IMG/VR virus record: IMGVR_UViG_3300033412_000644
DNA from: a virus
Direction: 5' to 3' (one strand)
Length of the DNA stretch: 51,129 bases
Part shown: in pieces, positions 1 through 51,129 of the stretch
How the letters are laid out: every line of letters starts with the position of its first letter
Numbering within the stretch: position 1 is the first letter of the stretch
The notes under the pieces: model-generated
Told to the model about the DNA's origin: nothing
The model's database searches: none
What the model saw: the letters and a program-made list of their open reading frames with translations, nothing else
Position numbers and translations under genes: made by a program

Positions 1-2
1 GT

Positions 3-434
3 TTGCACACGCTGTATGCAGACGACCCGGTGACGGCGATCATGTTGTTGGGCGCCGCGCTGGAGCGGTGGAAGAAGGTGCTGCCTGACGCGTCCGTTTC
101 GCCGGCGGCGCAAGCGGTGATGAAGCGCTACTTCGATACGTACAAGGATGATCCTTCTCGAATCGAACTCAACGCAGACCCCGACCGCCCGAGCCACGGC
201 AAGTCGATCTGGCAGCCTGACGGCGATGACTTCTTGAAGGCAGCGTACCTGGGACCGGTGGGTTTCAACCTCGCCAAGGCATCCAGCTCCGGTGATCAAG
301 CGATCGACGCCGCCGTCGATCCCGCAACGCCGCCCGTCAAGGAAGCAGGTCGAGTGCGCGCCTGGTTGCAGATCGTCGCCAAGAAGGGCTTCGAGGCAGC
401 TTACGACGACGTCAAGCGAACCAAGATGTCGTGA
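3..434 (+). CDS. hypothetical protein (5' end outside window)
   Basis: Frame is open from the window edge. Non-repetitive 143-aa product, no recognisable motif. Confidence 0.4.
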   Translation: MHTLYADDPVTAIMLLGAALERWKKVLPDASVSPAAQAVMKRYFDTYKDDPSRIELNADPDRPSHGKSIWQPDGDDFLKAAYLGPVGFNLAKASSSGDQAIDAAVDPATPPVKEAGRVRAWLQIVAKKGFEAAYDDVKRTKMS

Positions 435-467
435 AACAGCGTTCTGCGACCGAAGTATGATGGTCGC

Positions 468-746
468 ATGGCAAAGAACGAAGCCCCCTCAATCGCCGAC
501 ATGCAGCCTGACGAGATCAACGCGCTCCGCGCCTTGGTCCAAGAGTTCATCGGCAAGGTCGAAGCAGTGGACAACGAGATCGAGCAGCTCAAGGAGGACC
601 GAAAGGACCTCATCGAGGACTACAAGTCGAAGCTCGACATGAAGACGCTGCAACAGGCCTTGAAGGTCATCAAGATCCAGCGCGAAGTCCAGCACAAGGA
701 CACCTTCGATCTTTTCATCGAAGCGCTCACAGATCCCGCTCAGTGA
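468..746 (+). CDS. GapR-like / DUF2312-family coiled-coil DNA-binding protein
   Basis: 92 aa. Pattern resembles Caulobacter GapR (LKSIIDRVERLE...KVLKKVVRIRKQDR...DLYLSAI versus LRALVQEFIGKVE...KTLQQALKVIKIQREVQ...DLFIEAL). This family is typical of alphaproteobacteria and their phages. Confidence 0.5.
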   Translation: MAKNEAPSIADMQPDEINALRALVQEFIGKVEAVDNEIEQLKEDRKDLIEDYKSKLDMKTLQQALKVIKIQREVQHKDTFDLFIEALTDPAQ

Positions 747-775
747 GCGGTTGACCTTCCTACCTACATCATACG

Positions 776-2128
776 ATGAGCACCGACCGTTGGGCCGGCG
801 TAGTCCGGCCATACCCTTGGGCTGATGTGAAGCGTCTGCAGGGACGCACCAAAGTCAAACACACACTGGCCGAGGAGGGTGCAACTCGCCTCTGGTCGTT
901 GATGTGTGGGAGACCTTTCGTCCGCGCGCTGGGAGCGTCAACGGGCAACATGGCCGTCCAACAGGTCAAGGCCGGGTTGGAGGCGATCTACTGCAGCGGC
1001 TGGCAAGTCGCGGCAGACGCCAACAACGCCGGGCACACCTATCCGGACCAGAGCCTGTACCCCGCCGACAGCGTGCCGACGCTGGTCCGACGCATCAACA
1101 ACGCGATGCTCAGAGCTGAGCAGATCGATACGTTGGATGACGACGGAGATCTCAAGAAGCCGTACAAGCACTGGATGGCTCCCATCGTCGCCGACGCTGA
1201 AGCAGGCTTCGGCGGTCCACTCAACGCCTACGAACTGGTGAAAGCGCTAGTCGAAGCGGGAGCGGCAGGCATCCACCTCGAGGACCAGCTCGCCAGCGCT
1301 AAGAAGTGCGGCCACCTGGGTGGCAAGGTGCTAGTGCCAACGAAGCAATTCATCCAGACGTTGATCGCGGCCCGCTTGGCCTGTGACGTGTTGGAAGTAC
1401 CGACGGTCATCATCGCCAGGACTGATGCGCTGAGCGCGCAACTGATCACTTCTGATGTCGACACTCAAAACGACTGGAAGTACTGCGAACACAACAAGGG
1501 CCGTACCTCCGAGGGCTTCTACTACTTGGGCGGCGACCCGATGGAGCGCACCATCGCTCGTGGACTCGCCTACGCGCCCTATGCTGACGTCCTCTGGTTC
1601 GAGACGTCGGAGCCCGACATGCACCAGGCGTGGCGTTTCGCTGACGCCATTCGCGGCAAGTTCCCGGGCAAGATGTTGGCCTACAACTGCAGCCCGTCGT
1701 TCAACTGGAAGAAGAAGCTGTCCGACGTCGACATCGCCCGTTTCCAGGACGAGCTGGGCAAGATGGGCTACAAGTTCCAGTTCGTCACGTTGGCTGGGTT
1801 CCATGCACTGTCGCACGGTATGTTCAAGTTGGCCCACAGCTACAAGGACGCGGGCATGACGGCGTACGCTGAGCTTCAGGAGCAGGAGTTCGCCAGCGAG
1901 AAAGACGGCTACACCGCGACTCGCCACCAGCGTGAGGTGGGCACCGGTTACTTCGATACGATTGCGCAGATCGTCAGTGGAGGCACTGCGTCAACGTTGG
2001 CCTTGGAAGGCTCGACGGAGACTGCGCAGTTCACTGAACACGGCGCGGTAGACGAGGTAGGATCGAAGGGTGAACCCTCCGGAGATCAAGAAACGCAAGA
2101 CGTTCAGCCTTCGCCTGAACAAGTTTGA
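776..2128 (+). CDS. aceA: isocitrate lyase (bacterial short type) with ~30-aa C-terminal extension
   Basis: Catalytic signature KKCGHLGGK. Long colinear identity to E. coli AceA ([42 protein letters not shown]). Confidence 0.93.
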
Positions 2129-2435
2129 GCTGCTCCACCTGCGTGACCTGTTCGGGGTGGTGATGCCACCTGAATTGAAGGTGACGCTGAGCCAGGCGCT
2201 GGCGACGTCACAGGACAGGAGCATGGTCGAGTCCAAGCTCTGGCAGAAGGTCGCCAGAGCGTGTGAGGAAGCTGAGTTGCCCATGGGCGATGATGCTCCC
2301 GACTTCGTCGTCGCTGCGTCCGCAGCACCGCCTGTCGGCATCTTCGAGTTGGCACACGATCCGCACCCCGAAGAGGTGCCCGAGGAAGAGGGCCAGAACC
2401 CGCTCGAGGCACTGACCAAAGACGAGGAAGACTAA
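2070..2435 (+). CDS. hypothetical protein overlapping the aceA 3' end (GTG start)
   Basis: 121-aa ORF in another frame overlapping the last 59 nt of aceA. Ends in ATGA overlap with the next gene; acidic C terminus. Confidence 0.3.
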
Positions 2436-2923
2436 TGAACTACAAGGTCGGTCAAGTCCTGTTCGTCGTGCTCAAAAAGGAGCAGAAGGTGTACCCGATG
2501 CAGGTCGTCGAAGAGATCACCAAGCGGACCCTGCAGGGCGCCGAAATGACGTACATGGTCCGCGCCGGCACTGATCCGAAGAGCGTCGTCAGCATCAACG
2601 ACATTGACGGCGAGGTCTTCGACACGTCCGAGAAGGCCCGCGCCACGCTGGTCGACAGAGCCACCAGGTCGATCAATCGTTTGGTCGACGTCGCCGTCCA
2701 AAAGGCCAAGGAGTGGTACCCGGGCTCGTTTGAGGTACCGACCGACGACGTCCTATCGGTGTTGAAGAAGGCACCCGAGCACCGAGTTCCAGGTGCGGAA
2801 GTTGCAGAGCTTGCTGCTGAATTCCAGAGCGAAGTTGAGGAAGGCAATGCGACAGTGATTGAGCTGCCTGATGGCCGCCAGGCACGAGTCAGGCAAGTCA
2901 AGCTGCCAGATGCGCTGAAGTGA
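2435..2923 (+). CDS. hypothetical protein
   Basis: 162-aa ORF with GAGGAAG Shine-Dalgarno 4 nt upstream of the ATG. No recognised domain. Confidence 0.45.
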   Translation: MNYKVGQVLFVVLKKEQKVYPMQVVEEITKRTLQGAEMTYMVRAGTDPKSVVSINDIDGEVFDTSEKARATLVDRATRSINRLVDVAVQKAKEWYPGSFEVPTDDVLSVLKKAPEHRVPGAEVAELAAEFQSEVEEGNATVIELPDGRQARVRQVKLPDALK

Positions 2924-2937
2924 AGCCTATTTAGGGC

Positions 2938-3201
2938 ATGAGGATCACCCTCCGCCAACTCCGGGACCTGATCAGCGAAGTCATCAGCGCTTCTCCTCAA
3001 TACATGCAAAAGGAGAGGGTGCGCGAGCAGCTGCAGGCCGCCATCGTCGCTGCGGTGCAGGCCGGTAAGGTCAAGGACCCCGCGACCCTGGCAGCGTTCC
3101 TGAAGAGGTTGAGCCGTCCCGCCTCACCGGACAAGGACTTGGCGCTGACGGCGTTGAAGTCGATTCCGTTTGAGGTGTGGTTGAAACTGGCAAAGATGTA
3201 G
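2938..3201 (+). CDS. small protein carrying the shared N-terminal motif (family member 1: MRITLRQLRDLISE)
   Basis: The N-terminal 15 aa are conserved with ORFs at 10099, 32977 and 37937. Confidence 0.5.
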   Translation: MRITLRQLRDLISEVISASPQYMQKERVREQLQAAIVAAVQAGKVKDPATLAAFLKRLSRPASPDKDLALTALKSIPFEVWLKLAKM

Positions 3202-3213
3202 TAGGGTCTGGTC

Positions 3214-3741
3214 ATGAAGAAGACGTCACAGCAGTGGTGGGCGGAGGTCAAGGCCGATCCTGACAAGCTCAACGGTTGGTTGATCAGGCAGTACCGAGGA
3301 GAAGCGACGGCGAGTCGACGCATCAAGGAATTCGCCGACCGCTACGCTCCGGACACGGTGACCAAGCGAATCCTCGGCATGATCGCCGACCAAGAGAAGC
3401 AACACGCAGAGTGGGTGTTGGAGCTGTTGAAGGCACGAGGCATCGAGCCCAACCTCAACGACGCCGAGAAGCGCTACTGGAAAGAGACGTTGCCCGACAT
3501 CAAGACGTTCGCGACCGGAGCCGCAGTGGGTGCTCACGCCGAGCGGATGCGCCTCGAGCGAATCGAGACCATTGCCAACGACCGCGGCGCGCCCCAAGAC
3601 ATCCGGAAGACCTTCCAGCTGATCCTGAAGGACGAGCTGTTCCACGCCGCTGCGTTTGAGCAGATGGCGGGACCCGAAGCGTTGGAGCAGACGCTCCCGT
3701 CGCACCGTCGAGGTCGCGAAGCGCTCGGCCTCGAGCCGTGA
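3214..3741 (+). CDS. ferritin-like helical protein (two ExxH motifs)
   Basis: EKQH and ELFH motifs about 100 aa apart in a predicted all-helical 175-aa protein. A diiron-carboxylate-like fold is inferred only. Confidence 0.4.
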   Translation: MKKTSQQWWAEVKADPDKLNGWLIRQYRGEATASRRIKEFADRYAPDTVTKRILGMIADQEKQHAEWVLELLKARGIEPNLNDAEKRYWKETLPDIKTFATGAAVGAHAERMRLERIETIANDRGAPQDIRKTFQLILKDELFHAAAFEQMAGPEALEQTLPSHRRGREALGLEP

Positions 3742-3759
3742 CGTTGTACCTCTGCTGAC

Positions 3760-4077
3760 TTGCGTTGTAGTGTCAATGACATGGACGCAGGTGACAAGTT
3801 TTCTAGTACGTTTGCCATTGCGATGGCACTCGTCATCGTCCTCGGTCTTGCATCACTAGTCGGCATCCCGATCTTCAAGTCGATCACCGCCGATGGCAAG
3901 GTCGAGTACTGCTACGTCGAGAACGAGCGGACGCAAGTTCCCAACCAACCCGACGTTGTTCTCTACCAACTGTACGGCTTCAGGCCTTGGCGATCCGATC
4001 GCCGCCTCGCCGTCAACCTGCCTTCGCTCGAGGCAGCAAAAGTTGAGGCGGACCGAATTGGCTGCCCAATGAAGTGA
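3760..4077 (+). CDS. small secreted/membrane protein, paralog of 37424..37660
   Basis: N-terminal hydrophobic segment, then DGKVEYCYVENERTQVP...GFRPWRSDRRLAV...CP, matching DGRIDYCRVIYYNENNVQLP...GHRPWRPDVRVAI...CP at 37.4 kb. Confidence 0.45.
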   Translation: MRCSVNDMDAGDKFSSTFAIAMALVIVLGLASLVGIPIFKSITADGKVEYCYVENERTQVPNQPDVVLYQLYGFRPWRSDRRLAVNLPSLEAAKVEADRIGCPMK

Positions 4078-4081
4078 TGCG

Positions 4082-4285
4082 ATGGAGATGTTCATCGCCT
4101 TCATCGCAGGATTGACGCTGCTGTCGATCATCCTGTCCAGCCAGCTCATCAAGGCTCGCTATGAGTGTCGCAAGCGACACATCGAGAGCTTGGGACGCGT
4201 GGAAGACGCCATCAAGGTCAACCTACCTGAGACGGCGTCCGAATTGATGTGTGCTGTCATCGACGAGGAGATGGACAAGCTATGA
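4082..4285 (+). CDS. small single-pass membrane protein
   Basis: 67 aa with an N-terminal TM helix (FIAFIAGLTLLSIILSS). ATGA overlap with the downstream gene. Confidence 0.4.
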   Translation: MEMFIAFIAGLTLLSIILSSQLIKARYECRKRHIESLGRVEDAIKVNLPETASELMCAVIDEEMDKL

Positions 4286-4734
4286 GTGTATGGAAGCGTT
4301 TCACCCGTTGGCTCGGCTTCGGCTACAAGCCTCAAACCAAGATCGCTGCGCGCCACGACGATGAAATCGTCCAGCGCTACATCGACACCGGCCTGGAATT
4401 CGGTGATGCGGTCAGCATGATCTACATGGGTGAGTGCATCGGCTTTGACAAGCTCCTGGCCAAGTGGGAGGAGGCCGAACAGGCGTACTCCGACCTGGGC
4501 TTCCGGACGCTGACGCTGGATGCCTTCGTCGATTCAGGAGGTTGGGGTAAGGAACTGGAAGGACTCAGCGTGGCCCGCGACGAAGGCGAAGAGCCCGTCT
4601 TCCACGCCAAGTACTACCGAGAGCACTACCTTGGCAAGAACATGATCGTCGGCCTCGATCCGGTGGGTGACAGCGGCGCTGTTGTCGGTCACTACATCCG
4701 ACCGTCGACGGAGCACCTCGTCAAGGAGAAGTGA
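4282..4734 (+). CDS. hypothetical protein
   Basis: Internal ATG at 4282 forms an ATGA overlap with the upstream stop. 150-aa product. Confidence 0.4.
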   Translation: MSVWKRFTRWLGFGYKPQTKIAARHDDEIVQRYIDTGLEFGDAVSMIYMGECIGFDKLLAKWEEAEQAYSDLGFRTLTLDAFVDSGGWGKELEGLSVARDEGEEPVFHAKYYREHYLGKNMIVGLDPVGDSGAVVGHYIRPSTEHLVKEK

Positions 4735-4735
4735 G

Positions 4736-5107
4736 ATGGCAGAGAGCAAGCTGTTCTACGTCTGGGTGACGATGATCAGCGAACCCAACGCGGAGCGCTT
4801 GGTCGGCAAGCTCGTTCGCAGGAACTGGAAGGTGCAGGCCTTGGGCAATCACCTGGTGCTGCACAGCCAGGAGAGCCCGTGTGCCTTGGTCGCCATCTCA
4901 CTGTCGCGGACTGAGCCGTTGAAGAAAGGCGAGGAGGTCGGTTACACTGCCGTCCTCGAAGAAGTCAAGGACGTGCTGAAGCGCCTCGACGTCAAGTACA
5001 TGAACCTCATCGTCACTGAGTCGACGGGCTGCACTTGGTGTTTGGGCAACATCAACCTCACGCAAGAAAAGAAGCAACTCGAAGAAGAGAAGAAGGGCCT
5101 CAACTGA
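4736..5107 (+). CDS. hypothetical protein
   Basis: Start lies 1 nt after the upstream stop. 123 aa; lysine/glutamate-rich C terminus. Confidence 0.4.
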   Translation: MAESKLFYVWVTMISEPNAERLVGKLVRRNWKVQALGNHLVLHSQESPCALVAISLSRTEPLKKGEEVGYTAVLEEVKDVLKRLDVKYMNLIVTESTGCTWCLGNINLTQEKKQLEEEKKGLN

Positions 5108-5871
5108 TGTTGCACGATTCATTGGGCGACCGCATGAAGGCCTACGAGGTCGCAGCGCGGACGGTGCTGCCTCACCGGCTGCCTGTCATCATTCGCGTCG
5201 ACGGCAAGGCATTTCACACCTACACTGCCAAGTGCGAGCGTCCATTCGACCGACGCTTGAGCGACGTCATGGTGTCGACGGCGAAGCGCCTGTGCGAAGA
5301 GATCCAGGGAGCCCAGTTGGCCTACACTCAGTCGGACGAGATTTCGATCCTGGTGCACGGCTACAAGAAGTTCGACACGCAGTCGTGGTTCGACAACCAA
5401 GTTCAGAAGATGACCAGCATCGCTGCGGCGACGGCATCATCACACTTCAGCCTCAACTCCTGGCTCATCTGGGGCGATTGGAAGGATGACACCTTCTACA
5501 AGCCCGCCGATGTCATGAAGGCGCTGCGACCGGCGACCTTCGACGCTCGCGTCTTCATCATCCCCGAGGCCGACGTCTGCAATTACTTCCTGTGGCGACA
5601 GCAGGACGCGACCCGCAACTCAGTCCAGATGCTAGCTCGCTCGCTGTACTCGCACAAGCAGTGCAACAACAAGAACGGCGTCGAGCTGCAGGAGATGTGC
5701 TTTCAAAAGGGTCACAACTGGAACGACCTGGAGCCTCGGTGGAAACGCGGCGTCTGCATCCTCCGGCCGCTGACCAACGACCGGAACCCATGGCACCTCG
5801 ACGACCAGATCCCGATCTTCTCACAGGATCGTAGCTACATCAATGACCTGCTGAAGCTTGAGGAAGAGTGA
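5107..5871 (+). CDS. Thg1-like protein (tRNA-His guanylyltransferase family)
   Basis: MKAYE...RLPVIIRVDGKAFHTYT...RPFD...SDEISIL matches the Thg1 N-terminal catalytic region (RxDGxxFHxF, PxD). TGATG overlap with the upstream gene. Confidence 0.72.
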   Translation: MLHDSLGDRMKAYEVAARTVLPHRLPVIIRVDGKAFHTYTAKCERPFDRRLSDVMVSTAKRLCEEIQGAQLAYTQSDEISILVHGYKKFDTQSWFDNQVQKMTSIAAATASSHFSLNSWLIWGDWKDDTFYKPADVMKALRPATFDARVFIIPEADVCNYFLWRQQDATRNSVQMLARSLYSHKQCNNKNGVELQEMCFQKGHNWNDLEPRWKRGVCILRPLTNDRNPWHLDDQIPIFSQDRSYINDLLKLEEE

Positions 5872-6138
5872 GTGATTCCAAGTGAGTGGCGAGTCAAACC
5901 GGGAGACTTCGTCCAACGCAATCAGTTCCTTGCCTACGCCTATGACTACGGCGATGTCGAGGGAGTTCCCGATCACTCACCCCTTCTGAACAAGAAAGAA
6001 GCTACCTCACGATTTTGGAGCATTCACGAAACGGCCGTGGTCATCTACGTCAACTCACCTGAGGCGAACTGTTGCCTCGTTTACGTTGCTTCGACGGGTT
6101 ACCTGTGGGTACCCATCGCCGGGTTGACTCATGTATGA
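5872..6138 (+). CDS. hypothetical protein
   Basis: 88-aa ORF with a GTG start directly after the upstream stop. Confidence 0.35.
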   Translation: MIPSEWRVKPGDFVQRNQFLAYAYDYGDVEGVPDHSPLLNKKEATSRFWSIHETAVVIYVNSPEANCCLVYVASTGYLWVPIAGLTHV

Positions 6139-6334
6139 ATGCTTCAACTGCGGCATGTTGCCGGACGCTTGTGTCTGCATTCCGTGGTGCTACAAGCACG
6201 ACAGGCGCGACATTGAACCGCGCTGCCAACCGTGTGTCGTCGAACGTCGCGAGGAAGCCGAGAAGCGTGAACAATTGAAGTCTATCACGCTGCCATGGTA
6301 CGTTGTCCTCTACCGGTACCTGACCGGGGAGTAG
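6131..6334 (+). CDS. small Cys-rich (zinc-binding?) protein
   Basis: CFNCG...CVCIPWC...CQPC pattern in 67 aa. Confidence 0.35.
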   Translation: MYECFNCGMLPDACVCIPWCYKHDRRDIEPRCQPCVVERREEAEKREQLKSITLPWYVVLYRYLTGE

Positions 6335-6342
6335 TACAACAC

Positions 6343-6759
6343 ATGCCGACTTGGATCCTCGTTGCAATCTGCATCCTGTGCTGGGGGACCTGGGCGGTGG
6401 TCGAAAAGCTGGCGGTGAGACACGCCTCGCCGATGATGATGCAGGTCATCGGTGCCTATGCCTACTCGGCCATCGCGCCCGTCATCTTCCTCTACATGAA
6501 AGGAACCGGGCAATCGACCTCGTGGACGGTGCCCGGCATCGCGTGGACGAGCCTTGCGTGCCTGTTGGCGACGGTCGCTTCCTTCTGCTTCCAGTTTGCC
6601 ATCCAGCGGTCACACGTTCACCTCGTCGTGGGCTTCACGTCCACGTATCCAGTCCTCACTTTCCTCCTTTGCTGGCTTTTTCTGGGTGAACCTGTCACTT
6701 GGCAGAAGCTTGTGGGAATCGTCGCGATTGTTGTCGGGACCATCTTGATGGCTTCGTAG
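6343..6759 (+). CDS. small 4-TM membrane protein, EamA/DMT-like
   Basis: Four hydrophobic helices. GGAG Shine-Dalgarno before the ATG at 6343. Confidence 0.45.
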   Translation: MPTWILVAICILCWGTWAVVEKLAVRHASPMMMQVIGAYAYSAIAPVIFLYMKGTGQSTSWTVPGIAWTSLACLLATVASFCFQFAIQRSHVHLVVGFTSTYPVLTFLLCWLFLGEPVTWQKLVGIVAIVVGTILMAS

Positions 6760-6795
6760 CTGTATTTCGTATCCGAACTGTGGTATGGTGAATCC

Positions 6796-7029
6796 ATGCA
6801 CACCATTGAGCTCGATTTTGCCCACGATTGCGACCACACTCGGGATAGTCAGAACTTGGCGCAACGACACGGGTGCTCAGTGCGTCTACTCAAGGAGTTC
6901 GGCCCGGCGGGCGGCAATCCTCTGTACCAATTCACCGGCACCCGCTTGAATCTGGTGTCCATGCTTAGCGAGTTCTGTCAGGACCGCGACACCCTCAACC
7001 ACCAACTGACACGCATCAGGAACACATGA
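6796..7029 (+). CDS. hypothetical protein
   Basis: 77-aa ORF filling the gap. ATGA overlap with rnh. Confidence 0.3.
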   Translation: MHTIELDFAHDCDHTRDSQNLAQRHGCSVRLLKEFGPAGGNPLYQFTGTRLNLVSMLSEFCQDRDTLNHQLTRIRNT

Positions 7030-7841
7030 CAATTCTCTGCATCGACGGCTACAACTTCATCCACCGTGCCCGTGGCGGGTTCAAGTTGGGCGACTGGCCC
7101 GTCGTCTTCAACTTCGTTCGCAACCTCCGAGCAACGGTCGAACAGTTCAACCCGACCCGCGTCTACTTCGTCCTCGAGGGAGTGCCTCGGGCTCGGAAGA
7201 TTTTGATGCCTGAGTACAAGGCCAACCGTGTCGTCGACTACGACGACAAGGAGACACAGGCCTTCCTCCGCCAGATGCACGTCATCATCGACATGATCGA
7301 GGCGTACTATCCGATGTCGGTCGTCCGACACCCGAACTTCGAGGGAGACGACGTCATCTACAACCTGATCAAGCGGTCATCGACGGCAGTGCCGTGGGTC
7401 GTCGTCAGCAATGATGGTGACTTCACACAACTGCTCAATGAGTTCCCGCAGGTCACCGTCTACAATCCGATGCTGAAGGAGACGATCGTCAAACCCAACT
7501 ACGACTACGTCACCTGGAAGGCGCTGCGTGGTGACGGCAGTGACAACGTCAAGGGGGTCCGCGGCGTCAGCGACAAGCGTGCCGAGGAGCTCGCTTCGGA
7601 TCCCGAGAAGTTGAAGGCGTTCCTATCAGATCCCGAGGCCGCCCTCACCTTCCAACGCAACTACATCATCATCAAGTTCCACGGGTGGTCCGAGGAAACG
7701 ATGGGAGAGATGACGTGCTCGACACCAGTCAAGGATTGGGCCGCAGTGGCCAAGACCTTCGAGACGATGAAGTTCCAGTCGCTTCTCAAGGAGGCCACGT
7801 GGCAGAAGTACCAGGCGACGTTCGACCCGCTGTGGGGGTAG
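7026..7841 (+). CDS. rnh: T4-type RNase H / 5'-3' exonuclease (FEN family)
   Basis: VVSNDGDFTQL matches T4 ISSDGDFTQL. FEGDDVIY matches YEADDHIA. ALRGDGSDNVKGV matches the H3TH motif KGDKKDNVASV. LCIDGYNF is a PIN-like N-terminal motif. Confidence 0.8.
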   Translation: MTILCIDGYNFIHRARGGFKLGDWPVVFNFVRNLRATVEQFNPTRVYFVLEGVPRARKILMPEYKANRVVDYDDKETQAFLRQMHVIIDMIEAYYPMSVVRHPNFEGDDVIYNLIKRSSTAVPWVVVSNDGDFTQLLNEFPQVTVYNPMLKETIVKPNYDYVTWKALRGDGSDNVKGVRGVSDKRAEELASDPEKLKAFLSDPEAALTFQRNYIIIKFHGWSEETMGEMTCSTPVKDWAAVAKTFETMKFQSLLKEATWQKYQATFDPLWG

Positions 7842-8101
7842 AAACTCCTGAGCGTAAGGCTCAGATCCTCGACGCCATGCGGGACGCTGAGATGTGCGTG
7901 CTGCAGTACATCGGGCGTGACAAGAACCCCTTCCGCTCTACTGGCGACGTCGAGTTGGAGGAGGTCTGGGAACGAACGTGGAACCTGCACTCGGAACTCA
8001 GGGGCCTGCGTTCCTCCGTCGTGTGTCTGGAAGAGATCTGCCGACGGCACGAGTTGCGCGCCAAGGGAAGCAAACGCTGATACTTACCCAGCAGAGGTCC
8101 C

Positions 8102-8455
8102 ATGCCTGGAATGTCACCGCCGATGTCGCTGAAGGGCGACCCCGATATGCACCTGAAGAAGGTGCTGAAGAAGTATAAGAAGGATGACGTGTTCGATGAC
8201 GTGTCATCGTGGCTCGACATGGAACCCGGCTCGCCCGGCTCGTTGAAGAAGCACTGGATCCTGACCTTTGCCGACAACGCCGTTGACGACAAGGGCTACG
8301 CCACCAAGGAGGATTGGGAGATCGACCTCAAGGACCCGACGACGTGGCCTGGGGACGTGCCTGACATGCCGCCCGATCAGTTTTTCCTCGACCTGTTCAA
8401 GGCGATCAAGCTCGACGAGAAGCGCCGCAACAAGCGTTCCAGCTACGAGTTCTGA
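8102..8455 (+). CDS. hypothetical protein
   Basis: 117-aa ORF with AGAGG upstream of the start. Confidence 0.4.
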   Translation: MPGMSPPMSLKGDPDMHLKKVLKKYKKDDVFDDVSSWLDMEPGSPGSLKKHWILTFADNAVDDKGYATKEDWEIDLKDPTTWPGDVPDMPPDQFFLDLFKAIKLDEKRRNKRSSYEF

Positions 8456-8469
8456 AGTACAACGGATCT

Positions 8470-8655
8470 ATGAAGCGCTCACTGCTCTGGCGACTGAAGC
8501 ACCTGGTCCACAACTGCGTGGCTCACCCACTGCTGCCTCTTGCCGAAGCCCTGGACTCGGCGGAGTTGTACCGAACTTCAGACATCCTCTTCAAGTTTCA
8601 TGACATCACTACGCCTGATGATGACCCGCGCAATCGGTTGAGGTACTTGTCGTAG
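8470..8655 (+). CDS. hypothetical small protein
   Basis: 61-aa ORF followed by the only AT-richer gap on this strand. Confidence 0.3.
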   Translation: MKRSLLWRLKHLVHNCVAHPLLPLAEALDSAELYRTSDILFKFHDITTPDDDPRNRLRYLS

Positions 8656-8723
8656 CTTTAGAGCCATTTGCCCGCTCGCACATTTTCCTGTTCCGCACAG
8701 TAAATCGTGATAGACTTAAAATC

Positions 8724-9128
8724 ATGCAATACGAAAAAGGTGATCAGGTCAATGACGGTAGGTACAATTTCACGTTCCTAGAGTATGGGAGCGATGGGAG
8801 GCCCGTCGTGCTGAATTGGGCGTTCGGCATGGAGGGAAAAAAGACAGAACGTTGGGTCGTTGATCCGGCGACACTACGCGATGGTTGGTTGACTAGTCGA
8901 CGTGACGGGCCAACGTTGAATTTCGTGGCGCCGGCGAAGCCGAAAGGTCTCAATGATCCCTACGAGCTCGCTCTGCACGTGGCCAAGAACTGGCAAAAGA
9001 TCACCGGTCTTCCGAAGTCGGCGATGCACGAAGAGGGTGAGTTTCCCGAGGCGGTTGAGAAGCTCTGCGCGGCATACAATGTCGACCTCACTGATTTTTC
9101 GGACGCCTGGAACGAGGTGCATTCATGA
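8724..9128 (+). CDS. hypothetical protein
   Basis: 134 aa. ATGA overlap with the next gene. Confidence 0.45.
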   Translation: MQYEKGDQVNDGRYNFTFLEYGSDGRPVVLNWAFGMEGKKTERWVVDPATLRDGWLTSRRDGPTLNFVAPAKPKGLNDPYELALHVAKNWQKITGLPKSAMHEEGEFPEAVEKLCAAYNVDLTDFSDAWNEVHS

Positions 9129-9550
9129 CCGTCGCCGTCTCATCGCAAGCCGTCTCGCAGATCCTGAACAACCTCAAGACAGCTGCGAAGCGCCTCGCCG
9201 ACATGAACGTGGGGCGAGTTCCGAGGGACGTGGCCGAGAACCTGAAGGCCTATTCGGCGTACCTCCAACAGGTCGCTGCCGACGTTGAAGAGTTCGCTCA
9301 GTCAGCCAAGTTTCCGCGGCGCGACTGGGGCCTCGCCAACAAGGTGCAGCACGTGGCCGAAGGCCTCAGTGAGCTCGACTTGCGCCGCCTTCGCAAGGCC
9401 GACATCGCCTGGTTGACGGAGGTTGTTGAAGACCTCTGGGACATCAGGGGAGCGCTGGTCAACCTGGAGTCGGGCGGCAACGCTAAGGTCATGGGTTGGG
9501 ACCCCGAGGCCAAAGCGTATCGAAAGAACAAGTACGTAGACGAAGGCTGA
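9125..9550 (+). CDS. hypothetical protein
   Basis: 141 aa, helical. Confidence 0.45.
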   Translation: MTVAVSSQAVSQILNNLKTAAKRLADMNVGRVPRDVAENLKAYSAYLQQVAADVEEFAQSAKFPRRDWGLANKVQHVAEGLSELDLRRLRKADIAWLTEVVEDLWDIRGALVNLESGGNAKVMGWDPEAKAYRKNKYVDEG

Positions 9551-9597
9551 ACACTCTCGGCATTTCGGGCCTACCTAGACGACATGGGAGGTGCACC

Positions 9598-10095
9598 ATG
9601 TCGAAGATCGCGCGTATGCTGGGTTTCGCGTGGGCACTTCCGCTCACTGTAGCGGGAGCGCTCTACGCCACACTGTTCACCCTGGCGGGTTGGTACAGTC
9701 GCATCGGCCAACGCGGCGATGCCTGGGTATGGCAATTGAGACCTGAGAAGGCACCACCGTGGCTCCTCAAGAAGTGGACTCACTGGGGCGGTCACACCAT
9801 CGGCAACGTCGTCGTCATGAAGTACGATCCCGACAGTGACCGCGGTAGGATCACCCTGCGCCACGAGCAGGAACACGTCCACCAGTGCATGGCGCTGGGG
9901 ATCTTTCAACCCATCCTCTACTACGCAGCGTACCTCGGCCTGCTGACGTGCCGCCACGCTCACCCGTACTACGACAATCCTTTCGAGATCGATGCTCGGC
10001 GGGCTGCGGGACAAGTGGTCGATGTGGTGGGCGCAGTGAGGCGCGCCCACGCCCTGGGCAAGTTGCCCCTGAAGCCACCGGTGAAGCATACTTAG
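9598..10095 (+). CDS. membrane protein with HEQEHxH metal-binding-like motif
   Basis: GGGAGGTG Shine-Dalgarno at 9586-9593 ahead of the ATG at 9598. N-terminal TM helices. HEQEHVHQ motif. Confidence 0.45.
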   Translation: MSKIARMLGFAWALPLTVAGALYATLFTLAGWYSRIGQRGDAWVWQLRPEKAPPWLLKKWTHWGGHTIGNVVVMKYDPDSDRGRITLRHEQEHVHQCMALGIFQPILYYAAYLGLLTCRHAHPYYDNPFEIDARRAAGQVVDVVGAVRRAHALGKLPLKPPVKHT

Positions 10096-10098
10096 ACC

Positions 10099-10929
10099 AT
10101 GCGGATCCGCCTGGGCGACCTTCGCCGGCTCATCATCAATGAATACAGTGACGCTGCCTGTCGTTACGAAGGCGAAGTCATCAAGTCGTTGAAGGTGGCC
10201 GGTGCCAACGGCTACATGAAGCGGGCGGCGTGCAGCGATGCCAGCCGCCCCGACGCCGACATGAAGGTGGAGGGCGAGGTCTACTACGTCGAGGTCAAGC
10301 TGGACAGCAATGCCCGCATGGGTGGTGGCTCCGTTGGCTATTCGGCGTCCGACATGAAGTTCTTCGCCGCCGGGCAGAACCGCGACCTCAGCGAGACCGT
10401 CGTTGCCTTGCTCAATGACATGAACGACACCTCACTGCACAAGGGCCTGCGGAAGTTCCTACAGGTGTTGTCGAAGGTGTCAGGCAAGCAGTTCAATGGC
10501 GTGCCGATCAGTGGTTTCACCGGACAGGCCTGGGCGACTGCCAAGGACATGGGCCTGCTGCAGGCCATCAACCGCAGCTTCGACAGCAGCATCGACGTCA
10601 TCCGCGCCCACTACGCCAAGAAGGACACTCACTACATCCAGATCGGTGGCGCTGGCTTCTTTCACCTGGGCAGCAACCCGGCCAACCTGCCGGTACCGCA
10701 GCTCGAAGGACGCGTTCGCCTGGAAGTGCAACTCTCGATGGCAGGTGGCAAGGAAGGCAGCGACAAGCGCGCCGCCGGCATGCGAGTCTGGGCTCGCCTG
10801 AAGATCAACGGGCAGTCACCGTACTCGATCGACAACCCCGAAAGCGTCGAGGAAATGTTGGCAGCAGCCGGTGCACAGCCCGCACCTGCCGCCAAGCCTG
10901 CGGCCAAGAAGAAGCCTCGGGCCGCCTAG
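10099..10929 (+). CDS. 276-aa protein carrying the shared N-terminal motif (member 2: MRIRLGDLRRLIINE); basic AKPAAKKKPRAA tail
   Basis: N-terminal motif shared with 2938, 32977 and 37937. Confidence 0.5.
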   Translation: MRIRLGDLRRLIINEYSDAACRYEGEVIKSLKVAGANGYMKRAACSDASRPDADMKVEGEVYYVEVKLDSNARMGGGSVGYSASDMKFFAAGQNRDLSETVVALLNDMNDTSLHKGLRKFLQVLSKVSGKQFNGVPISGFTGQAWATAKDMGLLQAINRSFDSSIDVIRAHYAKKDTHYIQIGGAGFFHLGSNPANLPVPQLEGRVRLEVQLSMAGGKEGSDKRAAGMRVWARLKINGQSPYSIDNPESVEEMLAAAGAQPAPAAKPAAKKKPRAA

Positions 10930-10940
10930 TTATCGGCCGT

Positions 10941-12062
10941 ATGGCCGTAACCCCCGCGCAAATCAAGTGGTCATCGTACACGTCGTACGAGGGGCCGTTC
11001 TTTCTCGGCGTCCGGCGGTTCACCCTCCCGGCGAACCCGGACGATTCTGACAAGCTCCTCGCTGTCATCACCGCGACTGAAGGCGGGCACTACGACGCCA
11101 TCAACATGTACGACCGCTGCATCATCAGCGTAGGCATCATCCAGTGGTGTGAGGCAGGGCAATACTCCGTCTCCGGCATGCTGGGCGCCGTGGCCGATCG
11201 GTGTGGCATCAACGTCGTGCTCGAGGCGTTGAAGACGTCGTTGACCGCCGCCAACGCTACCTTCAAGAAAAACTCGAAGGGACAATGGCGATTCTTCTTC
11301 AATGACTCCGGAGAGGTCAACACCGTCGAGAAGCAGCGCCAGCTGTTCTTGGGCTGCAGCGGCCTCAAGGGTTCGTGGACGCCGAATTCGACGGCCAAGG
11401 CCAAGCAGTGGGCCGCAGACATGTGCAACCTCTGGCTGAACGACGAGGCGTGCAAGGCACAGGTCGAGTACACACGCGCCAGGCTGAAGTGGTTCGCCAC
11501 CGTCGATGCCCAGAAGATTCTGTACGACGCTGAGCCCAACGTAGGTTGGGTAGGCGCTCTGCGCGCGGGCTACATCTCATTTGCCGCAAACCTGCCCGCC
11601 GCTGCGTCGGCGCAGTTGAAGCTCGCCGTCGCCAACCTGAAGTCGCCCAAGTGGAGCCCGAACTGGTGCGTCGGCGTGTTGAAGCAACTGACGTTCGGTC
11701 CCAACATCGCCATCTACCCGGTTCGCTACAACGCGATTCGCCCAGTGCTCGAGGCACTGTGGGGCGTCACCCTGCCCAAGACGGCAAAGGACCTACAGGC
11801 CTGGACGGAACCCGAGGCACCCGCCCCGGAGCCTCCGAAGCCCACGCCAGAACCTACACCTCCGCCCCCACCGGCCCCTGAGCCGTCACCGCCACCTGTG
11901 CCACAGCCTGAACCACCCCCGGCACCCGAACCACCTCCCGTGCCGCCTCCTGACCCCATCGTGCCCGTGCCACCACCCACTCCAGCACCTCCCGGGGGAG
12001 TTTTGGGCTTCATTCTGTGGTTGCTCCAGACCATCTTTTCAAAGTTCACGAGGAAGCAATGA
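10941..12062 (+). CDS. possible lysozyme-like hydrolase with long Pro-rich (PEPxP) linker and hydrophobic C-terminal anchor
   Basis: TEGGHYDAIN resembles the EGGY motif of GH108/GH24-type muramidases (weak). About 60-aa PEP/PxP low-complexity stretch at roughly 11.81-12.00 kb. C-terminal GVLGFILWLLQTIF segment. Confidence 0.35.
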   Translation: MAVTPAQIKWSSYTSYEGPFFLGVRRFTLPANPDDSDKLLAVITATEGGHYDAINMYDRCIISVGIIQWCEAGQYSVSGMLGAVADRCGINVVLEALKTSLTAANATFKKNSKGQWRFFFNDSGEVNTVEKQRQLFLGCSGLKGSWTPNSTAKAKQWAADMCNLWLNDEACKAQVEYTRARLKWFATVDAQKILYDAEPNVGWVGALRAGYISFAANLPAAASAQLKLAVANLKSPKWSPNWCVGVLKQLTFGPNIAIYPVRYNAIRPVLEALWGVTLPKTAKDLQAWTEPEAPAPEPPKPTPEPTPPPPPAPEPSPPPVPQPEPPPAPEPPPVPPPDPIVPVPPPTPAPPGGVLGFILWLLQTIFSKFTRKQ

Positions 12063-12859
12063 GCTACACACCCAAGTTGGGCGGCTGGAAGGCCGACCCG
12101 GCATCGACAGAAGACTACAAGTTCGAGGACCACGTTCAAAAGATCGAGGCCGCGGGCACGCCGCAGCTTGAGGTCAACGGCGTACTCGACCTACGAGCGT
12201 GGTGTTCGCCGATCGAGGACCAGGGTCACCTGGGTTCCTGCGTCGGCAACGGCGTCGTCGGCGCCCTGGAGTTCCTGCAGCTCCGCAACGGTCAGCCTCT
12301 GAACGACCTGTCTCGGTTGTTCGTCTACTACAACTCCCGCTTGATGCACGGCGATCAGGACAAGGATGAGGGCACCTTCATCCGCATCGCCTTCGGCACC
12401 TTGTCGTCGCTGGGAACCTGCACCGAGAAGAAGTGGCCGTACGACACGGCGAAGGTCTTCGTCCGGCCGTCGTGGGGTTCGTACCGCGAGGCGTACCCTC
12501 ACAAGATCGACAGCTACTACAGCATCGGCGGCACCGGCCAGACTCGCATCGACTTCGTCAAGCGAGCGCTGCGAGCCCAACACGTCGTCGTCTTCGGCAT
12601 GACCGTCGACCAGGCGTACATGGACTACCGCGGCGGCATCGTAGCGATGCCCAGTCAGACCCGTATGAACACCGGCGGTCACTGCCAGGTCATCGTCGGT
12701 TTCGACGACAACAAGCAGTGCTGGATCGTTCGCAACTCGTGGGGAACCTGGTGGGGCGACAAGGGCTACGCCTACGTGCCCTATGCGTACCTCGATGCCA
12801 GCGAAGCCAACGACTTCTGGGTGCCTTACTTGCCCGGCACTAGCATGGACAACGGGTGA
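12059..12859 (+). CDS. papain-like cysteine peptidase (C1 family)
   Basis: QGHLGSCVGNG (catalytic Cys), GGHCQVIVGFDD (His) and NSWGTWWGDKGY (Asn/Trp) match the C1 active-site motifs in the right order. ATGA overlap with the upstream gene. Confidence 0.8.
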   Translation: MSYTPKLGGWKADPASTEDYKFEDHVQKIEAAGTPQLEVNGVLDLRAWCSPIEDQGHLGSCVGNGVVGALEFLQLRNGQPLNDLSRLFVYYNSRLMHGDQDKDEGTFIRIAFGTLSSLGTCTEKKWPYDTAKVFVRPSWGSYREAYPHKIDSYYSIGGTGQTRIDFVKRALRAQHVVVFGMTVDQAYMDYRGGIVAMPSQTRMNTGGHCQVIVGFDDNKQCWIVRNSWGTWWGDKGYAYVPYAYLDASEANDFWVPYLPGTSMDNG

Positions 12860-12861
12860 AC

Positions 12862-13182
12862 ATGAACGTTCTGAAGGAGTACATCCAGTCGATGCTGGCC
12901 GAAGTTCGCCGTGATGAGAAGTTCATTGCGAAGCTGAAGGGCAGCAAGCGACTTGAACCCGACGTGCCCAACATGGGCAAGCAGGTCGCCGGTGAGTGGA
13001 TGTCCGGCCTAGAAATGGAATTGGGTCGACACCTGACTCGCGGCGAGCAGCGAGACGTGATGCTGTTCGTCAAGTCGAGGTGGGCAGGCCTGATGAAGCG
13101 TTACGGCAATGAAGTGATGGCGCGACAGGCGCTGCTGCAGCAGCTCGACAACAAGTTCAATACGTTGAGGATGGGACCATGA
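12862..13182 (+). CDS. hypothetical protein
   Basis: First ATG follows the upstream stop. 106 aa. Confidence 0.4.
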   Translation: MNVLKEYIQSMLAEVRRDEKFIAKLKGSKRLEPDVPNMGKQVAGEWMSGLEMELGRHLTRGEQRDVMLFVKSRWAGLMKRYGNEVMARQALLQQLDNKFNTLRMGP

Positions 13183-13613
13183 GCATCAAAAGTACATTGA
13201 AGAAGATCGGCGCGACGCTGACCATCGCCGGAGCGACGGCCGCGGCGTGCGTCGGCTGCCCGAAGCAACCCGATCCGGTGACGCCTCAGCCGCCGGTCAT
13301 CACTGATCAGGCATCGTGCCAGGCGGCGTGCGACAACCTGCGGGCGCTGGGCTGCGACGAGGGAAACCCGATCGACACCGGCGCACCCTGCACTGCCAGC
13401 AACCAGTGCCAGTCGGGCCAGACGTGCTCGGCTTTGGGCACCTGCATCGTCAGCTGCGTCCAGTTTTGCATGGACACCGAGAATGCCGGCGTCTGGCTGG
13501 ATCCGGTGTGCGTCAGCAAGATCACCAGCTGCGGTCAAATCGACCAGTGCCCGGCCGCGCAGCCCAAGGCCAAGGCATGCACAGGCAGCGAGTGTCGCAT
13601 CATCGCCAACTGA
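13179..13613 (+). CDS. secreted Cys-rich (lipo)protein
   Basis: Signal peptide ending AAAC, followed by a Pro-rich segment and about 20 cysteines. Confidence 0.45.
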   Translation: MSIKSTLKKIGATLTIAGATAAACVGCPKQPDPVTPQPPVITDQASCQAACDNLRALGCDEGNPIDTGAPCTASNQCQSGQTCSALGTCIVSCVQFCMDTENAGVWLDPVCVSKITSCGQIDQCPAAQPKAKACTGSECRIIAN

Positions 13614-13657
13614 AGACGCTGCGGGTGTACATCCGCGAGGTCCTGGATGGTTTTTCC

Positions 13658-14146
13658 ATGGCCGGCGCCCGTCGCTTCGAGGCTCCTCCGGGCAACCTGA
13701 GGTACGACGCGATGACGACCGGTCAAACGGGAGGCCACATCTTGAGCGACGAACAGGCCGAGCAGGACAAGCAGAAGCAGAAGACGATGAAGGCGGCGAC
13801 GGTGCTGGTCATCGCCGACGACGGCAAGGTGCTGGCGGTCAGCCGGCGCGACGACCCGTCGGCCTTCGGCCTGCCAGGAGGTAAGGTCGACCCGGGCGAG
13901 ACGCTAGAACAAGCTGCGGCTCGTGAGCTCCAAGAGGAAACAGGCCTGACGGCGACCGACCTCCGCCCCGTCTTCACTCGCCAGGAGGATGACGGCTTCA
14001 CCACGACGACGTTCGTCGGCAAGGTGTCAGGCCAGATCAACACCGACGAGGAGGGCGTCATCCGGTGGGTCGACCCCGAGGTCCTGTTCGCGGGACCCTT
14101 TGGCGGCTACAACCGCAAGTTGTTCGCCCAGTTGGGGCTCAAGTAG
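13658..14146 (+). CDS. NUDIX hydrolase
   Basis: Nudix box GLPGGKVDPGETLEQAAARELQEETGL. Start uncertain (13658, 13712 or 13787); the longer upstream ORF overlaps the previous gene. Confidence 0.75.
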   Translation: MAGARRFEAPPGNLRYDAMTTGQTGGHILSDEQAEQDKQKQKTMKAATVLVIADDGKVLAVSRRDDPSAFGLPGGKVDPGETLEQAAARELQEETGLTATDLRPVFTRQEDDGFTTTTFVGKVSGQINTDEEGVIRWVDPEVLFAGPFGGYNRKLFAQLGLK

Positions 14147-14171
14147 CCCACGAAAACGCCTACCTATCGGA

Positions 14172-14846
14172 ATGGTGTCCAACCTTCGACAGTACATTCG
14201 ACTTCTCGTCGAGGCGGCGGTGGGCGGCGAGCAGGCTGCTTCACAAGGTTTGGCGCTGTTCCGGAAGCAACAGGGTCACCAGGTCGTCTACATCCTCTAC
14301 GATGCTAAAGCGCTGGTCGACGCATCTCAGGAGCCCGGCTTCCTGTCGTCCCGGATGTCGAAGCCGATCGATGAGATCCTCTTCGGCTACGTCAAGGCCT
14401 TTCCTCACGCAATGGACAGCTGTTGGAACGCGACCGAAATCAAGTTCTCGGCAGCGACCAAAGGCTACGGTCCGTTGATGTACGACATCGTCATGAGCGA
14501 TAGCGAGGGTGGCCTGATGCCTGACCGCGTCAGCGTGTCGCCCGCAGCTCAGAAGGTCTACCAGTTCTACAAGAAGCGCGGTGACGTTGACGTCAAGCCC
14601 TTCGACGACATCGAAGACCCGAAGACGCCCGACGAAATCGACGACTGCACCTTGATGAACGACCCCAACAAGTTCCTCAACTACGCCTACGATGGTCCCG
14701 GCCAGAGCGGTGCCAAGGCGAAGCTGATGCAGAATCATGAGAAGGTCGTCGATGAGATCGAGAAGAAGGGTGACCTGAAGCGGAATGCCATCGAAGGCAT
14801 CCTGGTCAACATGGGCCACACTTTCTTCGACAAGAAGTATGGGTGA
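14172..14846 (+). CDS. hypothetical protein
   Basis: Internal ATG just after the NUDIX stop. 224 aa. Confidence 0.45.
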   Translation: MVSNLRQYIRLLVEAAVGGEQAASQGLALFRKQQGHQVVYILYDAKALVDASQEPGFLSSRMSKPIDEILFGYVKAFPHAMDSCWNATEIKFSAATKGYGPLMYDIVMSDSEGGLMPDRVSVSPAAQKVYQFYKKRGDVDVKPFDDIEDPKTPDEIDDCTLMNDPNKFLNYAYDGPGQSGAKAKLMQNHEKVVDEIEKKGDLKRNAIEGILVNMGHTFFDKKYG

Positions 14847-14878
14847 AAATCGCTTGCCTCACGGTGTAGTGTCACCGC

Positions 14879-15073
14879 ATGAGCGTCAAAGCTGAAGGAC
14901 CCGAGTACCTGGTCGAGTTGGCGAAGGCGCAGGGAATTGCCTGCGCGACGGTGAAAGACGGCCACGTGTTGGTCTTCACCAAGAGTCACTTGGAGATGCT
15001 GCTGGCGGCGATGGCCGAGAAGCAACAGGACAAGTGCATCGTCTTCGTCAAGCGACCGGAGTTCAACGGATGA
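14879..15073 (+). CDS. hypothetical small protein
   Basis: 64 aa. ATGA overlap with the next gene. Confidence 0.35.
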   Translation: MSVKAEGPEYLVELAKAQGIACATVKDGHVLVFTKSHLEMLLAAMAEKQQDKCIVFVKRPEFNG

Positions 15074-16167
15074 GATTCGAGCCGGGATTCGTCCAGGGAC
15101 TCCGCGACGACCTGAAGCAAGTGCGCAGCGACTACCGCGACCGAGTGGAACGGCTCGGCGGTCTGACGGGTGAAGAGCTCGTCAAGTTGGTCAGCGCACC
15201 GCGGGAAGACCAAGTCGCGTTTCCGGACCACCCAACTCACCGCGACCTCGACACCTACCTCAACGCTGAAGTCCACCGCAGCGTCGGCGTCGACGCGATC
15301 AAGAACGGAGAGGTAGGTTACATCATCCTCGCTGGCGGCGCGGGCACCCGAATCGGTGGGCCCAAGGCGCTGATGCAGCTACCAGGCCTGGGCCTGTCGT
15401 TGCTGGCACAGAAGGTGATGTCGGCCAACGTCGAAGGACACGCTCTGCCGCTGTACATCATGACATCGCCAGGCATGTTGACGGACATCGGCCGGACGTT
15501 GAGCAGCCTGTCGCCCCTGCCTCAAGGCATCGCCTTTGAGCAGTTCGAGTCGTATCGTCTGACTCCCGACAATCGTTTGGCGTTTTTGAAGCCGAACGTA
15601 CCGGACCTTTATCCGACAGGTCACGGCGACGTGGGCATGGCGATCAGGACCTCGGGCGCTTTGGCCGAGAACCCCAACATCAAGCACTTCATCATCGTCA
15701 ATGTTGACAATGTGTGTGGCACTCCCGACCCGATCGTACTGGGTCATCACATCGCCACCAATGCACCGGTGACGTGTGAAGTCGTCGCTCGCAATGAAAG
15801 CGACAAAGCAGGCGGAGTGCTGGCGTGGGTCGACAACATGCTGCAGGTCGTCGAGGCGTTCCGGTTGGAGCCCAGCTTCGTCGAGGACTCGACGTACACC
15901 AACACCAACACCATGATCATCCGACGGGATGTGCTGGAGGCTGACATCACGTGGAAGTGGCACCGCGTCCGCAAGCAAGTCGGGACTCGCCTCGTCATCC
16001 AGCACGAGCGCCTGTTGCAGCAGTACACCGCGCTGCACTCCACGCGTTATGTCGTGGTGCCGCGAGAACAACGCTACTTCCCGATCAAGGATGAGGCTGC
16101 CCTGCAAGAAGCAGGCAAGCTCTTCAATGGCAACCCCATGAAGAGCGTGGTAAAATGCGAACCGTGA
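15070..16167 (+). CDS. UDP-sugar pyrophosphorylase (UDPGP family, UAP1/USP-like)
   Basis: GYIILAGGAGTRIGGPKAL nucleotide-binding loop (LAGGxGTRLG) and PTGHGDV motif. Confidence 0.65.
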   Translation: MRFEPGFVQGLRDDLKQVRSDYRDRVERLGGLTGEELVKLVSAPREDQVAFPDHPTHRDLDTYLNAEVHRSVGVDAIKNGEVGYIILAGGAGTRIGGPKALMQLPGLGLSLLAQKVMSANVEGHALPLYIMTSPGMLTDIGRTLSSLSPLPQGIAFEQFESYRLTPDNRLAFLKPNVPDLYPTGHGDVGMAIRTSGALAENPNIKHFIIVNVDNVCGTPDPIVLGHHIATNAPVTCEVVARNESDKAGGVLAWVDNMLQVVEAFRLEPSFVEDSTYTNTNTMIIRRDVLEADITWKWHRVRKQVGTRLVIQHERLLQQYTALHSTRYVVVPREQRYFPIKDEAALQEAGKLFNGNPMKSVVKCEP

Positions 16168-16595
16168 TTCCGAAAAGGTCGCCGTACGGACTCATCCAAG
16201 AAGACTTGTGGCCCAACGAGTGGCTCATCCTCGTCAGCTGCATGATGCTGAACTGCACGACGAGGAAGCAGGTCGAGAAGGTGCTACCGCCTTTCATCGC
16301 TGCGTGGCCCACGCCTCAGGCGTTTCTGAAAGCTGACCCGGAATCGATCCAGGCGATGATCAGGCCGTTGGGCTTCGCCAAGCGCAGGACGCAGAACCTG
16401 CTGAAGATGACGGAACGCTATCTAGCGGCGCCGTGGGAGCACGCTCACGAGCTGCCGGGCATCGGCGACTACGCGGCCCGAGCGTGGGAGATCTTCTGCC
16501 GCGATACATTGGGCGATGAACCGCCCAAGGATCATGCTTTGGTCCAGTACTGGACCTGGAGGAAGCAACATGAGCAACGCGAGGCGAATCGCTGA
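16155..16595 (+). CDS. MBD4-like HhH-GPD DNA glycosylase
   Basis: LWPNEWLILVSCMMLNCTTRKQ ... ELPGIGDYAARAWEIFC is colinear with the MBD4 glycosylase domain (DPWKLLIATIFLNRTSGKM ... ELHGIGKYGNDSYRIFC). Confidence 0.62.
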   Translation: MRTVIPKRSPYGLIQEDLWPNEWLILVSCMMLNCTTRKQVEKVLPPFIAAWPTPQAFLKADPESIQAMIRPLGFAKRRTQNLLKMTERYLAAPWEHAHELPGIGDYAARAWEIFCRDTLGDEPPKDHALVQYWTWRKQHEQREANR

Positions 16596-16893
16596 AAAGG
16601 CGAAGCCGAAGGCGCCTAGGGCGCCACGTGCCAAGAAGGTCAAGGTCGACCTGTCCAGCTTGCCGGACGCCATCGTCGATGGCAAACTCACCGTGCCCGT
16701 CAAGAGCAAGATCGTCTTTGAGAGGACGATCAACAAGAAGACAGCCGTCCATGAAGGACACATCTGGGGCTTCGATGAAGCGACCGGAGATGTATCGATC
16801 TGGGATGAGACGCGGGGACAGTTCTACGGCTTCAACGTGAGCCAGGCGCACCTGGTCAACGTCAAAGTGTCACCGGGGTCGGGGCTTCCCTAG
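16570..16893 (+). CDS. hypothetical basic protein
   Basis: ATG at 16570, Lys/Arg-rich N terminus. Overlaps the upstream gene by 26 nt. Confidence 0.4.
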   Translation: MSNARRIAEKAKPKAPRAPRAKKVKVDLSSLPDAIVDGKLTVPVKSKIVFERTINKKTAVHEGHIWGFDEATGDVSIWDETRGQFYGFNVSQAHLVNVKVSPGSGLP

Positions 16894-17673
16894 GAAGCTG
16901 CGGATCGACTCCAGGTGAACGTACATCGACGCATTGGGTGCCGGAATCAGCCGTGAGGCGATGCCGCATAGTTCACCGTTGTCATTGAAGCCCGCACCGC
17001 CGGAGTTGCCCTTGTAGACGGGACCCGACACCTGCATCCAGGGGCCGACGACGCCCGACTTGCGAAACGGACGGAAGTCTTCTTCGCGGTAGGCGGCGAC
17101 TGTGGCCGGAAAGTACGTGTAGTACATGCCGACGACGTGGCCGACGATGTGAAGGTTCTCGCCCACCGCCGGTTGAGCGTCCGCGAGACGTGCAACGTGG
17201 TGTTCAGGCATGTCCTTGACGTCCTCAACCACCATGAGCGCCAGGTCATGCGCCTTGTCGTGCTTCAGCACCTTGGCAACGTGGAGCGCCTTGGGCTCCT
17301 TCCAGACGCCGGTCACTTCCTTGTCAACGATGTAGTTGATCTTGAAGCCGTCTTCCAGGTCCTGCACCATCTTCTCGGCTGCATCCTCATCGTCGCTGTC
17401 GCCCATCATCTCGGAGACGACAGCCTCGACGGGAGCTCGAGCACAGTGGTCAGCAGTCAGAATCTTGTCCTTGTCGACCCAGACTCCGGTGCAGAAAGGA
17501 ACGATGTCCTCATCATCGTCCCGGTGAACCAGAGCGACGGTGTCGCTCTTCAGTTCGTCGACCAACGTTGGTCGAGCTTCCGGATGTCTGACTTGGGAAT
17601 GGACACAGCACCCCGCCAGGGCACTGAACAACAACACCAGCACCATCGGCAAGAAGGGCTTCAGATTCTTCAT
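16870..17673 (-). CDS. trypsin-like serine protease (S1), lipoprotein
   Basis: Lipobox signal (LFSALAGC). Catalytic His (TADHCA), Asp, and Ser in GNSGGAGF. Confidence 0.75.
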   Translation of the reverse strand: MKNLKPFLPMVLVLLFSALAGCCVHSQVRHPEARPTLVDELKSDTVALVHRDDDEDIVPFCTGVWVDKDKILTADHCARAPVEAVVSEMMGDSDDEDAAEKMVQDLEDGFKINYIVDKEVTGVWKEPKALHVAKVLKHDKAHDLALMVVEDVKDMPEHHVARLADAQPAVGENLHIVGHVVGMYYTYFPATVAAYREEDFRPFRKSGVVGPWMQVSGPVYKGNSGGAGFNDNGELCGIASRLIPAPNASMYVHLESIRSFLGKPRPR

Positions 17674-17750
17674 AACGACACCTCTGGATCATAGCTATTG
17701 GGTTGCGCTAAGGTTGTCCTGTGGGCGACGTCCAGTGTAGGATCCGCCAC

Positions 17751-18617
17751 ATGCCTGAAGGTCCGGAGCTGGCTCGCAGCCGAGATCATCTGCGAAAATT
17801 GGTGCAAGGCAAACGTCTGCGGACGTTTGGCATCAACCGCAATCACGGCGGCAGCACCGGCGGACGTTACGCCGACAAGGACCCCGAGGGAATGCTGGAG
17901 TTCCTCGGCTCGCTCAAGGCGACCGAGGCCGTCATCGACTCTGTCAACGTCAAAGGCAAGTTCATGTGGTGGACGCTGGCCTTGAAGGACGGCACTGCCT
18001 GGTGGCTGTGGTGCACCTACGGGATGTCAGGGCAGTGGACCACCAACAAGCCTGACAAGCACACCGCGGCGACGGCGTGGGTCGACAACCCCGACGGCAG
18101 TGGACTCCTGGCCGTCAACTTCCGGGACCCACGCCACTTCGGCACTCTCAAGTTCGTCAACAATCAGAAGCAGATGGAGCGCAAGCTGGCGTCGTTGGGC
18201 CCCGACATGCTCAACGACCCGCCTGACACGACCAAGTTCCGCCAGGCGCTGCTCCGCAAGCATGACCGTACGTTGGCTGAGGTGTTGATGGACCAGTCGG
18301 TCGTCAGCGGCGTCGGCAACTACGTCAAAGCCGAGAGCCTGTATCTCGCCGAGCTGTCGCCTCACCGCCTGGTGCGGGACCTCAAGACCGCCGAATTCGA
18401 GCACTTGCGGCAGCAGATCATCAATGTAATGCGCGCCAGCTACAACAATGGCGGAGCAACCATCCGTTCCTACGTGAACGTAGATGGCACCAAAGGCGGT
18501 ATGACAAGCCGCTTTGCGGTGTATGGTAACAAGACTGACCCGATGGGCAACCCCGTAGTGAAGGAAGAGACCGCTGATGGTCGCACCACCCACTGGGTAC
18601 CCACCATTCAGAAGTGA
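17751..18617 (+). CDS. Fpg/Nei family DNA glycosylase (endonuclease VIII-like)
   Basis: Canonical MPEGPEL N terminus (Pro2 nucleophile, Glu3) and an H2TH region. No zinc-finger cysteines at the C terminus. Confidence 0.75.
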   Translation: MPEGPELARSRDHLRKLVQGKRLRTFGINRNHGGSTGGRYADKDPEGMLEFLGSLKATEAVIDSVNVKGKFMWWTLALKDGTAWWLWCTYGMSGQWTTNKPDKHTAATAWVDNPDGSGLLAVNFRDPRHFGTLKFVNNQKQMERKLASLGPDMLNDPPDTTKFRQALLRKHDRTLAEVLMDQSVVSGVGNYVKAESLYLAELSPHRLVRDLKTAEFEHLRQQIINVMRASYNNGGATIRSYVNVDGTKGGMTSRFAVYGNKTDPMGNPVVKEETADGRTTHWVPTIQK

Positions 18618-18629
18618 AAAAGAAAACAC

Positions 18630-19379
18630 ATGACGAAACCCAATAGCACTGAAATCATCTTCGTCGTCGACCGCAGTGGTTCGATGTCCAGCATCGCCAA
18701 GGCAATGAGCGACGGCTTCGATGAGTTCATCAACAAGCAGAAGCAAGAGCCCGGCGAGTGCAAGGTCACCGCCACACAGTTCGACGACAAGTACGACGTG
18801 CTCTACACTGCGAAGCCTCTCAACGAGGTGACGGCCTACACGCTGGAGCCGCGCGGCATGACCGCACTGCTCGACGCCATCGGCAAGACGATCATCGACA
18901 CCGGGTCGCGCCTGGCAAAGATGTCGGAGTCGCAGCGCCCGAGCCAGGTGTTGTTCGTCATCATCACTGATGGCGGCGAGAACTCTTCACAGGAGTTCAA
19001 GGGCGAGGAAGGCCGCAAGCGCGTCTTCGACATGATCACCCACCAGCGCGAGAAGTACCAGTGGGAGTTCGTCTTCCTCGGTGCCAACCAGGACGCCATT
19101 GCTGTCGGCACCAGCCTCGGCATCAGCGCCACCAACAGCGTCACCTACGACGCCAACGCCGTCGGCAGCAAGGGCCTGATGCGAGGCCTTTCGGCCAACG
19201 TGGCCCGCTACCGTTCCAGCGGTCAGGGTCGCATGGACAACTTGTACGACCAGGCGTCCTACAACGCCGCCGTCAAGGACGAGGACGACGACCAGAATTC
19301 GCTACTGAAGGCAACGCCCGACCCCAAGGTCACCATCGCAGGCATCGGCTCTACGCCGTCCACGCCTGTGAAGCCGTAA
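18630..19379 (+). CDS. von Willebrand factor A domain protein
   Basis: MIDAS motif DRSGSMS after beta-strand IIFVV, then a downstream TALLDAIG motif. Confidence 0.7.
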   Translation: MTKPNSTEIIFVVDRSGSMSSIAKAMSDGFDEFINKQKQEPGECKVTATQFDDKYDVLYTAKPLNEVTAYTLEPRGMTALLDAIGKTIIDTGSRLAKMSESQRPSQVLFVIITDGGENSSQEFKGEEGRKRVFDMITHQREKYQWEFVFLGANQDAIAVGTSLGISATNSVTYDANAVGSKGLMRGLSANVARYRSSGQGRMDNLYDQASYNAAVKDEDDDQNSLLKATPDPKVTIAGIGSTPSTPVKP

Positions 19380-19450
19380 CGAGCCTTCAGCAGCGAATCC
19401 CTTCAAGGGGCGGCAGTGCACACTGACCGCCCTTTGTTGTATGTTGTGGC

Positions 19451-19696
19451 ATGAGGATCAACAAGGAAACTTTCAGGATGTTCAGTGGCTGCCTGCGGCA
19501 GCTCGGTCTCATCACCTTCGGCCACGATGGTCGCACCATTCCCATCGACGAGTTCTGCCAGGCTATGGGCCAGTTCGATCCAGCGCTGGCGGTCAAGATC
19601 AAGGCGTGGCACGTGGCGTCGCAAGCGCTGCTGCAACACATCGACGAGCGGAGCGAAGGCGCCCAGCCTCCGGGCATGATCAAGTTCAGGCTGTGA
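19451..19696 (+). CDS. hypothetical protein
   Basis: 81-aa ORF. Confidence 0.35.
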   Translation: MRINKETFRMFSGCLRQLGLITFGHDGRTIPIDEFCQAMGQFDPALAVKIKAWHVASQALLQHIDERSEGAQPPGMIKFRL

Positions 19697-19932
19697 TGCA
19701 AACGACACGCTTCGTACAGGACGCGCCCATCCGGACGACCCGAGACCTGAAGACGACGAGCTTCTTCAAGCGAGTCATGTCAGGCACTGAGGTCGAGCTC
19801 TTGGAGCAAGCAATCGCGGACAACGGCCAGCAGGTCTCCAAGGTCAGGATGAATGATGGAACTGAAGGATGGACAAGCAGCTGGCACCTCGACTTACACA
19901 GCCGAGCTGATCAAGCAACGAGTCGACGCTGA
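19696..19932 (+). CDS. hypothetical protein
   Basis: TGATG overlap with the upstream stop. 78 aa. Confidence 0.3.
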   Translation: MQTTRFVQDAPIRTTRDLKTTSFFKRVMSGTEVELLEQAIADNGQQVSKVRMNDGTEGWTSSWHLDLHSRADQATSRR

Positions 19933-20203
19933 CATCGATCGTTTGCTGGCGCCGTGGTTGGTGGGACGCCCACCCAACTACACGATGGACAGCGCCGCCA
20001 AGTACACGGTCGCCGTCGGCTATTGGTTGGCCGAGGAGCTGACGCGCATCGGCTGCAATGAAGCTGACCGCAAGACGCAGTGTTGGAAGTTCAACCGACA
20101 CAGCCGGACCTGGGACATCTTCGACGTTGCCGCTGAGTGCATGAATGAAGCAGTCGAAGGGCGCGTTGAACAGAATCGGAAGCCACACCGGAGGTGGGGA
20201 TGA
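19853..20203 (+). CDS. hypothetical protein
   Basis: 116-aa ORF. Start uncertain (the internal ATG at 19985 avoids an overlap). Confidence 0.3.
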   Translation: MMELKDGQAAGTSTYTAELIKQRVDADIDRLLAPWLVGRPPNYTMDSAAKYTVAVGYWLAEELTRIGCNEADRKTQCWKFNRHSRTWDIFDVAAECMNEAVEGRVEQNRKPHRRWG

Positions 20204-20535
20204 TGCGCTATCGGCACATCCACCGGCGTCCCAAGCGACGGGTTCGACCCGGCCGCAGCAAGATTCACGGTCGGGGTGCCTTCGCTACGCACGTCCTATT
20301 GAAGGGTGAGGTGTTCACCATCAATCACCTAGGACGGCGCAAGTGGGGTGGGTTCAATCACTCCTGTCGACCCAACGTCATCTTGTGCTGGACCCAAGAC
20401 GGTGATCAGTTCTGTGTCGCTCTGCGTCGCATCGAACGGCGCGAGGAGTTGACCGTCAGCTACAGCATCAAGCACGGCCGCCTTCGCAGCGGCGAACGCT
20501 GCAACTGCCCACACCACAAGAGGAAATCAAAATGA
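20200..20535 (+). CDS. minimal SET-domain protein lysine methyltransferase
   Basis: GRGAFATHVLLKGEVF, NHSCRPNV and EELTVSY motifs, with a Cys-rich post-SET tail. GGAGGTGGGG Shine-Dalgarno at 20190-20199. Confidence 0.65.
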   Translation: MMRYRHIHRRPKRRVRPGRSKIHGRGAFATHVLLKGEVFTINHLGRRKWGGFNHSCRPNVILCWTQDGDQFCVALRRIERREELTVSYSIKHGRLRSGERCNCPHHKRKSK

Positions 20536-20807
20536 GCCTGTCACCAAAGACCGATGAGCAACTCGACGCGGAGCTGGCGATGTTTGGCATGCGCAAGCTC
20601 GGTGACGAGTGGGTGCCCGTCCTCAAGCGCCACGCCAAGGGACTCGACGCGTGTCCCGGCTGCAACGGCTTCGGCACCTACGGCATGCCGCTGTGCGGTG
20701 CGGTCTACGCCTGTGACAAGTGCGAAGGTGACGGCAAGCGCCGAGGTGTACCCACCGTCTGGGAGAGGGTACGTTTCTGGTGGAAGGGTCTATTCAAACG
20801 AGGTTGA
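20532..20807 (+). CDS. zinc-ribbon protein
   Basis: CPGCNG...C...CDKCEGDG cysteine pairs. AGAGGAAA Shine-Dalgarno upstream. Confidence 0.4.
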   Translation: MSLSPKTDEQLDAELAMFGMRKLGDEWVPVLKRHAKGLDACPGCNGFGTYGMPLCGAVYACDKCEGDGKRRGVPTVWERVRFWWKGLFKRG

Positions 20808-20808
20808 C

Positions 20809-20985
20809 ATGACACGCAAAGGAATTCGGATGGTCATCGACGACCTGTCGATGCAAGTGTTTCACATCCAGGACAAGCGCGAGCGCTTGAACGAGGAGGA
20901 GGCACGGCTCCGGGCGCGCATCAAAGAGCTCGAGGTCGACCTGCAGGAACCTATCGTCGGACTGCCGATCGTCCAAGTAGGTTGA
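20809..20985 (+). CDS. small coiled-coil protein
   Basis: 58-aa ORF between the flanking genes. Confidence 0.3.
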   Translation: MTRKGIRMVIDDLSMQVFHIQDKRERLNEEEARLRARIKELEVDLQEPIVGLPIVQVG

Positions 20986-21007
20986 TGTGAGGTACCGCAA
21001 CGACAAC

Positions 21008-21913
21008 ATGCTGCTGCGCATTGCTCAGGCTGATGCCTACGGCATGGCGCGTGAATACGTCAAGACCAAAGACGCACCTGATCACGTTGCCGAGTGCCTC
21101 AAGCTGGAGCGCTACCTGCGCCACCCTACATACCATAAGTTGCCGGCCGGCACCTACACTGACGACACCCAGATGTCGATCGCAGTGAGCGAGGTCCTGA
21201 TCAACAAGCACGGCGACGCCACCCACGAAGAGTGGGCCGAGGCGTTCTTCCAGGCGTTCAAGCGCGACCAACGAGACGGCTACTCCCGCCACTTCCAGGC
21301 GATCCTCGAGGAGGCCAGGGACAGCACCCACATGCGGTCGTTGCTGACGCCGACGTCGACTGCCAACGGCGCTTGCATGCGTGCAGTCCCGTTGGGCGTG
21401 TTGCCCAGCAAGAAGACGCTGCTTGAGGTCGCCGCCAAACAGGCGATGGTGACCCACGCGACCTACGGTGGCATCAATTCAGCCAGCGCCGTCGCCCTGA
21501 TGTCACACTTTGCCCTCTACGACCGTCGAGACTTTGCTTGCCTCTACGACTGGTGTTGCCATTGGCTGCCGGCGTTTGAGCTTTTCCGTGAGCCTTGGGT
21601 GGGCCCGGTGCAGGAGAATTCAAAGGACAAGAGGGGTCTCGGAGTCGGTATGAACACCGCGTGGGCGGTGAGCACCCTGCTCCGCGAAGAGAAGTCTTTG
21701 ATGGCGATCCTACGGCGCACCATCGAGTGGGGAGGCGACACCGATTCTGTCGCCGCGGTCGCCTGGGGAATTGCCTCGGCGCGGTACCAGGACGAGCAGC
21801 TGCCTGAGTTCTTCGAAAGAGATCTCGAAAAAGATAGTGGCAGCGCGTATGGGCCTACGTACCTGAAAGCGCTAGGCAAACAGCTGATGGACGCCTACAA
21901 CCCGCGCAGATAA
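21008..21913 (+). CDS. ADP-ribosylglycohydrolase (ARH/DraG family)
   Basis: C-terminal GGDTDSVAAVAWGIA matches the ARH GGDTDT motif. N-terminal LRIAQADAYGM. Start is 20987 (GTG) or 21008 (ATG). Confidence 0.65.
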   Translation: MLLRIAQADAYGMAREYVKTKDAPDHVAECLKLERYLRHPTYHKLPAGTYTDDTQMSIAVSEVLINKHGDATHEEWAEAFFQAFKRDQRDGYSRHFQAILEEARDSTHMRSLLTPTSTANGACMRAVPLGVLPSKKTLLEVAAKQAMVTHATYGGINSASAVALMSHFALYDRRDFACLYDWCCHWLPAFELFREPWVGPVQENSKDKRGLGVGMNTAWAVSTLLREEKSLMAILRRTIEWGGDTDSVAAVAWGIASARYQDEQLPEFFERDLEKDSGSAYGPTYLKALGKQLMDAYNPRR

Positions 21914-21943
21914 AACACCTCCCGCAGGTCGTATGGTGGCAGC

Positions 21944-22984
21944 ATGAGCCACTTCACACTGACGGTCCGACTATCCGCTGAGCGTCTACGTCAACACGAT
22001 GACGACATCGAGTCGGCACTGGAGGAAATCCTCGCGCCCTACAACGAGCAGACCGAGGACCGGAAGTTCCAGGAGTTCCAGGACAACGAGGACGAGTACC
22101 TCGACGAGTACGAGAACAAGTCCACCAAGAAGATCAAAGGACCGCGTGGTCACCTCTACTGGCCTTGGGACGACAAGTTCCGCGTCAAAGGATCGTTCGG
22201 CACCGGCTCCGGCACCCACGATTACAAGCAGCTCGCCGGCTACACTGAGGTCGAGGTCCCATTCAAGAAGCTGTACGCCACCTTCGATGAGTTCTGCTCG
22301 CAGTACCACAGCAGCGAGCGCGATGCAGAGAAGGGTCGGCACGGTTACTGGCGCAATCCCAATGCAAAGTGGGACTGGTGGGTCATCGGTGGACGATGGT
22401 CGGGTCACTATCCTCTGAAGTCGACAGCACCGCGGCGCCTGGGCGAGTCCGGTGCCTTCAACAATGCGCCGACCCCCGATCACGGTGACATCGTCCGCAT
22501 CAGCGACCTCGACACCGACATCATCGCTACACAGACTCGAGAGAATGCCGAGAAGTTCTATGAGGAGTACGTCAAGCTGCTCGCTGGCGAGAAGTTCGAT
22601 GCCTTCGACGGACCTCGGAGTCGAGCGATGTCGCTGGGCCTGTTGCGAGTCGAACAGAAACCGGTCGAAGCGGGTCCTGGCGAAGTGGCGATGTCATGGC
22701 GTGACTCGGTGCGAGCTGACGACAAGCGTGCTGACTGGACCGACGTCGCCAAAGTCATCGACCGGGAGACCTTCCTGAGGGACTACACCGACTGCTTCAA
22801 TCCGATCCTGACTTACGCCGCTCTGGACGAAGAGGGTTGGCACGCTCCCGGGGAGATGGGCTGGTTCGGTTGCTCCAGCGACACACCGGAGGCGTACCTT
22901 CAGTTCAAGAATGAGTTCGTCCGACGCTTCATCAAGACTGCAGCGGCCGACGATGTGTTGGTCTGTGTGGACTGTCACATCTGA
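21944..22984 (+). CDS. hypothetical protein
   Basis: 346 aa, acidic N-terminal region, no recognised domain. Confidence 0.45.
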   Translation: MSHFTLTVRLSAERLRQHDDDIESALEEILAPYNEQTEDRKFQEFQDNEDEYLDEYENKSTKKIKGPRGHLYWPWDDKFRVKGSFGTGSGTHDYKQLAGYTEVEVPFKKLYATFDEFCSQYHSSERDAEKGRHGYWRNPNAKWDWWVIGGRWSGHYPLKSTAPRRLGESGAFNNAPTPDHGDIVRISDLDTDIIATQTRENAEKFYEEYVKLLAGEKFDAFDGPRSRAMSLGLLRVEQKPVEAGPGEVAMSWRDSVRADDKRADWTDVAKVIDRETFLRDYTDCFNPILTYAALDEEGWHAPGEMGWFGCSSDTPEAYLQFKNEFVRRFIKTAAADDVLVCVDCHI

Positions 22985-22990
22985 GGCACC

Positions 22991-23356
22991 ATGAGCTACA
23001 ACATCGACAGCGTCGATACGCCAGTGCTCAACGCTTGGATCCTGAAGAAGGACCTAAAGCGACTGTACAAGAAGCTCGAGGGCGACCTGCCCGAGATGAA
23101 CGTACTGGAAGAACACTTGGATGACGAGCCCGACGAGGACGGTCGCATCAAGTTGCGCAGCTTCGAATGGTGCGGCACTTGGTCGGGCAACTCGTGGAAG
23201 ACGCTAATCAAGCAGGTGGCGCCCAAAGTGATGGGCGAAGTCGAAGCCATCTTCACTTGGGAAGGTGGCGACAGCATCGGCGGTCTCCTCATCAAGGACG
23301 GCAAGGTCGCTGAAGTCGATGTCAAACAACAATTGGTCAGACCAGAAGGTTGGTGA
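22991..23356 (+). CDS. hypothetical protein
   Basis: 121 aa. Confidence 0.4.
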   Translation: MSYNIDSVDTPVLNAWILKKDLKRLYKKLEGDLPEMNVLEEHLDDEPDEDGRIKLRSFEWCGTWSGNSWKTLIKQVAPKVMGEVEAIFTWEGGDSIGGLLIKDGKVAEVDVKQQLVRPEGW

Positions 23357-24171
23357 CAGTGTGCACGCTGATCATCTTGAATGAGCACCATGACGATTGG
23401 CCGTTGATCATTGCGGCCAACCGCGACGAATTCTATGATCGGCCGTCAGCAGGTCCCGACCTCTTTGACACGCTGCCGCTTGCCATCATTGCTCCCAAGG
23501 ATTTGGAGCGAGGTGGCACCTGGATGGGTGCGACGCAGACGGGTTGGTTTGTCGGTCTCACCAACCAAGACGACGGCGACCACCGTGAAGGCATGGAGTC
23601 GCGAGGTCAAGTGGTCGCCGACTGCCTACGACTGTCGGGACACAAGGAGATTGCGCGCTACCTCATTGGCCTCAACCCAGAGAAGTACAACCCATTCAAC
23701 CTCGTCTTCGGCCGACCGGGAGCGATGTTCCTGAGCAAGGTGCACCGCGGTACTGAGGTCGACATGGAGATCATCCCGCAAGGCATCACCGTCATTTCGA
23801 ACGACTGTTCGGATGCCAGGGCGTACCAACGCAAGGTCAACCACGCGCTGGTGCTGGCGGGGTCGGTGGAATTCGATGACCCACTCGATGAGGTCGTGCG
23901 AAAGCTTCACTTGGTGTTGAGTGATCACTCACACTCGTATCCGAACCCGTACCAGTCATTGTGTGTTCACGATACCGAACGTGGCTTTGGTACACGATCT
24001 TCGGCAGTTGTCGCGGTGTCAAAAGAGGGCGACGTACGCTACTATCACTCTGAGGGGCCTGCGTGTCAGGTTGACACCATTCCGCTAGTGCGTGAACTGA
24101 TGACGTTGGATCTCAGCGATTTGGAAGAACCCACTGAGCTGACAGACGACGACATCGAGGTGATCGGATGA
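23350..24171 (+). CDS. NRDE-family protein (TANGO2-like, DUF833)
   Basis: LIIAANRDEFYDRPS and GGTWMG...GLTNQ match the TANGO2 N terminus closely. GTG start overlapping the upstream stop. Confidence 0.78.
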   Translation: MVTVCTLIILNEHHDDWPLIIAANRDEFYDRPSAGPDLFDTLPLAIIAPKDLERGGTWMGATQTGWFVGLTNQDDGDHREGMESRGQVVADCLRLSGHKEIARYLIGLNPEKYNPFNLVFGRPGAMFLSKVHRGTEVDMEIIPQGITVISNDCSDARAYQRKVNHALVLAGSVEFDDPLDEVVRKLHLVLSDHSHSYPNPYQSLCVHDTERGFGTRSSAVVAVSKEGDVRYYHSEGPACQVDTIPLVRELMTLDLSDLEEPTELTDDDIEVIG

Positions 24172-24860
24172 AACGAGCAACGACTGCACTTGACGCGCTG
24201 CAACAACACGATGGTCAGAAGGTACGGGCTTACGGCAAGAACTTCAAGTCGTTGGTCGGCGCTGGATCTTGGGAGATCTCGGGCTTTCACTACGGTCACA
24301 GTCGCTGTGCATGTTGCGGACGTCCCATCAGCCGAGTGCTGCACCTGAAGAATCAGGCACACGACGCCATCAGCAAAGCTGACCCGAACTACCTTTTCAC
24401 TGAGGAGGTAGACATCGGCATCGTCTGCGGGCCACGAGTCTTCATTGAATCGTGTGCCGGCTTCTACGATGACCCGAACCGAGAATGGGAGCGACAATGG
24501 CGAGTCTGGAAGGGTTACGTCGACTACGTCATCTTGTGCGTGCAGAACAAGGACCTGTGGGATGCACTGCCCACGGACCTGCGCACGCCCGTCGACCAGT
24601 ACCTCGAAGAAGGCTACAAATCGGCAGACCACAGCGGTCCGTGGTGGATCCTGCGAGACGCCAAGCGTCGCTACCTCAGGACCAAGCGTGCCAAGACGGG
24701 GGAACTTCCGGATCTGCGAGCGCTGTATTACAATGCACGTGGGGTGGTATACGGTGCCAAACGCCTCCAACTGATCCCGTTGCAGTGGGAGCTGACCAAC
24801 GAGCTGAAGCTGAACACCCATGAAGAAGTGGGCGGAACTACGCAAAGCGAAGGAGTCTGA
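24168..24860 (+). CDS. hypothetical protein
   Basis: 230 aa. ATGA overlap with the upstream gene. Confidence 0.45.
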   Translation: MKRATTALDALQQHDGQKVRAYGKNFKSLVGAGSWEISGFHYGHSRCACCGRPISRVLHLKNQAHDAISKADPNYLFTEEVDIGIVCGPRVFIESCAGFYDDPNREWERQWRVWKGYVDYVILCVQNKDLWDALPTDLRTPVDQYLEEGYKSADHSGPWWILRDAKRRYLRTKRAKTGELPDLRALYYNARGVVYGAKRLQLIPLQWELTNELKLNTHEEVGGTTQSEGV

Positions 24861-24861
24861 C

Positions 24862-26319
24862 ATGGCGAGACGGCGGACGCGATTGCCTGTAGGTGAAGGG
24901 CAAGAGCAGGAGATGTCCTTCCTGGATGAGCTGAAGAGCACATTGCAGGTCGGCCGCGTCAAGAAGATGTTCCGCGTCGGCACTGAGGTGTTCGGTGCGT
25001 GCCAACCTTTCATTGAGAAACCTACCTGGTGGAACGCCGGCAAGGCCGCGCTGGGTATCGGCAAGGTGCTGGTCGATGATGTCGAGGTGTGGTCGCACGA
25101 CTACTTCGACGGCGACGAATGGACGTTGCCCTACTCACGCGACTTCAATGGCACCATCCTCGGAGTGTTGTCCAAGTTCCCGTTCCAGACGATGCGGACC
25201 GCGGAGGAGAACAGCTTCGTCCGCATCGTCGACATGGGCGGCATCAAGGCGGGCTACATCTACAACTCTCGCCTCAACACCGTCGACAACATCTACGTTG
25301 AGACGTCTAAGCTCAACGAAGCAAGGGAGATCATCAAGAAGTTGTTGTGGGAGCAGTTCCAGGGACAGCCTCTGGTGATGCGGCACAACCGGCGCATGGT
25401 CATCAGCAGTGATGAACCTCGCATCGTCTTTGAGGTGGACGACGCCTTTCATCCCATGCCCAGTGAGAAGGCGACTGAGTACAGCGCCTACCTGAAGCGC
25501 TGCCTCGATGCTGACGTACCCAGGAGCGTCATGCTGTATGGGCCGCCGGGCACCGGCAAGTCGACGATGGCCCGCACTCTGGTCGAGACGTTGGGCCTGC
25601 GCTCCTTCCGCATCCGCGTTGAGGACGTCAGCGGTCTGGAGAACAGCACGCTGTTTGAGGCCATCACCATCTTCGAGCCTGACGCTGTCATCTTGGATGA
25701 CTTCGATCGAGCCCACGCTCAAGCAGCGTTGTTGGAGACGTTGGAGTTCTTCCAACGCCACGTCAAGCTGGTGGTGTCGACCGTCAATGACAAGAGCCAA
25801 CTCGATGAAGCTCTGCTGCGGCCTGGCCGCTTTGACGAGCTCGTCCTCATCGACAAGATGGATGAAGGTGTCGTTCGCCTCATCCTCGGCGAGTACGCTG
25901 ATGGGTTCGAGACAGTCAAGGATTGGCCCATCGCCTTCATCCAGGAGTACGTCAAGCGCCGTCGGTTCATGTCAGCCGACGAAGCCGCCAAGTCGACTGA
26001 GGAGCTGGCACGTCGGGTCCGCCGCCTCGACAAGTACCGGGGCGACCAGGAGGAGGATGAGACGGGCCGGATGCTGCGGATCATGAAGAAGCGCGGCACG
26101 GGAGGCCTTCTCGTCGAAGACCTCGAGGGTGTTGAAGAAGAGGATGAGGACGAGGAGGAAGTTCCACCCAGGCCTCAGGCCAGCGCGAAGCCCGGCGCTT
26201 CGACGAGCTTCGAAGACTTCCTGAAGGAGAACAAGATCGTTCCGTGGGAAGAAGTGTCACCACGACTCAAGAAGCGACTGAACAGGATCGTTCAACGATT
26301 CCGAAAGGCAGGCCGTTGA
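24862..26319 (+). CDS. AAA+ ATPase with acidic C-terminal tail
   Basis: Walker A MLYGPPGTGKST, Walker B ILDDFD, sensor/arginine region, then an EDEDEEE tail. Start taken at the ATG just after the upstream stop. Confidence 0.78.
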   Translation: MARRRTRLPVGEGQEQEMSFLDELKSTLQVGRVKKMFRVGTEVFGACQPFIEKPTWWNAGKAALGIGKVLVDDVEVWSHDYFDGDEWTLPYSRDFNGTILGVLSKFPFQTMRTAEENSFVRIVDMGGIKAGYIYNSRLNTVDNIYVETSKLNEAREIIKKLLWEQFQGQPLVMRHNRRMVISSDEPRIVFEVDDAFHPMPSEKATEYSAYLKRCLDADVPRSVMLYGPPGTGKSTMARTLVETLGLRSFRIRVEDVSGLENSTLFEAITIFEPDAVILDDFDRAHAQAALLETLEFFQRHVKLVVSTVNDKSQLDEALLRPGRFDELVLIDKMDEGVVRLILGEYADGFETVKDWPIAFIQEYVKRRRFMSADEAAKSTEELARRVRRLDKYRGDQEEDETGRMLRIMKKRGTGGLLVEDLEGVEEEDEDEEEVPPRPQASAKPGASTSFEDFLKENKIVPWEEVSPRLKKRLNRIVQRFRKAGR

Positions 26320-26416
26320 TGAAACTCGGCATCTGAAAAGCGCATGTCGTCCGCTACTTAGATTATGGTGTCAACATGGACCCAGGACTTCACATCCCCA
26401 CCAACACGCTAGAGAA

Positions 26417-26478
26417 AGCCCCGAAGGGGGCTGCTCAGGGGGTTTCCACGCCGGCACGTCCGGCGTGTCGTCATTTCT
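26417..26478 (+). terminator. two stem-loops downstream of the AAA ATPase gene (candidate intrinsic terminator)
   Basis: AGCCCC-GAAG-GGGGCT at 26417-26432. CACGCCGG-CACGT-CCGGCGTG at 26447-26467 followed by the U-rich run TCGTCATTTCT. Confidence 0.35.
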
Positions 26479-26531
26479 GGGTCCGGCACCGCGTGGAGGT
26501 GAGCCCACTTTCGGGCAACTAGGAATGAGTC

Positions 26532-26831
26532 ATGGCTAGCTATTCTAAAGCATCGATGGCAACCCGCAACCCAGCTGATGTCAAAGGTCCCCTGAGCGAG
26601 TGCACCGAATTCGTGATGCACAAGTCGCAGCAGCAGATCTTCGCAGGCATCCAGCGTAAGATCGTCGACTACACGGAGCACCGGCTGCTGCGCTACATGT
26701 CCAATGTCAAGGACCCGCAGCAGAAGCAGGTGTTGATGGCGATGATCAAGGACTACCGTGACGGCAACATCGCCGTCGCCTGGCGTCGGGGTCAACCAGT
26801 CTACGTCAGGGTGATGAAAGAAGGAGTCTAG
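26532..26831 (+). CDS. hypothetical protein
   Basis: 99 aa. AGGAA upstream of the start. Confidence 0.4.
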   Translation: MASYSKASMATRNPADVKGPLSECTEFVMHKSQQQIFAGIQRKIVDYTEHRLLRYMSNVKDPQQKQVLMAMIKDYRDGNIAVAWRRGQPVYVRVMKEGV

Positions 26832-26832
26832 C

Positions 26833-27126
26833 GTGCCTGACCTTGCGTACCTCGATGAACTCAACACTGCGATGGCACGGGTGCAGAACGCCTGTGATGG
26901 CGTGCCTCTGCCGATGAATGCGGTCGATGACTACGTGGTCGTCAGTGCAAACAAGGACAGTGATCCGACGATGGCCGAACGATGGCTGAGCCAACTACAG
27001 AATGACGGCTTCGTATTGTCATCCGGCGACTCGACGAACGCCTTGCTGAGGGATGAAGTCGACCGGGCACAGGTCAACCTGGTCGATTCGAACAACTACG
27101 TCGTCATGAAGATCTGGCTGAAGTGA
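26833..27126 (+). CDS. hypothetical protein (GTG start)
   Basis: AAGGAG at 26821-26826, a 6-nt spacer, then GTG at 26833. Confidence 0.4.
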   Translation: MPDLAYLDELNTAMARVQNACDGVPLPMNAVDDYVVVSANKDSDPTMAERWLSQLQNDGFVLSSGDSTNALLRDEVDRAQVNLVDSNNYVVMKIWLK

Positions 27127-27158
27127 AACAGGTGGGCGTGCAGCGGTAGAATCGTTGC

Positions 27159-28784
27159 ATGAACGGTTTCCAAGACCCCAACGAACCTGCATCGACTCAG
27201 GTCATCTTCTCCAGCGAAGCTCGCAAGCAACTGTACGAAGGCCTGAAGGTCGCCGCCGAAGCTGTCGGCTGCACGCTCGGCCCGAAGGGCAAGACAGTCC
27301 TCATCCAACGCCCCGGCGAGTCGCCCCTCGTCACCAAGGACGGCGTCACTGTCAGCAAGGCAATTCGCCTGAAGAATCAGGTGCAACGCATGGGCGCCGA
27401 GTTGATCCGAGAGGCTGCGGCCCGGACCAATGAGGTGGCAGGTGACGGCACCACGACGGCCACCATTCTGACCCACGCGTTGGTCCAGGAGGGCATCAAG
27501 CTGTTGGAGGCCGGTTACTCCTCACAGCTGCTGTGCCGAGGCATCGACAAGGCGGTCCAGCACCTGCTCGACCAGTTGAAGCAGGACGCCAAGCAGCTGA
27601 CGACCGACGAAGAGGTCGCCCAGGTCGGCACCATCAGCGCCAATGGCGACGCAAACATCGGCGACCTCATCGCTCAGGCGATGAAGAAAGTAGGCCGTGA
27701 CGGCATCATCACCGTCGAAGACGCCAAGGGTATGGCAACGACCCTCGAGGTCGTCGAAGGCATGCAGTTCGACCGAGGCTACCTCAGCCCCTACTTCGTC
27801 ACCAACCCCGAGCGGATGTTGGCGTCGTACGGTGATGCTCTGGTCCTGGTCACCGACAAGAAGCTCAACAGCCTCCGCGACCTGATCCCGGTGTTGGAAC
27901 AGGTGGTGCAAGCACAGCGCCCGCTGCTCATCATTGCCGAGGACGTCGAAGGTGAGGCACTGCAAGGATTGGTGTTGAACCGTGTCAAGTCGAACCTACC
28001 GGTCGTCTGCATCAAGGCGCCGGGCTACGGTTCCCACCGCGATGAACTCCTCCGGGACATCTGCGTCCTGACGGGAGCCACGCTGGTGTCTAGCGCGACC
28101 GGCGCGGACCTGAAGAGCGCCGCTGGGTGCTTGGGCCAGTGCAAGAAGATCGTTGTCGACGCCAAGACGTCGACCTTGGTCGGCACCGGCGCTACCAAAG
28201 AGCAGGTCGAGAAGCACGTCGCTGACCTCCGAGCCCAGTTGGAGGACGTCACCCTCGGCCAGGAAGACATCGTCAAGCTGAAGACCCGCGTCGCCAAATT
28301 GGCGTCAGGCGTCGCCGTCGTCAAGGTCGGCGGTGCGACTGAGGTCGAGATGAACGAACGCAAGTACCGCATCGAGGACGCACTCAACGCGACTCGCGCC
28401 GCGGCCGACGAAGGCATCGTTCCCGGCGGCGGCATGGCTCTATTCAACGCGGTCCAGGGAGTCAAGGGCGAGCTGTGCAAGCCCGGCATGGACCGCGATG
28501 AAGTCGCCGGAGTTGAGGTGGTCGTCGACGCCTGTCTCGCGCCCCTCAAAAAGATCGTCGCCAACGCCGGCCAGAACTCAGGCGTCGTCATCGACAACCT
28601 ACACCGTCAATCCGGTGTCGGCTACAACGCGGCAACCGGCAAGTACGAAGACCTGATCGCAGCGGGCATCATTGACCCGGTCAAGGTGACGCGGTCGGCG
28701 CTGCAGCACGCAGCGTCGGTGGCCACCACCTTCCTGTCGCTCGATGCAGTCGTCTGTGACGAGGAGAAGAAGGACAATGGCTGA
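27159..28784 (+). CDS. groEL: chaperonin GroEL (Hsp60), no GGM tail, no adjacent GroES
   Basis: About 50% colinear identity to E. coli GroEL (AGDGTTTATIL, VEGMQFDRGYLSPYF, PLLIIAEDVEGEAL, AADEGIVPGGG). TAGAAT -10-like hexamer 8 nt upstream. Confidence 0.95.
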   Translation: MNGFQDPNEPASTQVIFSSEARKQLYEGLKVAAEAVGCTLGPKGKTVLIQRPGESPLVTKDGVTVSKAIRLKNQVQRMGAELIREAAARTNEVAGDGTTTATILTHALVQEGIKLLEAGYSSQLLCRGIDKAVQHLLDQLKQDAKQLTTDEEVAQVGTISANGDANIGDLIAQAMKKVGRDGIITVEDAKGMATTLEVVEGMQFDRGYLSPYFVTNPERMLASYGDALVLVTDKKLNSLRDLIPVLEQVVQAQRPLLIIAEDVEGEALQGLVLNRVKSNLPVVCIKAPGYGSHRDELLRDICVLTGATLVSSATGADLKSAAGCLGQCKKIVVDAKTSTLVGTGATKEQVEKHVADLRAQLEDVTLGQEDIVKLKTRVAKLASGVAVVKVGGATEVEMNERKYRIEDALNATRAAADEGIVPGGGMALFNAVQGVKGELCKPGMDRDEVAGVEVVVDACLAPLKKIVANAGQNSGVVIDNLHRQSGVGYNAATGKYEDLIAAGIIDPVKVTRSALQHAASVATTFLSLDAVVCDEEKKDNG

Positions 28785-29148
28785 AAAGGACATCGACGAT
28801 CGTTTGACTGAGCCCATGTCGGCCGTCGACTGGGAGAGGGTGTCGGCTGCGCAGATGGCGGCCTTCGGCCTCAACCTGTCGGTGCTGCGTGATGCAGACG
28901 TCGAACAGGAGAAGGTGCAGTCTGCCGCCTTCGCCCGAGTGGGCGCACTCATCAGCCTCGTCGTCGTCGGTGGAGTGACGATGCTGCTGGGGGCTCACCC
29001 GCTGGCAGTGCTGGCGGGTGTGGTGTTGTCGCAGGGCGCAGGCACCGCGTGGATGGTGTGGCGCGCGCGGCAGGCCAAGAAGGTCGCCGACGAGGCGGAG
29101 CAGTTGGTCGTCAAGGCATTGGGCGAACTGGCCGACTCACAAGGCTGA
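28777..29148 (+). CDS. small membrane protein
   Basis: Start overlaps the groEL end by 8 nt. Central TM helices. Confidence 0.4.
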   Translation: MAEKDIDDRLTEPMSAVDWERVSAAQMAAFGLNLSVLRDADVEQEKVQSAAFARVGALISLVVVGGVTMLLGAHPLAVLAGVVLSQGAGTAWMVWRARQAKKVADEAEQLVVKALGELADSQG

Positions 29149-29151
29149 ACC

Positions 29152-29430
29152 GTGGGCGCCAATGCCGAGGCCAAACCCGGCGATTTCGGCGTCATTCACT
29201 CCGGCAACACGCCGCTGTACTGGGACAACCCTGAGGTCGCGGGTCACTTCCTCAACAGTCGCATCGACGATCCCCGCTACGTCATCGCACGCCTTGAAGC
29301 CGGCACCCACGTCCTGATCCTCGGCAAGGTCGAGGCAGGTTCTTCGGGGAAAGGACACGTCTTCGTCGTCATGGCCGGCGATAAGGTGGGTTGGCTGTGG
29401 AACTACGACCTGATGGTGTGGGACAGCTAG
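29152..29430 (+). CDS. hypothetical protein (GTG start)
   Basis: 92 aa. Confidence 0.35.
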   Translation: MGANAEAKPGDFGVIHSGNTPLYWDNPEVAGHFLNSRIDDPRYVIARLEAGTHVLILGKVEAGSSGKGHVFVVMAGDKVGWLWNYDLMVWDS

Positions 29431-29439
29431 TTATGAACT

Positions 29440-29673
29440 GTGGCCGACATCTGCCCAGGCGAGCTAGTCGTCAGAAAGATCAGGTGGCACCAAGACTCCA
29501 CCTTGATCGGGGTCGTCATCGGTCACGACGACGCAGTGATGCGGAGCTGGCTGGTGATGTGGACGCGGGAGAACCAGGTCGTCGACTTCAAGTGGCACCT
29601 GACCGAGGCACTGCTGATCGTCGAAGCCGAAAACATCAACGAACTGAGGCAGCGATGTCGCCTCGCTACCTGA
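29440..29673 (+). CDS. hypothetical protein
   Basis: 77 aa. Confidence 0.35.
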   Translation: MADICPGELVVRKIRWHQDSTLIGVVIGHDDAVMRSWLVMWTRENQVVDFKWHLTEALLIVEAENINELRQRCRLAT

Positions 29674-29850
29674 CCGGTGACATGGTCCAGCGAGAACCGC
29701 TGCAGGCCGGCACCTTCAGGCCCGGCATCGTCGTCGCCGTCAACCGCTCGAACTCCAGCCACATGCCGCCGGAGATCTACCCGTTCGTCTACTACGTCTT
29801 CACGCCGGGAGTCGGCGTCACCGGTCCGCACTTCCACAGTGAGCTCGCCC

Positions 29851-30126
29851 GTGTTTAAGCCAGGCGACCTCGTCTACATCAAGGAAGGCGCGCTGATCAA
29901 GCGCTGCGGCACCGAGGAAGAAGGCTGGGCCGAGTACACGATGCGAGGCACCCTGATCAGCATGGGAGGCTATCGCCTGATCGAAGACGAATGGGGCACC
30001 GCCAAGCAAGTCGTCGTCCTCGTCGACGGCGTCATGTACGCGACGGTGGAGACGCAGCTGCTCACGCCCGACCAGTACACCGACCCGTCCCGGCTCTTCC
30101 CCCGGAGCCCTCGATTGGCGGAATGA
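29851..30126 (+). CDS. hypothetical protein (GTG start inside longer ORF 29677..30126)
   Basis: The distal 91 aa have normal composition. The proximal part of the long ORF is low-complexity read-through of other frames. This is the last plus-strand gene before the strand switch. Confidence 0.3.
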   Translation: MFKPGDLVYIKEGALIKRCGTEEEGWAEYTMRGTLISMGGYRLIEDEWGTAKQVVVLVDGVMYATVETQLLTPDQYTDPSRLFPRSPRLAE

Positions 30127-30155
30127 CGGCCCACCAGCCGACCCACGAATAACTT

Positions 30156-30413
30156 TCAGGTCCCGGACGGGGTTGCCTTGGCCTCCGACACGACCTCCCA
30201 ATTGAGGGCCACGGTGTGCTTGGCGTTCGAGAACAACATGATGGCATCGTTGGCCATGACTCGGATGCGAACCTGCTCGCCCACCATCCACGTCTGCAGC
30301 ACCAGCGCCTGGGCACCGGGCTCGATGACGGGCCCATCGTAGCCGCGTTCCTGGTCGTTACTCCAGGCACGCATTGACTTCAAGGCGCGGATGAGGGTGC
30401 CGCTGGTGAACAC
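30156..30413 (-). CDS. hypothetical protein
   Basis: 85 aa. Confidence 0.35.
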   Translation of the reverse strand: MFTSGTLIRALKSMRAWSNDQERGYDGPVIEPGAQALVLQTWMVGEQVRIRVMANDAIMLFSNAKHTVALNWEVVSEAKATPSGT

Positions 30414-30615
30414 GTCAAGACCTTATACCATCGTTGGTAGAAGTACGACGACTCGGTTTCAATACGTCCCAGTTGAAAGTGCGTCAGCGTCGTGATGTTG
30501 AGCTGCTCCCAGCCAATGGGCAAACACTGGACATCGACGTGAATGACGATGTGGTACGCCTTGTTCGTCTTGTCGAGCAGCAGGGTGCCGGGCGCCAGCT
30601 CTCGCTTCCAGTCGG

Positions 30616-30834
30616 TCACACCATTCTCCACGTCACTTGAAAGTTCTCAACGTGGACCGTCGATTCAACGATGCCAATGGGCGTCAGCAGGGACACCCGA
30701 TAGGCATCCCTGCCGATGAGGCCCTTCACTTCGCTGAACGTAATGACGAGGCCGAACACCGACTCGCCGATGACGAGCATGGTGCCCGGCAGCGGCTTCA
30801 CTTCAGCTTGAACGATTCGGCGATGGGTTCGCAC
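30616..30834 (-). CDS. hypothetical protein
   Basis: 72 aa. Confidence 0.3.
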   Translation of the reverse strand: MRTHRRIVQAEVKPLPGTMLVIGESVFGLVITFSEVKGLIGRDAYRVSLLTPIGIVESTVHVENFQVTWRMV

Positions 30835-31367
30835 ACTGCAGCGATCTGTTCTGCCTTGCGGGCATCGCCACCGCAGCGGAGGATGTAGCCGCGACCCTTG
30901 TGACCCACCGCGTACTGCGCGATGAAGATACCCGTCGGCGTCAGGAACGCCATGGCACTGCCGGGCTTGCCACCGATCGTCCGGGGCTCAGCTGCCAACA
31001 CCTTGAACTTGCCTGACGTCAGCGTCGCCAGCACGACTCCACCGCCGAAGTCACCTTCATCCGATGGCTTGTCGAGGGCGAGGCTGCCGATTGAAGTGAC
31101 GACCGGCATGCGACCGACCGTCTTGGGGCTGTGAATGAAAAGCTCAGTCTTCGCTTCCGACGTGCCGTCTTCCTGGCTGCCGTCTCGGACCCACGCGGCG
31201 GGCACCGTCAAAGACCACGCTTCGCCTTCGACGGCTTGAATCGCCGGAGCGGGCGGCGGAGCGGGCGTGACTTCGACAGGCGTCTGAGGCGTCGGCGGCG
31301 GCGCGCTGCCAAACGTACCGGCGCAGCCCGCCAATGATGCGGCGAGCAACAGGGTGATGAACTTCAT
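30798..31367 (-). CDS. lipoprotein
   Basis: MKFITLLLAASLAGC lipobox signal peptide, followed by a Pro-rich segment. Confidence 0.5.
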   Translation of the reverse strand: MKFITLLLAASLAGCAGTFGSAPPPTPQTPVEVTPAPPPAPAIQAVEGEAWSLTVPAAWVRDGSQEDGTSEAKTELFIHSPKTVGRMPVVTSIGSLALDKPSDEGDFGGGVVLATLTSGKFKVLAAEPRTIGGKPGSAMAFLTPTGIFIAQYAVGHKGRGYILRCGGDARKAEQIAAVCEPIAESFKLK

Positions 31368-31391
31368 TGGATAGAGACCTCCTGACCAACC

Positions 31392-31670
31392 CTAATCCGT
31401 CGAGCGGACGATGGTCCACAAGTCTTCATAGCCGTACCAATCCAACGTGATCTCGGTGATGAATGTGGCACGCATCGAAGTCATCAGGCCACACATGTGT
31501 TGGCCCAACGTCGGATAGCCGCGCTCACGATTGTCAATGACAATCTGGTCAGTTGCCGCAGTGACGAGCAGGCGATCACCGCTGACGTGGAAGATGACGT
31601 AGTCACCTGGTCTGACAGGCAGTCGCTTGACCGCCATCGCTTCTACACACCGCTGTTGCCACGCCTGCAC
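31392..31670 (-). CDS. hypothetical protein
   Basis: 92 aa. Confidence 0.35.
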   Translation of the reverse strand: MQAWQQRCVEAMAVKRLPVRPGDYVIFHVSGDRLLVTAATDQIVIDNRERGYPTLGQHMCGLMTSMRATFITEITLDWYGYEDLWTIVRSTD

Positions 31671-31672
31671 CC

Positions 31673-31954
31673 CTATGAAATATCGGTGCTGTCATCCTTC
31701 TCGTTGACGTGGGCGCTGACGGTGTAACCACACTCTGGACAGGTGAACGTCGTCCAGAAGTCGTTAGGTCCGTGGCGAGACGCCTCCGGATGCACTGCGT
31801 TACACTTGCCGCAGATTCCGTGCCGGAGGTCATCAATCAACTTGATGACGGGATTGTCGATCTCGTGCTTCGGGTTCGAACCGGGCAGCAAATAGACGAC
31901 GACAAGCGCGAGGCCGATCAGGCCCAACAGCCAGATCTCAAGTGGTGGGTCCAT
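31673..31954 (-). CDS. membrane-anchored zinc-ribbon protein
   Basis: N-terminal TM helix, then CGKC...CPEC. Confidence 0.4.
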   Translation of the reverse strand: MDPPLEIWLLGLIGLALVVVYLLPGSNPKHEIDNPVIKLIDDLRHGICGKCNAVHPEASRHGPNDFWTTFTCPECGYTVSAHVNEKDDSTDIS

Positions 31955-31956
31955 GC

Positions 31957-32310
31957 TCAGAGGGTGATTGAGTGACCGCTCTCTGGAAAACCCTGGTAAG
32001 GCGGTAGCACGTCGCGGGACGGAGGCTCGGGTGCGGGCTCCTCATCTTGCGGCGTGAACTGAATGATGATCGGCGGCGAGCAATGGCAGATGATGTGGTA
32101 TCCGCTCTGCTTGTCACCCACCAGTTCGAGGTAGGTACCGCGTTGACACCAGGCGCCATCTTCGTACCTCTCGACGTGATCCTGACAGCTTTCGGCCTTG
32201 ATTGGCGAACCTGCCGGCACACGGATACTAGCTATGGCGCTCACGAACAGACCCACCGAGACGGACACGATGAGTCCGGCCTGGAGCGGGTTGAGGCGTC
32301 GAAACCACAC
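31957..32310 (-). CDS. membrane protein
   Basis: N-terminal TM helix. 117 aa. Confidence 0.35.
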   Translation of the reverse strand: MWFRRLNPLQAGLIVSVSVGLFVSAIASIRVPAGSPIKAESCQDHVERYEDGAWCQRGTYLELVGDKQSGYHIICHCSPPIIIQFTPQDEEPAPEPPSRDVLPPYQGFPESGHSITL

Positions 32311-32313
32311 GAC

Positions 32314-32559
32314 CTATTCTTGGTCCGCGACGAGCACAGAGTTCACTTCCAACCACCAAGCCGCAATGCGGTGCAACTTGCCGTCGGCGAGCAACAGCGC
32401 GATGTGACCTTTGGCCTCACCTTCGTCGACCATCCCCACCACCGTCACTCGTTCGCCGGTGCCCAGGATGATCTCTTGTCCCGAAGAAACGTGACCGATG
32501 GTGTAGGGCCGAGTCAGGCGCAGCAGCTGTCCAGGTTTGACCTGGTCACGTTCGACCAT
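32314..32559 (-). CDS. hypothetical protein
   Basis: 81 aa. Confidence 0.35.
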   Translation of the reverse strand: MVERDQVKPGQLLRLTRPYTIGHVSSGQEIILGTGERVTVVGMVDEGEAKGHIALLLADGKLHRIAAWWLEVNSVLVADQE

Positions 32560-32604
32560 GAGGCAAAGTATACAGCTACGACCCGATGGAATACAAGCTG
32601 AGCG

Positions 32605-32961
32605 ATGGAGTTCGATCTAGAGGGAGCTGAGGGCATCACTGTCGAGGGCGACGTTGAGATGGAACTGCCCGACTACGTGGTGATGCTGCCTCGCGAGGAG
32701 CTCGAAGAGGCCAAGCGGGCCGCACAGAGAAATCAGATGGTGTTGGCCGTTGGTCGCCACCCAGCATCGGGAGACATTGTCCTGTTGACCGGTGGGGGCA
32801 CGCTGATGGAGCTGTCGAAAGGCCACGACGGCATCCCCGACGGACCGGTGATGCCCATCGACTTTGGCCACACGGTCGCGATCGACACTGGCAAGGGATA
32901 CTACGAGATGGCGGCGGACTGGGTCATCCACAACGCCAGGACCATCATCAAGCCCACCTGA
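32605..32961 (+). CDS. hypothetical protein
   Basis: 118 aa. Confidence 0.4.
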   Translation: MEFDLEGAEGITVEGDVEMELPDYVVMLPREELEEAKRAAQRNQMVLAVGRHPASGDIVLLTGGGTLMELSKGHDGIPDGPVMPIDFGHTVAIDTGKGYYEMAADWVIHNARTIIKPT

Positions 32962-32976
32962 TGCCTACTTACTCAT

Positions 32977-33231
32977 GTGAAGATCACGTTGGGAGAGCTG
33001 CGCCGATTCATTCGAGAGGAAGTCGAGCGTAACAATCGATGGTCAGCAGGTTTCTTTGGTGGTGGCGGACTGGACCGCGCCCAGAGCGACAATAGGCTGC
33101 CACCTCCGGGCTTGGGTTCGGACGACGACGAAGACGACACACAACATGGCAAAGAACAAGAAAAGTCACAACCAGCAGTTCGAGTCGACGATCGAGCGAG
33201 AGGATCGTCTGGAACTTCAGGGCTTCGTTGA
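32977..33231 (+). CDS. small protein carrying the shared N-terminal motif (member 3: VKITLGELRRFIREE; GTG start)
   Basis: Motif shared with 2938, 10099 and 37937. The 3' part overlaps infA in another frame. Confidence 0.4.
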   Translation: MKITLGELRRFIREEVERNNRWSAGFFGGGGLDRAQSDNRLPPPGLGSDDDEDDTQHGKEQEKSQPAVRVDDRARGSSGTSGLR

Positions 33232-33409
33232 TGAGGCGTTGCCCGGCACCCTGTTCAAGGTCAAGTGCGACAACGGTCTGCTCGTCCTGTGCACCTTGGC
33301 GGGCAAGCTGCGCATGAACAGGATTCGCATCCTCCCCGGCGACGCAGTGACGATTGAGGTGTCGCCTTACGACACCAGCAAAGGCAGGATCACGTGGCGC
33401 GGAAGGTGA
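33146..33409 (+). CDS. infA: translation initiation factor IF-1 (bacterial type) with ~17-aa N-terminal extension
   Basis: LQGFVDEALPGTLFKV...GKLRMNRIRILPGDAVTIEVSPYDTSKGRITWR matches E. coli IF-1 MQGTVLETLPNTMFRV...[33 protein letters not shown]. Confidence 0.85.
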   Translation: MAKNKKSHNQQFESTIEREDRLELQGFVDEALPGTLFKVKCDNGLLVLCTLAGKLRMNRIRILPGDAVTIEVSPYDTSKGRITWRGR

Positions 33410-33420
33410 AAGAGAAGTTC

Positions 33421-33627
33421 ATGCCGCGAGGCATCAAGGCGTGTCCACACTGCGGCAGCGACAAGAAGCTAGTGCGCGTCGATCAGTACGACGCCATCGC
33501 TTGTCGCAATTGCCTGCGCTGGCTTGAAAGTGGCTGCAGCCAGAAAAACTGCGACTTCTGCAGCAAGCGTCCGCCGACGCCCAATGGTGTCGATTGGGAC
33601 GATCCCAACAACACTGTCTACGGCTAG
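33421..33627 (+). CDS. zinc-ribbon protein
   Basis: CPHCGS...CRNC...C...CDFC. Confidence 0.4.
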   Translation: MPRGIKACPHCGSDKKLVRVDQYDAIACRNCLRWLESGCSQKNCDFCSKRPPTPNGVDWDDPNNTVYG

Positions 33628-33812
33628 AGGCCGAGCAGCGGCTTCCACACCTTGGGCCAATCGTTGGCCACGACAACGTAGCCGCTGATCAGCGCCATCG
33701 CGCCGAGGCAGACTGCGCCGCCGAGGTGAGGCATCAGCGCGAACATGACACAGCCGACGGCTGAGCCCAGAGTCATCAGCAACGAGAAGGTTGCACCGAG
33801 GTACTTTGCCAT
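33624..33812 (-). CDS. small membrane protein
   Basis: Two TM helices. Start chosen so it abuts the upstream gene. Confidence 0.35.
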   Translation of the reverse strand: MAKYLGATFSLLMTLGSAVGCVMFALMPHLGGAVCLGAMALISGYVVVANDWPKVWKPLLGL

Positions 33813-33813
33813 G

Positions 33814-34023
33814 TCAGTAACTATCGTTCCCGTACGGGTCGCGTAGTCGGTCCTGATCATCGAGTTCGCTGGCGACGAACCAGATCGTGGTAGCACCCAT
33901 CAAAGCAACGACGATGACACCGGCCATGTCACCCTTCGCCCACTCGAGCCAACAGACCATGCCAGTGCCCACGGCGACCAGGCCGAGGATGACGTACCAG
34001 ACAATCACAGCGCGTCGAGACAT
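33814..34023 (-). CDS. small membrane protein
   Basis: Two TM helices. The long ORF 33814..34359 is trimmed because it is antisense to the 34051 gene. Confidence 0.35.
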   Translation of the reverse strand: MSRRAVIVWYVILGLVAVGTGMVCWLEWAKGDMAGVIVVALMGATTIWFVASELDDQDRLRDPYGNDSY

Positions 34024-34050
34024 GGTCAAATCGTCTCTGGTTTGCAGTGA

Positions 34051-34815
34051 GTGTTCAACATACTTAGCGACATGGCGACGACGATTGCAGTCATCAACAA
34101 ATCGACTCTGGTCTCTGATGAGGACGCGAGACTGATGACTCTCGCGATCGACTATCAGTTGGTCAAGCACATTGCTCCGCTGTCTAACCGCGGCGTGTGG
34201 CATGCCAAGTTCTACACGAAGGACGCAGTGGTTCCGGCAGGTCAGCTGCCCCTGGTCATCTTCGACAACCCCGACCAGGCCAACGCATTGGGCTATCACT
34301 CCGAGGATCCCAACGGCAAGCCCTTCGGTCGCGTCTTTGCCAAGCCTGTTCTTGAGCACGGCGGCTCGGCGATGACGGGAACCTTGTCGGTGTCAGCGGT
34401 GTTGTCCCACGAGGCGTGTGAGATGTTCTGCGACAAGAGCTGCAACATGTGGATCGACCGCATGGACGGCACGCTGGTTGCGCTGGAGGTCTGTGACCCA
34501 GTCGAGAACGACGCCTATGACGTTCCAGTCGTCAATGCCACGGGCCAGACGATCCAGGTCAGCGTCAGCAACTTCGTCCTCTACCAATGGTTCGATGCCT
34601 TCGCACCCGCGGGCACCCGCTTCGACTACATGAAGAAGGTGACGGCGCCGCTGACAATGAGCGAAGGCGGTTACCTCATCGTCCTTGACCTGTCAACGGG
34701 TCAGGTGAACGAGGTGTTCGGCAGCAAGGAAGCTGAGAAGCTGCACCGGCAGAAGAAGCCTCACCACCCGGCCGCGCGGACGACGCGCCGCCACGGCCAT
34801 CACGGCAAACACTGA
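34051..34815 (+). CDS. hypothetical protein
   Basis: 254 aa with normal composition and a His-rich tail. Confidence 0.45.
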   Translation: MFNILSDMATTIAVINKSTLVSDEDARLMTLAIDYQLVKHIAPLSNRGVWHAKFYTKDAVVPAGQLPLVIFDNPDQANALGYHSEDPNGKPFGRVFAKPVLEHGGSAMTGTLSVSAVLSHEACEMFCDKSCNMWIDRMDGTLVALEVCDPVENDAYDVPVVNATGQTIQVSVSNFVLYQWFDAFAPAGTRFDYMKKVTAPLTMSEGGYLIVLDLSTGQVNEVFGSKEAEKLHRQKKPHHPAARTTRRHGHHGKH

Positions 34816-34816
34816 A

Positions 34817-35032
34817 TCAGATCTTGACGAGCTGATCGGGATGGTAGGCGTAGCGTAGGCTACCCGGCTGCCACCTGACGTCTACCTCAGGTCCCTGCGA
34901 AGATCCGTAGTCAACGGGTCCCTCGACGATGCCGATGCAATTGCCGAACTCGCGGACGTGGTCGTCACATCCGTTGGAGCGCAGTGCCGCCTTGAGGTCT
35001 TCAGACATCTTGACTCGCGTGCCTTTTTTCAT
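34817..35032 (-). CDS. small SH3-like hypothetical protein
   Basis: 71 aa. Confidence 0.35.
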   Translation of the reverse strand: MKKGTRVKMSEDLKAALRSNGCDDHVREFGNCIGIVEGPVDYGSSQGPEVDVRWQPGSLRYAYHPDQLVKI

Positions 35033-35844
35033 CAGTACGTCCCCACATCCCCATCAATGAGGTGCAGCTTGCGGTTGCGGTTGCCGTGGTGATCACGCCC
35101 GCTTGGGTCGTCCTGGTTGGGACACTTCAGCCTGACGATCTCCCACTCCGGTAGCACTAGCGCCCACAGCTCGAGGCCGAAACAGCCGCCGCCGTCGAGG
35201 CCAATCGCCTTTTCGGTGACCAGCGGCTTGTTGAGGACGCTGTGACCGAAGATGATGCGTTCCGGGCCGTCCCAAAAGTGGTGCCAGAACTTCCAACCTT
35301 CTTCACCTTCTGGAATCTTGGACGCCCACAGCGATTTCTCGGAGTCCTTGCCGTGGTTGAAGTTGCCCCAGAAGTCATAGGGTCGAATCATCTGGATGTG
35401 GAGCAGGTGCCTGTCCGTCTGCTTCTCGATGGGACGCCCGGGCCAGACGCCGGCGTGAACGCAGACGGCGTTGTACTCAGGTAGGCGGATGTACTTGGGC
35501 AGGCGCCGGAAGTAGTCGTAGTGGCGCCGCTTCAGCTGTTGACGCGTGGCGACGTGGTTGGGCACTTGGACCTGCACCGCACCCTTGCGCTGCTCGATGT
35601 CATCGTAGAAGAGGTGCTTTTCCTCGTGATTGCCGAGGATGCACGCCTCTGAGCCTTGCACCTGCTCGCGGTGCATCGCCAACTCAACGCACTCCTTACT
35701 GTCAGGACCCCTGTCGACCAAGTCACCCAGGAAGATGACGCGGTCCTCGGCCCGAACGTTGCACTTCTTCAGCAACGCCAGCGTTTCGTCGTAGCAACCG
35801 TGCAGGTCGCCAATGATGATAGTGCGGTCAGCCATGCACCTCAA
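35032..35844 (-). CDS. Ser/Thr protein phosphatase (PPP / lambda-phosphatase-like metallophosphoesterase)
   Basis: GDLHGCY, GDLVDRG and GNHE motifs in the canonical order. Confidence 0.85.
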   Translation of the reverse strand: MRCMADRTIIIGDLHGCYDETLALLKKCNVRAEDRVIFLGDLVDRGPDSKECVELAMHREQVQGSEACILGNHEEKHLFYDDIEQRKGAVQVQVPNHVATRQQLKRRHYDYFRRLPKYIRLPEYNAVCVHAGVWPGRPIEKQTDRHLLHIQMIRPYDFWGNFNHGKDSEKSLWASKIPEGEEGWKFWHHFWDGPERIIFGHSVLNKPLVTEKAIGLDGGGCFGLELWALVLPEWEIVRLKCPNQDDPSGRDHHGNRNRKLHLIDGDVGTY

Positions 35845-36079
35845 TCCTATCCTCTTCCCGCCAGGCGTTCACCCAGTGGACGACACGCCCGTCGGCGACG
35901 ACAAGCGCATCAAACTTCTTGCCACGAGTCCCGTAGCCCGTCTCCTTGATGGCAACGACCAACGCATAGGTGTAGGTGGGCCAAACGTTGCAGCCTTCGT
36001 CATCGACATCTGTCGGCGTCGCACCGACCAAACGAGCCTGCACGTTCCTCAGCCGGAGCATTGTGCCCGGCACCCACAT
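35828..36079 (-). CDS. hypothetical protein
   Basis: 83 aa. Confidence 0.3.
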   Translation of the reverse strand: MWVPGTMLRLRNVQARLVGATPTDVDDEGCNVWPTYTYALVVAIKETGYGTRGKKFDALVVADGRVVHWVNAWREEDRIEVHG

Positions 36080-36330
36080 CAGTTGATGTCACGAACGCTA
36101 CGAACGGGTGCGAAGTCATTGTCGTAGCGCGCGCCCAATTCAGCGATGGCTTCCTTGTCGACGTAGATGACTTTGATTTCTTGGGGTTCGACCGGAGGCT
36201 GGTTCTTGATGTCAATGATGACGGCTTCGTGAGTGTTCTCAAGCGACCGCAGCAGGCACTGCATCGCCAGGCGCTCAAAGCCGAGTGACCACAACACGCC
36301 GTACAGCGCTCGGAACAGCGACTTCAACAT
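36079..36330 (-). CDS. hypothetical protein
   Basis: Trimmed to an internal ATG. Diverges from the 36373 gene. Confidence 0.3.
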   Translation of the reverse strand: MLKSLFRALYGVLWSLGFERLAMQCLLRSLENTHEAVIIDIKNQPPVEPQEIKVIYVDKEAIAELGARYDNDFAPVRSVRDIN

Positions 36331-36372
36331 GCCTCCATTGAACTCCACGACAACGAGACGTACAATCAGGGC

Positions 36373-36636
36373 ATGGCTAAGCGGCTTCCTAGCGACGTTC
36401 GCCAGTTCCTGCTGGACAATCCAGACGAGGTGCAGCACGTCCGCTATCGGATGGCCGATGCCGAGGAACGTCGAACTCGACCTGCACGCATCGAAGCCGA
36501 GAAGGCTCGCCGAGCTGCGCTCCCGCTCGAACCGTGCCGGGGCAACGGCTATGGCTGCGGCCGCATGACACCGGGCGGGTATGAGTGCGACTCATGCGTG
36601 CAGGAGTTCAAGGATGATCCAGATGCATTCAAGTGA
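36373..36636 (+). CDS. zinc-ribbon protein
   Basis: CRGNGYGCG...YECDSC. Confidence 0.35.
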   Translation: MAKRLPSDVRQFLLDNPDEVQHVRYRMADAEERRTRPARIEAEKARRAALPLEPCRGNGYGCGRMTPGGYECDSCVQEFKDDPDAFK

Positions 36637-36644
36637 GGTGACCC

Positions 36645-36908
36645 ATGCCGTGTCGTGATGGAGGACCCGAACCCGAGACTTCACCAGCGTGGATGCTGTG
36701 TGAGGCGATGATCATCATCGAGAAGAATGGCCTCTTGGAGGAGTGCAGCGCCCAGTTGATCGCCTGGTGGAAGCAGCACTCTCGCAATGAGCGTGACCGC
36801 GTCCGACGTGAGGCAGCTCAGAAGCTCAACTTCCAGGAGCGCAAGGCTCTCGGCATCGATGAGAACGGCCAACGCGCCAAAACCAAGAGGCACGCCGAAG
36901 ATGACTGA
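36645..36908 (+). CDS. hypothetical protein
   Basis: 87 aa. Confidence 0.3.
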   Translation: MPCRDGGPEPETSPAWMLCEAMIIIEKNGLLEECSAQLIAWWKQHSRNERDRVRREAAQKLNFQERKALGIDENGQRAKTKRHAEDD

Positions 36909-37242
36909 CAGACCTGACGGTTGGGACAACCTCGGTGACGAGGCGGCGTATCGCGAGATGATGCGCCGGCTGCGTGACTACGACGCCATGGCTGAAAACC
37001 TGAAGGCAACGCAGGCTCGCTGCGGCCAACTCCTCGAAGAGTTTCGCGCAGAACGCCGGCACAGCAAGGCGCTGGAGGCTGAGGTCGAGGTGTTGAGGTC
37101 GATGCTGGCGCGGCACCAACCTGACACCGATTTCGACCTGAGCTCGGAACACCTCGATGAGTCGCTACCTCCGCCGCCGAGGCTGCCGAGTCCGATTCTC
37201 ATGAACCGCGCCGACAATGACGACGGTGACGGCGATGGGTGA
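36901..37242 (+). CDS. coiled-coil protein
   Basis: Internal ATG overlapping the upstream stop. 113 aa. Confidence 0.35.
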   Translation: MTDRPDGWDNLGDEAAYREMMRRLRDYDAMAENLKATQARCGQLLEEFRAERRHSKALEAEVEVLRSMLARHQPDTDFDLSSEHLDESLPPPPRLPSPILMNRADNDDGDGDG

Positions 37243-37417
37243 GTGGCTCAAGAGCATCGACGGCTGGACGTGGGTCAAGGTCGCGAGCCTGATGCTGTTC
37301 GCTGCGGGCGTAGGCCTGCTGAAGCGCAAGCAGTTCGATGATGAGCTGCGTGAACACCAAGAAAGAGAACGTCAACGAGACAGGATGGGTCGCTTCACTG
37401 ACCCGTTCGACAACTGA
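37217..37417 (+). CDS. small membrane protein
   Basis: One TM helix. Confidence 0.3.
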   Translation: MTTVTAMGEWLKSIDGWTWVKVASLMLFAAGVGLLKRKQFDDELREHQERERQRDRMGRFTDPFDN

Positions 37418-37423
37418 GGAACC

Positions 37424-37660
37424 ATGGAAGAACGAGTTGTTTTCTGGGGCATCCTGGCGGGTGCAGCCTGCCTCTTCAACTGTGCGCGGTCAGACGGTCG
37501 CATCGACTACTGCCGTGTCATCTACTACAACGAGAACAACGTGCAGCTGCCCGTCTACATCGTTGAAGGTCACCGGCCCTGGCGCCCTGACGTCCGCGTC
37601 GCCATCACGACGAACGCCGACGATGCTGAGGCGAAGCGCAAAGCCCTCTGTCCCCAGTGA
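37424..37660 (+). CDS. small secreted/membrane protein, paralog of 3760..4077
   Basis: See 3760..4077: conserved DG-[RK]-[IV]-[DE]-YC ... G-x-RPWR-x-D-x-R-x-A ... CP core. Confidence 0.4.
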   Translation: MEERVVFWGILAGAACLFNCARSDGRIDYCRVIYYNENNVQLPVYIVEGHRPWRPDVRVAITTNADDAEAKRKALCPQ

Positions 37661-37977
37661 AGTGTCGGAAGTACCCGACTCCGGGCACCGTCGTCACGAT
37701 GCCGTCGATCGGATTGGGCACCCCTGATCCGAATCATCCCAACAAGTGGAGCGTGGTCACCGTCCGAGAAGGCACGCCGGCGATGGTGCTGGCCGATGAC
37801 GTGACCTACAAGCTCGCTCGTGAACTGCGCTGTGTTGCCTTCATGCTGCCCACCGGTCAGATCGTTCTTGAAGATCGAGAACGGGTCTCGGGGTGGCAAA
37901 GCCGCGTTATCTGGGCGCCCGAGAGTATTTACCTCGGTGAAACTGACGATCCGACAGCTGCGACGACTGATTCGTGA
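37657..37977 (+). CDS. hypothetical protein
   Basis: 106 aa. Confidence 0.3.
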   Translation: MKCRKYPTPGTVVTMPSIGLGTPDPNHPNKWSVVTVREGTPAMVLADDVTYKLARELRCVAFMLPTGQIVLEDRERVSGWQSRVIWAPESIYLGETDDPTAATTDS

Positions 37978-38245
37978 GGCCATCAGCAACGGCTGGGCAT
38001 CACCGCCGCAGCCCTTGGGCGCAGCGAAGGGCATGACCAACTCCCGAGAGCAGATCGGCTCGTTGGCTGCAAAGGACGTCGACACTGACGATGAGACGGG
38101 CCTGTCGTCCCACCTAGTCGAACCCGAGGTGGACCCCGAAGATTGCTTCGGTCCGGTGCCGCCTCGTAAGGAAGGCGATCCGTTCTACGCCCAACAGGAC
38201 CCCTTCGTCCGAGACGCTGACGTGTTGCCACAGCCGCGACGCTAG
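37937..38245 (+). CDS. small protein carrying the shared N-terminal motif (member 4: VKLTIRQLRRLIREA; GTG start)
   Basis: Motif is in frame inside ORF 37820..38245, at a GTG preceded by CTCGG. Confidence 0.4.
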   Translation: MKLTIRQLRRLIREAISNGWASPPQPLGAAKGMTNSREQIGSLAAKDVDTDDETGLSSHLVEPEVDPEDCFGPVPPRKEGDPFYAQQDPFVRDADVLPQPRR

Positions 38246-38280
38246 TCAACCCGATTCAAATCGTTTCTTGACCAGCTCGT

Positions 38281-38649
38281 TCAGGTCATCAATCGAGTAC
38301 GGTACGGTTTGGCCAGGACTTCGTAGCCCGAGGAAACTCGGGGCGATTGGTTTCCCGTGGTGATGACCAACGGAATCTTCTGTAGTGCCGGCGCCATAGC
38401 GATGACGTTGAGCACGTCCCACCCACTGAAGTAAGGCATCTCCAGGTCGAGCAGGATCAGGCCGGGATGATTGATGCGCTGTGGGTCTGTCAGGATCTTT
38501 ACGGCTTCAACGCCATTGGACACGCCGATGACCTTGTAACCACCGACTTGTAGCATGAGGACGAGCGCGGCGCGCAGGTCAACGTCATCCTCAATGGCGA
38601 GTACGTAATTGATGTGGCGAAGCGAGGCCGGTACGTTGCGGTGTGGCAT
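38281..38649 (-). CDS. standalone CheY-like response-regulator receiver domain
   Basis: LAIEDD acidic pair, phospho-acceptor Asp in ILLDLEMP, conserved T/S and K (LAKPY). 122 aa. Confidence 0.7.
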   Translation of the reverse strand: MPHRNVPASLRHINYVLAIEDDVDLRAALVLMLQVGGYKVIGVSNGVEAVKILTDPQRINHPGLILLDLEMPYFSGWDVLNVIAMAPALQKIPLVITTGNQSPRVSSGYEVLAKPYRTRLMT

Positions 38650-38741
38650 GACTTCCTCATGAGCTTGGTTGGCTGGCGGACAATTCCACCTGAAAACCTA
38701 ATGCCACGCGCGCTCAAAAACACCCCAAAGAGTGCATGAGG

Positions 38742-39128
38742 TCAGTCGACTGTCACCTGGACCGGCACCAGGAGAAACACCATCTTGGCCGCGCTCAACG
38801 ATAGTATCCGCCCAGCTTGCCTGCCGCCCACCACGCTGAAGTAGTTGAGGTTGGGGTCGTCGGGGTCAGAGCCCATGTACGTCAGTAGCGTCCGCCACTG
38901 GACGAGCTCGTCCTTCGGGTACGTCTGCGCTCCGGGAACGCTGAACATGACGCCCCGGCTGTGGGTGTTGCCAACCACGTAGGAAGCACCCATCGTCTCA
39001 TCCTTCATGACGACTCGAACGAGGTCACCTGCACGGAGCTGGCCTCGATTGCAAAACAGCGATCGCTTCACGTGACCACCTCCAGCTCCACGTCCTCCGA
39101 TGACACCCAAATGGGCTTGCCGTCCCAC
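38742..39128 (-). CDS. hypothetical protein
   Basis: 128 aa. Contains a GDLVRVV barrel-like segment. Confidence 0.35.
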   Translation of the reverse strand: MGRQAHLGVIGGRGAGGGHVKRSLFCNRGQLRAGDLVRVVMKDETMGASYVVGNTHSRGVMFSVPGAQTYPKDELVQWRTLLTYMGSDPDDPNLNYFSVVGGRQAGRILSLSAAKMVFLLVPVQVTVD

Positions 39129-39418
39129 AAGACGAAGTGGTACAGCACGATGCCGGGCTTGTAACCAAAGGGACCCGCCTTACCTTGCATCAAGGCTCGA
39201 AAGTCATCACGCTGAGAGCTGACGTACAATGCCTGTGATCCCGCCGGGACGTCATAGAGGTAATTCTCATGTGTAGTGTCGTCGTCCTCCCAACGCTTGC
39301 GCCACCGGGCGCGGGGGCTGTTCATCGCCTCGGGTCGCCCCCGCGCCTTGATGGGCACGTTCTCTCGCTTCTGGATCAGCGTGACCATCGTGCCTGACTT
39401 CAACACCGGCGCCTCCAC
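39068..39418 (-). CDS. hypothetical protein
   Basis: 116 aa. Confidence 0.35.
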   Translation of the reverse strand: MEAPVLKSGTMVTLIQKRENVPIKARGRPEAMNSPRARWRKRWEDDDTTHENYLYDVPAGSQALYVSSQRDDFRALMQGKAGPFGYKPGIVLYHFVLWDGKPIWVSSEDVELEVVT

Positions 39419-39575
39419 TGTCGATTGGGACGGCGGCGAATGCGCGAGGTGAAGCGCTGTTGCTTGGCCTTTTCCTGTGGCAGGCGATAGAAGAACAAGT
39501 AGACGATGATGGCGATGTCAACGATGCAGATGATGATGTCGATGATGCTGAGCCACGTATCGAGTGAATCAAGCA

Positions 39576-40058
39576 TCACCGCCGTCCCGTCTGTGCACAA
39601 TCGCACGTGTCAAACGTCTTGGTGCAGATGCCGCAGATGTGATCATCCGGTTCAGCAGGTTCGACGGCGCTCAACTGACGGGTCACGTCCTTGATGAAGT
39701 TGTCGTAGTTCATCCGCAGCATCCCCAAGTCGACCAACGTCAGCTTCTTCAGCCAGCGCGAGCCGATCTGGACGACCTGTTTGGAGCGCTCACCTGGCAT
39801 GAGAGGGTCGAAGGCGACCTGAAAAGTGTAACGCCACTTGCTGTACGACGTTGCCGGCGCGACTTCACGCTTCACCACTCGGTAGACGATGCGACGGACG
39901 AGGACGTTCTCGGCCTTGATCGTGTCCTGTGAGTAGGGACTGTCCTTTTCGTGAGCCTCGCCGTAGTAGGTGACGAGGTCGCCGACGTCGAGGTAGATGG
40001 GATCAGCCCAAGTCGGGGGAGGTGTCGTCTGCATCGCGCGGTGCGCCCACTTATGCAT
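39576..40058 (-). CDS. paralog-array member G (barrel-like N-terminal region plus conserved C-terminal helix)
   Basis: LDVGDLVTYYGE ... RIVYRVVKR ... YTFQVAFDPLMPG ... LTLVDLGMLRMNYDNFIKD. Confidence 0.5.
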   Translation of the reverse strand: MHKWAHRAMQTTPPPTWADPIYLDVGDLVTYYGEAHEKDSPYSQDTIKAENVLVRRIVYRVVKREVAPATSYSKWRYTFQVAFDPLMPGERSKQVVQIGSRWLKKLTLVDLGMLRMNYDNFIKDVTRQLSAVEPAEPDDHICGICTKTFDTCDCAQTGRR

Positions 40059-40497
40059 CGCCCCGGAGGCGCTTGACCTCCTCCTGAATGAAGGTGTCGA
40101 GCTTGAGGCGCATGGTGCCGAGCTCGACGAGCGTCACTCGAGCCATGTCAGTCGCTCCGACGTTGGTGTGGTCGTTGATGCCTTCATCATCTTCGTCGTC
40201 GCCCGGGTGTCGGAGCGGGTCGAGGACTTCTTTGATGGTGTAGTCGTACTGCCGACTCGAGAAGCGATCGGCCTTCGTGCGCTTTTTGATCCGGTAGATG
40301 ACGCGCTCACCACCGTACAGCACCAGCTCACCCACCTCGAAGATGTTCTTGTCGATGGCGGGCGGGGGCGCCGCTTGCGTTGACGAGCCTCGGCCCGGAA
40401 TCGGGCGATTGGACCACATGCCGCGAGCGGCCTTGGGAGTGGGCGGCGCCTTTTTGGGCGATGATGATGTCTTCCTACCTTGCATGCAGCCGCTCAT
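40051..40497 (-). CDS. paralog-array member F
   Basis: FEVGELVLYGGERVIYRIKKR ... YDYTIKEVLDPLRHPG ... VTLVELGTMRLKLDTFIQEEVKRL. Confidence 0.5.
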   Translation of the reverse strand: MSGCMQGRKTSSSPKKAPPTPKAARGMWSNRPIPGRGSSTQAAPPPAIDKNIFEVGELVLYGGERVIYRIKKRTKADRFSSRQYDYTIKEVLDPLRHPGDDEDDEGINDHTNVGATDMARVTLVELGTMRLKLDTFIQEEVKRLRGDA

Positions 40498-40784
40498 TCC
40501 TCACCTGACTTTCTGCGGACCATGTCCTGAATGATGTTATCGAGCTGAGCTCGTTGGGTACACAGGTCGACAACGCTGGGCACATCGACGCTGCGCCAGT
40601 GAACCTTCTTGGGCCGCAGCACCGAGGGACCAGTCACCGCCCAGAACGCTTCGAGGTGGACGTAGTCGTGGCCAGTGATCTTGTAGACTCGCCACAGGAT
40701 GCCCTCTCCAGCGCCATTTTGCATGGCCATGGTAACAACATCACCCACGGCCAGCGGGTTTTTCTCGCGGTCACGTAGGGGCAC
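40494..40784 (-). CDS. paralog-array member E (short)
   Basis: LAVGDVVTMAM ... GILWRVYKITG ... SVVDLCTQRAQLDNIIQDMVRRK. Confidence 0.45.
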   Translation of the reverse strand: MPLRDREKNPLAVGDVVTMAMQNGAGEGILWRVYKITGHDYVHLEAFWAVTGPSVLRPKKVHWRSVDVPSVVDLCTQRAQLDNIIQDMVRRKSGEE

Positions 40785-41199
40785 TGACGTCCTCCCCTGA
40801 CAGTCTCTTGGCCTCCTGCTGGATGAAGAGGTCCAGGCGGTTGCGTGCCAGGCCGAGCTCCATGAGGTCGAGCTTTATCATGTCACCGCGAAGCTCTCCC
40901 CCTCGGACCGTCGTTGTCTTTGACAGCTTGTAGTCCTGTTTGAACAGGCCGAAGATGGGCTTCAGCGTCACCTTGTACTCAGGCGGCTGTGCACCCCAAC
41001 TCTGCATCTCACCTTTCTTGACGAACTGGACGCGAGTGACCCGATAGATGGTGTTGCAGTTGGACGGGTCGGTGTACCTGATGAGGTCGTTCTTGTGAAG
41101 AACACACTTGACATTGATGATGTCCATGGCGCGTTTGACGACCTCTTTCTGGTAGGGATCCAGTTCCTTGAACATCAAAGCGTGCCGCGGTCTTTCCAC
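40771..41199 (-). CDS. paralog-array member D
   Basis: NTIYRVTRVQFV ... YKVTLKPIFGLF ... MIKLDLMELGLARNRLDLFIQQEAKRL. Confidence 0.5.
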   Translation of the reverse strand: MERPRHALMFKELDPYQKEVVKRAMDIINVKCVLHKNDLIRYTDPSNCNTIYRVTRVQFVKKGEMQSWGAQPPEYKVTLKPIFGLFKQDYKLSKTTTVRGGELRGDMIKLDLMELGLARNRLDLFIQQEAKRLSGEDVSAPT

Positions 41200-41340
41200 A
41201 CCGGATCGGTGCGACGCTTGAGGCGAACGTTGTCGCCGTACTTCGTCGGCGGAGGTGGTTGACCATAGCGTGGCCCGGGCGTGCCTCGCGTCGTGGCCAG
41301 GTACACTGCGGCTGACGCCACAATCGCTATCGTGACGTAG

Positions 41341-41859
41341 TCACCGGGATCCATCGCCTTCCATGCCGCCTTTCATGGCGAGGTCGCGGAGCAGGTTTCC
41401 CAGCTCTACGTACTTGGCGCCGAGGACGACGAGGTCGACCTTGCGCAATTGTTTCAACATGTCGTAGGTGATGATCAGAGTCTCACCTTTGCCTTTGGGA
41501 CTCTTGCCTTTGGGAGTGGCGAAGAACTCGAACAACGGCTTGATGCGGACGAAGCCCGCGACGGCCGAGTTCATGATCTTGCGGCCCTTGTCGTCGAAGT
41601 AGCCTGCCTCGTTTTCCTCAACGTCCTGGTACTCGTAGTCACGCTTCACAGCGTTGTAGACCTGGCGCTTGCGCGTCACGAGCTTGCTGTAGGCGTGAGG
41701 CTTGACAGGCGCGGTGTCCTCGTAGATCTGGAAGATGACTCCGCCAGTCTCGTCTTGGCCGCACGAATAGAGGACAAGGTCGCCTCGAGCGAAACCGTAG
41801 TCGCTGAGACGCTTGTCGAAGTGGTCGTCCTTGTACTGTTGAACCCAGCGCCGACTCAT
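41341..41859 (-). CDS. paralog-array member C
   Basis: FARGDLVLYSCGQDETGGVIFQIYED ... FVRIKPLFEFF ... LRKVDLVVLGAKYVELGNLLRDLAMKG. Confidence 0.5.
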   Translation of the reverse strand: MSRRWVQQYKDDHFDKRLSDYGFARGDLVLYSCGQDETGGVIFQIYEDTAPVKPHAYSKLVTRKRQVYNAVKRDYEYQDVEENEAGYFDDKGRKIMNSAVAGFVRIKPLFEFFATPKGKSPKGKGETLIITYDMLKQLRKVDLVVLGAKYVELGNLLRDLAMKGGMEGDGSR

Positions 41860-42034
41860 CGAGTTGACCGTACACTCTGCGGAGCCACCTTTACAGGTTC
41901 ACTCCCACTCCTCGATGAGTCGACAATCCTGCAGCGACGACCAATTCCAGGTGATGAGGTTGCCGGGTGCGGCACCATTGCGAGAGCCGGCACAGACGAA
42001 AAGCAGCACTTCCCACGACGCAGCGTGGAGGCGC

Positions 42035-42460
42035 TCACCTCCCCAGTAGTTCTTCGTCACGTGAGCTGATGTCGGCGCATAGCCCACCACCATCATCGTC
42101 AGACGGCCGTCCTCCGAAGTCATCAATGTTCCCGGTGGGAACTTTCTCTGGAGTTGTCGACGGCTCAGCGCCACGGTCTTTTGCCTCTGCTGCGATGAAG
42201 TGGCCGAACTTGAGGTACTCGTTGCTCAGGTCGACCAGGGACAGCGGAGTACAGTATCCGGCGCTGAGCCCACGTGACTTCCTGCCTTTGATGTTCGTCA
42301 ACACTCCAAAAACGGGTACGACTTTCAGCATAGGTTCGTGTTGAGAGCGACTGTGGACTTCGGCGACCCGGTAGATGATGCCGTGACCGACGTTGTCATA
42401 GACGCAAGTGCACAGCTCGCCGACTCGCCATGGATGCGTCGATGGTTTCCATTTACTCAT
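42035..42460 (-). CDS. paralog-array member B
   Basis: WRVGELCTCVYDNVGHGIIYRVAEV ... MLKVVPVFGVL ... LSLVDLSNEYLKFGHFIAAEAKDRG. Confidence 0.45.
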   Translation of the reverse strand: MSKWKPSTHPWRVGELCTCVYDNVGHGIIYRVAEVHSRSQHEPMLKVVPVFGVLTNIKGRKSRGLSAGYCTPLSLVDLSNEYLKFGHFIAAEAKDRGAEPSTTPEKVPTGNIDDFGGRPSDDDGGGLCADISSRDEELLGR

Positions 42461-42761
42461 GGTGATCCTGGTCTCGGTCGTGCGTCAGCTTCCGCATGTG
42501 TTTCTCCTGCCAACGACCTTCACGCAGCAGCTGTGTCGCTCGCATCTCGTCGATCTTGTGTTCCAGCTTCTTCATCCTGACCAATGCCGTCGCCACCGAC
42601 ATCAGACCGGCGACGCAGATACCGTTCTGCAGTCGTTCAGGAAAAGCAGGATTCCAGACGATGAAGACGGCAGTTGAGAACAACCACGCCTCTGGAAGGA
42701 ATTCGGCAAGCCAATTGAACAGCTTGGATAGCCAAGGAAGGGGACTTTGCCACAACGTCAT
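42453..42761 (-). CDS. membrane protein
   Basis: Two TM helices. 102 aa. Confidence 0.35.
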   Translation of the reverse strand: MTLWQSPLPWLSKLFNWLAEFLPEAWLFSTAVFIVWNPAFPERLQNGICVAGLMSVATALVRMKKLEHKIDEMRATQLLREGRWQEKHMRKLTHDRDQDHHE

Positions 42762-42773
42762 GATCTCACTATA

Positions 42774-43013
42774 TCACTTGTCGAAAAGTTCTCGCAGCAG
42801 CTTCATGACGTGGGCGGCATGGCGACCGTGCCACGTGAGGCTGGCGGTGTCGACTGCGCAGAGAGGAATCTCCTTCTTTTCCATGAGCTTGGACAACTCC
42901 TTGCCGCTGAGCTCCACCGAGATGAGCTTGCCTTCGACGGTCGGGAACGATTGTCCCAGCGTGTAGGAGTAGGTGACGTCTTGTTTCTTGACGTTGGCGA
43001 TGATCTTGAGCAT
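42774..43013 (-). CDS. hypothetical protein
   Basis: 79 aa. Confidence 0.35.
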   Translation of the reverse strand: MLKIIANVKKQDVTYSYTLGQSFPTVEGKLISVELSGKELSKLMEKKEIPLCAVDTASLTWHGRHAAHVMKLLRELFDK

Positions 43014-43463
43014 TCAAGCGTCCGTTACGAGTTGTGCTTGGTTGAAGTCTTCGTGATCCATCCACACTAGCTTGCCGTGCAGCATCACCACGTGCCAACG
43101 CTTCGGCGGCTGTGCCGGCGACACCATCAATCCACCTTCGTCGAGCATTGGAATGTTGGAGCCTGGCACCATGGCGGGTCCAGGATCGTCTGGCACGATG
43201 ACGACGAAGGTGTCGCCTCGCTTGATCATCACCTGTTCCTGCGTGTAGTCGAGGAAGTTTTCACGGGCCGATGACGTCACAGTGCTGAACATCCACCACC
43301 CGTCGTTGACCAGGAAGTTCCAGCGCCAGAGCTGTCCGGGCCTAACGACGATAGGTTCGACTGGTTCGTCTGACGTCTCGTTGTACCCGTCCATTGAAGT
43401 CCTGATCGAACATGTTGATTCCATGGTCTTCTTCTCGCTCCACTTCGTACTCGACGCTGCCAT
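43014..43463 (-). CDS. hypothetical protein
   Basis: 149 aa. Start uncertain. Confidence 0.35.
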   Translation of the reverse strand: MAASSTKWSEKKTMESTCSIRTSMDGYNETSDEPVEPIVVRPGQLWRWNFLVNDGWWMFSTVTSSARENFLDYTQEQVMIKRGDTFVVIVPDDPGPAMVPGSNIPMLDEGGLMVSPAQPPKRWHVVMLHGKLVWMDHEDFNQAQLVTDA

Positions 43464-43776
43464 CGATGTTGGCGGTGCACTTGATGTCGACGATCGACGG
43501 ATCGTCTACGTCGATGCCGTGGTATGTCTTCAGGTCCTCAGCAACCTCGGCGGACCAGCGAGCGTTGAGCTTCCGGGACTTGGCGAGGATGGGTTGTGAC
43601 TGGACCTCGATGGTCTCCATCCACGGAGGGTTCGCCCACAATACCACGGCTTCTTCGGCCAACGCGACCAACGTGCCGCGTGCGGCTTGGTCTTCAACGT
43701 GGGTGACGAAAGCACCGGGCGCAAGTCGACTGCCGTCTAGGCGCTGGATGAAACTGGGCGCATACTTGCGGAGCAC
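43342..43776 (-). CDS. hypothetical protein
   Basis: 144 aa. Confidence 0.35.
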   Translation of the reverse strand: MLRKYAPSFIQRLDGSRLAPGAFVTHVEDQAARGTLVALAEEAVVLWANPPWMETIEVQSQPILAKSRKLNARWSAEVAEDLKTYHGIDVDDPSIVDIKCTANIDGSVEYEVEREEDHGINMFDQDFNGRVQRDVRRTSRTYRR

Positions 43777-44005
43777 GTTTCATCGTATGCCACACCTCAG
43801 TCGATGGGCAACAACGATTCACACCGCGCAGTCCACAAGCAACCGTAGGCCCACACCGTTCGCCAACTTCGATTGGTGGCAATCACAGTTGCCAGGATCA
43901 TGTCTGGCAGCTCAATGTCGACCTCGACGATATCAGCATCACCGCCGTGAATGGGATAAAGCATTGCGCCGTGAGCGATGCGGACCAGATCACCTGGCAG
44001 CGCGC

Positions 44006-44269
44006 TCACGGCCTGAACAACCACCTTTCGCTCTTGACGTCGTCGATGAAGAGCAGGCGATTGGTACGCAAGTGCAGCAGCGTCGCCGGCATCAGACCGT
44101 AGTCATCGCAGCAGCTGATCACCATCATCAGGTCGCCGTAGTCGAGCTGTACGCCGTCGATGGGATAGTCCGGCACTGTCCACAGTTGGTTGTAGTCGAC
44201 GTCCTCCTCGTGCTCACAGGTCGTCAACAGTTCACCCGGCTCGACGCACATCGGCACCAATGCCATCAC
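44006..44269 (-). CDS. hypothetical protein (possible degenerate array member)
   Basis: VEPGELLTTCEHEED...QLWTV resembles the barrel start of the array family. Confidence 0.3.
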   Translation of the reverse strand: MMALVPMCVEPGELLTTCEHEEDVDYNQLWTVPDYPIDGVQLDYGDLMMVISCCDDYGLMPATLLHLRTNRLLFIDDVKSERWLFRP

Positions 44270-44613
44270 TTCATCCCCTTTCGCTTGGCCTCTTCGAGAA
44301 TGAAGTGGTCAAGTCGCATCCTGGCTGTCGCGAGGTCGAGGAGTCGAACCGCGACCCATCCCCTGGGTTCGGCGGTGGTGTAGCGACGAGGGTCATCGGC
44401 GATGATTGACGCCGACCACAGATCGAGCACGGGATAGAAGTGAAAGCGGAAGCGCTGTTCGGGTGAGGCGCCGAGGACGACGACCTCGATGTCGTGTAGC
44501 AAGTAAACGACCCAGGGTGCGGGTCCAAACGTGGTGCCAGTGCCCGACTGGAGCGTGTTGATGTAGAGTTCGCCCTTGACGTACTCTTTACCCTTGTAGT
44601 CGCCCCGCTCCAT
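44266..44613 (-). CDS. paralog-array member A
   Basis: VKGELYINTL ... FRFHFYPVLDLW ... AVRLLDLATARMRLDHFILEEAKRKG. Confidence 0.45.
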   Translation of the reverse strand: MERGDYKGKEYVKGELYINTLQSGTGTTFGPAPWVVYLLHDIEVVVLGASPEQRFRFHFYPVLDLWSASIIADDPRRYTTAEPRGWVAVRLLDLATARMRLDHFILEEAKRKGMK

Positions 44614-44627
44614 GATTCAAATTACCA

Positions 44628-44903
44628 TCATCGCATCCAGTGGTTCCGCGGAATCCACCAGAAGCGATTGTTGTGGAAGACGGTGCACCGCTCTTCTCCG
44701 TTGTTGTAGCGCTCGACGAAGACGATGAGCGCGGGCCACCGAGAGTCGAGCTTCTTGCCTTCGAGCGGGTCCAGAAACTTGCGCATCCCATCGGGAGGCC
44801 ATTGGCCCTTCACTGTTTCAGGCGCGAACCAGACGAGGTCACCAGGGAGAGGATTCCACGATCCGGACGGCGTCGACTGCAGGTCGATCTGCCTCACGAT
44901 CAA
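44628..44903 (-). CDS. hypothetical protein
   Basis: 91 aa, Trp-rich. Confidence 0.35.
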   Translation of the reverse strand: MIVRQIDLQSTPSGSWNPLPGDLVWFAPETVKGQWPPDGMRKFLDPLEGKKLDSRWPALIVFVERYNNGEERCTVFHNNRFWWIPRNHWMR

Positions 44904-44914
44904 ACACTAACACC

Positions 44915-51129: not shown

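Follow-up and report, generated by a model that had tools for sequence, protein, structure and literature searches.

Isocitrate lyase (ICL) converts isocitrate to succinate and glyoxylate, in competition with isocitrate dehydrogenase at a branch point of the TCA cycle; paired with malate synthase, it makes up the glyoxylate shunt, by which acetyl-CoA carbon is conserved. Both shunt genes have been found in viruses. Virus-encoded aceA and aceB were described in ocean viromes in 2013 (PMC4053976), an aceBA operon was reported in the complete T4-like marine environmental viral genome TARA_ERS478052_N000008 (Nishimura 2017, PMC5332604), and ICL was reported in 2023 in viruses predicted to infect Pelagibacter and Woeseiales (PMC10721903). 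In 98 huge phages, a 2025 preprint on the Huge Phage Genome Collection counted 98 ICL genes and 22 malate synthase genes, the ICL phages of at least 200 kb coming from soil, freshwater, marine and other habitats; 76 of the 98 were without malate synthase, which adjoined ICL where it was present (bioRxiv 10.1101/2025.02.27.640493). Our literature search found no experimental study of a phage ICL.

Here we analyse an ICL gene on a 51,129-nt stretch of viral DNA (IMG/VR record IMGVR_UViG_3300033412_000644), referred to below as the window. A preliminary description had proposed this gene as a phage-borne auxiliary metabolic gene, and the intact enzyme, the synteny of a phage backbone and the lack of a cellular context sustain that proposal; its novelty was overstated, because phage-borne ICL had already been published. 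Taking the evidence below together, we consider, with a probability of roughly 0.8, that the ICL is a long-retained auxiliary metabolic gene of a ~358-kb huge bacteriophage.

The locus shares with the Huge Phage Genome Collection the pattern of an ICL that mostly stands alone and is adjoined by malate synthase when the latter is present, whereas the C-terminal tail, the insertion slot and the trimmed N-terminus discussed below are not described in that preprint. TARA_ERS478052_N000008 and the IMG/VR marine viruses with aceB-aceA carry ICLs of the same superclade as that of the window, and some of these IMG/VR marine contigs also have HhH-GPD, Fpg and 5′-3′ exonuclease genes in common with it. 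The marine ICLs differ in showing 55–68% identity, a GC content of 38–45%, no tail and an accompanying malate synthase, whereas the window phage carries ICL alone at a GC content of 60%. Phage C48C1 (OQ984149, Kyanoviridae, complete, 156 kb) likewise has an ICL homologue of 54.5% identity among phage genes, but it is annotated as a hypothetical protein, is tail-less and lies on another backbone in a smaller genome. C48C1 was the only convincing phage among the tblastn matches to ICL in phage records, most of which came from bacterial contigs (Salmonella, E. coli, Acinetobacter) listed as phage. The bacterial AceA proteins (ICL1-type, ~430 amino acids; for example 6lrp/6lrt of Chloroflexus aurantiacus, 7cmx of Bacillus cereus and 1f8i of M. 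tuberculosis) have the same fold (TM 0.86–0.92), identical catalytic residues and 60–64% identity over fold-aligned columns; they differ in being encoded by cellular genes in aceB-aceA operons with a regulator, and the phage ICL is ~15 residues shorter at the N-terminus and carries a read-through tail.

Results

An intact isocitrate lyase

The aceA-type ORF lies on the plus strand at positions 776–2128, with an ATG start and a TGA stop at 2126–2128, and encodes 450 residues including the tail; the catalytic core, recognised from conserved columns, catalytic residues and dN/dS, comprises residues 1–419 (776–2032, plus strand). The ORF matched the Pfam ICL family PF00463 with E=5e-93 and passed both NCBIfam ICL equivalog models, scoring 681 bits against a curated cutoff of 562 for NF011645 and 522 bits against a cutoff of 276 for TIGR01346, and it scored far under the cutoffs of the methylisocitrate-lyase and PEP-mutase models. 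Its top solved relative was 6lrp, the ICL of Chloroflexus (594 bits), ahead of the ICLs of B. cereus, Brucella and M. tuberculosis (Mtb) within a sequence-search range of 505–594 bits, and its identity to cellular ICLs was 62–69%.

In an alignment of 236 homologues, 148 columns were conserved to at least 97% and the window protein had the consensus residue in every one of them, and the columns of the KKCGHLGGK signature (residues 176–184) were invariant. All 20 catalytic and ligand residues were kept, the landmarks of the core being SGW 74–76, the catalytic KKCGH loop 176–180 with the active-site Cys and His, R215, E276, NCSPS 304–308 and TL 338–339, with the metal and substrate residues D91, D140/E142 and H167/E169. 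The reference set includes the Mg2+ and substrate residues, in Mtb numbering S91, G92, W93, D108, D153, E155, H180, E182, R228, E285, N313, S315, S317, T347 and L348; the 148-column consensus test is independent of this list and of the Mtb reference sequence. The conserved columns, the 20 residues and the 681 bits to NF011645 thus bear out the preliminary description of a full-length, catalytically intact ICL with the KKCGHLGGK signature.

An AlphaFold2 model of the protein (pTM 0.81) adopted the TIM-barrel ICL fold, as judged by Foldseek comparison with the PDB, with TM scores of 0.86–0.92 and an rmsd of 2.5 Å to the Brucella, Chloroflexus, B. cereus and Mtb ICLs and 57–64% identity to solved ICLs over fold-aligned columns. 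The only low-confidence stretches were two mobile active-site loops and residues 425–450. Given this agreement of sequence and predicted structure, we infer that the window gene encodes a catalytically competent bacterial-type ICL.

The dN/dS of the core was 0.09 and 0.16 against the homologues on the related contigs L121 and L123 (described below), respectively, and the GC content of the ICL gene (60.7%) was close to that of the window (60.1%), indicating that the gene is old in its lineage and under strong purifying selection. A cellular-type gene is therefore maintained by purifying selection in a viral genome whose composition it matches.

A conserved backbone and a variable ICL slot

The same ICL protein is encoded on ENA contig ERZ27274791:k133_3844997 of 357,674 bp, in which the window occupies ~298.8–349.9 kb. 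For six further members of the ICL clade, we examined the genomic surroundings. The closest relative, P0003 (80% identity), is encoded on a contig of 324,521 bp (L121). P0090 occurs on more than 24 contigs, among them contigs of 359,321 and 361,059 bp (L123), with aceB upstream of ICL; P0034 is encoded on a contig of 204,651 bp with a GC content of 35% (L122), P0065 on a contig of 239,499 bp known from its gene table only, and P0092 on a 46-kb contig deposited as a “Chlamydiae MAG” (L170). The sixth lies on IMG/VR UViG_3300007177_004019, a 19.4-kb contig classed as viral by IMG/VR (L005). Each of the six contexts repeats parts of one backbone common with the window, which comprises CN-hydrolase, Pterin-4a, NUDIX, ICL, Thg1/EamA, 5′-3′ exonuclease, phage lysozyme, peptidase C1, a further NUDIX, UDPGP, HhH-GPD and trypsin-like protease genes. 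L005 contains ten window genes in the same order, and the phage lysozyme was found in the syntenic relatives L121 and L123. The genomes sharing this backbone range in GC content from 35 to 60%, the relatives of the window by themselves from 35 to 59%.

The position and orientation of ICL vary among the backbone contigs, which is what permuted assemblies of a single replicon should show. In the window, ICL sits between two plus-strand genes conserved in the phage family. Directly 5′ of it lies a 92-aa gene (468–746) with 59–69% identity to its homologues in L121, L122, L123 and L005 and a borderline match to the GapR-like DNA-binding family PF10073 (22.4 bits against a cutoff of 22.6). On the 3′ side lies a 121-aa gene without a functional annotation (2070–2435), which shows 57–59% identity in L121, L122 and L123 and 54% in L005. 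The latter is conserved from residue 5 onwards, even in L122, where no ICL lies upstream, and this conservation indicates that the ORF at 2070–2435 is a real gene. The third gene of the trio, of 162 aa (2435–2923, plus strand), shows 31–50% identity in L121, L122, L123 and L005. ICL is thus bordered on both sides by phage genes, and both neighbours, 468–746 and 2070–2435, are kept in all four of these relatives.

The slot between the two neighbours is occupied by ICL in L121 as in the window and by an aceB-aceA pair in L123. In L122 and L005, the homologues of the genes at 468–746, 2070–2435 and 2435–2923 are contiguous, and a tail-less ICL lies elsewhere. The ICL gene, sometimes as an aceB-aceA pair, therefore occupies different slots of a conserved backbone.

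Phylogeny and the short N-terminus

In a neighbour-joining tree built from 234 sequences and 405 columns, with 100 bootstraps, the window ICL grouped with P0003-5 with a bootstrap of 81, within a 29-member clade made up entirely of metagenome sequences (bootstrap 84). Both fall in a superclade with a bootstrap of 100, which takes in all the IMG/VR phage ICLs together with phage C48C1, Gemmatimonadota and Acidobacteriota and leaves out Bacillales and Chloroflexi. Only 9–10 residues precede the conserved Arg in the 98-member clade to which the window ICL belongs, compared with a median of 24 in the remaining ICLs, which are of the cellular type; the N-terminus of the window protein is ~15 residues shorter than in cellular ICLs, a feature specific to the 98-member clade. 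These data indicate that the window ICL belongs to a phage-specific clade with a trimmed N-terminus, which tracks one huge-phage family.

Neither the tree nor the identities fixed a donor lineage, several phyla being level. Support at the deeper nodes of the neighbour-joining tree was weak. Genomes of Gemmatimonadota, Acidobacteriota, Bacillales and Chloroflexi encode ICLs of 62–68% identity, and proteins from “Deltaproteobacteria” MAGs also reach 68%; for malate synthase, Polyangiales and Acidobacteriota were tied at ~57–60% among the matches listed.

Malate synthase and the possible role of ICL in infection

L123 encodes a 511-aa malate synthase directly upstream of ICL. With this protein as the tblastn query, we found no malate synthase in the window, in the 10 kb upstream of it (L002), in L121, in L122 or in C48C1. 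Among the 36 IMG/VR loci, the same search placed aceB directly 5′ of aceA in 17, as it did in most bacterial loci. When the L123 malate synthase was used to search the database, the best 120 of 8000 matches included four phage-type short malate synthases, three of them on contigs equal in length to those of P0090, P0013 and P0011, and none of the clade type on the 357,674-bp or the 324,521-bp contig. The preliminary description had proposed looking for malate synthase elsewhere in the genome, and on this evidence there is none in the window or its flanks and, among the best 120 of 8000 matches, none of the clade type on the whole contig. ICL stands alone in the window, L121, L122, L005 and L170. 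Hence aceB comes and goes within the huge-phage family, and the window phage appears to carry ICL alone, a pattern in agreement with the published figures, 22 malate synthases for 98 huge phages with ICL.

During infection, the phage ICL would cleave isocitrate at the TCA branch point and raise the flux through this branch, bypassing two CO2-releasing, NADH-producing steps of the cycle. Since no malate synthase lies nearby, the glyoxylate would have to go to a host malate synthase or into another route. The payoff would be conservation of carbon and a supply of precursors for the replication of a 358-kb genome. Such a scheme presumes an active enzyme that is expressed in infection and of metabolic benefit to the phage, and the anaplerotic role in C2- or fatty-acid-fuelled growth that had been suggested for the viral copy may be one form of it. 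Upstream of the window ICL we found no recognisable Shine-Dalgarno sequence or sigma-70 promoter, unlike the ICLs of L121 and L123, which are preceded by AGAGG/GAGAGG, and there was no convincing terminator near the window gene.

Alternatively, the phage ICL might serve not the classical C2 shunt but a lowering of NADH and reactive oxygen species (ROS), or a supply of succinate and glyoxylate, for example towards glycine and purines, during the replication of a very large genome. We regard this role as possible but unlikely. It would explain why most ICL phages are without malate synthase, in line with the solitary ICLs listed above and with the presence of malate synthase in only 22 of 98 ICL huge phages, although other clade members carry aceB-aceA, which points to the canonical shunt, and the pathway could also be closed by host malate synthase, a widespread enzyme. 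It also draws on the oxidative-damage genes found around ICL (rubrerythrin, HhH-GPD, Fpg/Nei and NUDIX), on HhH-GPD and Fpg genes that two marine viral contigs, L011 and L019, carry within a few kb of ICL, and on a peroxiredoxin and a NifU-like gene near the ICL of phage C48C1, but this co-location may only mirror a shared replication and repair backbone.

We entertain, very tentatively, the wider idea that ICL is a near-core, vertically inherited gene of a phage family of ~200–360 kb, in which the advantage under selection would be control of the isocitrate branch point as such (less NADH and ROS, or a supply of succinate and glyoxylate) instead of a full shunt, and the gene would be functionally tied to an adjacent oxidative-repair module. 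The range that such a reading spans comprises host GC contents of 35–60%, several habitats, ICLs with short N-termini and a majority of members without malate synthase.

Origin of the C-terminal tail

A tail of 31 residues (residues 420–450; 2033–2125, plus strand) follows the conserved …STETAQF end of the core. This C-terminal extension had been called unique, a claim that does not stand: tails of 24–91 aa occur in 17 proteins of the ICL clade, that of the window included, several Acidobacteriota ICLs have tails of 18–49 aa, and the window tail is best explained by read-through. The gene at 2070–2435 is preceded by a Shine-Dalgarno-like sequence, GAGGTAGGA (2054–2062), and begins with GTG (2070–2072), and this plus-strand element (2054–2072), read in the ICL frame, gives E-V-G-S-K-G. 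L121 and L123 have the same element with ATG as the start codon, and there it reads E/G-V-G-S/L-x-H/Y-G. Specifically, “E-V-G-S” is encoded by GAG GTA GGA TC., the Shine-Dalgarno GAGGTAGGA of the downstream gene, and “H-G” by CAT GG., which contains its ATG; with the GTG start of the window (AAG GGT) the motif becomes S-K-G, without His.

The end of the tail likewise depends on the downstream gene. In the window and L123, the TGA stop of ICL is formed by the downstream codons TTT-GAG (Phe-Glu), and the synonymous TTC-GAG in L121 makes the ICL ORF 16 codons longer. The stretch common to ICL and the downstream gene measures 59 nt in the window, 107 nt in L121 and up to 110 nt in L123. In the 59-nt overlap, ICL and the gene at 2070–2435 use different reading frames. 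A different gene lies upstream in L122, and it too reads across the same Shine-Dalgarno into an ATGA overlap. The ICL ORF thus lacks a stop of its own after the core, and its reading crosses the Shine-Dalgarno, the start codon and the first ~19 codons of the next gene until a chance stop is reached. With no stop after the ICL core, the tail arises as position-dependent read-through.

It is improbable that the tail is functional, for example as a docking peptide, a regulatory lid extension or a localisation signal of phage ICLs. The semi-conserved EVGSxHG motif (“VGS-x-H-G/A”), which occurs in 12 of the 17 tailed clade members and is followed by an Ala/Gly/Glu/Pro-rich stretch, would speak for a function, but it maps exactly on the downstream Shine-Dalgarno and start codon, and its His is gone where the start is GTG. 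Although the dN/dS of the tail is below 1 (~0.6), its distal part overlaps a conserved gene whose frame is the better conserved of the two between the window and L121 (9 of 13 residues, compared with 5 of 13 in the ICL frame), and how long the tail becomes depends on a synonymous TTT/TTC change in that gene. In solved ICLs (Mtb structures) the C-terminus lies near the active site of the neighbouring subunit, which would suit a functional extension; against this, the tail is absent in L005 and L122, where ICL occupies another slot, and residues 425–450 are predicted to be disordered (AlphaFold2, pLDDT <50). We therefore favour read-through, with the tail most likely a passenger without a function of its own; the read-through may contribute to translational coupling of the next gene.

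Probable phage nature of the contig

The window contains ~95 tightly packed, mostly short ORFs, ~70% of the tested ones without a Pfam or PHROG match and mostly ORFans. The PHROG families found were Thg1 (phrog_4717), GroEL (phrog_5725), phrog_10079, phrog_7371 and phrog_21295, accompanied by further genes typical of large phages, namely those for a 5′-3′ exonuclease, a NinI-like phosphatase, HNH, an ADP-ribosylglycohydrolase, NUDIX, Fpg, HhH-GPD and an AAA ATPase. A 144-aa ORF matched a segment of the profile of the T4 major capsid protein Gp23 (PF07068) at 37.2 bits against a cutoff of 24.4. These PHROG families, the Gp23 segment and the ORFan density agree with the earlier characterisation of the surrounding ORFs as phage-like. 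No tRNAs, Rfam families or cellular housekeeping genes were found in the window. A 346-aa protein encoded at 21944–22984 has 45 relatives in IMG/VR, including some on viral contigs of 308–409 kb. At 357,674 bp, with its PHROG content and ORFan density, the contig fits a huge or jumbo phage as usually delimited (at least 200 kb with phage gene content), and we conclude that it very probably derives from a phage.

No cultured phage is close to the window phage. A 25-kb portion of the window had no megablast match in 50,697 phage records, and when eight window proteins were concatenated and compared with the phage records by tblastn, GroEL dominated the matches and no lineage signal emerged. A eukaryotic giant virus was rejected on account of overlapping genes coupled through Shine-Dalgarno sequences, ATGA stop/start overlaps, the PHROG families and the T4 Gp23 fragment.

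A cellular contig (a fragment of a chromosome or a megaplasmid) or a chimera, in which ICL would be an ordinary host gene, is very improbable. In the ~61 kb of contig read, there was no complete virion hallmark gene (capsid, portal or terminase), which taken by itself would suit a cellular origin. A search of the same contig baited with the ORF bearing the Gp23 fragment found no full-length capsid gene, only two small homologues, and another ~45 ORFs scanned against PHROG and Pfam, large unannotated proteins of L002, L121 and L122 among them, yielded no virion genes and almost no matches at all. The window also contains many cell-like enzymes (GroEL, Fpg, UDPGP, NUDIX and SPFH), but these stand among the ~70% of ORFs without a Pfam match, PHROG-specific families and the Gp23 fragment. 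One ICL-clade member was deposited as a Chlamydiae MAG, but this “Chlamydiae” contig bears the same phage backbone, IMG/VR contig L005 is syntenic with the window, and contigs of ~360 kb have been recovered repeatedly from many samples. An assembly chimera is ruled out by the recovery of an identical ICL with the same neighbours in three independent samples, on the 357,674-bp contig and on short contigs from two others.

True bacterial relatives, moreover, carry regulator-aceB-aceA operons, as does the nearest ICL on an unambiguous bacterial chromosome (7.0 Mb). The preliminary description had held that a chromosomal contig with aceB and aceK nearby would speak against a viral gene, and neither gene was found in the 51-kb window or the 10 kb upstream. 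Pfam annotations from ~10 kb upstream to about window position 28,000, and of the 43–51 kb block, revealed no aceK and no IclR/RamB-type regulator; the ten largest ORFs of the 28–43 kb block had no Pfam match, and no window ORF of aceK size was without another assignment.

Discussion

Our analysis favours an ICL acting on isocitrate in a huge phage; that its main substrate would be 2-methylisocitrate, in propionate detoxification through the methylcitrate cycle, is hardly credible, for although ICL and methylisocitrate lyase have a common fold, Mtb ICL1 acts on both substrates and the prpB models gave weak matches, these matches reached only 94 and 75 bits against cutoffs of ~354, the ICL equivalog scored above its cutoff, and the relatives pair the gene with malate synthase, not with prpC/prpD.

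This result adds a well-documented case to the known virus-encoded glyoxylate-shunt enzymes and leaves current understanding unchanged. What is new here is the family-wide synteny, the variable ICL slot, the trimmed N-terminus and the origin of the tail. The tail also serves as a warning that what looks like a “novel domain” at the end of a phage protein can be the product of read-through into the next gene where the two overlap. For the phage family, the finding means that ICL is old and conserved in one lineage of huge phages rather than a recent accidental pick-up.

Terminal architecture of the phage and cellular enzymes

The phage-type malate synthases, represented by the gene at 8450-9985 of L123, a relative with the huge-phage backbone, and by the further members P0124-P0126, are short proteins of 504-511 aa, and three of the four (P0123, P0125, and P0126) lack any recorded match to MS_N (PF20656), an N-terminal domain carried by nearly all cellular malate synthase matches. 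These short enzymes without an MS_N match parallel the N-terminal trimming of the phage isocitrate lyases (ICLs). At the opposite terminus, some cellular ICLs have additions of their own: P0100, an ICL encoded on a 963-kb contig of a 'Deltaproteobacteria' MAG, is fused to a 134-aa hemerythrin domain (PF01814), and the Terriglobia ICLs (Acidobacteriota; L068, L072, L082, L092, and L102) contain conserved 43-49-aa tails ending in LLPSGD, both of which are unrelated to the phage ICL tail.

One ICL, MBM3194147.1, is filed at NCBI under 'MAG: Chlamydiae bacterium'. The 46-kb contig encoding it (L170; JGI 3300020183, Ga0194115_10000733) shares its huge-phage backbone with the window. Its Chlamydiae label is probably a binning error.

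Genes surrounding the ICL

Directly upstream of the ICL, a 92-aa gene (468-746, + strand) gave a borderline match to the GapR-like DNA-binding family PF10073, scoring 22.4 bits, just below the cutoff of 22.6, and has phage-family homologues at 59-69% identity. Oxidative-damage-related genes lie near the ICL, all on the + strand, encoding rubrerythrin (3214-3741), a NUDIX protein (~13316-14146), an HhH-GPD glycosylase (16155-16595), and Fpg/Nei (17721-18617). In two marine IMG/VR contigs, L011 and L019, the ICL likewise has homologues of HhH-GPD and Fpg at a distance of 3-6 kb, and UvdE is carried by relatives.

The window further encodes, all on the + strand, a set of domains better known in eukaryotes, comprising Thg1 (5035-5871), a papain-like peptidase C1 (12017-12859), a SET domain (20194-20535), an ADP-ribosylglycohydrolase (20987-21913), and TANGO2 (23350-24171). 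Thg1 is a tRNA-His guanylyltransferase, yet the window contains no tRNA genes. A full-length GroEL (27159-28784, + strand; phrog_5725, E=5e-157) is directly preceded by a 97-aa ORF (26833-27126, + strand), which, despite its GroES size, has no Cpn10 match in its Pfam record.

On the - strand, a 144-aa ORF (43342-43776) matched the Pfam T4 major capsid protein Gp23 at 37.2 bits, above the cutoff of 24.4, although of the 376 profile positions the match spans just 111-172. The ORF matches phrog_138 as well, and a search of 5.8 billion proteins returned only two homologues; it looks like a capsid-derived fragment or a small paralogue. Unusual for a phage-like genome is a pair of large adjoining - strand genes, encoding a 656-aa SPFH/Band-7 protein (46392-48362) and an 898-aa vault-like protein (48396-51092), the latter with a strong match to the major-vault-protein shoulder domain (PF11978, 104.9 bits) and weak vault-repeat matches.

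Start-codon signals

Across the window, 11 of the 49 ATG-start genes have a TAnnnT hexamer whose first base lies at -13 to -11 relative to the ATG, against a background of ~3%. SD-like motifs precede only 29 of 82 genes, against a background of ~20%; the ICL gene shows neither signal. The hexamer excess, together with the few SD-like motifs, suggests that in window genes -10 boxes abut the start codons, as in leaderless-type transcripts, a pattern that may provide a clue to the host.

What the first reader, a model, noticed from the sequence alone, without database searches (positions are those of the whole stretch)
13658..18617. Cluster of nucleotide/DNA-repair and sugar-nucleotide genes (NUDIX, UDP-sugar pyrophosphorylase, MBD4-like glycosylase, Fpg/Nei)
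Two base-excision glycosylases with different specificities sit within 3 kb of a NUDIX hydrolase and a UDPGP-family pyrophosphorylase. The MBD4-like enzyme acts on T:G and U:G mismatches that arise from deamination. Fpg/Nei acts on oxidised bases. T4-like phages hypermodify DNA using nucleotide-sugars, so a phage-encoded UDP-sugar pyrophosphorylase suggests sugar-modified DNA, or surface glycan modification. The glycosylases may proofread modified bases or attack host DNA.
Basis: inference. Interest (0 to 1): 0.5.

Follow-up and report, generated by a model that had tools for sequence, protein, structure and literature searches.

The report
Phage DNA-repair block with sugar-nucleotide gene
A soil jumbo phage carries a conserved block of DNA-repair genes (an MBD4-like and a Nei glycosylase, a NUDIX hydrolase, a flap nuclease) with a host-like UDP-sugar enzyme inserted in it, and its close relatives also encode a dCMP hydroxymethylase fused in an operon to a UDP-sugar epimerase, so the block probably maintains and supplies a chemically modified (hydroxymethyl-cytosine, possibly sugar-decorated) genome.

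Summary
NUDIX (13577-14146), a minimal UDPGP-family pyrophosphorylase (15070-16167), an MBD4-like HhH-GPD glycosylase (16155-16595) and a zincless NEIL1/mimivirus-type Nei (17751-18617) are all there, with intact catalytic motifs.

The window belongs to an uncultivated T4-related soil jumbo phage of about 358 kb. The arrangement is conserved:
- The MBD4-like gene follows UDPGP in 20 of 20 UDPGP-anchored loci.
- Many relatives keep FEN, NUDIX, MBD4-like and Nei without UDPGP, so UDPGP is an insertion into an older repair block.
- UDPGP's only cellular relatives are in Polyangiaceae, so it looks host-like.

The main new result is that MBD4-like genes in phages travel with cytosine-C5-modifying ThyA homologs. 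They do so in the 5mC phage Xp12, in 16 distant loci, and in at least three UDPGP-bearing contigs of this clade. There a T4 gp42-type dCMP hydroxymethylase overlaps a UDP-hexose 4-epimerase gene, 34-35 kb upstream.

Two gaps remain. No glycosyltransferase was recognised anywhere. In the window's own phage the hydroxymethylase site, about 6 kb beyond the retrievable DNA, could not be read.

The parts
7026..7841 (+). 5'-3' exonuclease / flap endonuclease (FEN). It is the conserved upstream member of the block.
   Evidence: Pfam 5_3_exonuc_N and 5_3_exonuc on the called gene. NCBIfam matches the Pol I 5'-nuclease region at 1e-23. Found 2-9 kb upstream of the MBD4-like gene in 43 of 80 IMG/VR loci and in 19 of the 21 UDPGP-bearing loci; L001 and L012 are too short upstream to hold it.
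13577..14146 (+). NUDIX hydrolase with an intact Nudix box. Substrate unassigned: a MutT/NudG-like nucleoside-triphosphate pyrophosphohydrolase, and a candidate pool sanitiser or dCTPase.
   Evidence: PF00293 at 2.3e-22. All NCBIfam equivalog scores fall below their cut-offs, the best being PRK08999, MutT and NudG. PDB best hits are BdRppH and MutT-like enzymes. PHROG 1198 MutT/NUDIX at 2.8e-27. Lies directly upstream of UDPGP, or of the MBD4-like gene where UDPGP is absent.
14172..14846 (+). Unknown 224-aa protein. It is conserved only in the closest relatives, and the slot between NUDIX and UDPGP is variable.
   Evidence: No Pfam, NCBIfam or PHROG hit. tblastn finds it only in L001 and L005. 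The single-sequence AlphaFold model is unusable, pLDDT 34.5.
14879..15073 (+). Unknown 64-aa protein whose stop overlaps the UDPGP start (ATGA).
   Evidence: Conserved at 45-78% identity in the high-GC subclade. The junction gap is -4 nt.
15070..16167 (+). Minimal UDPGP-family sugar-1-phosphate uridylyltransferase of 365 aa. It has the catalytic core only, with no C-terminal beta-helix domain, and its sugar specificity is unknown.
   Evidence: PF01704. 196 metagenomic homologs of about 355-365 aa. Conserved motifs are GGxGTR..PK, PxGHGD, NVDN and the late Lys. AlphaFold pLDDT is 93, with Foldseek TM 0.70-0.79 to both UGP and UAP1/AGX. The only cellular relatives in GTDB are in Polyangiaceae MAGs.
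16155..16595 (+). MBD4-like monofunctional HhH-GPD DNA glycosylase, predicted to act on G:T, G:U and G:5hmU mismatches. It overlaps the UDPGP stop by 13 nt.
   Evidence: PDB MBD4 at 4e-23 over residues 5-140, with D126 aligned to human D560, Q15 to Q449 and Y106 to Y540. The family has 366 members in which the Asp is nearly invariant. It follows UDPGP in 20 of 20 loci.
16570..16893 (+). Unknown 107-aa protein with a basic N-terminus. It is a conserved downstream neighbour of the MBD4-like gene.
   Evidence: tblastn finds it at 33-81% identity in many loci, including divergent ones. It has no family hit.
16870..17673 (-). Trypsin-like serine protease with a lipoprotein signal (..LAGC). It lies in the interval on the opposite strand and is probably unrelated to DNA metabolism.
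   Evidence: Trypsin_2 at 1.5e-15. Conserved on the minus strand in 20 of 80 MBD4-like loci.
17751..18617 (+). Nei (endonuclease VIII) of the NEIL1 / mimivirus Nei1 type, with a zincless finger. Predicted to be a bifunctional glycosylase and AP lyase.
   Evidence: PDB 3a42/3a45/3a46 (mimivirus Nei1) at 2e-40 over the full length. The N-terminal MPEGPE, the KGKF Lys and the C-terminal RTTHW are aligned, and the C-terminal domain has no Cys. Pfam H2TH, Fapy_DNA_glyco and Fapy_DNA_glyco_C. Its start lies within 1 kb of the MBD4-like start, 406-914 nt downstream, in 15 distant IMG/VR loci.
18630..19379 (+). vWA-like protein (PHROG 7371) that follows Nei in relatives. Its role is unknown.
   Evidence: Weak VWA Pfam hits. 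phrog_7371 at 7e-65. Syntenic after Nei.

Best explanation
The interval is the core of a vertically inherited genome-maintenance block in a clade of T4-related soil jumbo phages of about 360 kb, whose host is probably a myxobacterium. It most likely serves a genome built with 5-hydroxymethylcytosine-derived bases.

Shown:
- The block encodes catalytically intact NUDIX, UDPGP, MBD4-like and Nei proteins, with a FEN upstream.
- Block order is conserved.
- UDPGP is a host-like insertion that always sits immediately upstream of the MBD4-like gene.
- Close relatives carry, 34-35 kb upstream on the same contig, a T4 gp42-type dCMP hydroxymethylase. Its gene overlaps a UDP-hexose 4-epimerase gene.

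Inferred mechanism:
1. dCMP hydroxymethylase makes hm-dCMP. The NUDIX enzyme clears unwanted or damaged dNTPs, either canonical dCTP or oxidised nucleotides.
2. UDPGP, helped in some relatives by a phosphomannomutase, makes a UDP-hexose. The 4-epimerase converts it, and an unrecognised transferase would put the sugar on hmC.
3. Deamination of hmC or 5mC gives 5hmU or T opposite G, which ordinary uracil glycosylases do not handle. The MBD4-like enzyme removes these bases.
4. Nei removes oxidised pyrimidines and cleaves the abasic sites by beta,delta-elimination.
5. FEN and the phage polymerase and ligase finish the repair.
For: - Gene identities and catalytic residues.
- Source genome and clade. 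The identical ICL and MBD4-like proteins lie on a 357,674-bp contig. Relatives are 359-369 kb. A gp23-like segment is present.
- Conserved order. UDPGP is followed by the MBD4-like gene in 20 of 20 loci, with NUDIX and FEN upstream, and the block becomes compact in the most divergent members. Start and stop codons overlap at the u64/UDPGP, UDPGP/MBD4-like and MBD4-like/u107 junctions.
- MBD4-like and Nei form a pair. Nei starts within 1 kb of the MBD4-like start in 15 distant loci.
- Link to modified cytosine:
  - In Xp12 (5mC DNA) and Donnerlittchen the MBD4-like gene sits beside a nucleotide hydrolase and the ThyA-like dCMP methylase.
  - 16 distant loci have a ThyA homolog 6-10 kb away with Asp at E. 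coli position N177 and a PCT motif.
  - gp42-like genes lie on the same contigs as UDPGP and the MBD4-like gene. These are IMG/VR 3300009181_000033 and 3300035670_000351, ENA ERZ27279688:k141_1055159, and IMG/VR 3300028654_000384 and 3300031344_000003. Six more match by equal contig length.
  - Diagnostic residues are D143, C146, D169 and D177 in E. coli numbering, as in T4 gp42. They indicate hydroxymethylation, not 5-hydroxy or methyl (read against PMC13326640 section 28).
- Sugar link:
  - The 4-epimerase gene overlaps the gp42 start. Its best PDB matches are UDP-GlcNAc, UDP-GalNAc and UDP-Glc 4-epimerases at 1e-51.
  - A phosphomannomutase lies next to FEN in 4 relatives.
  - Phage-encoded NDP-sugar enzymes are known to cluster with ThyA homologs in glycosylated-DNA phages (PMC13326640).
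- Synteny places the window's own phage in this scheme. The order SOD ... CN_hydrolase ... ICL ... FEN-NUDIX-UDPGP-MBD4-like is the same in L232/L006 plus the window as in L284 and L231.
Against: - In the window's own phage the hydroxymethylase was not seen. The retrievable DNA stops in SOD, about 5.8 kb short of the expected site. No protein from the 357,674-bp contig was among the best 120 gp42 homologs.
- Some clade members (L225, L230, L234) have the epimerase but no gp42 at that site.
- No glycosyltransferase was recognised by Pfam or by PDB sequence search, in the window or next to gp42 or UDPGP in relatives.
- UDPGP is absent from many relatives that keep the repair genes, so its position may be historical and not functional.
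- The NUDIX substrate and the UDPGP sugar are unassigned.
- In the low-GC subclade the hmC decoration is more likely carbamoyl than sugar. A carbamoyltransferase sits beside the gp42-like gene (PMC8670742).
- Conserved gene order in T4-like phages can persist without any functional coupling.
Confidence: 0.5

Rival explanations
1. This is a generic phage-encoded base-excision repair island plus an unrelated metabolic gene. The glycosylases, NUDIX and FEN simply protect a very large genome from deamination, oxidation and (in relatives) UV damage during a long infection in soil. UDPGP is a host-derived auxiliary gene that feeds UDP-sugars to something other than DNA, such as host envelope or exopolysaccharide, virion protein glycosylation or general metabolism. 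It happens to sit there.
For: - UDPGP is missing from many relatives that keep FEN, NUDIX, MBD4-like and Nei.
- Its only cellular relatives are ordinary chromosomal genes of Polyangiaceae.
- No DNA glycosyltransferase was found.
- Relatives add a T4 endonuclease V-like pyrimidine-dimer glycosylase at the same site, which is classical repair.
- The window also holds rubrerythrin, and relatives hold SOD, both oxidative-stress genes.
- Giant viruses such as mimivirus carry Nei enzymes for plain repair. One search shows the similarity; the role is established knowledge.
Against: - It does not explain why MBD4-like genes recur next to or near dCMP-modifying ThyA homologs in unrelated phage lineages.
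- It does not explain why the UDP-hexose 4-epimerase gene overlaps the dCMP hydroxymethylase gene.
- It does not explain why UDPGP, once present, never leaves the position immediately upstream of the MBD4-like gene.
Confidence: 0.3
2. The block is counter-defence. The MBD4-like and Nei enzymes undo damage inflicted by host or competitor DNA cytosine deaminases or base-modifying toxins. NUDIX and UDPGP manipulate nucleotide or nucleotide-sugar pools or signals used by host immunity, for example by draining UTP through a UDP-sugar futile cycle or by hydrolysing signalling nucleotides.
For: - A G:U/G:T glycosylase would directly reverse the products of DNA deaminases (inference from the MBD4 family assignment).
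- NUDIX sits immediately beside UDPGP, so a synthesis-hydrolysis cycle is conceivable.
- An ADP-ribosylglycohydrolase lies 2.4 kb downstream of Nei.
Against: - No PADLOC or anti-defence homology was tested or seen.
- The genes behave as a stable core block, not as a fast-turnover accessory island.
- Nothing ties the NUDIX enzyme to signalling nucleotides.
Confidence: 0.07
3. There is no functional relationship at all. The genes are neighbours only because this part of a T4-like genome, like the lysozyme-NudE-DenV region of T4, is a conserved stretch of unrelated non-essential genes.
For: - The order lysozyme - NUDIX - (endonuclease V) in relatives resembles the T4 e / nudE / denV neighbourhood. 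The T4 map is from memory; the relatives are.
- A secreted protease sits on the opposite strand in the middle of the block.
- No shared promoter or terminator signals stand out above chance.
Against: - MBD4-like/Nei adjacency recurs in phages outside this clade and with different neighbours.
- Three different DNA glycosylases plus a flap nuclease lying together is unlikely without selection for co-expression.
- Translational overlaps link u64, UDPGP, MBD4-like and u107.
Confidence: 0.08

Closest known systems
Glycosylase domain of mammalian MBD4 (PDB 4e9e, 4dk9, 1ngn, 4ew4)
   Same: A full-length alignment of about 135 residues at 4e-23. The fold is HhH-GPD without an Fe-S cluster. The catalytic Asp (human D560), Gln449 and Tyr540 are conserved. 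The expected chemistry is monofunctional excision of T, U and 5hmU opposite G.
   Different: It has no methyl-CpG-binding domain and stands alone at 146 aa. The helix-invading Arg468 position is Cys, Gln or Leu, with a conserved Arg three residues later. It is phage-encoded and is linked to a NUDIX gene and to cytosine-modifying ThyA homologs, not to CpG methylation.
Mimivirus Nei1 (MvNei1, PDB 3a42/3a46) and human NEIL1
   Same: End-to-end similarity at 2e-40. It shares the N-terminal Pro-Glu, the catalytic Lys, the H2TH motif and a zincless finger with the conserved Arg. Both are virus-encoded.
   Different: It is in a bacteriophage and not a eukaryotic giant virus. It is paired with an MBD4-like gene, directly adjacent in many phages.
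Xanthomonas phage Xp12 group (Bradleyvirinae; all cytosines replaced by 5-methylcytosine)
   Same: It encodes an MBD4-like protein, 31-35% identical, next to a nucleotide hydrolase. The logic is the same: a T:G-type glycosylase in a genome made of C5-modified cytosine.
   Different: There the ThyA homolog is adjacent and of the methyl type (N143, D177). The genomes are 58-64 kb and hold no UDPGP, and no Nei lies beside the MBD4-like gene.
T4 glucosyl-hmC system, and the arabinosyl-5hoC (RB69, DLP3) and hexosyl (RL38JI) systems
   Same: All have a ThyA-family dCMP modifier, nucleotide kinases and hydrolases, and phage-encoded or host UDP-sugar supply. The clade's gp42 homolog shares the SDFMCT..MRSND..ND signature with T4 gp42. 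NDP-sugar enzymes cluster with the ThyA homolog (PMC13326640).
   Different: The sugar-activating enzyme is UDPGP-family and not a MurU/GalU-type NTP transferase. It lies about 35 kb from the hydroxymethylase. No glycosyltransferase has been identified. Dedicated MBD4-like and Nei repair genes have not been described for those systems.
5-carbamoyloxymethylcytosine module (MetaGPA study, PMC8670742)
   Same: The low-GC sister subclade has carbamoyltransferase - gp42-like - dCMP deaminase in a row. This matches the co-occurrence that defines that module.
   Different: No carbamoyltransferase was seen in the window's high-GC subclade, which has a 4-epimerase and UDPGP instead.
T:G repair genes coupled to 5mC methylation in cells (Vsr with Dcm in E. 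coli; Mig.MthI beside M.MthTI on pFV1). Cited from memory, not tested here.
   Same: It shows the same principle: a system that makes C5-modified cytosine carries its own repair of the deamination product.
   Different: The protein families differ. Vsr is an endonuclease and Mig is an Fe-S HhH enzyme. Methylation there is site-specific and does not replace the base genome-wide.

Membership tests
MBD4-type HhH-GPD glycosylase | HhH-GPD domain, with full-length similarity to the MBD4 catalytic domain | tested here: met
   PF00730 at 2.5e-9, above its cut-off. phmmer gives 4e-23 to 15 MBD4 chains over residues 5-140 of 146.
MBD4-type HhH-GPD glycosylase | Catalytic Asp (human D560) and base-contacting Gln449 and Tyr540 | tested here: met
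   KDHAL aligns to EDHKL, LIQED to LVQET and GIGDY to GIGKY. The Asp is at least 90% conserved, and Gln and Tyr are invariant in 27 family members.
MBD4-type HhH-GPD glycosylase | Helix-invading Arg468 | tested here: not met
   The aligned residue is Cys in the window protein and C, Q, R or L across the family. An Arg three residues later is nearly invariant and may substitute.
MBD4-type HhH-GPD glycosylase | No 4Fe-4S cluster loop, unlike EndoIII, MutY and Mig | tested here: met
   The sequence ends about 20 residues after the catalytic Asp and has no Cys-X6-Cys-X2-Cys-X5-Cys motif.
MBD4-type HhH-GPD glycosylase | Excision of T, U and 5hmU opposite G | not testable with these tools
   This needs an enzyme assay.
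Fpg/Nei (H2TH) glycosylase, NEIL1/MvNei1 subgroup | N-terminal Pro-Glu after Met, a catalytic Lys, the H2TH motif, and a zincless finger with a conserved Arg | tested here: met
   MPEGPEL, VKGKFMW and RTTHW are present, with no Cys in the C-terminal 60 residues. The alignment to MvNei1 is end to end. Pfam finds H2TH, Fapy_DNA_glyco and Fapy_DNA_glyco_C. NCBIfam fpg and nei scores fall below the equivalog cut-offs, so it is neither canonical bacterial Fpg nor canonical Nei.
UDPGP family (UDP-sugar pyrophosphorylases) | Pfam PF01704 above the gathering score, the nucleotide-binding loop, the PxGHGD and NxDN motifs, the catalytic Lys, and the fold | tested here: met
   73.5 bits against a cut-off of 22. 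The motifs are invariant in 32 homologs. Foldseek probability is 1.00 with TM 0.70-0.79 to UGP and UAP1.
UDPGP family (UDP-sugar pyrophosphorylases) | The C-terminal beta-helix / oligomerisation domain of eukaryotic UGP and UAP | tested here: not met
   The protein ends about 25 residues after the catalytic Lys. The match covers profile positions 57-338 of 413, and targets are 450-490 residues against 365 here.
UDPGP family (UDP-sugar pyrophosphorylases) | Sugar specificity (Glc-1-P, GlcNAc-1-P or another sugar) | tested here: inconclusive
   The protein is equidistant from UGP and UAP1 in both sequence and fold.
NUDIX hydrolases; MutT or NudG subfamily | Nudix box GX5EX7REUXEEXGU | tested here: met
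   The box GKVDPGETLEQAAARELQEETGL is complete.
NUDIX hydrolases; MutT or NudG subfamily | Equivalog-level match to a subfamily of defined substrate | tested here: not met
   All NCBIfam scores are far below their cut-offs: MutT 42 against 97.9, and NudG 37 against 156.
Phage glycosyl-hydroxymethylcytosine DNA system (T4 type) | dCMP hydroxymethylase (an Asp-type ThyA homolog) | tested here: inconclusive
   It is absent from the 51-kb window and from the 14 kb retrievable upstream.
Phage glycosyl-hydroxymethylcytosine DNA system (T4 type) | DNA glycosyltransferase | tested here: not met
   There is no T4 beta-GT similarity. No GT Pfam or PDB match was found for any ORF in the window or beside gp42 or UDPGP in relatives. 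The conserved unknown 454-aa neighbour of the epimerase remains a candidate.
Phage glycosyl-hydroxymethylcytosine DNA system (T4 type) | A source of UDP-sugar | tested here: met
   UDPGP is in the window. A UDP-hexose 4-epimerase lies beside gp42 in relatives.
Phage glycosyl-hydroxymethylcytosine DNA system (T4 type) | Modified base present in virion DNA | not testable with these tools
   This needs LC-MS or modification-dependent restriction.

The most novel reading that the evidence does not exclude
MBD4-like plus Nei is a dedicated, co-inherited repair pair for the deamination and oxidation products of C5-modified cytosines. It is found across many phage lineages that rebuild their DNA with 5mC or 5hmC-derived bases. 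This soil jumbo-phage clade in addition runs a self-contained pathway: phosphomannomutase in some members, then a minimal host-derived UDPGP, then a UDP-hexose 4-epimerase, then an unrecognised transferase, perhaps the conserved 454-aa protein beside the epimerase. The pathway would make a new glycosylated hydroxymethylcytosine, for example a galactosyl or N-acetylhexosaminyl form.
Probability: 0.3. Interest if true: 0.7.

Novelty: new variant of a known kind. Interest (0 to 1): 0.55.

Why it matters
Phages that replace cytosine with modified forms are known, but how they cope with the different deamination chemistry of those bases is not. 5mC deaminates to T and 5hmC to 5hmU, and both escape uracil glycosylase.

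A recurrent phage MBD4-like (and Nei) gene tied to dCMP-modifying enzymes would supply that missing repair step. It would also give a cheap genomic marker for modified-cytosine phages in metagenomes.

The clade also offers candidate reagents: a compact T/5hmU:G glycosylase and a minimal UDP-sugar pyrophosphorylase. It may carry an undescribed sugar-hmC modification in abundant soil jumbo phages, with consequences for restriction and CRISPR evasion and for how well such phages are recovered by sequencing.

Tried and rejected
- **Close DNA relatives.** None exist among 50,697 phage records.
- **UDPGP lookups.** The lookup with the GTG start at 15034 failed and the ATG at 15070 is the recorded start. 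A single-protein scan of IMG/VR found nothing, so alignments were needed.
- **Sugar specificity of UDPGP.** It could not be assigned from sequence or fold. The neighbourhoods of the Polyangiaceae homologs are uninformative.
- **NUDIX substrate.** It could not be assigned.
- **The 224-aa ORF between NUDIX and UDPGP.**
  - I suspected a GNAT-like motif by eye, but no family hit supports it.
  - The single-sequence AlphaFold model was useless, pLDDT 34.5, so no fold search was run on it.
- **The window's 346-aa protein (PHROG 10079).** I tested it for homology to the 339-aa protein upstream of the MBD4-like gene in Xp12. There is none.
- **Compositional footprint of modification.** CpG is not depleted (rho 1.11). 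Palindrome avoidance is only mild, so it says nothing decisive.
- **Promoter and terminator scan.** Nothing above chance.
- **Glycosyltransferase search.**
  - No T4 beta-GT similarity by tblastn.
  - Pfam at E up to 1 on unknown ORFs near gp42 and UDPGP found nothing.
  - PDB sequence searches with the 454-aa and 355-aa unknowns found nothing.
- **Reaching the hydroxymethylase site of the window's own phage.**
  - An exact 51-mer search of JGI contigs found nothing.
  - A CN_hydrolase-anchored scan recovered a contig of the same phage (98.7% nt) that stops about 5.8 kb short.
  - The last homolog search did not list a protein from the 357,674-bp contig among its best 120.
- **Rejected idea.** I rejected the view that the glycosylases attack host DNA, since neither family excises normal bases from matched pairs.
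- **Literature.** Searches found no prior description of phage MBD4-like glycosylases or UDPGP-family enzymes in DNA modification.

Full report
**What is in the interval**

Six-frame ORFs and codon-position GC give a run of tightly packed plus-strand genes. Gene calls on identical metagenomic contigs fix the starts. The genes are:
- NUDIX, 13577-14146
- an unknown 224-aa ORF, 14172-14846
- an unknown 64-aa ORF, 14879-15073
- UDPGP, 15070-16167
- an MBD4-like HhH-GPD protein, 16155-16595
- an unknown 107-aa ORF, 16570-16893
- a minus-strand trypsin-like lipoprotein, 16870-17673
- Nei, 17751-18617
- a vWA-like protein, 18630-19379

Junctions overlap by 4, 13 and 26 nt from the 64-aa ORF through the 107-aa ORF.

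- The MBD4-like protein aligns over its whole length to the human and mouse MBD4 glycosylase domain at 4e-23. The catalytic Asp, Gln449 and Tyr540 are conserved, and the invading Arg468 position is not.
- Nei is closest to mimivirus Nei1 at 2e-40, end to end. It has the Pro-Glu N-terminus and a zincless finger.
- UDPGP keeps every catalytic motif and folds confidently, pLDDT 93. Its fold is equidistant from UDP-glucose and UDP-GlcNAc pyrophosphorylases, and it lacks their C-terminal domain.
- NUDIX has a perfect Nudix box but no subfamily assignment.

**Where the window comes from**

There is no close DNA relative among isolated phages. Identical proteins lie on a 357,674-bp ENA contig and on several soil metagenome contigs. 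Relatives form contigs of 359-369 kb.

The window also encodes GroEL, IF-1, Thg1, isocitrate lyase, TANGO2, an ADP-ribosylglycohydrolase, a major-vault-protein-like protein, and a small ORF with a T4 gp23 segment. This is an uncultivated, T4-related jumbo phage.

In GTDB, the UDPGP's only cellular relatives (35-38% identity) are ordinary chromosomal genes in Polyangiaceae and Myxococcales MAGs. This suggests a myxobacterial host lineage and a host-derived gene.

**Is the arrangement conserved?**

I collected 21 loci anchored on UDPGP homologs, at 38-100% identity. The MBD4-like gene lies immediately downstream in all 20 loci that extend that far.
- NUDIX and a 5'-3' exonuclease (FEN) lie upstream.
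- The trypsin-like gene lies downstream on the opposite strand.
- Nei is present in about two-thirds of these loci.
- Eight loci add a T4 endonuclease V-like pyrimidine-dimer glycosylase directly before UDPGP.
- In the most divergent members the block shrinks to FEN-NUDIX-UDPGP-MBD4-like-u107-protease.

Anchoring on the MBD4-like gene instead gave 80 IMG/VR loci and shows the converse does not hold.
- Only 19 of the 80 have UDPGP.
- Many keep FEN, NUDIX, (endoV), MBD4-like and Nei without it.
- In 15 distant phages Nei starts within 1 kb of the MBD4-like start, 406-914 nt downstream.

The older and wider unit is therefore a repair block centred on an MBD4-like/Nei pair with NUDIX and FEN. UDPGP is a later insertion that has stayed fixed in one position.

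**The link to modified cytosine**

Among isolated phages the MBD4-like protein is found almost only in the Xp12 group, whose DNA carries 5-methylcytosine in place of cytosine. There it sits beside a nucleotide hydrolase, the ThyA-like dCMP methylase, dCMP deaminase and DHFR.

In 16 of the 80 IMG/VR loci a ThyA homolog lies 6-10 kb from the MBD4-like gene. All of them have Asp at the E. coli N177 position and PCT in place of PCH. That is the T4 gp42 / Xp12 dCMP-type signature and not that of true thymidylate synthase.

Searching with these proteins found gp42-like genes on jumbo contigs of the MBD4-like clade, 20-26 kb upstream of the MBD4-like gene. Two of those contigs also carry UDPGP. In one of them the order is:
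- Pol III alpha
- a P-loop kinase-like ORF
- carbamoyltransferase
- an unknown ORF
- gp42-like
- an NAD-dependent sugar epimerase
- thymidine kinase
- dCMP deaminase
- SOD
- further ORFs, then CN_hydrolase

The carbamoyltransferase, ThyA-family and dCMP deaminase combination is the published signature of 5-carbamoyloxymethylcytosine (PMC8670742).

**The window's own subclade**

The DNA just upstream of the window starts with a CN_hydrolase that is 70% identical to that orthologue. I anchored on it and found the same order in higher-GC relatives. A T4-type gp42 (SDFMCTNAVQY...MRSNDAILGYKND) sits at the expected place.

A homolog search with that fragment returned proteins whose longest-contig lengths equal those of UDPGP and MBD4-like proteins: 369,506, 345,630, 156,530, 136,509, 87,501 and 45,389 bp.

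Direct look-up confirms the co-occurrence. On ENA ERZ27279688:k141_1055159, the record that also carries the NUDIX-UDPGP-MBD4-like-protease-Nei block, the hydroxymethylase start overlaps the end of a UDP-hexose 4-epimerase gene. That epimerase's best PDB matches are UDP-GlcNAc, UDP-GalNAc and UDP-Glc 4-epimerases at 1e-51.

The 361-kb lineage shows the same u454-epimerase-gp42-TK-CCA-dCMP deaminase-SOD ... CN_hydrolase order, 35 kb upstream of its UDPGP.

I read the clade's residues against the diagnostic positions published for ThyA homologs. D143, C146, D169 and D177 indicate a hydroxymethylating enzyme, not a 5-hydroxy or methyl one (PMC13326640).

**What remains unproven**
- For the window's own phage, the retrievable sequence (L232, 98.7% identical to L006) ends inside SOD, about 5.8 kb short of where gp42 would be. 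Its hydroxymethylase is inferred from synteny only.
- Three relatives have the epimerase but no gp42 at that site.
- No glycosyltransferase was recognised in the window or beside gp42 or UDPGP in relatives. A conserved 454-aa unknown next to the epimerase is the best candidate.
- The UDPGP sugar and the NUDIX substrate are unknown.

**Mechanism proposed**

Shown:
- the gene identities and catalytic residues;
- the conserved block;
- the nested, host-like UDPGP;
- co-occurrence with gp42 and the epimerase in relatives.

Inferred:
- The phage builds hmC-type DNA.
- NUDIX removes dCTP or damaged dNTPs.
- UDPGP, with a phosphomannomutase in four relatives, feeds a UDP-hexose to the 4-epimerase. 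An unidentified transferase then decorates hmC.
- The MBD4-like enzyme removes T, U or 5hmU opposite G. These arise by deamination of modified or plain cytosine, and 5hmU:G and T:G are the established substrates of MBD4.
- Nei removes oxidised pyrimidines and cleaves the abasic sites.
- FEN and the replication enzymes complete the repair.

I give this composite reading about 0.5. The plainer rival, generic repair plus an unrelated sugar gene, gets about 0.3.

**Comparison with known systems and novelty**

Every protein family is known, and so are phage hmC pathways and phage-encoded nucleotide-sugar enzymes. Three things appear undescribed:
- a phage MBD4-like glycosylase, often paired with Nei, that tracks cytosine-C5 modification across lineages;
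- a minimal UDPGP-family enzyme as a stable phage gene. It has no PHROG family and essentially no hits in 50,697 phage genomes;
- the hydroxymethylase/4-epimerase operon in a soil jumbo-phage clade.

Literature searches found no prior account. I rate it a new variant of a known kind, with interest 0.55.

Noticed in passing
window 48396-51092 (-) and 46392-48362 (-): An 898-aa protein with major-vault-protein shoulder and vault-repeat domains (MVP_shoulder at 3.6e-30) sits next to a 656-aa SPFH/Band7 protein. This is an unusual, eukaryote-flavoured pair for a phage.
   Followed up: no
window 776-2128, ~3214-3741, 5035-5871, 20200-20535, 20987-21913, 23350-24171, 27159-28784, 33056-33409: The window is rich in auxiliary genes: isocitrate lyase, rubrerythrin, Thg1-like tRNA-His guanylyltransferase, a SET-domain protein, ADP-ribosylglycohydrolase, TANGO2, GroEL and translation factor IF-1.
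   Followed up: partly
window 43342-43776 (-): A 144-aa ORF carries a segment of the T4 gp23 major capsid protein (Pfam at 3e-9; 38% identity over 78 aa to Straboviridae capsid proteins). The surrounding minus-strand ORFs are all short, so it may be a gp23-derived small protein or a fragmented gene.
   Followed up: partly
L003/L004 9364-9834, L005 9498-10004, and L010, L012, L013, L014, L023: A T4 endonuclease V-like pyrimidine-dimer glycosylase (Pyr_excise) sits directly upstream of UDPGP in eight related loci. It is missing from the window's phage.
   Followed up: yes
L015 7316-8059; also L049, L053, L058: A eukaryote-type phosphomannomutase lies next to FEN, within 5 kb of the MBD4-like gene, in four low-GC relatives. 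A conserved 193-aa protein with a weak DNA polymerase beta thumb match lies beside it.
   Followed up: partly
L193 3128-12990: In a 298-kb relative, a carbamoyltransferase, a gp42-like ThyA homolog, a sugar epimerase, thymidine kinase and dCMP deaminase lie in a row after Pol III alpha, which carries a weak Hint/intein hit. This matches the published 5-carbamoyloxymethylcytosine module.
   Followed up: yes
L231 10951-12082; L284 10764-11881: Two paralogous proteins of about 185 aa follow the dCMP hydroxymethylase. One has a weak proteasome-subunit Pfam match at 3.6e-4.
   Followed up: no
L026-L032 (GTDB): The only cellular relatives of the phage UDPGP among 185,579 species genomes are in Polyangiaceae, Polyangiales and Myxococcales MAGs, where they sit in unrelated chromosomal contexts. 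This hints at the host lineage. A 2018 review notes that the T-even-like myxophage Mx1 may contain unidentified minor pyrimidines (PMC6070905).
   Followed up: partly
window 13179-13613: A Cys-rich 144-aa predicted lipoprotein overlaps the called NUDIX start by 37 nt. It has no family hit.
   Followed up: no
L225, L230, L234: Some clade members carry two epimerase paralogues after Pol III alpha but no gp42 homolog at that site. The cytosine-modification module is therefore variable within the clade.
   Followed up: partly

Follow-up and report, generated by a model that had tools for sequence, protein, structure and literature searches.

Genes for a SET-domain protein, an ADP-ribosylglycohydrolase (ARH), a TANGO2/NRDE protein and an AAA+ ATPase stand close together on the + strand of a phage genome (20200–26319), which raises the question of whether they act as one module, as the original prediction proposed, or are neighbours that work separately. 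The window, meaning the whole stretch of 51,129 nucleotides that we analysed (IMG/VR record IMGVR_UViG_3300033412_000644), comes from an uncultivated phage of ~358 kb. Its SET protein is encoded in an identical copy on a 357,674-bp contig, and its relatives, from IMG/VR and metagenomes, are contigs of 340–370 kb; matches to an 898-aa protein of the window are limited to 'huge phage' records of 462 kb and 735 kb. The genes, placed by open reading frame (ORF) list and Pfam, and neighbouring features are as follows.

20200–20535, + strand: mini-SET protein, 111 aa (PF00856, E = 6e-9)
20532–20807, + strand: 91-aa protein whose translation has two DnaJ-type CxxCxGxG zinc-finger repeats (CPGCNGFG and CDKCEGDG)
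20830–20985, + strand: 51-aa ORF, found by both public gene callers
20987–21913, + strand: ARH-family ADP-ribosyl(glyco)hydrolase, 308 aa, GTG start (PF03747, E = 2e-30)
21944–22984, + strand: 346-aa phrog_10079 protein (E = 1.5e-42)
22991–23356, + strand: 121-aa ORF from the ORF list, found only in the window among the related loci searched
23359–24171, + strand: TANGO2/NRDE protein, 270 aa, starting Met-Cys (PF05742, E = 1.6e-31)
24168–24860, + strand: 230-aa protein (p230), with orthologues in the related loci L001, L004, L005, L007/L009 and L028
24862–26319 (alternative start 24820), + strand: single-domain classical AAA ATPase (PF00004, E = 1.9e-14)
26452–26470, + strand: terminator-like hairpin, within the 212-nt gap 3' of the AAA gene
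26532–26831, + strand: 99-aa protein (p99), between AAA and GroEL wherever the locus continues that far
27159–28784, + strand: GroEL-type chaperonin (phrog_5725, E = 5e-157)

The four named domains each exceed their Pfam cut-offs and retain their diagnostic residues. The block is long and densely packed, with all genes on the same strand, and five further + strand ORFs (91, 51, 346, 121 and 230 aa) are interspersed among the four genes. As the genes run in one direction and their stop and start codons overlap, co-transcription is probable; a scan of the + strand from 20200 to 26319 for terminator-like sites found none inside the block. The only sizeable intergenic gap is the 212 nt after the AAA gene, and the hairpin within it is weak evidence, as the total of terminator-like sites in the region does not exceed the shuffled expectation. 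Wherever the genes occur, the order SET, ARH, TANGO2, AAA is constant.

We compared gene content across about 25 related loci using tblastn and HMM tables, a small and phylogenetically non-independent sample that includes many short contigs. Loci with none of SET, ARH and TANGO2 (L017, L018 and L025) occur alongside loci with SET only (L020, L023 and L024), ARH only (L029), TANGO2 only (L001 and L007/L009), ARH plus TANGO2 (L004, L005, L006 and L028) and all three (the window, L002 and L008), and these states are scattered on a tree based on the AAA protein. TANGO2 is decaying in two relatives: the L008 copy is truncated at 168 aa, and a remnant of 95 aa is left in L013. Since related phages carry SET, ARH and TANGO2 in many combinations, we regard them as separate accessory genes. 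The AAA gene, by contrast, was found in every related locus and belongs to the core of this phage family. The reading that we favour, with moderate confidence, is thus that the block joins a variable slot, occupied here by three independent accessory enzymes (mini-SET, ARH and TANGO2), to a core cassette of AAA, a ~95-aa protein and GroEL.

These patterns also bear on the possibility that the four proteins constitute one host-manipulation module, in which proteins that write and erase post-translational marks work with an ATPase on one target or pathway, for instance by countering ADP-ribosylating defence toxins. Such a module would fit the shared strand, the overlapping or abutting genes, the lack of an internal + strand terminator-like site and the conserved order, and the full set recurs in L002 and, with the decayed TANGO2, in L008. 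Against this, each of the three enzymes is found without the others in related phages, some relatives lack all three yet retain the AAA gene, the AAA gene tracks GroEL rather than the enzymes, and mini-SETs are also encoded by several types of unrelated phage in which none of the ARH, TANGO2 and AAA genes lies nearby. A PADLOC search gave no match. We therefore consider the four-gene module decidedly unlikely; given probable co-transcription and constant order, a looser functional link, for instance through timing or a target pathway that the genes share, may still exist.

The association of the AAA gene with the chaperonin is consistent. Wherever an orthologous locus includes enough downstream sequence, AAA precedes a ~95-aa protein and GroEL (59–74% identical in relatives), and L031 keeps this arrangement at an AAA identity of only 31%, which is why we assign the AAA gene to a chaperonin cassette. 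Together, the three proteins may form a conserved protein folding or remodelling cassette. In the window, the terminator-like hairpin stands between the AAA gene and p99–GroEL; a family search with p99 gave no match. The AAA protein likely starts at ATG 24862, which comes directly after the preceding gene's stop codon and yields the 485 aa of one public gene call, rather than at the listed 24820. Its closest PDB sequences are Cdc48/p97 D1, AFG2 and FtsH, and it resembles classical-clade AAA proteins (Cdc48/p97 D1, AFG2, FtsH and PAN) in its Walker A, sensor-1 Asn, RPGRFD second region of homology and helical lid. Walker A (GPPGTGKST), Walker B (ILDDFD), sensor-1 N323 and RPGR are invariant in nine orthologues. 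It differs from that clade in having one AAA domain, a conserved N-terminal domain of ~190 residues of its own kind, and a Walker B that reads DD instead of DE; it scores far below every NCBIfam cut-off and is always linked to phage GroEL. As in p97 D1, the pore loop (V-S-G or L-G-G) contains no aromatic residue. With such a residue and the canonical Walker B glutamate both missing, it is uncertain whether the ATPase works as a protein unfoldase beside GroEL.

The TANGO2 ORF as listed begins at TTG 23350, but the true start is almost certainly GTG 23359, which lies 3 nt past the upstream stop codon with GAAGG about 10 nt upstream, gives Met-Cys-Thr-Leu and yields the 270-aa length reported by two independent gene callers. 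C2, N21-R22-D23-E24 and N148 are invariant across 37 homologues, and the NRDE motif and N148 align with N25–E28 and N157 of the human protein. Human TANGO2 (PDB 8sv7) and Shewanella HtpA share with it PF05742, the N-terminal Met-Cys, NRDE and the oxyanion-hole Asn; in contrast to these, the window protein is phage-encoded and carries an acidic C-terminal extension, the phage-specific tail LTDDDIEVIG. The expectation that TANGO2 would be unusual in a phage was borne out: there was no match in PHROGs, and we found matches in only 3 of 50,697 phage records and 10 IMG/VR loci. Two of the three records may be bacterial, because other contigs of the same assembly carry ftsH and groL. The nearest named cellular homologues are Myxococcota NRDE proteins (38–41% identity). 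To our knowledge, no member of the family has a known activity besides acyl-CoA and haem binding. The statement that these proteins have no established molecular function needs partial updating: on the basis of a 2026 crystal structure, TANGO2 has been argued to be a cysteine Ntn-hydrolase, with fatty-acyl amides rather than proteins as the proposed substrates of this type (PMC13044924), acyl-CoA binding via the NRDE motif has been shown (PMC11867700), and a haem-trafficking role proposed for bacterial homologues (PMC10470608) is disputed (PMC12782551). With its N-terminal cysteine exposed, the phage protein may act as an enzyme similar to cysteine Ntn-hydrolases or bind acyl-CoA or fatty-acyl groups; it perhaps came from bacteria, and its target may be the lipid or CoA metabolism of the host.

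TANGO2 has one close companion, p230, which had no match in Pfam, PHROG, NCBIfam or PADLOC. Its orthologues (49–56% identity) always lie between TANGO2 and AAA and, in relatives with visible upstream context, are seen only together with TANGO2. TANGO2, p230 and AAA could accordingly be imagined as a functional sub-unit, with SET and ARH as unrelated passengers and an Ntn-hydrolase-like protein served by an ATPase in loose analogy to HslV/HslU. TANGO2 directly adjoins the AAA gene in L002, L006 and L027, and many phage TANGO2 copies have the extra acidic tail, which is missing from the aligned myxobacterial sequences. The arrangement is nevertheless very improbable in our view: AAA is kept without TANGO2 in L017, L018, L020, L023–L025 and L029, the substrates proposed for TANGO2-type enzymes are not proteins, and the pore loop of the AAA protein is non-aromatic.

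The most unusual of the four proteins is the mini-SET, a member of a diverse, previously undescribed phage family. The domain assignment in the original prediction was correct, as was the comparison with the size of vSET (111 aa; 112 had been given). A basic N-terminal tail is followed by IHGRGAF, GFNHSCRPN, EELTVSY and a post-SET-like C-terminal CNCPHH, and none of the catalytic residues, N53-H54 and Y88, is lost. The protein is one of 80 short (83–130 aa) cluster representatives with common motifs, each from a separate 50%-identity cluster; the family is without the SET-I insert and retains GxG, NHSCxPN, EELTxxY and CxCxxC/H in 64–80 of the 80, which indicates purifying selection on the active site. 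The AlphaFold (AF2) model (pLDDT 84) predicts a SET fold, with a Foldseek probability of 1.0 to both MLL1 and vSET.

The closest solved sequences are those of MLL1/KMT2A (E = 2.6e-8), whose SET and post-SET regions also give the best Foldseek matches, at a TM-score of just 0.5–0.6. The likeness extends to the N-terminal flank (MRYRHIHRR...IHGRGAF in the phage, MRFRHLKK...IHGRGLF in MLL1) and to the post-SET CNC. Unlike MLL1, the mini-SET stands alone, has no known WRAD-type partners and lacks 38 residues between the two halves of the match, including SET-I. Chlorovirus vSET (PBCV-1 A612L), among the top Foldseek matches (3kma, E = 6e-6, probability 1.0), is likewise a virus-encoded, near-bare SET core of about 110–120 aa with GxG, NHSxxPN and EEITxSY. 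Aligned with vSET, the mini-SET is ~33% identical and ~27 residues shorter from GxG to NHS, and hence lacks a SET-I-like segment. It has the CxCxxC/H and the NHSC cysteine that vSET lacks and, unlike vSET, belongs to a phage that infects a prokaryote without histone H3.

Because SET-I forms one wall of the lysine channel, its absence could mean that the mini-SET is a catalytically dead remnant or a binding module, and the region a set of decaying accessory genes with little function. The Pfam profile aligns to the C-terminal half alone (residues 54–90; 36.7 bits against a cut-off of 22.4), and the TANGO2 genes of L008 and L013 show visible decay. The retained SAM-binding, catalytic and CxCxxC/H motifs and the confident fold model argue otherwise, as do the ARH orthologues, which keep all metal ligands at 71% mean column identity; we find this degenerate state unlikely. 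The mini-SET would instead be an S-adenosylmethionine-dependent protein lysine methyltransferase with very basic tails and no SET-I insert, possibly dimeric or relying on a partner to complete the lysine channel, and it may methylate a nucleic-acid-associated protein of the host or phage.

The ARH assignment, including the GGDTDS motif, holds, and the Asp and Thr residues whose loss had been a concern are intact (T58-D59-D60-T61 and D251-T252-D253-S254). Together with D16 and E23, they are invariant or conservatively retained in nine orthologues, in which the residues upstream of the alternative Met are likewise conserved. The phage protein has the PF03747 fold of the ARH/DraG family (human ARH3, archaeal MJ1187, bacterial DraG and the type VI secretion system immunity protein Tri1) and shares its metal-binding TDDT and DTDS motifs and N-terminal acidic residues. 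It is not an orthologue of any characterised member, as it scores far below the equivalog cut-offs (DraG, 50 bits against 337; Tri1, 32 against 490), and would be a metal-dependent hydrolase that removes ADP-ribose from protein, nucleic acid or a small molecule. It may act against DarT or other toxins, as the original prediction suggested; PADLOC gave no match, and no ADP-ribosyltransferase was found among the scanned ORFs of the window. Its PDB matches to ARH3 and MJ1187 (about 1e-10) and DraG (1e-7) put archaeal and bacterial proteins about as close as the human one; with TANGO2 nearest to Myxococcota, 'eukaryote-flavoured' overstates the character of the block.

Most of the remaining interleaved ORFs are specific to the window among the relatives examined. 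The 91-aa zinc-finger-repeat protein has a weak match to phrog_8897 and no homologue was found across related loci, and the 51-aa ORF has a weak match in L004 alone. The 346-aa phrog_10079 protein, absent from the related loci, matches 40 phage records at 25–30% identity, among them Myxococcus phage Mx1 and jumbo phages of the CBB/BF type.

The segment at 20200–26319 is a variable accessory slot of a huge-phage genome that adjoins a conserved cassette encoding an AAA ATPase, a 99-amino-acid protein (p99) and GroEL. Nine plus-strand open reading frames (ORFs), the stop and start codons of which overlap or abut, occupy the segment, and all four domains named in the original prediction are present, every one scoring above its Pfam curated cut-off:

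20200–20535, +, SET domain protein (PF00856, E = 6 × 10−9)
20987–21913, +, ADP-ribosylglycohydrolase, ARH (PF03747, E = 2 × 10−30)
23350/23359–24171, +, TANGO2 protein (PF05742, E = 1.6 × 10−31)
24820/24862–26319, +, AAA ATPase (PF00004, E = 1.9 × 10−14)

Interleaved with these are five more ORFs, for proteins of 91 aa, 51 aa, 346 aa (phrog_10079), 121 aa and 230 aa; among about 30 related loci, the 346-aa and 121-aa genes occur in the window only. The 91-aa protein (20532–20807, +), in the interval between SET and ARH, carries two DnaJ cysteine-rich CxxCxGxG repeats (CPGCNGFG and CDKCEGDG), and the related loci compared yielded no homologue of it. A promoter and terminator scan returned no more sites than expected from shuffled sequence, and thus does not set operon boundaries.

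A megablast search of 50,697 phage records with the region as query gave no near match. The window proteins recur on JGI and Logan metagenome contigs; a 357,674-bp contig encodes a SET protein identical to that of the window, and homologues of TANGO2 and AAA (45–76% identity) are encoded by contigs from IMG/VR and metagenomes that reach 340–370 kb. The gene content is consistent with a huge phage, given the presence of GroEL, a Thg1-like tRNA-His guanylyltransferase, Fpg, NUDIX, IF-1/eIF-1A, isocitrate lyase and a major-vault-protein-like protein. Base composition is uniform, so the segment is not a compositionally distinct island. We rejected a eukaryote-derived island on this uniformity together with the prokaryotic nearest relatives of TANGO2 and ARH.

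SET, ARH, TANGO2 and AAA had been proposed to form a eukaryote-flavoured module of four genes. We compared the window proteins with the related loci (L001–L031, from IMG/VR and metagenome contigs) using tblastn and a mini-SET HMM. A backbone of Peptidase_C1, NUDIX, UDPGP, a trypsin-like protein (minus strand), Fpg, vWA and a 116-aa ORF is kept and leads into the slot, the variable content of which is followed by AAA, a protein of about 95 aa and GroEL, in that order. The slot was found in the following states:

Slot contents in the window and related loci
No SET, ARH or TANGO2: L017, L018, L025
SET only: L020, L023, L024
ARH only: L029
TANGO2 only: L001, L007/L009
ARH and TANGO2: L004, L005, L006, L028
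All three: window, L002, L008

AAA is the constant element, present in every related locus examined, whereas SET, ARH and TANGO2 come and go in many combinations. TANGO2 also decays, to a truncated 168-aa form in L008 and a remnant of 95 aa in L013. When placed on a neighbour-joining tree built from AAA, the SET/ARH/TANGO2 states are scattered, which indicates repeated loss or gain. We conclude that these four genes do not form a unit and that SET, ARH and TANGO2 are cargo, each individually dispensable; what looks like a module is an artefact created by the gene order of a single genome. The enzymes keep a constant relative order and are probably co-transcribed, which is compatible with a loose association among them, but not with an obligate one. 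The eukaryotic flavour is not supported either: the nearest named cellular relatives of TANGO2 are Myxococcota proteins (38–41% identity), which points to a bacterial rather than a eukaryotic ancestry for this protein. A PADLOC search of the segment returned only generic P-loop matches. The negative result for the module is itself of value, as gene order in one genome had mimicked a module.

The AAA ATPase belongs, we conclude, with the chaperonin. Wherever the contig extends far enough, AAA has the ~95-aa protein and GroEL downstream of it, including in L031, the AAA of which is only 31% identical; in L030, AAA and GroEL are kept. In the window this trio spans 24862–28784, with p99 at 26532–26831 and GroEL at 27159–28784. 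A metagenome scan yielded 365 tblastn-confirmed AAA matches, and of the 80 retained, about 19 are unambiguous orthologues or near-orthologues. The probable start of the AAA gene is the ATG at 24862, directly past the stop codon of the preceding gene, a position favoured by a 485-aa public gene call and by orthologue conservation that begins nearby. On its sequence the core is assigned to the classical clade, and its closest matches are Cdc48/p97 D1, AFG2 and FtsH. Walker A (GPPGTGKST), the sensor-1 residue N323 and R334-P-G-R337-F-D are invariant in nine orthologues and were aligned with Cdc48/p97. Walker B departs from the hhhhDE pattern with its catalytic Glu: it reads ILDDFD, with D293-D294 invariant in the nine orthologues, where Cdc48 has FIDEID (DD instead of DE). 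Pore loop 1 lacks the aromatic-hydrophobic-Gly signature of translocating unfoldases, having V-S-G in the window protein and L-G-G in relatives, aligned with K-L-A-G of p97 D1, which is likewise non-aromatic. The N-domain of about 190 residues is strongly conserved among orthologues and found no match, as a profile search of the PDB with the AAA alignment hit the ATPase core only; a single-sequence AlphaFold model of the protein (pLDDT 39.8) gave no usable N-domain fold. No family match was obtained for p99, which, to judge from its mostly helical-looking sequence, is unlikely to be an analogue of GroES or gp31. The best clue to the function of the AAA protein is its constant linkage to p99 and GroEL, and the invariant trio suggests an ATPase partner for some phage chaperonins.

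The part of the segment most worth pursuing is the 111-aa SET protein, which represents a new variant of the SET fold carried by phages. It scores 36.7 bits against PF00856 (cut-off 22.4), with the profile aligning only to residues 54–90. The SAM-binding GxG (G24/G26), the NHSxxPN motif (N53-H54-S55-C56-x-P58-N59) and the ELxxxY region with the catalytic Tyr (E82-E83-L-T85-x-x-Y88) can all be identified; loss of the catalytic NH or Tyr residues would have counted against the original prediction, and by alignment N53-H54 and Y88 are intact. The nearest solved sequence is MLL1/KMT2A (E = 2.6 × 10−8), matched in two parts: the N-flank with GxG and, separately, NHSCxPN, EELTxxY and CxC. Between them, residues 38–52 cover MLL1 chain residues 42–94, so that 52 residues are replaced by 14 (38 missing) and the SET-I insert is absent. 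The protein therefore does not have the complete SET core in which SET-I forms a wall of the lysine channel, and it is shorter in the SET-I region than vSET. An AlphaFold model built with 29 family members (pLDDT 84.2, pTM 0.74) matched MLL1, vSET, SUV420H and SET7/9 in Foldseek with a probability of 1.0 (TMq 0.5–0.62), and the protein is accordingly predicted to have the SET beta-fold. Ten of the N-terminal 21 residues are Arg or Lys, a basic stretch that suggests a nucleic-acid-associated target.

A word-indexed homology search with the single SET protein recovered only the query itself, and an exhaustive HMMER search was required; run against 1.84 billion cluster representatives, it gave 131 matches. 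Eighty of these are 83–130 aa in length and aligned end to end, each representing a separate 50%-identity cluster, and they define a family of mini-SETs that lack SET-I. Kept in 64–80 of the 80 representatives are S20, IHGxGxFA, G36, GFNHSCxPN, GEELTxxY and a C-terminal CxC; in the sequences displayed, the first Cys of CxC is followed at +5 by Cys or His (CNCPHH in the window). By analogy with established SET structures, the CxC motif and Cys56 of NHSC look like a one-zinc post-SET. For locus scanning, a 53-sequence alignment was too diverse and a 12-sequence version was used instead; in IMG/VR this found the contig of L008 only. Across 185,579 species genomes, it gave four weak matches, three of which cover the C-terminal half only, and mini-SETs therefore look essentially absent from cellular reference genomes. 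Other mini-SETs lie in phage-like settings, among small same-strand ORFs arranged in long runs that include T4_Y16D and DUF6197 domains, and another context is a VapE/PolA/UDG/helicase replication module; the contigs of P0122 and P0124 are too short to inform on context. The searched literature contained nothing on phage SETs of this type.

Tentatively, and with well under even confidence, we read the 83–130-aa mini-SETs as phage-specific, putatively active lysine methyltransferases. No smaller SET enzymes would be known; each would consist of a core without SET-I and a one-zinc post-SET, with the lysine channel completed by dimerization or by the substrate itself, and several unrelated phage lineages would use them during infection to methylate a host protein (for example, nucleoid-, ribosome- or defence-associated) or a phage protein. 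If mini-SETs are active, they would push the minimum size of the SET fold downwards and would make SET lysine methylation of proteins a recurrent phage strategy, on which the literature searched holds nothing.

ARH, TANGO2 and AAA add new members to families already known. ARH scores 106.9 bits against PF03747 (cut-off 26.2), covering profile positions 8–286 of 287, and its nearest solved relatives are ARH3 and archaeal MJ1187 (E about 10−10) and DraG (10−7). The Asp/Thr residues, the loss of which would have spoken against the proposed activity, are intact: T58-D59-D60-T61 aligned with TDDT of ARH3 and D251-T252-D253-S254 with GGDTDT. Nine orthologues have a mean column identity of 71%, and D16, E23 (which we take to be the counterpart of ARH3 Glu41), D59, D60, T61 and D251-T252-D253-S254 are invariant among them; at position 58, eight of them have T and one has S. 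The conservation of these ligands indicates that the di-metal site is intact. Scores fall far short of the equivalog cut-offs (NCBIfam thresholds for one defined function) of both DraG (TIGR02662; 50.2 versus 337) and Tri1 (NF041672; 32.4 versus 490). The sequence does not reveal whether the substrate class is Arg-, Ser- or nucleic-acid-linked ADP-ribose or a small molecule. ARH showed no similarity in the PADLOC search, and no ADP-ribosyltransferase was found among the window ORFs scanned. Literature searches returned nothing relevant linking phages to ARH or to TANGO2.

TANGO2 scores 110.8 bits against PF05742 (cut-off 22.6). Its start is most likely the GTG at 23359, which lies 3 nt past the upstream stop codon with GAAGG about 10 nt upstream, yields the family-typical Met-Cys (N-terminus MCTLII) and is the start of the 270-aa protein called by two public gene callers. 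C2, N21-R22-D23-E24 and N148 are invariant in 37 homologues, and NRDE and N148 align with N25–E28 and N157 of the human protein (8sv7). A conserved Lys, K159 (YxxK consensus), a candidate counterpart of human Lys166, follows 10–11 residues past N148, outside the stretch that HMMER aligned to 8sv7. The Cys, NRDE and oxyanion Asn residues form a cysteine Ntn-hydrolase active site according to a 2026 crystal-structure paper (PMC13044924), acyl-CoA binding by human TANGO2 requires the NRDE motif (PMC11867700), and haem trafficking by bacterial homologues has been proposed (PMC10470608) and disputed (PMC12782551). Phage TANGO2 proteins in which the Cys-Ntn constellation is intact provide simple bacterial systems for resolving the disputed biochemistry of a family whose human member is a disease protein. 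An acidic C-terminal tail, D/E-L-T-D-E/D-D-I-E-x-I-G/E (…LTDEDIEVIG), is present in many of the phage copies and missing from the myxobacterial sequences in the alignment; the tail may be a docking peptide.

The presence of TANGO2 in a phage is unusual, as had been predicted: the family is rare in catalogued phages (PHROGs, phage records and IMG/VR). A related-locus search with the single protein found nothing, and an alignment query succeeded. Matching phage records belong to assemblies labelled Acinetobacter phage MD-2021a that have ftsH-annotated and groL genes, and Pseudomonas phage Y6 matched the AAA query in the same manner as the ftsH-annotated genes. These records (CAKLQH020000005.1, CAKLQH020000021.1 and CAKLQF02...; OQ572411.1 and OQ572408.1) may contain bacterial sequence, in which case TANGO2 is even rarer in isolated phages than the three matches suggest. 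An unrelated 124-kb viral contig (L012, IMGVR_UViG_3300009095_000010, 8179–10325) encodes a distant TANGO2 (28% identity), directly followed by the coenzyme A synthesis genes DFP/CoaB (PF04127) and Flavoprotein/CoaC (PF02441), with RtcB and an HD domain upstream; the CoaB/CoaC adjacency fits the reported links between TANGO2 and acyl-CoA. Where the context is visible, the 230-aa protein (p230; 24168–24860, +) occurs only in loci with TANGO2, always between TANGO2 and AAA, with orthologues in L001, L004, L005, L007 and L028; TANGO2 occurs without it in L002, L006 and L027.

Elsewhere, the window encodes several proteins of other families:

776–2128, +, isocitrate lyase family protein (E = 5 × 10−93)
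3214–3741, +, rubrerythrin-like protein
5035–5871, +, Thg1-like tRNA-His guanylyltransferase (phrog_4717, E = 4 × 10−85)
33056–33409, +, IF-1/eIF-1A-fold protein (E = 5 × 10−22)
46392–48362, −, 656-aa SPFH/Band-7 protein
48396–51092, −, 898-aa major-vault-protein-like protein (PF11978, E = 4 × 10−30)

Matches to an EamA transporter and a response-regulator receiver domain turned up as well, without being placed in a particular ORF. The 898-aa protein, which adjoins the SPFH/Band-7 protein, matches the major-vault-protein shoulder domain above the cut-off and Vault repeats weakly. Its only relatives in the phage collection (41–44% identity) are from the 462-kb and 735-kb ‘huge phage’ records LR756500, LR756501 and LR756503.

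Follow-up and report, generated by a model that had tools for sequence, protein, structure and literature searches.

A predicted phage IF-1 of the bacterial type whose gene starts out of frame within a conserved small gene

An open reading frame on a virus contig encodes what should be a functional phage translation initiation factor IF-1 of the bacterial type, and its start codon lies out of frame within a small upstream gene (sORF). The two genes overlap in 16 of 16 independent loci. The IF-1/sORF overlap is hence a conserved trait of a whole phage clade, beyond a curiosity of the one window in which it was noticed, i.e., the 51,129-nucleotide stretch of DNA analyzed here (IMG/VR record IMGVR_UViG_3300033412_000644). 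IF-1 genes of phages have been reported before (PMC7162821), but a conserved overlap of this kind between two genes appears to be undescribed.

Results

The overlapping reading frame encodes a bacterial-type IF-1

The IF-1 ORF occupies positions 33146–33409 of the plus strand (ATG at 33146, TGA at 33407–33409) and codes for 87 amino acids. Its product scored 90.3 bits against the infA equivalog model TIGR00008 of NCBIfam (cut-off 61.15) and 78.8 bits against Pfam PF01176 (cut-off 30.2). Aligned with E. coli IF1 without gaps, 38 of 72 residues are identical (53%), and alignment to PDB entries 9fco_I and 1ah9 agrees with this value. In the AlphaFold2 model, the core (residues 21–87, encoded with the stop codon by 33206–33409 of the plus strand) forms five strands and one short helix, i.e., an S1-like OB fold, with a pLDDT of about 88–95 per ten-residue block over most of its length. 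The chain ends two residues past this fold. Foldseek superposed the model on E. coli IF1 bound to the 30S subunit (9fco_I) with an rmsd of 1.0 Å, a TM-score of 0.93 and 54% identity and also matched it to T. thermophilus 1hr0_W; the best matches were IF-1 throughout (rmsd 1.0–1.5 Å, TM-score 0.88–0.94). The family scores above cut-off and the OB fold bear out the sequence-only reading of this DNA, which had called the product a bacterial-type IF-1 and had estimated its identity to the E. coli protein at about 55% over the OB-fold core.

Residues G53, K54, R56, N58, R61 and R85 are conserved and correspond to E. coli G38, K39, R41, N43, R46 and R70. R56, R61 and R85 are invariant or almost so within the clade. 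We take E. coli K39, R41, R46 and R70 (Met1 numbering) to be the residues that contact 16S rRNA helix h44, the 530 loop and protein S12 in PDB 1HR0; alignment to 9fco_I puts K54, R56, R61 and R85 at these basic contact positions. Judged by these features, 33146–33409 should encode a functional factor that would occupy the 30S A site in the manner of host IF1. A longer IF-1 starting from TTG 33056 was considered and rejected, because relatives carry stop codons just 5′ of the conserved ATG.

In front of the core lies an N-terminal extension that is basic, polar and predicted to be disordered (residues 1–20, 33146–33205, plus strand; pLDDT about 50). The Lys/Asn-rich tail reads MAKNKKSHNQQFESTIE. 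The lysine-rich extension of 17 residues described earlier is real, but its length depends on the way of counting: it is 15 residues if E. coli Met1 is aligned to residue 16, and 17 if counted to the first residue aligned by the HMM. The tail is present in all 26 close relatives of this IF-1, with M1 invariant, and it is also kept in relatives that have no sORF (L022, L032, L033, L035 and L037). It is conserved in composition; beyond that, its sequence is poorly conserved.

The upstream sORF is a conserved protein-coding gene

The sORF spans 32977–33231 of the plus strand, with a GTG start and its stop codon at 33229–33231, and codes for 84 amino acids. An N-terminal helix, MKITLGELRRFIREEVERNNRW, is followed by a SAGFF-GGGG segment, PPPGLG, an acidic run and the tail that overlaps IF-1. 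AlphaFold2 predicted a helix for residues 5–23 (pLDDT 85–88) and disorder for the remainder. Orthologues lie directly 5′ of IF-1 in 16 loci; 187 word-indexed homologues were found, and the family comprises 139 clusters at 50% identity. Searches of Pfam, PHROG and NCBIfam gave no family match for the sORF product, and a tblastn search of GenBank phages found nothing. The gene is conserved as a protein across genomes of 34–61% GC, with pN far below pS, and dN/dS is 0.07–0.13 in close pairs outside the overlap. By this pattern of sequence conservation, the sORF is a real gene.

The sequence-only reading had placed the overlapped gene, as member 3, in a motif family, and this family is real: four genes of the window (starting at 2938, 10099, 32977 and 37937) share the N terminus M[KR]I.L..LR.LI.E. 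The motif sits internally in some proteins. In relatives, moreover, there are small proteins whose similarity to T4 gp23 is confined to its propeptide. T-even internal head proteins have only a capsid targeting sequence (CTS) in common (PMC3012670), and the motif-family members, otherwise unrelated, likewise share an N-terminal peptide of about 14 residues ending in I/L-x-E. The peptide has no sequence homology to the T4 CTS; the likeness is one of logic and concerns only the partner gene of IF-1. Targeting peptides of the T4 type direct packaging into the prohead and are cut by the prohead protease after (L/I)xE, and neither such a protease nor a capsid gene turned up in the DNA at hand.

IF-1 begins within the sORF in all loci

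The dual-coding overlap runs from 33146 to 33231 on the plus strand. Its length of 86 nt and the difference in frame had been noted from the letters of the DNA and are exact; relative to the sORF, IF-1 is read in the +1 frame. The overlap encodes the sORF tail KEQEKSQPAVRVDDRARGSSGTSGLR in one frame and the N-terminal region MAKNKKSHNQQFESTIEREDRLELQGFV of IF-1 in the other. Its length ranges from 35 to 95 nt over the 16 independent loci (GC 34–61%), and the frame relation is identical throughout; where the sORF stops, and how long its tail is, differs among loci. Spurious overlapping ORFs are frequent at 60% GC, but the sORF is conserved as a protein over this GC range, with pN far below pS, and its overlap with IF-1 is more than a chance arrangement. 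Substitution rates at IF-1 codon positions 1, 2 and 3 are 0.15, 0.28 and 0.33 inside the overlap, compared with 0.19, 0.09 and 0.55 outside. The codon-position pattern inside the overlap is thus mixed and ambiguous, and it does not indicate a dominant frame. Both frames of the gene pair appear to be kept by selection, with the signal inside the overlap itself being mixed.

The IF-1 start codon lies in an open, A-rich tract

Centred on the IF-1 AUG is an A-rich, U-poor and structure-free tract (33106–33186, plus strand), which we presume to be an SD-independent initiation region. Its A and T fractions are 0.36 and 0.11, compared with 0.21 and 0.19 for the whole window, and 16 of 16 loci show this bias. 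RNAplfold gave a probability of 0.12 that the 20 nt around the IF-1 AUG are unpaired; the median is 4e-6, and the site ranks at the 99th percentile. Over the 16 loci, the corresponding unpaired percentile averages 0.95. The overlap contains no stable RNA fold beyond that of shuffled sequences (z = −0.08). A regulatory hairpin at the IF-1 start was therefore rejected, since folding stability is no better than in the shuffles; instead, it is the lack of structure that is conserved. An Rfam scan of 32000–34500 yielded merely one chance match below threshold.

Neither a well-placed SD sequence nor a −10 box was found at the IF-1 AUG, and a promoter/terminator scan detected no sigma-70 promoter or terminator between the genes. 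Ribosome stalling at a conserved PPPG at a set distance from the IF-1 AUG was also considered and rejected: the motif is not always polyproline, and it lies anywhere between about 10 and 19 codons from the AUG.

Promoter-like boxes lie close to start codons

A TACTTA element (32966–32971, plus strand) ends 5 nt 5′ of the sORF GTG and is a candidate −10-like promoter for a leaderless or near-leaderless transcript. TAYTTA occurs only seven times in the window, always on the plus strand, and five of the seven copies sit 4–5 nt before the ATG or GTG of real ORFs (2938, 10099, 32977, 34072 and 37937). Relatives have TAATTAT, TACTTA, TAGATAT or TATGTA at this place. No SD sequence was found at the sORF start. 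As the TACTTA box precedes the start codon by only a few bases and an SD is lacking there, the sORF mRNA is probably leaderless.

About 25 genes of the window have a TANNNT box ending 5–7 nt before ATG or GTG, i.e., 13 at 6 nt, 7 at 5 nt and 5 at 7 nt, compared with about 0.75 per other offset; relatives share the peak (16 at 6 nt). The TAYTTA boxes, at 4–5 nt from the start codon, are closer than the usual 6–7 nt. In the spacing of its predicted −10 boxes, the genome bears a strong signature of the leaderless type. An SD-like peak at a spacing of 6–7 nt is also present in the window, and the genome is hence not purely leaderless. According to a review, IF1 enhances initiation on leaderless mRNAs and by 70S scanning in vitro (PMC9031893). 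The sequence-only reading had suggested that a phage IF-1 could bias initiation toward phage mRNAs, the many GTG-start genes included; the present data do not support a bias toward GTG-start genes and point instead to the leaderless-type spacing as a peculiarity of the genome.

The gene pair belongs to an uncultivated huge-phage clade

The gene order AAA–Cpn60–...–sORF–IF-1–...–metallophosphatase recurs on contigs of 180, 278–282 and 369 kb, which carry densely packed small genes without Pfam match as well as GIY-YIG and HNH homing endonucleases. PHROG families match many genes of the window. The IF-1 clade is absent from 185,579 GTDB species genomes, where the best cellular match is 63% identical; the best cellular matches come from groups as different as Clostridia, Gemmatimonadota and Myxococcales. 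When 3 kb of DNA around the locus was compared with GenBank phages at the nucleotide level, there was no match. These data suggest that the IF-1 gene resides on the genome of an uncultivated clade of huge phages. The assignment is indirect, because the 51-kb window contains no capsid, portal or terminase gene.

A zinc-ribbon gene with four CxxC-type pairs follows on the plus strand (33421–33627), starting 12 nt after the IF-1 stop codon or, if GTG 33394 is used, overlapping the end of IF-1. It gave only weak, sub-threshold matches (Lar, Zn-ribbon families, S14). No terminator was found between the two genes, and the zinc-ribbon gene is probably co-transcribed with IF-1. Only the closest relative (L020/L021) shares it, and we therefore do not count it as part of the clade-wide module.

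Discussion

A model for IF-1 expression from the overlap

On balance, we favour a model in which the tailed phage IF-1 is the second cistron of a conserved sORF module. The first cistron (32977–33231) would yield a small protein of one amphipathic helix and a Gly/Pro-rich, acidic and disordered region, and the 3′ end of this cistron overprints the codons for the tail of IF-1. The tract common to both genes, purine- and A-rich, poor in U and unable to fold, supplies acidic and Gln residues in one frame and Lys and Asn in the +1 frame. Being open, it would allow ribosomes to start at the internal, SD-less IF-1 AUG, either de novo or, if they have just finished the sORF, by re-initiation; both routes would tie IF-1 output to sORF translation. 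Indirect evidence for such a coupling comes from the IF-1 AUG with neither SD nor promoter, from the conserved overlap and from the open start region. The additional IF-1 made during infection may then supplement or replace host IF1 and favour leaderless first cistrons as well as closely packed downstream cistrons. Against this mechanism counts that several relatives keep a tailed IF-1 without any sORF, from which it follows that IF-1 can be expressed without the overlap. Moreover, as the sORF differs among loci in its stop position and in the length of its tail, the overlap could be something that is tolerated and has no use.

Alternative explanations

One alternative is that the overlap is a neutral accident without a regulatory or coupling role, having arisen from an sORF that met no earlier stop or from an IF-1 start that moved upstream. 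It would explain why the sORF stop and tail vary and why overlaps range from 35 to 95 nt, and it agrees with the ambiguous codon-position data and with the retention of the IF-1 tail in sORF-less relatives. Also, the sORF motif EQEKSQ..RV.DR is a frame-shifted image of the KNKK.. tail of IF-1 and is present in the sORF-less L022 too. Yet the sORF stop never precedes the IF-1 AUG in any of the 16 loci over 34–61% GC, while in AT-rich genomes AAT-AAR easily gives TAA in that frame, as in the sORF-less L032 and L035. The conserved open A-rich start tract and the lower third-position variability of IF-1 inside the overlap (0.33 vs 0.55) also speak against an accident, which we consider rather unlikely. 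That IF-1 stands in the +1 frame of the sORF at every locus might also suggest a programmed +1 frameshift fusing the two products, so that a helix and an acidic linker would precede IF-1. We reject this idea as highly improbable: the IF-1 ATG is invariant in 26 of 26 relatives, a shift site is not conserved as the sORF stop moves, several relatives have IF-1 alone, and the 139 family clusters contain no in-frame fusion, their one long member being a run-on in the sORF frame.

It is a tenable but less probable alternative that the protein tail matters rather than the RNA tract. By analogy with eIF1A and aIF1A, the tail might reach from the OB fold in the A site to the mRNA channel or P site, or to IF2 or IF3, and might bias start-site selection on host ribosomes in favour of phage messages. 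The tail is basic in AT-rich and GC-rich relatives as well as in overlap-free loci, and basic N-terminal extensions are also found in other phage IF-1 proteins, i.e., in Bacteroides phage DAC16 gp4 (about 30 residues) and on the 415-kb contig L005, and in cellular IF-1 of Myxococcales. The IF-1 core superposes on eIF1A/aIF1A in initiation complexes, and the analogous basic N-terminal extensions of huge-phage rpS21 have been proposed to bind RNA (PMC7162821). On the other hand, the tail sequence is poorly conserved apart from its composition, its disorder is predicted at low confidence, and the protein scores 27 bits on the IF-1A families, compared with cut-offs of at least 91. A role of the protein tail would moreover be compatible with the coupled-cistron model and does not exclude it. 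Finally, isocitrate lyase, Cpn60, UDP-glucose pyrophosphorylase, a response-regulator receiver domain and vault/SPFH-like proteins in the window could suggest that the contig is cellular or that infA was recently captured from a host and has no phage-specific role; the contig did not appear among the IMG/VR hits either. This is very improbable in view of the PHROG matches and the absence of the clade from GTDB species genomes. In addition, the locus has no ribosomal-protein or adk/map/secY neighbourhood, unlike cellular infA (cf. L041 and L114), and the IF-1 clade is deep and diverse (66–87% identity) with phage-like synteny on contigs of 180–369 kb.

Comparison with known initiation factors

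In its S1-like OB fold, its 53% identity to E. coli IF1 and its score above the equivalog cut-off, the phage protein resembles bacterial IF-1 (infA, TIGR00008; PDB 1AH9, 1HR0 and 9FCO), and it keeps the basic residues of the G-K-x-R-x-N-x-I-R loop and the C-terminal Arg. It differs in the disordered basic N-terminal tail of 15–17 residues and at E. coli position 44, where R, H or N stands in place of the aromatic residue throughout the phage clade. Unlike bacterial infA, the gene sits on a phage genome without the adk/rpmJ ribosomal neighbourhood, has no SD of its own and starts inside another gene.

Compared with eIF1A and aIF1A, the OB cores superpose at an rmsd of 1.2–1.5 Å, and an unstructured basic N-terminal tail precedes the OB fold in both cases. 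The eIF1A tail modulates start-codon selection. The phage protein differs in its clearly bacterial-type sequence (27 bits on the best IF-1A model, with cut-offs of at least 91) and in having no C-terminal helical domain or tail; by inference from the analogy only, its N-terminal tail might function like that of eIF1A.

Phage-borne IF-1 homologues are known from huge phages, Lak megaphages and Bacteroides phage DAC16 (gp4) as well as from phrog_30201, and some of them share basic N-terminal extensions with the present protein; a further precedent is given in PMC11748809. The IF1 homologues of huge phages have been proposed to take over the translation of the host, by intercepting or redirecting it (Al-Shayeb et al. 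2020, PMC7162821). Known phage IF1s are at most 57% identical to the present one, whose clade is absent from GenBank phages, and none of those checked has an upstream overlapping small gene as found here. The phage-IF1 literature that we examined mentions neither the conserved overlap nor the open, SD-less start tract. Huge-phage S21 is a similar case: here, too, a small ribosome ligand related to initiation has a phage-encoded version with an added basic N-terminal extension, for which RNA binding was proposed (PMC7162821). S21 is another protein, however, and has another binding site on the ribosome.

Implications

A bolder idea is that the sORF protein and the tailed IF-1 together form a phage device that shifts host ribosomes to leaderless and re-initiating mRNAs, in which the small protein would come from a leaderless message and IF-1 from within that message by way of the structure-free tract, IF-1 would feed back on itself by 70S re-initiation after the overlapping ORF, and its basic tail would act in start-site selection as in eIF1A; we regard this as doubtful speculation. 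Up to now, initiation factors encoded by phages have been listed as curiosities of gene content and no more. Here, a deep clade of huge phages combines a conserved IF-1 tail, an out-of-frame overlap with a partner gene and a leaderless-type architecture. The analysis also brings out a small-protein family that was overlooked by gene callers in several of the related contigs. A small IF-1 (87 amino acids here) and a partner of about 60 amino acids would offer a cheap experimental handle on how phages bias initiation in their hosts.

A bacterial-type IF-1 and its N-terminal extension

Two ORFs, each in its own frame, lie in the region 32977–33409 (+). ORF A starts at GTG 32977 and stops at 33229–33231 (+, 84 aa); ORF B, from ATG 33146 to TGA 33407–33409 (+), yields the 87-aa product MAKNKKSHNQQFESTIEREDRLELQGFVDEALPGTLFKVKCDNGLLVLCTLAGKLRMNRIRILPGDAVTIEVSPYDTSKGRITWRGR. 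They have 86 nt in common, 33146–33231, and ORF B is read in frame +1 with respect to ORF A. The coordinates and the overlap length of the sequence-only reading stand. An out-of-frame minimal ORF, ATG-TGA (cATGTGAag), at 32975–32980 overlaps the GTG start of ORF A.

ORF B is a bacterial-type IF-1, as had been proposed. It scored 78.8 bits against PF01176 (cut-off 30.2) and 90.3 bits against the NCBIfam equivalog TIGR00008 infA (cut-off 61.15), and it matches phrog_30201. Scores of ORF B with archaeal/eukaryotic IF-1A models lay far under their thresholds. Aligned without gaps, 38 of 72 residues match E. coli IF1 (53% identity, in agreement with PDB chains), close to the roughly 55% estimated before. 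The closest solved structures are all bacterial IF-1. In an AlphaFold2 model built on 26 relatives, most of residues 21–87 reach a pLDDT of about 88–95 per ten-residue block and form an OB topology of five strands and a helix; residues 1–20 have a pLDDT of about 50, which indicates disorder. Foldseek superimposed the core on E. coli IF1 in the 30S complex (9fco_I) with an rmsd of 1.0 Å and a TM score of 0.93 and also matched it to T. thermophilus IF1 bound to 30S (1hr0_W). Moreover, E. coli G38, K39, R41, N43, R46 and R70 have their aligned counterparts in the basic loop G-K-L-R-M-N-R-I-R and in the C-terminal Arg, which vary little or not at all across the phage IF-1 clade.

The N-terminal extension is present but comprises 15 residues relative to E. 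coli Met1, not the 17 counted earlier. In 26/26 relatives, IF-1 begins with a conserved Met and a basic polar stretch (tail consensus MAKNKK.HNQQ..S.T..), followed by ER.DRLEL entering the OB fold. A longer, TTG-start version of the ORF was excluded because stop codons are found directly 5' of the conserved ATG in relatives. Phage-clade IF-1 starts 22–30 residues ahead of the G.V anchor, compared with 10 in cellular IF-1 genes of the same scans. Basic N-extensions also occur outside this clade: they are likewise found on gp4 of Bacteroides phage DAC16 (about 30 aa), on the IF-1 of a 415-kb IMG/VR contig, and on a cellular Myxococcales IF-1 adjoining adk, MARRNNRPTEPREAKADKLEFEG. The "hypothetical protein" of the cultured phage DAC16 (DAC16_4, QIG63237.1; locus L187, 553–858) is a 101-aa IF-1 homologue.

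ORF A is a conserved gene

In several relatives, gene callers left a "gap" of 170–205 nt 5' of IF-1, and its translation gave an ORF A orthologue in each. Automatic calls on the related contigs L017, L018, L020 and L105 missed ORF A or, in L105, IF-1 itself; related contigs are thus systematically under-annotated because of the overlap. Twelve orthologues from genomes of 35–61% GC were aligned. From the N terminus, they conserve M[KR]I.L..LR..IRE(E)VER..RW, SAGFF followed by a Gly-rich stretch, PPPGLG, and an acidic run. With a profile search, 187 homologues of 62–111 aa were retrieved, none of them named, and an exhaustive HMM search gave 139 clusters at 50% identity, nearly all of 57–114 aa. 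For the four closest pairs, the part of ORF A 5' of IF-1 has a pN of 0.08–0.23 versus a pS of 0.51–0.72 (dN/dS 0.07–0.13). AlphaFold2 predicts one helix, residues 5–23 (pLDDT 85–88), and then disorder. From sequence conservation, we hence conclude that ORF A is a real, conserved gene. In L031, an ORF A homologue (approximately 230–530) is interrupted by an in-frame stop right behind MSTLRMMIRE, which could mark a pseudogene or stem from recoding or a sequencing error.

The N-terminal peptide M[KR]I.L..LR.LI.E is common to four otherwise unrelated genes of the window, all on the + strand: 2938–3201 (87 aa, helical), 10099–10929 (276 aa, matching phrog_26930), 32977–33231 (ORF A) and 37937–38245 (102 aa, disordered). 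It is kept at the amino-acid level across GC contents; some metagenomic proteins (P0355, P0356) carry it twice, N-terminally and internally. T-even internal head proteins similarly are otherwise unrelated proteins with one common peptide, a capsid targeting sequence being their sole common part (PMC3012670). By this analogy, and with the Gp23-profile matches of small proteins in relatives (see below), the motif peptide may be a sorting or capsid-targeting signal, which we regard as a lead and not as a result.

The overlap coincides with a probable initiation region

We surveyed the 16 loci in which both genes could be delimited. ORF A ended inside IF-1 in all of them, the overlap measured 35–95 nt, and IF-1 was always in the +1 frame; in L102, where both genes had been called (3001–3219 and 3179–3430), the overlap was identical to the one deduced. 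Together with the orthologues and the low dN/dS, this upholds ORF A as a real gene overlapping IF-1 in another frame, and the original finding is real and correctly described. The ORF A tail (..EQEKSQPAVRVDDR..) is what the coding sequence of the IF-1 tail (..KNKKSHNQQFESTIE..) gives when read frame-shifted, with GAR/CAR codons of one frame appearing as AAR/AAY in the next. Five loci (L022, L032, L033, L035 and L037) keep the IF-1 tail without ORF A. In one lineage (L189 3001–3531, L190 150–680), the IF-1 OB fold is deleted and the ORF A homologue runs on, without a change of frame, into a homologue of window gene 37937; its +1 frame contains the IF-1 tail remnant MIDTQINSLYVQTKTE, then a stop.

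For IF-1 codon positions 1/2/3, close pairs differ per site by 0.15/0.28/0.33 within the overlap versus 0.19/0.09/0.55 in the rest of IF-1. Third-position freedom is therefore lowered and second-position change raised in the overlap. This pattern is consistent with a tail that is itself weakly constrained but subject to a second constraint, and it does not indicate a dominant frame. Synthesis of an ORF A/IF-1 fusion by frameshifting is disfavoured by the invariant IF-1 ATG and the absence of fusions in the family, i.e., no ORF A family member is an in-frame fusion of both proteins.

The sequence 5' of ATG 33146, gacgacgaagacgacacacaac, holds neither a well-placed Shine-Dalgarno (SD) sequence nor a -10-like box. 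GAGG motifs 5' of IF-1 in relatives lie at erratic distances and are by-products of Glu codons. No terminator or sigma-70 promoter was found between ORF A and IF-1, and no Rfam family matched the locus. The 171 nt around the IF-1 start fold no better than shuffles (z = -0.08), the start region itself being unpaired in the predicted structure. With RNAplfold, the unpaired probability of the 20 nt around the AUG was 0.12 versus a local median of 4e-6, the 99th percentile, and the AUG was similarly open in 16/16 loci (percentile mean 0.95, minimum 0.83). The 81 nt around the AUG are A-enriched and T-depleted in every locus, in the window with A 0.36 and T 0.11 versus 0.21 and 0.19 overall. Because of the unpaired AUG, the A-rich, T-poor composition and the absence of an SD sequence, -10 box or promoter, we take the shared stretch to be a probable initiation region, purine-rich and free of structure, whose coding in two frames is incidental. 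In this reading, production of IF-1 would be linked to ribosomes passing along ORF A or terminating there.

Leaderless-type starts

The ORF A start also has no SD sequence; a TACTTA box ends 5 nt ahead of its GTG. TAYTTA occurs seven times in the window, on the + strand only (2928, 8081, 10089, 26355, 32966, 34061, 37926), and five copies lie 4–5 nt ahead of an ATG/GTG that opens an ORF of 50 aa or more (2938, 10099, 32977, 34072, 37937). Only a 15-codon ORF follows the copy at 26355. TAYTTA may represent a second, phage-specific promoter class, and its placement favours ATG 34072 over GTG 34051 as the start of the 254-aa gene. Relatives have TAATTAT, TACTTA, TAGATAT or TATGTA at the same place, 5' of the ORF A homologue.

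Independently of this box, TANNNT ends exactly 6 nt before the first ATG/GTG of 13 window ORFs, at 5 nt in 7 and at 7 nt in 5; the remaining offsets from 0 to 30 average 0.75. Examples are Cpn60 (TAGAATcgttgcATG, 27141–27161) and the genes at 21944 (21926–21946), 6796 (6778–6798), 14879 (14861–14881) and 17721 (17703–17723); further sites are 3196–3216, 36355–36375 and 42761–42781 (-). Several boxes have an upstream TG. The peak recurs in the related loci L017, L018 and L020, with 16 cases at 6 nt. This spacing would be expected if a -10 box drives transcripts beginning at the start codon, a signature rather than proof. Since an SD-like peak at 6–7 nt was also seen, leaderless and SD modes probably coexist. 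According to a review (PMC9031893), IF1 and IF2 stimulate leaderless-mRNA translation in vitro, and 70S-scanning initiation is strongly stimulated by IF1. Such stimulation makes a more specific case for carrying IF-1 on a phage than does the suggested bias toward GTG-start genes, which no result here supported.

Genome context and relatives

The window is a complete 51,129-bp JGI contig. Its IF-1 has more than 600 relatives; the nearest (66–87% identity), all of 85–100 aa, lie on contigs of 180, 278–282 and 369 kb that keep the order AAA ATPase, Cpn60, small Pfam-less genes, a 118–130-aa gene, IF-1, more small genes and metallophosphatase. Window genes match PHROGs for a chaperonin, an exonuclease, a NinI-like phosphatase and several families without known function. 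When 185,579 prokaryotic species, each represented by one genome, were scanned, this IF-1 clade turned up in none of them; the best matches among cellular proteins had 60–63% identity and were taxonomically scattered. By tblastn, homologues with at most 57% identity were found in Lak megaphages, Bacteroides phages DAC16-23 and a few others. The genome is that of a huge phage, an assignment that rests on synteny and gene content because the 51-kb window has no capsid, portal or terminase gene.

Relatives' contigs have insertions of homing endonuclease genes, of the GIY-YIG or HNH type, at scattered sites. In one relative (L018 8236–9084, L019 993–1841), a GIY-YIG gene directly follows IF-1 and overlaps its 3' end, and L102 has an HNH gene close to the IF-1 locus. 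In the window, a gene for a small zinc-ribbon protein directly 3' of IF-1 (start 33394 or 33421, end 33627, +) may overlap it; the gene is kept only in the closest relative (L020/L021), and its protein gave weak, sub-threshold matches only, to Lar, TFIIB-type ribbons and ribosomal protein S14. Cell-like auxiliary genes at 776–2128, 15034–16167, 20987–21913, 27159–28784 and 38281–38649 (-) encode isocitrate lyase, a UDP-glucose pyrophosphorylase-like protein, ADP-ribosylglycohydrolase, a GroEL-type chaperonin (phrog_5725, 525 bits) and a response-regulator receiver domain. An 897-aa protein (48396–51092, -) has a major-vault-protein shoulder domain, vault repeats and an SPFH/Band-7 domain; with the adjoining large gene for a 655-aa SPFH/Band-7 protein (46392–48362, -), it forms a pair that is uncommon cargo in a phage. 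Small proteins of 115 and 202 aa in L020 (15866–16213, -) and L017 (14381–14989, -) match Pfam Gp23, a major-capsid-protein profile, only at its N-terminal positions 6–48.

IF-1 on a phage is already known, and IF1 genes of huge phages have been published (PMC7162821; PMC11748809). Three points are new: in a deep phage clade, IF-1 bears a disordered basic tail that is conserved; a small partner gene, conserved as well, overprints this tail with its end, inside a start region whose lack of structure is also conserved; and the starts of this genome have a leaderless-type architecture. The function of the tailed IF-1/ORF A module is inferred.

Follow-up and report, generated by a model that had tools for sequence, protein, structure and literature searches.

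A stand-alone CheY-like receiver gene on a phage-like metagenomic contig and its probable recent frameshift ahead of helix 5

The receiver gene and its immediate neighborhood

We have analyzed IMG/VR virus record IMGVR_UViG_3300033412_000644 over its full length of 51,129 bp (referred to below as the window). The window is about 60% GC and contains roughly 110 short ORFs, most of which gave no family match when scanned. Near its three-quarter point lies a 122-aa ORF with an ATG start that is a real receiver gene (Table 1). The Pfam profile PF00072 (Response_reg) scores 43.8 bits against the ORF, the curated cut-off being 30.2, and a profile search of the PDB returns only receivers, with RR468 (E = 2e-17), PhoB and Spo0F on top. 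The 92-nt intergenic spacer ahead of the ORF (38650-38741) includes a Shine-Dalgarno-like GAGGAAG, which is separated from the ATG by 3 nt. By consensus scan, there is no sigma-70-like promoter or intrinsic terminator around the gene.

Alignment with E. coli CheY places E20/D21 opposite D12/D13, D68 opposite D57, T98 opposite T87 and K114-P115 opposite K109-P110. The acidic pair, phospho-acceptor Asp, Thr and Lys called in the original prediction are thus all present; loss of the phospho-acceptor, which that prediction had named as grounds for its own rejection, has not occurred, as D68 is retained. It was likewise correct that the 122 residues make up a single receiver domain with no second or output domain. 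The description of the domain as complete, however, does not hold. The Pfam match of the native ORF covers only profile positions 1-81 of 111, and the secondary-structure order is beta1-alpha1-beta2-alpha2-beta3-alpha3-beta4-loop-beta5, followed by a frameshifted tail that reads YRTRLMT and stops. Rather than a complete (beta-alpha)5 fold, the window copy has one in which helix 4 is missing and helix 5 has been frameshifted off.

The receiver is the last gene of a minus-strand block that runs from ~51.1 kb down to 38.28 kb (about 12.8 kb). This agrees with the predicted position at the end of a long minus-strand run, and the gene is convergent with a plus-strand neighbor whose end is at 38245. 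The placement is the same in our ORF map and in the gene calls made by JGI for sister contigs. The next gene upstream on the same strand is an ORFan, and just upstream there are also three tandem ORFans that are paralogous to each other (29% identity over 139 aa and 55% over 31 aa) and have no Pfam or PHROG match.

Table 1. Positions of the features discussed in the text, numbered from the first nucleotide of the window
Feature	Position	Strand	Basis or remark
Isocitrate lyase, full length	776-2128	plus	Pfam ICL 312.7 bits
Rubrerythrin/MiaE-like protein	3214-3741	plus	
Thg1-like tRNA-His guanylyltransferase	5035-5871	plus	phrog_4717, 286 bits
Papain-family protease	12017-12859	plus	
Trypsin-like protease	16870-17673	minus	apparent N-terminal signal or lipobox-like sequence
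Fpg/Nei glycosylase	17721-18617	plus	
ADP-ribosylglycohydrolase	20987-21913	plus	
TANGO2	23350-24171	plus	
GroEL	27159-28784	plus	phrog_5725; order conserved in L101/L104
IF-1, bacterial-type	33056-33409	plus	order conserved in L101/L104
Convergent neighbor of the receiver, 102 aa	37937-38245	plus	JGI gene call on sister contig; no assigned function
Helix-5 remnant, out of frame: SIDDLNELVKKRFESG + TGA stop	38246-38296	minus	read from sequence
Receiver ORF, 122 aa, ATG start	38281-38649	minus	read from sequence; PF00072 match
Period-5 tandem repeat ACCGTACCGTAC, CCGTA duplicated	38297-38308	minus	frame break right after K114-P115-Y116
K114 codon	38308-38310	minus	receiver ORF, catalytic position
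T98 codon	38356-38358	minus	receiver ORF, catalytic position
D68 codon	38446-38448	minus	receiver ORF, phospho-acceptor
D21 codon	38587-38589	minus	receiver ORF, acidic pair
E20 codon	38590-38592	minus	receiver ORF, acidic pair
GAGGAAG, Shine-Dalgarno-like	38653-38659	minus	3 nt 5' of receiver ATG; read from sequence
ORFan upstream of the receiver, 88 aa	38742-39008	minus	gene call; same strand block; no Pfam/PHROG match
Tandem ORFan paralogue	39576-40058	minus	no Pfam or PHROG match
Tandem ORFan paralogue	40051-40497	minus	no Pfam or PHROG match
Tandem ORFan paralogue	40771-41199	minus	no Pfam or PHROG match
Gp23 fragment ORF	43342-43776	minus	Pfam 37.2 bits, positions 111-172/376; phrog_138
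SPFH/Band-7 protein, 656 aa	46392-48362	minus	adjoins the major-vault-protein-like ORF
Major-vault-protein-like ORF, 898 aa	48396-51092	minus	MVP_shoulder 104.9 bits + Vault repeats

The window as a likely fragment of a large phage

The receiver had been predicted to be phage-encoded, and several lines of indirect evidence suggest that the window is likely a fragment of a large or huge phage. Full-length matches to PHROG families with unassigned functions are found for five families (phrog_7371, 21295, 10079, 4717 and 5725). Two IMG/VR viral contigs, L101 (160 kb) and L104 (32 kb), encode GroEL proteins that are 69% and 65% identical to that of the window, and on both the gene order of the window is retained over the stretch that starts at GroEL, includes IF-1 and reaches a homologue of the receiver's convergent gene. 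Within the phage collection, the major-vault-protein-like (MVP-like) protein encoded at the far end of the minus-strand block has 41-44% identity to its only matches, which are in the uncultured huge phages LR756500 (462 kb) and LR756501/3 (735 kb); GroEL is also shared with these 462-735 kb phages. A 2023 bioRxiv preprint (10.1101/2023.11.10.566534) reports MVPs in phages.

On the other side of the balance, the 51-kb window contains no complete capsid, portal, terminase or tail gene, and phage origin is for this reason likely and not proven. The T4 Gp23 major-capsid fold recognized in one small ORF counts in favor of a phage, but it extends over ~60 residues only and the neighboring ORFs have no capsid similarity, so that this ORF is an isolated fragment and not part of a split capsid gene. 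A megablast search of INPHARED with the 36-41 kb region gave no match.

Could the receiver instead be bacterial, an orphan response regulator of the usual kind carried by a chromosome or a plasmid island? The lack of complete structural genes and the many cellular-type genes of the window (isocitrate lyase, GroEL, IF-1, Fpg and the proteases) would be in keeping with such an origin. It is contradicted by the ~110 short ORFs that mostly lack a family match, by the full-length PHROG matches and the Gp23 fragment, by the synteny with the 160-kb and 32-kb IMG/VR contigs and by the MVP-like protein, whose matches in the phage collection are confined to the 462-735 kb phages. In addition, a pattern-limited scan of representative genomes of 185,579 species has no member of the receiver's family among the matches listed. 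We consider a non-viral origin very unlikely. A chromosomal context with a cognate kinase, which the original prediction had set as a further test of itself, was not found in the window: tblastn with a histidine kinase from a relative's contig (L013, see below) detects no histidine kinase, and the HMM of the receiver family detects no second receiver.

The receiver block itself is likely a lineage-specific accessory region. The convergent 102-aa gene is 41-46% identical to ORFs in L101 and L104, neither of which has an adjoining receiver; in L101, the homologue is followed by an unrelated 829-aa gene. Nothing in the compared parts of L101 and L104 matches two other parts of the window, ~30-32 kb and 33.6-37.8 kb, which may be lineage-specific insertions as well.

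The remaining recognizable genes make up an unusual cellular-type set for a phage fragment: TANGO2, ADP-ribosylglycohydrolase, Fpg/Nei glycosylase, two proteases and a rubrerythrin/MiaE-like protein. The full-length isocitrate lyase may be an auxiliary metabolic gene of the glyoxylate shunt. A Thg1-like tRNA-His guanylyltransferase is encoded even though a search of the 51 kb with ARAGORN detects no tRNA gene. We also recognize a FEN-type exonuclease, a UDPGP-like enzyme, a VWA protein, an AAA ATPase and a metallophosphatase.

A receiver family without helix 4

An exhaustive HMMER scan of 1.84 billion representatives returned five matches at E <= 1e-30, the query itself being one of them, and most of the top matches reach a high score only because they carry several receiver domains per protein. 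The best single-domain relatives, at 34-47% identity, are P0036 (the closest, 47%), P0073, P0053, P0076, P0080, P0060 and P0130/P0154. All come from metagenomes and none has an NCBI genome accession. Among the matches listed, the metagenome and genome scans otherwise contain generic receivers at <=37% full-length identity. Searches of viral sequences have been similarly sparse: tblastn against phage records yields weak similarity of 25-30% identity, mostly to mis-binned bacterial sequence, while a scan of viral contigs found no match with the single receiver protein and distant receivers only (26-40% identity) with the family alignment. Our literature search found no description of phage-encoded response regulators or histidine kinases of this type. 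Judged by sequence comparison, the family is a small, undescribed and apparently phage-associated Rec-only subfamily of a known domain kind.

In all of the relatives, the stretch from the conserved Thr to the conserved Lys is 6-8 residues shorter than in CheY or RR468, and Pro-rich. In the window receiver, T98 and K114 are 16 residues apart, as compared to 22 in CheY and RR468. This shortened segment points to a receiver family that lacks helix 4, and the AlphaFold2 (AF2) model agrees: a loop at 99-109 joins beta4 and beta5, with no helix in between. At the end of beta4 the window receiver reads V95-I96-T97-T98-G99-N100, the family consensus being LVITTGE. The trait is not phage-specific, since single-domain helix-4-less receivers are also found in cells, for example in Myxococcota; such distant relatives (34-37% identity) come from Myxococcota MAGs, Nannocystis and soil metagenomes. 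These distant cellular receivers keep helix 5.

A 5-nt duplication displaces helix 5

The frame of the window receiver breaks exactly at one of the two period-5 repeats of >=12 nt that the 51-kb window contains. On the minus strand, the native codons are GCC AAA CCG TAC CGT ACT CGA TTG ATG ACC TGA, or A-K-P-Y-R-T-R-L-M-T-stop. Reading in the +2 frame from the second TAC on gives TAC TCG ATT GAT GAC CTG AAC GAG CTG GTC AAG AAA CGA TTT GAA TCG GGT TGA, or Y-SIDDLNELVKKRFESG-stop, and the stop of this helix-5 remnant adjoins the stop of the convergent plus-strand gene. When one CCGTA is deleted, the ORF encodes a 132-aa protein with the C-terminus KPYSIDDLNELVKKRFESG.

Several comparisons indicate that this 5-nt repair recovers the family's own C-terminus. 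First, the repair stretches the PF00072 match from 81 to 108 of the 111 profile positions (1-108). Second, the seven closest homologues enter helix 5 with KPYSLEQIEER, KPYSFEQIVER, KPYTETQVMAE, KPLSIRDVIEI, KPVNLIELYDL, KPASINVIIEK and KAYTLEQMMAI; the pattern among relatives is KP[YLVA][STN]xxx[ILVM] followed by the helix. Third, the K-P-aromatic-x4-L spacing seen in CheY and RR468 is obtained by the 5-nt repair alone. Finally, we scored alternative tails with a family HMM built from the seven homologues only, with the window protein left out. The native receiver scores 125.9 bits against 134.7 for the 5-nt-deleted form, and two possible -1 shift products score 128.2-128.7 bits. The repaired receiver exceeds all of 200 shuffled tails (mean 126.2 +/- 1.5, maximum 133.7).

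In the AF2 model of the repaired 132-aa form (pLDDT 78.0, pTM 0.70), the loop at 99-109 is followed by beta5 and by alpha5 at 118-131. Foldseek matches this model to receivers only, among them those of RR468, PhoB, PmrA, Spo0F and CheY with TM of about 0.6-0.7; RR468, PhoB and Spo0F rank first, at about 0.65-0.7. In the model of the native 122-aa form the core is unchanged and a one-turn stub at 118-121 follows beta5; its pLDDT is 78.6 as compared to 78.0 for the repaired form, a figure that is no measure of stability.

Taken together, the Pfam extension, the intact helix 5 of the homologues, the HMM scores and the spacing argue that a slipped-strand duplication of 5 nt has displaced helix 5. 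Its codons are intact and merely out of frame, which points to a recent lesion and not to a remodelled C-terminus. The ancestral receiver had ~132 aa and ended in KPY-SIDDLNELVKKRFESG; slipped-strand duplication of CCGTA then put helix 5 out of frame, leaving the present 122-aa product.

The truncated allele recurs in other samples

A more trivial explanation is that the gene is intact and the frameshift was made by sequencing or assembly, short tandem repeats being liable to mis-assembly. However, the identical 122-aa product is encoded on contigs from three further samples processed by two pipelines: JGI 3300045391 (15 kb), Logan SRR9009773 (9.7 kb) and JGI 3300031716 (2.2 kb). The last of these contigs, L001, aligns with the window over 2.16 kb at 98.8% identity, with one mismatch and a 24-nt indel elsewhere, and its duplicated site is identical to that of the window over 27 nt. 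A 5-nt duplication would also be atypical as an Illumina error. The recurrence of the same allele in three further samples excludes an assembly error as a reasonable account, and we regard an artefact of any kind as extremely unlikely.

According to the JGI gene calls, the lengths of the upstream genes vary slightly among the sister contigs, which indicates that the allele is common to more than one strain variant. An intact orthologue at above about 50% identity was not found by a word-indexed search of a 5.8-billion-cluster database, which returned the receiver's own cluster only. At least four assemblies carry the truncated allele in identical form, with neighbor genes that vary slightly, and this would fit a form that is tolerated or even useful. 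Divergence among the copies is low.

On balance, our preferred reading is that the window receiver is probably a recently frameshifted copy of a phage-borne Rec-only receiver belonging to a helix-4-less metagenomic subfamily. JGI annotates the gene as a 'CheY-like chemotaxis protein'. This label is generic and the annotated gene is the frameshifted allele, so it does not denote an intact effector.

Possible functions of the truncated product

Helix 5 normally lies over half of one sheet face and is kept in every relative, and the truncated product is for this reason probably unstable or weakened. To judge from its sequence, the 122-aa protein is most likely unstable, or else a hypomorph in the process of being lost; at best, it would be a weakened phosphate acceptor.

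The original prediction offered a more active role, in which the stand-alone 122-aa receiver drains or decoys phosphoryl groups of host kinases during infection. On this view, losing helix 5 would be tolerated or even adaptive. In its favor, all of the catalytic residues are intact, the gene has a good ribosome binding site, the allele recurs across several samples and strain variants, truncation leaves the AF2 core as it was, and the Rec fold reportedly tolerates missing helices (PMC9981736). What weakens the proposal is that helix 5 is kept by all seven relatives as well as by the distant cellular helix-4-less receivers, that the loss of helices 4 and 5 takes one helix away from either side of the sheet, and that intact helix-5 codons lying out of frame point to a recent lesion. 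We consider a working sink encoded by this allele possible and on the whole doubtful. For the family as distinct from the window copy, a role as phosphate sink or decoy may apply, and the missing helix 4 fits it: by analogy, absence of this helix fits a phosphotransfer or sink receiver rather than an allosteric CheY-like switch. The motility or chemotaxis effect suggested at the same time finds no support in the context of the gene, as no che or flagellar gene turned up in the scanned proteins of the window.

Short hops of tRNA during translation are known in E. coli and have low efficiency. Conceivably, peptidyl-tRNA-Tyr could hop +5 nt from UAC to UAC across CCGUACCGUAC and restore the ancestral 132 aa, perhaps at a regulated level. 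The duplication does provide matching take-off and landing codons (CCG UAC CG UAC UCG), the hop would yield KPYSIDDL, and the helix-5 frame is open and family-like. Such codon pairs, though, arise by construction in any tandem duplication; moreover, the take-off codon is not followed by a stop or rare codon, there is no slippery heptamer, and the RNA downstream folds no better than shuffled sequence (z = 0.39). Recoding of the window allele is in our view highly improbable. A stimulated frameshift is rejected as well, as the RNA 3' of the duplication is not unusually structured by the same measure.

Kinase neighbors of the related receivers

The contigs that carry the relatives have nothing in common with the window but the receiver. 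P0060 is encoded on a contig of 112 kb that also carries genes for Ku and HNH proteins, and P0154 is located within long runs of tiny ORFans. P0073 is encoded on the 25-kb contig L013, and two genes upstream of it is the gene for a histidine kinase (L013 positions 5723-6862, plus strand). This is a soluble protein of 379 aa with predicted RsbRD_N-like, HisKA and HATPase_c domains. Near the L013 receiver there is also a 521-aa protein matching phage primase/polymerase-type PHROGs. The contigs of P0036 derive from two samples in which the window allele also occurs. Their arrangement, on a contig of ~2.9 kb, is that of L013: a gene for a HATPase_c protein is followed by one of 184 aa, by a small one and by the receiver.

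A third contig, L016, is syntenic with L013, and here the kinase is cleanly missing between the 164-aa and 184-aa genes (L016:6115-6169). In the receiver of L016, P0053, Asn stands where the phospho-acceptor Asp would be (ILTNLNMP). Co-loss of kinase and phosphorylation site, a single observation, is the pattern expected of a cognate pair. The kinase neighbors of P0073 and P0036, together with the kinase-less contig and its Asn receiver, suggest a partnership with a phage kinase, kinase adjacency being seen in one of about five lineages only. Gene order and sequence thus hint that the family may pair with the phage's own kinase at least as much as it decoys the kinases of the host.

Intact members of the family would act as small phospho-acceptors, as shuttles, sinks or partner-binding switches that use the active-site face, for a histidine kinase that is phage-carried in at least one lineage and possibly host-borne in others. 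In such receivers, the signaling surface would be the phosphorylation site together with the alpha1/beta-loop face, and not alpha4-beta5-alpha5. A more far-reaching scenario is that some very large soil phages carry a minimal two-component pathway, comprising a globin-like RsbRD_N kinase and a helix-4-less Rec, that reads host physiology, the window allele being functional either via the +5 hop or as a three-helix five-strand sink; we regard this as a long shot. Of the two leads, the kinase-receiver pair on related phage-like contigs is more interesting than the window gene. Should the pairing hold, it would make it possible to ask whether large phages have a phosphorelay of their own.

Comparison with known receiver systems

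The best match of solved structure is RR468 of Thermotoga maritima (TM0468; PDB 3dge and 4ja2), with a Foldseek TM of about 0.66-0.68 in addition to the profile match given above. Like the family described here, RR468 is Rec-only, has the same catalytic residues and starts helix 5 with KPFSxxQ. It partners a HisKA-type kinase, HK853, just as the L013 relative is found beside a HisKA kinase. The differences are nonetheless considerable: RR468 has full helices 4 and 5, whereas the family carries a 6-residue helix-4 deletion and the window copy has lost helix 5 as well; identity to the window receiver is only 27-30%; and RR468 is encoded in a bacterial operon, not on a phage-like contig. CheY shares the fold class, the five catalytic positions and the single-domain architecture of the window receiver at 26% identity. 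Its FliM/CheZ-binding face does not exist in the window receiver, since helix 4 is missing.

Loss of helix 4 is shared with the 'FATGUY' receivers, which include Sma0114, SdrG, MrrA, CpdR and the Rec domain of CckA (PMC9981736). In these mostly single-domain proteins helix 4 is missing or disordered and a linker connects beta4 and beta5. They are read as phosphotransfer hubs, shuttles and sinks that leave the alpha4-beta5-alpha5 switch unused (PMC9981736). The F-x-S/T-G-Y motif of that class is not present in the window receiver or its family, in which positions T-2 and T+2 are not occupied by Phe and Tyr, respectively; I-T-T-G-E/N takes its place. FATGUY receivers are encoded on alphaproteobacterial chromosomes, whereas the window family is found on phage-like contigs, in one lineage with a HisKA-type kinase as a neighbor. 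Having lost helix 4 without having the motif, the family resembles the FATGUY receivers in its probable mode of working and is not a member of the class.

Very large phages are already known to encode a receiver-derived domain, the cREC of jumbo phages, which reportedly never occurs in histidine-kinase systems and is linked to NAD+/ADP-ribose enzymes (Iyer et al. 2021, PMC7824862). The window domain differs in being a classical PF00072 receiver whose relatives adjoin a kinase with HisKA and HATPase_c domains. The immediate neighbors of the window receiver are ORFans, and the ADP-ribosylglycohydrolase is 17 kb away. cREC is a different, kinase-independent lineage.

Three PHROG families match the receiver as well: phrog_731 (44.3 bits), phrog_5982 (35.7) and phrog_20458 (25.6). 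Only the receiver portion of each is matched, the profiles being 227-1030 positions long, multi-domain and with no assigned function, in contrast to the single-domain window protein. These matches do mean that receiver domains have already been catalogued in phage or prophage genomes. Receiver domains are among the commonest bacterial signaling modules and another one is ordinary; single-domain receivers and helix-4-less receivers are both already known. Less ordinary is a coherent helix-4-less Rec-only subfamily that is so far found only on phage-like metagenomic contigs.
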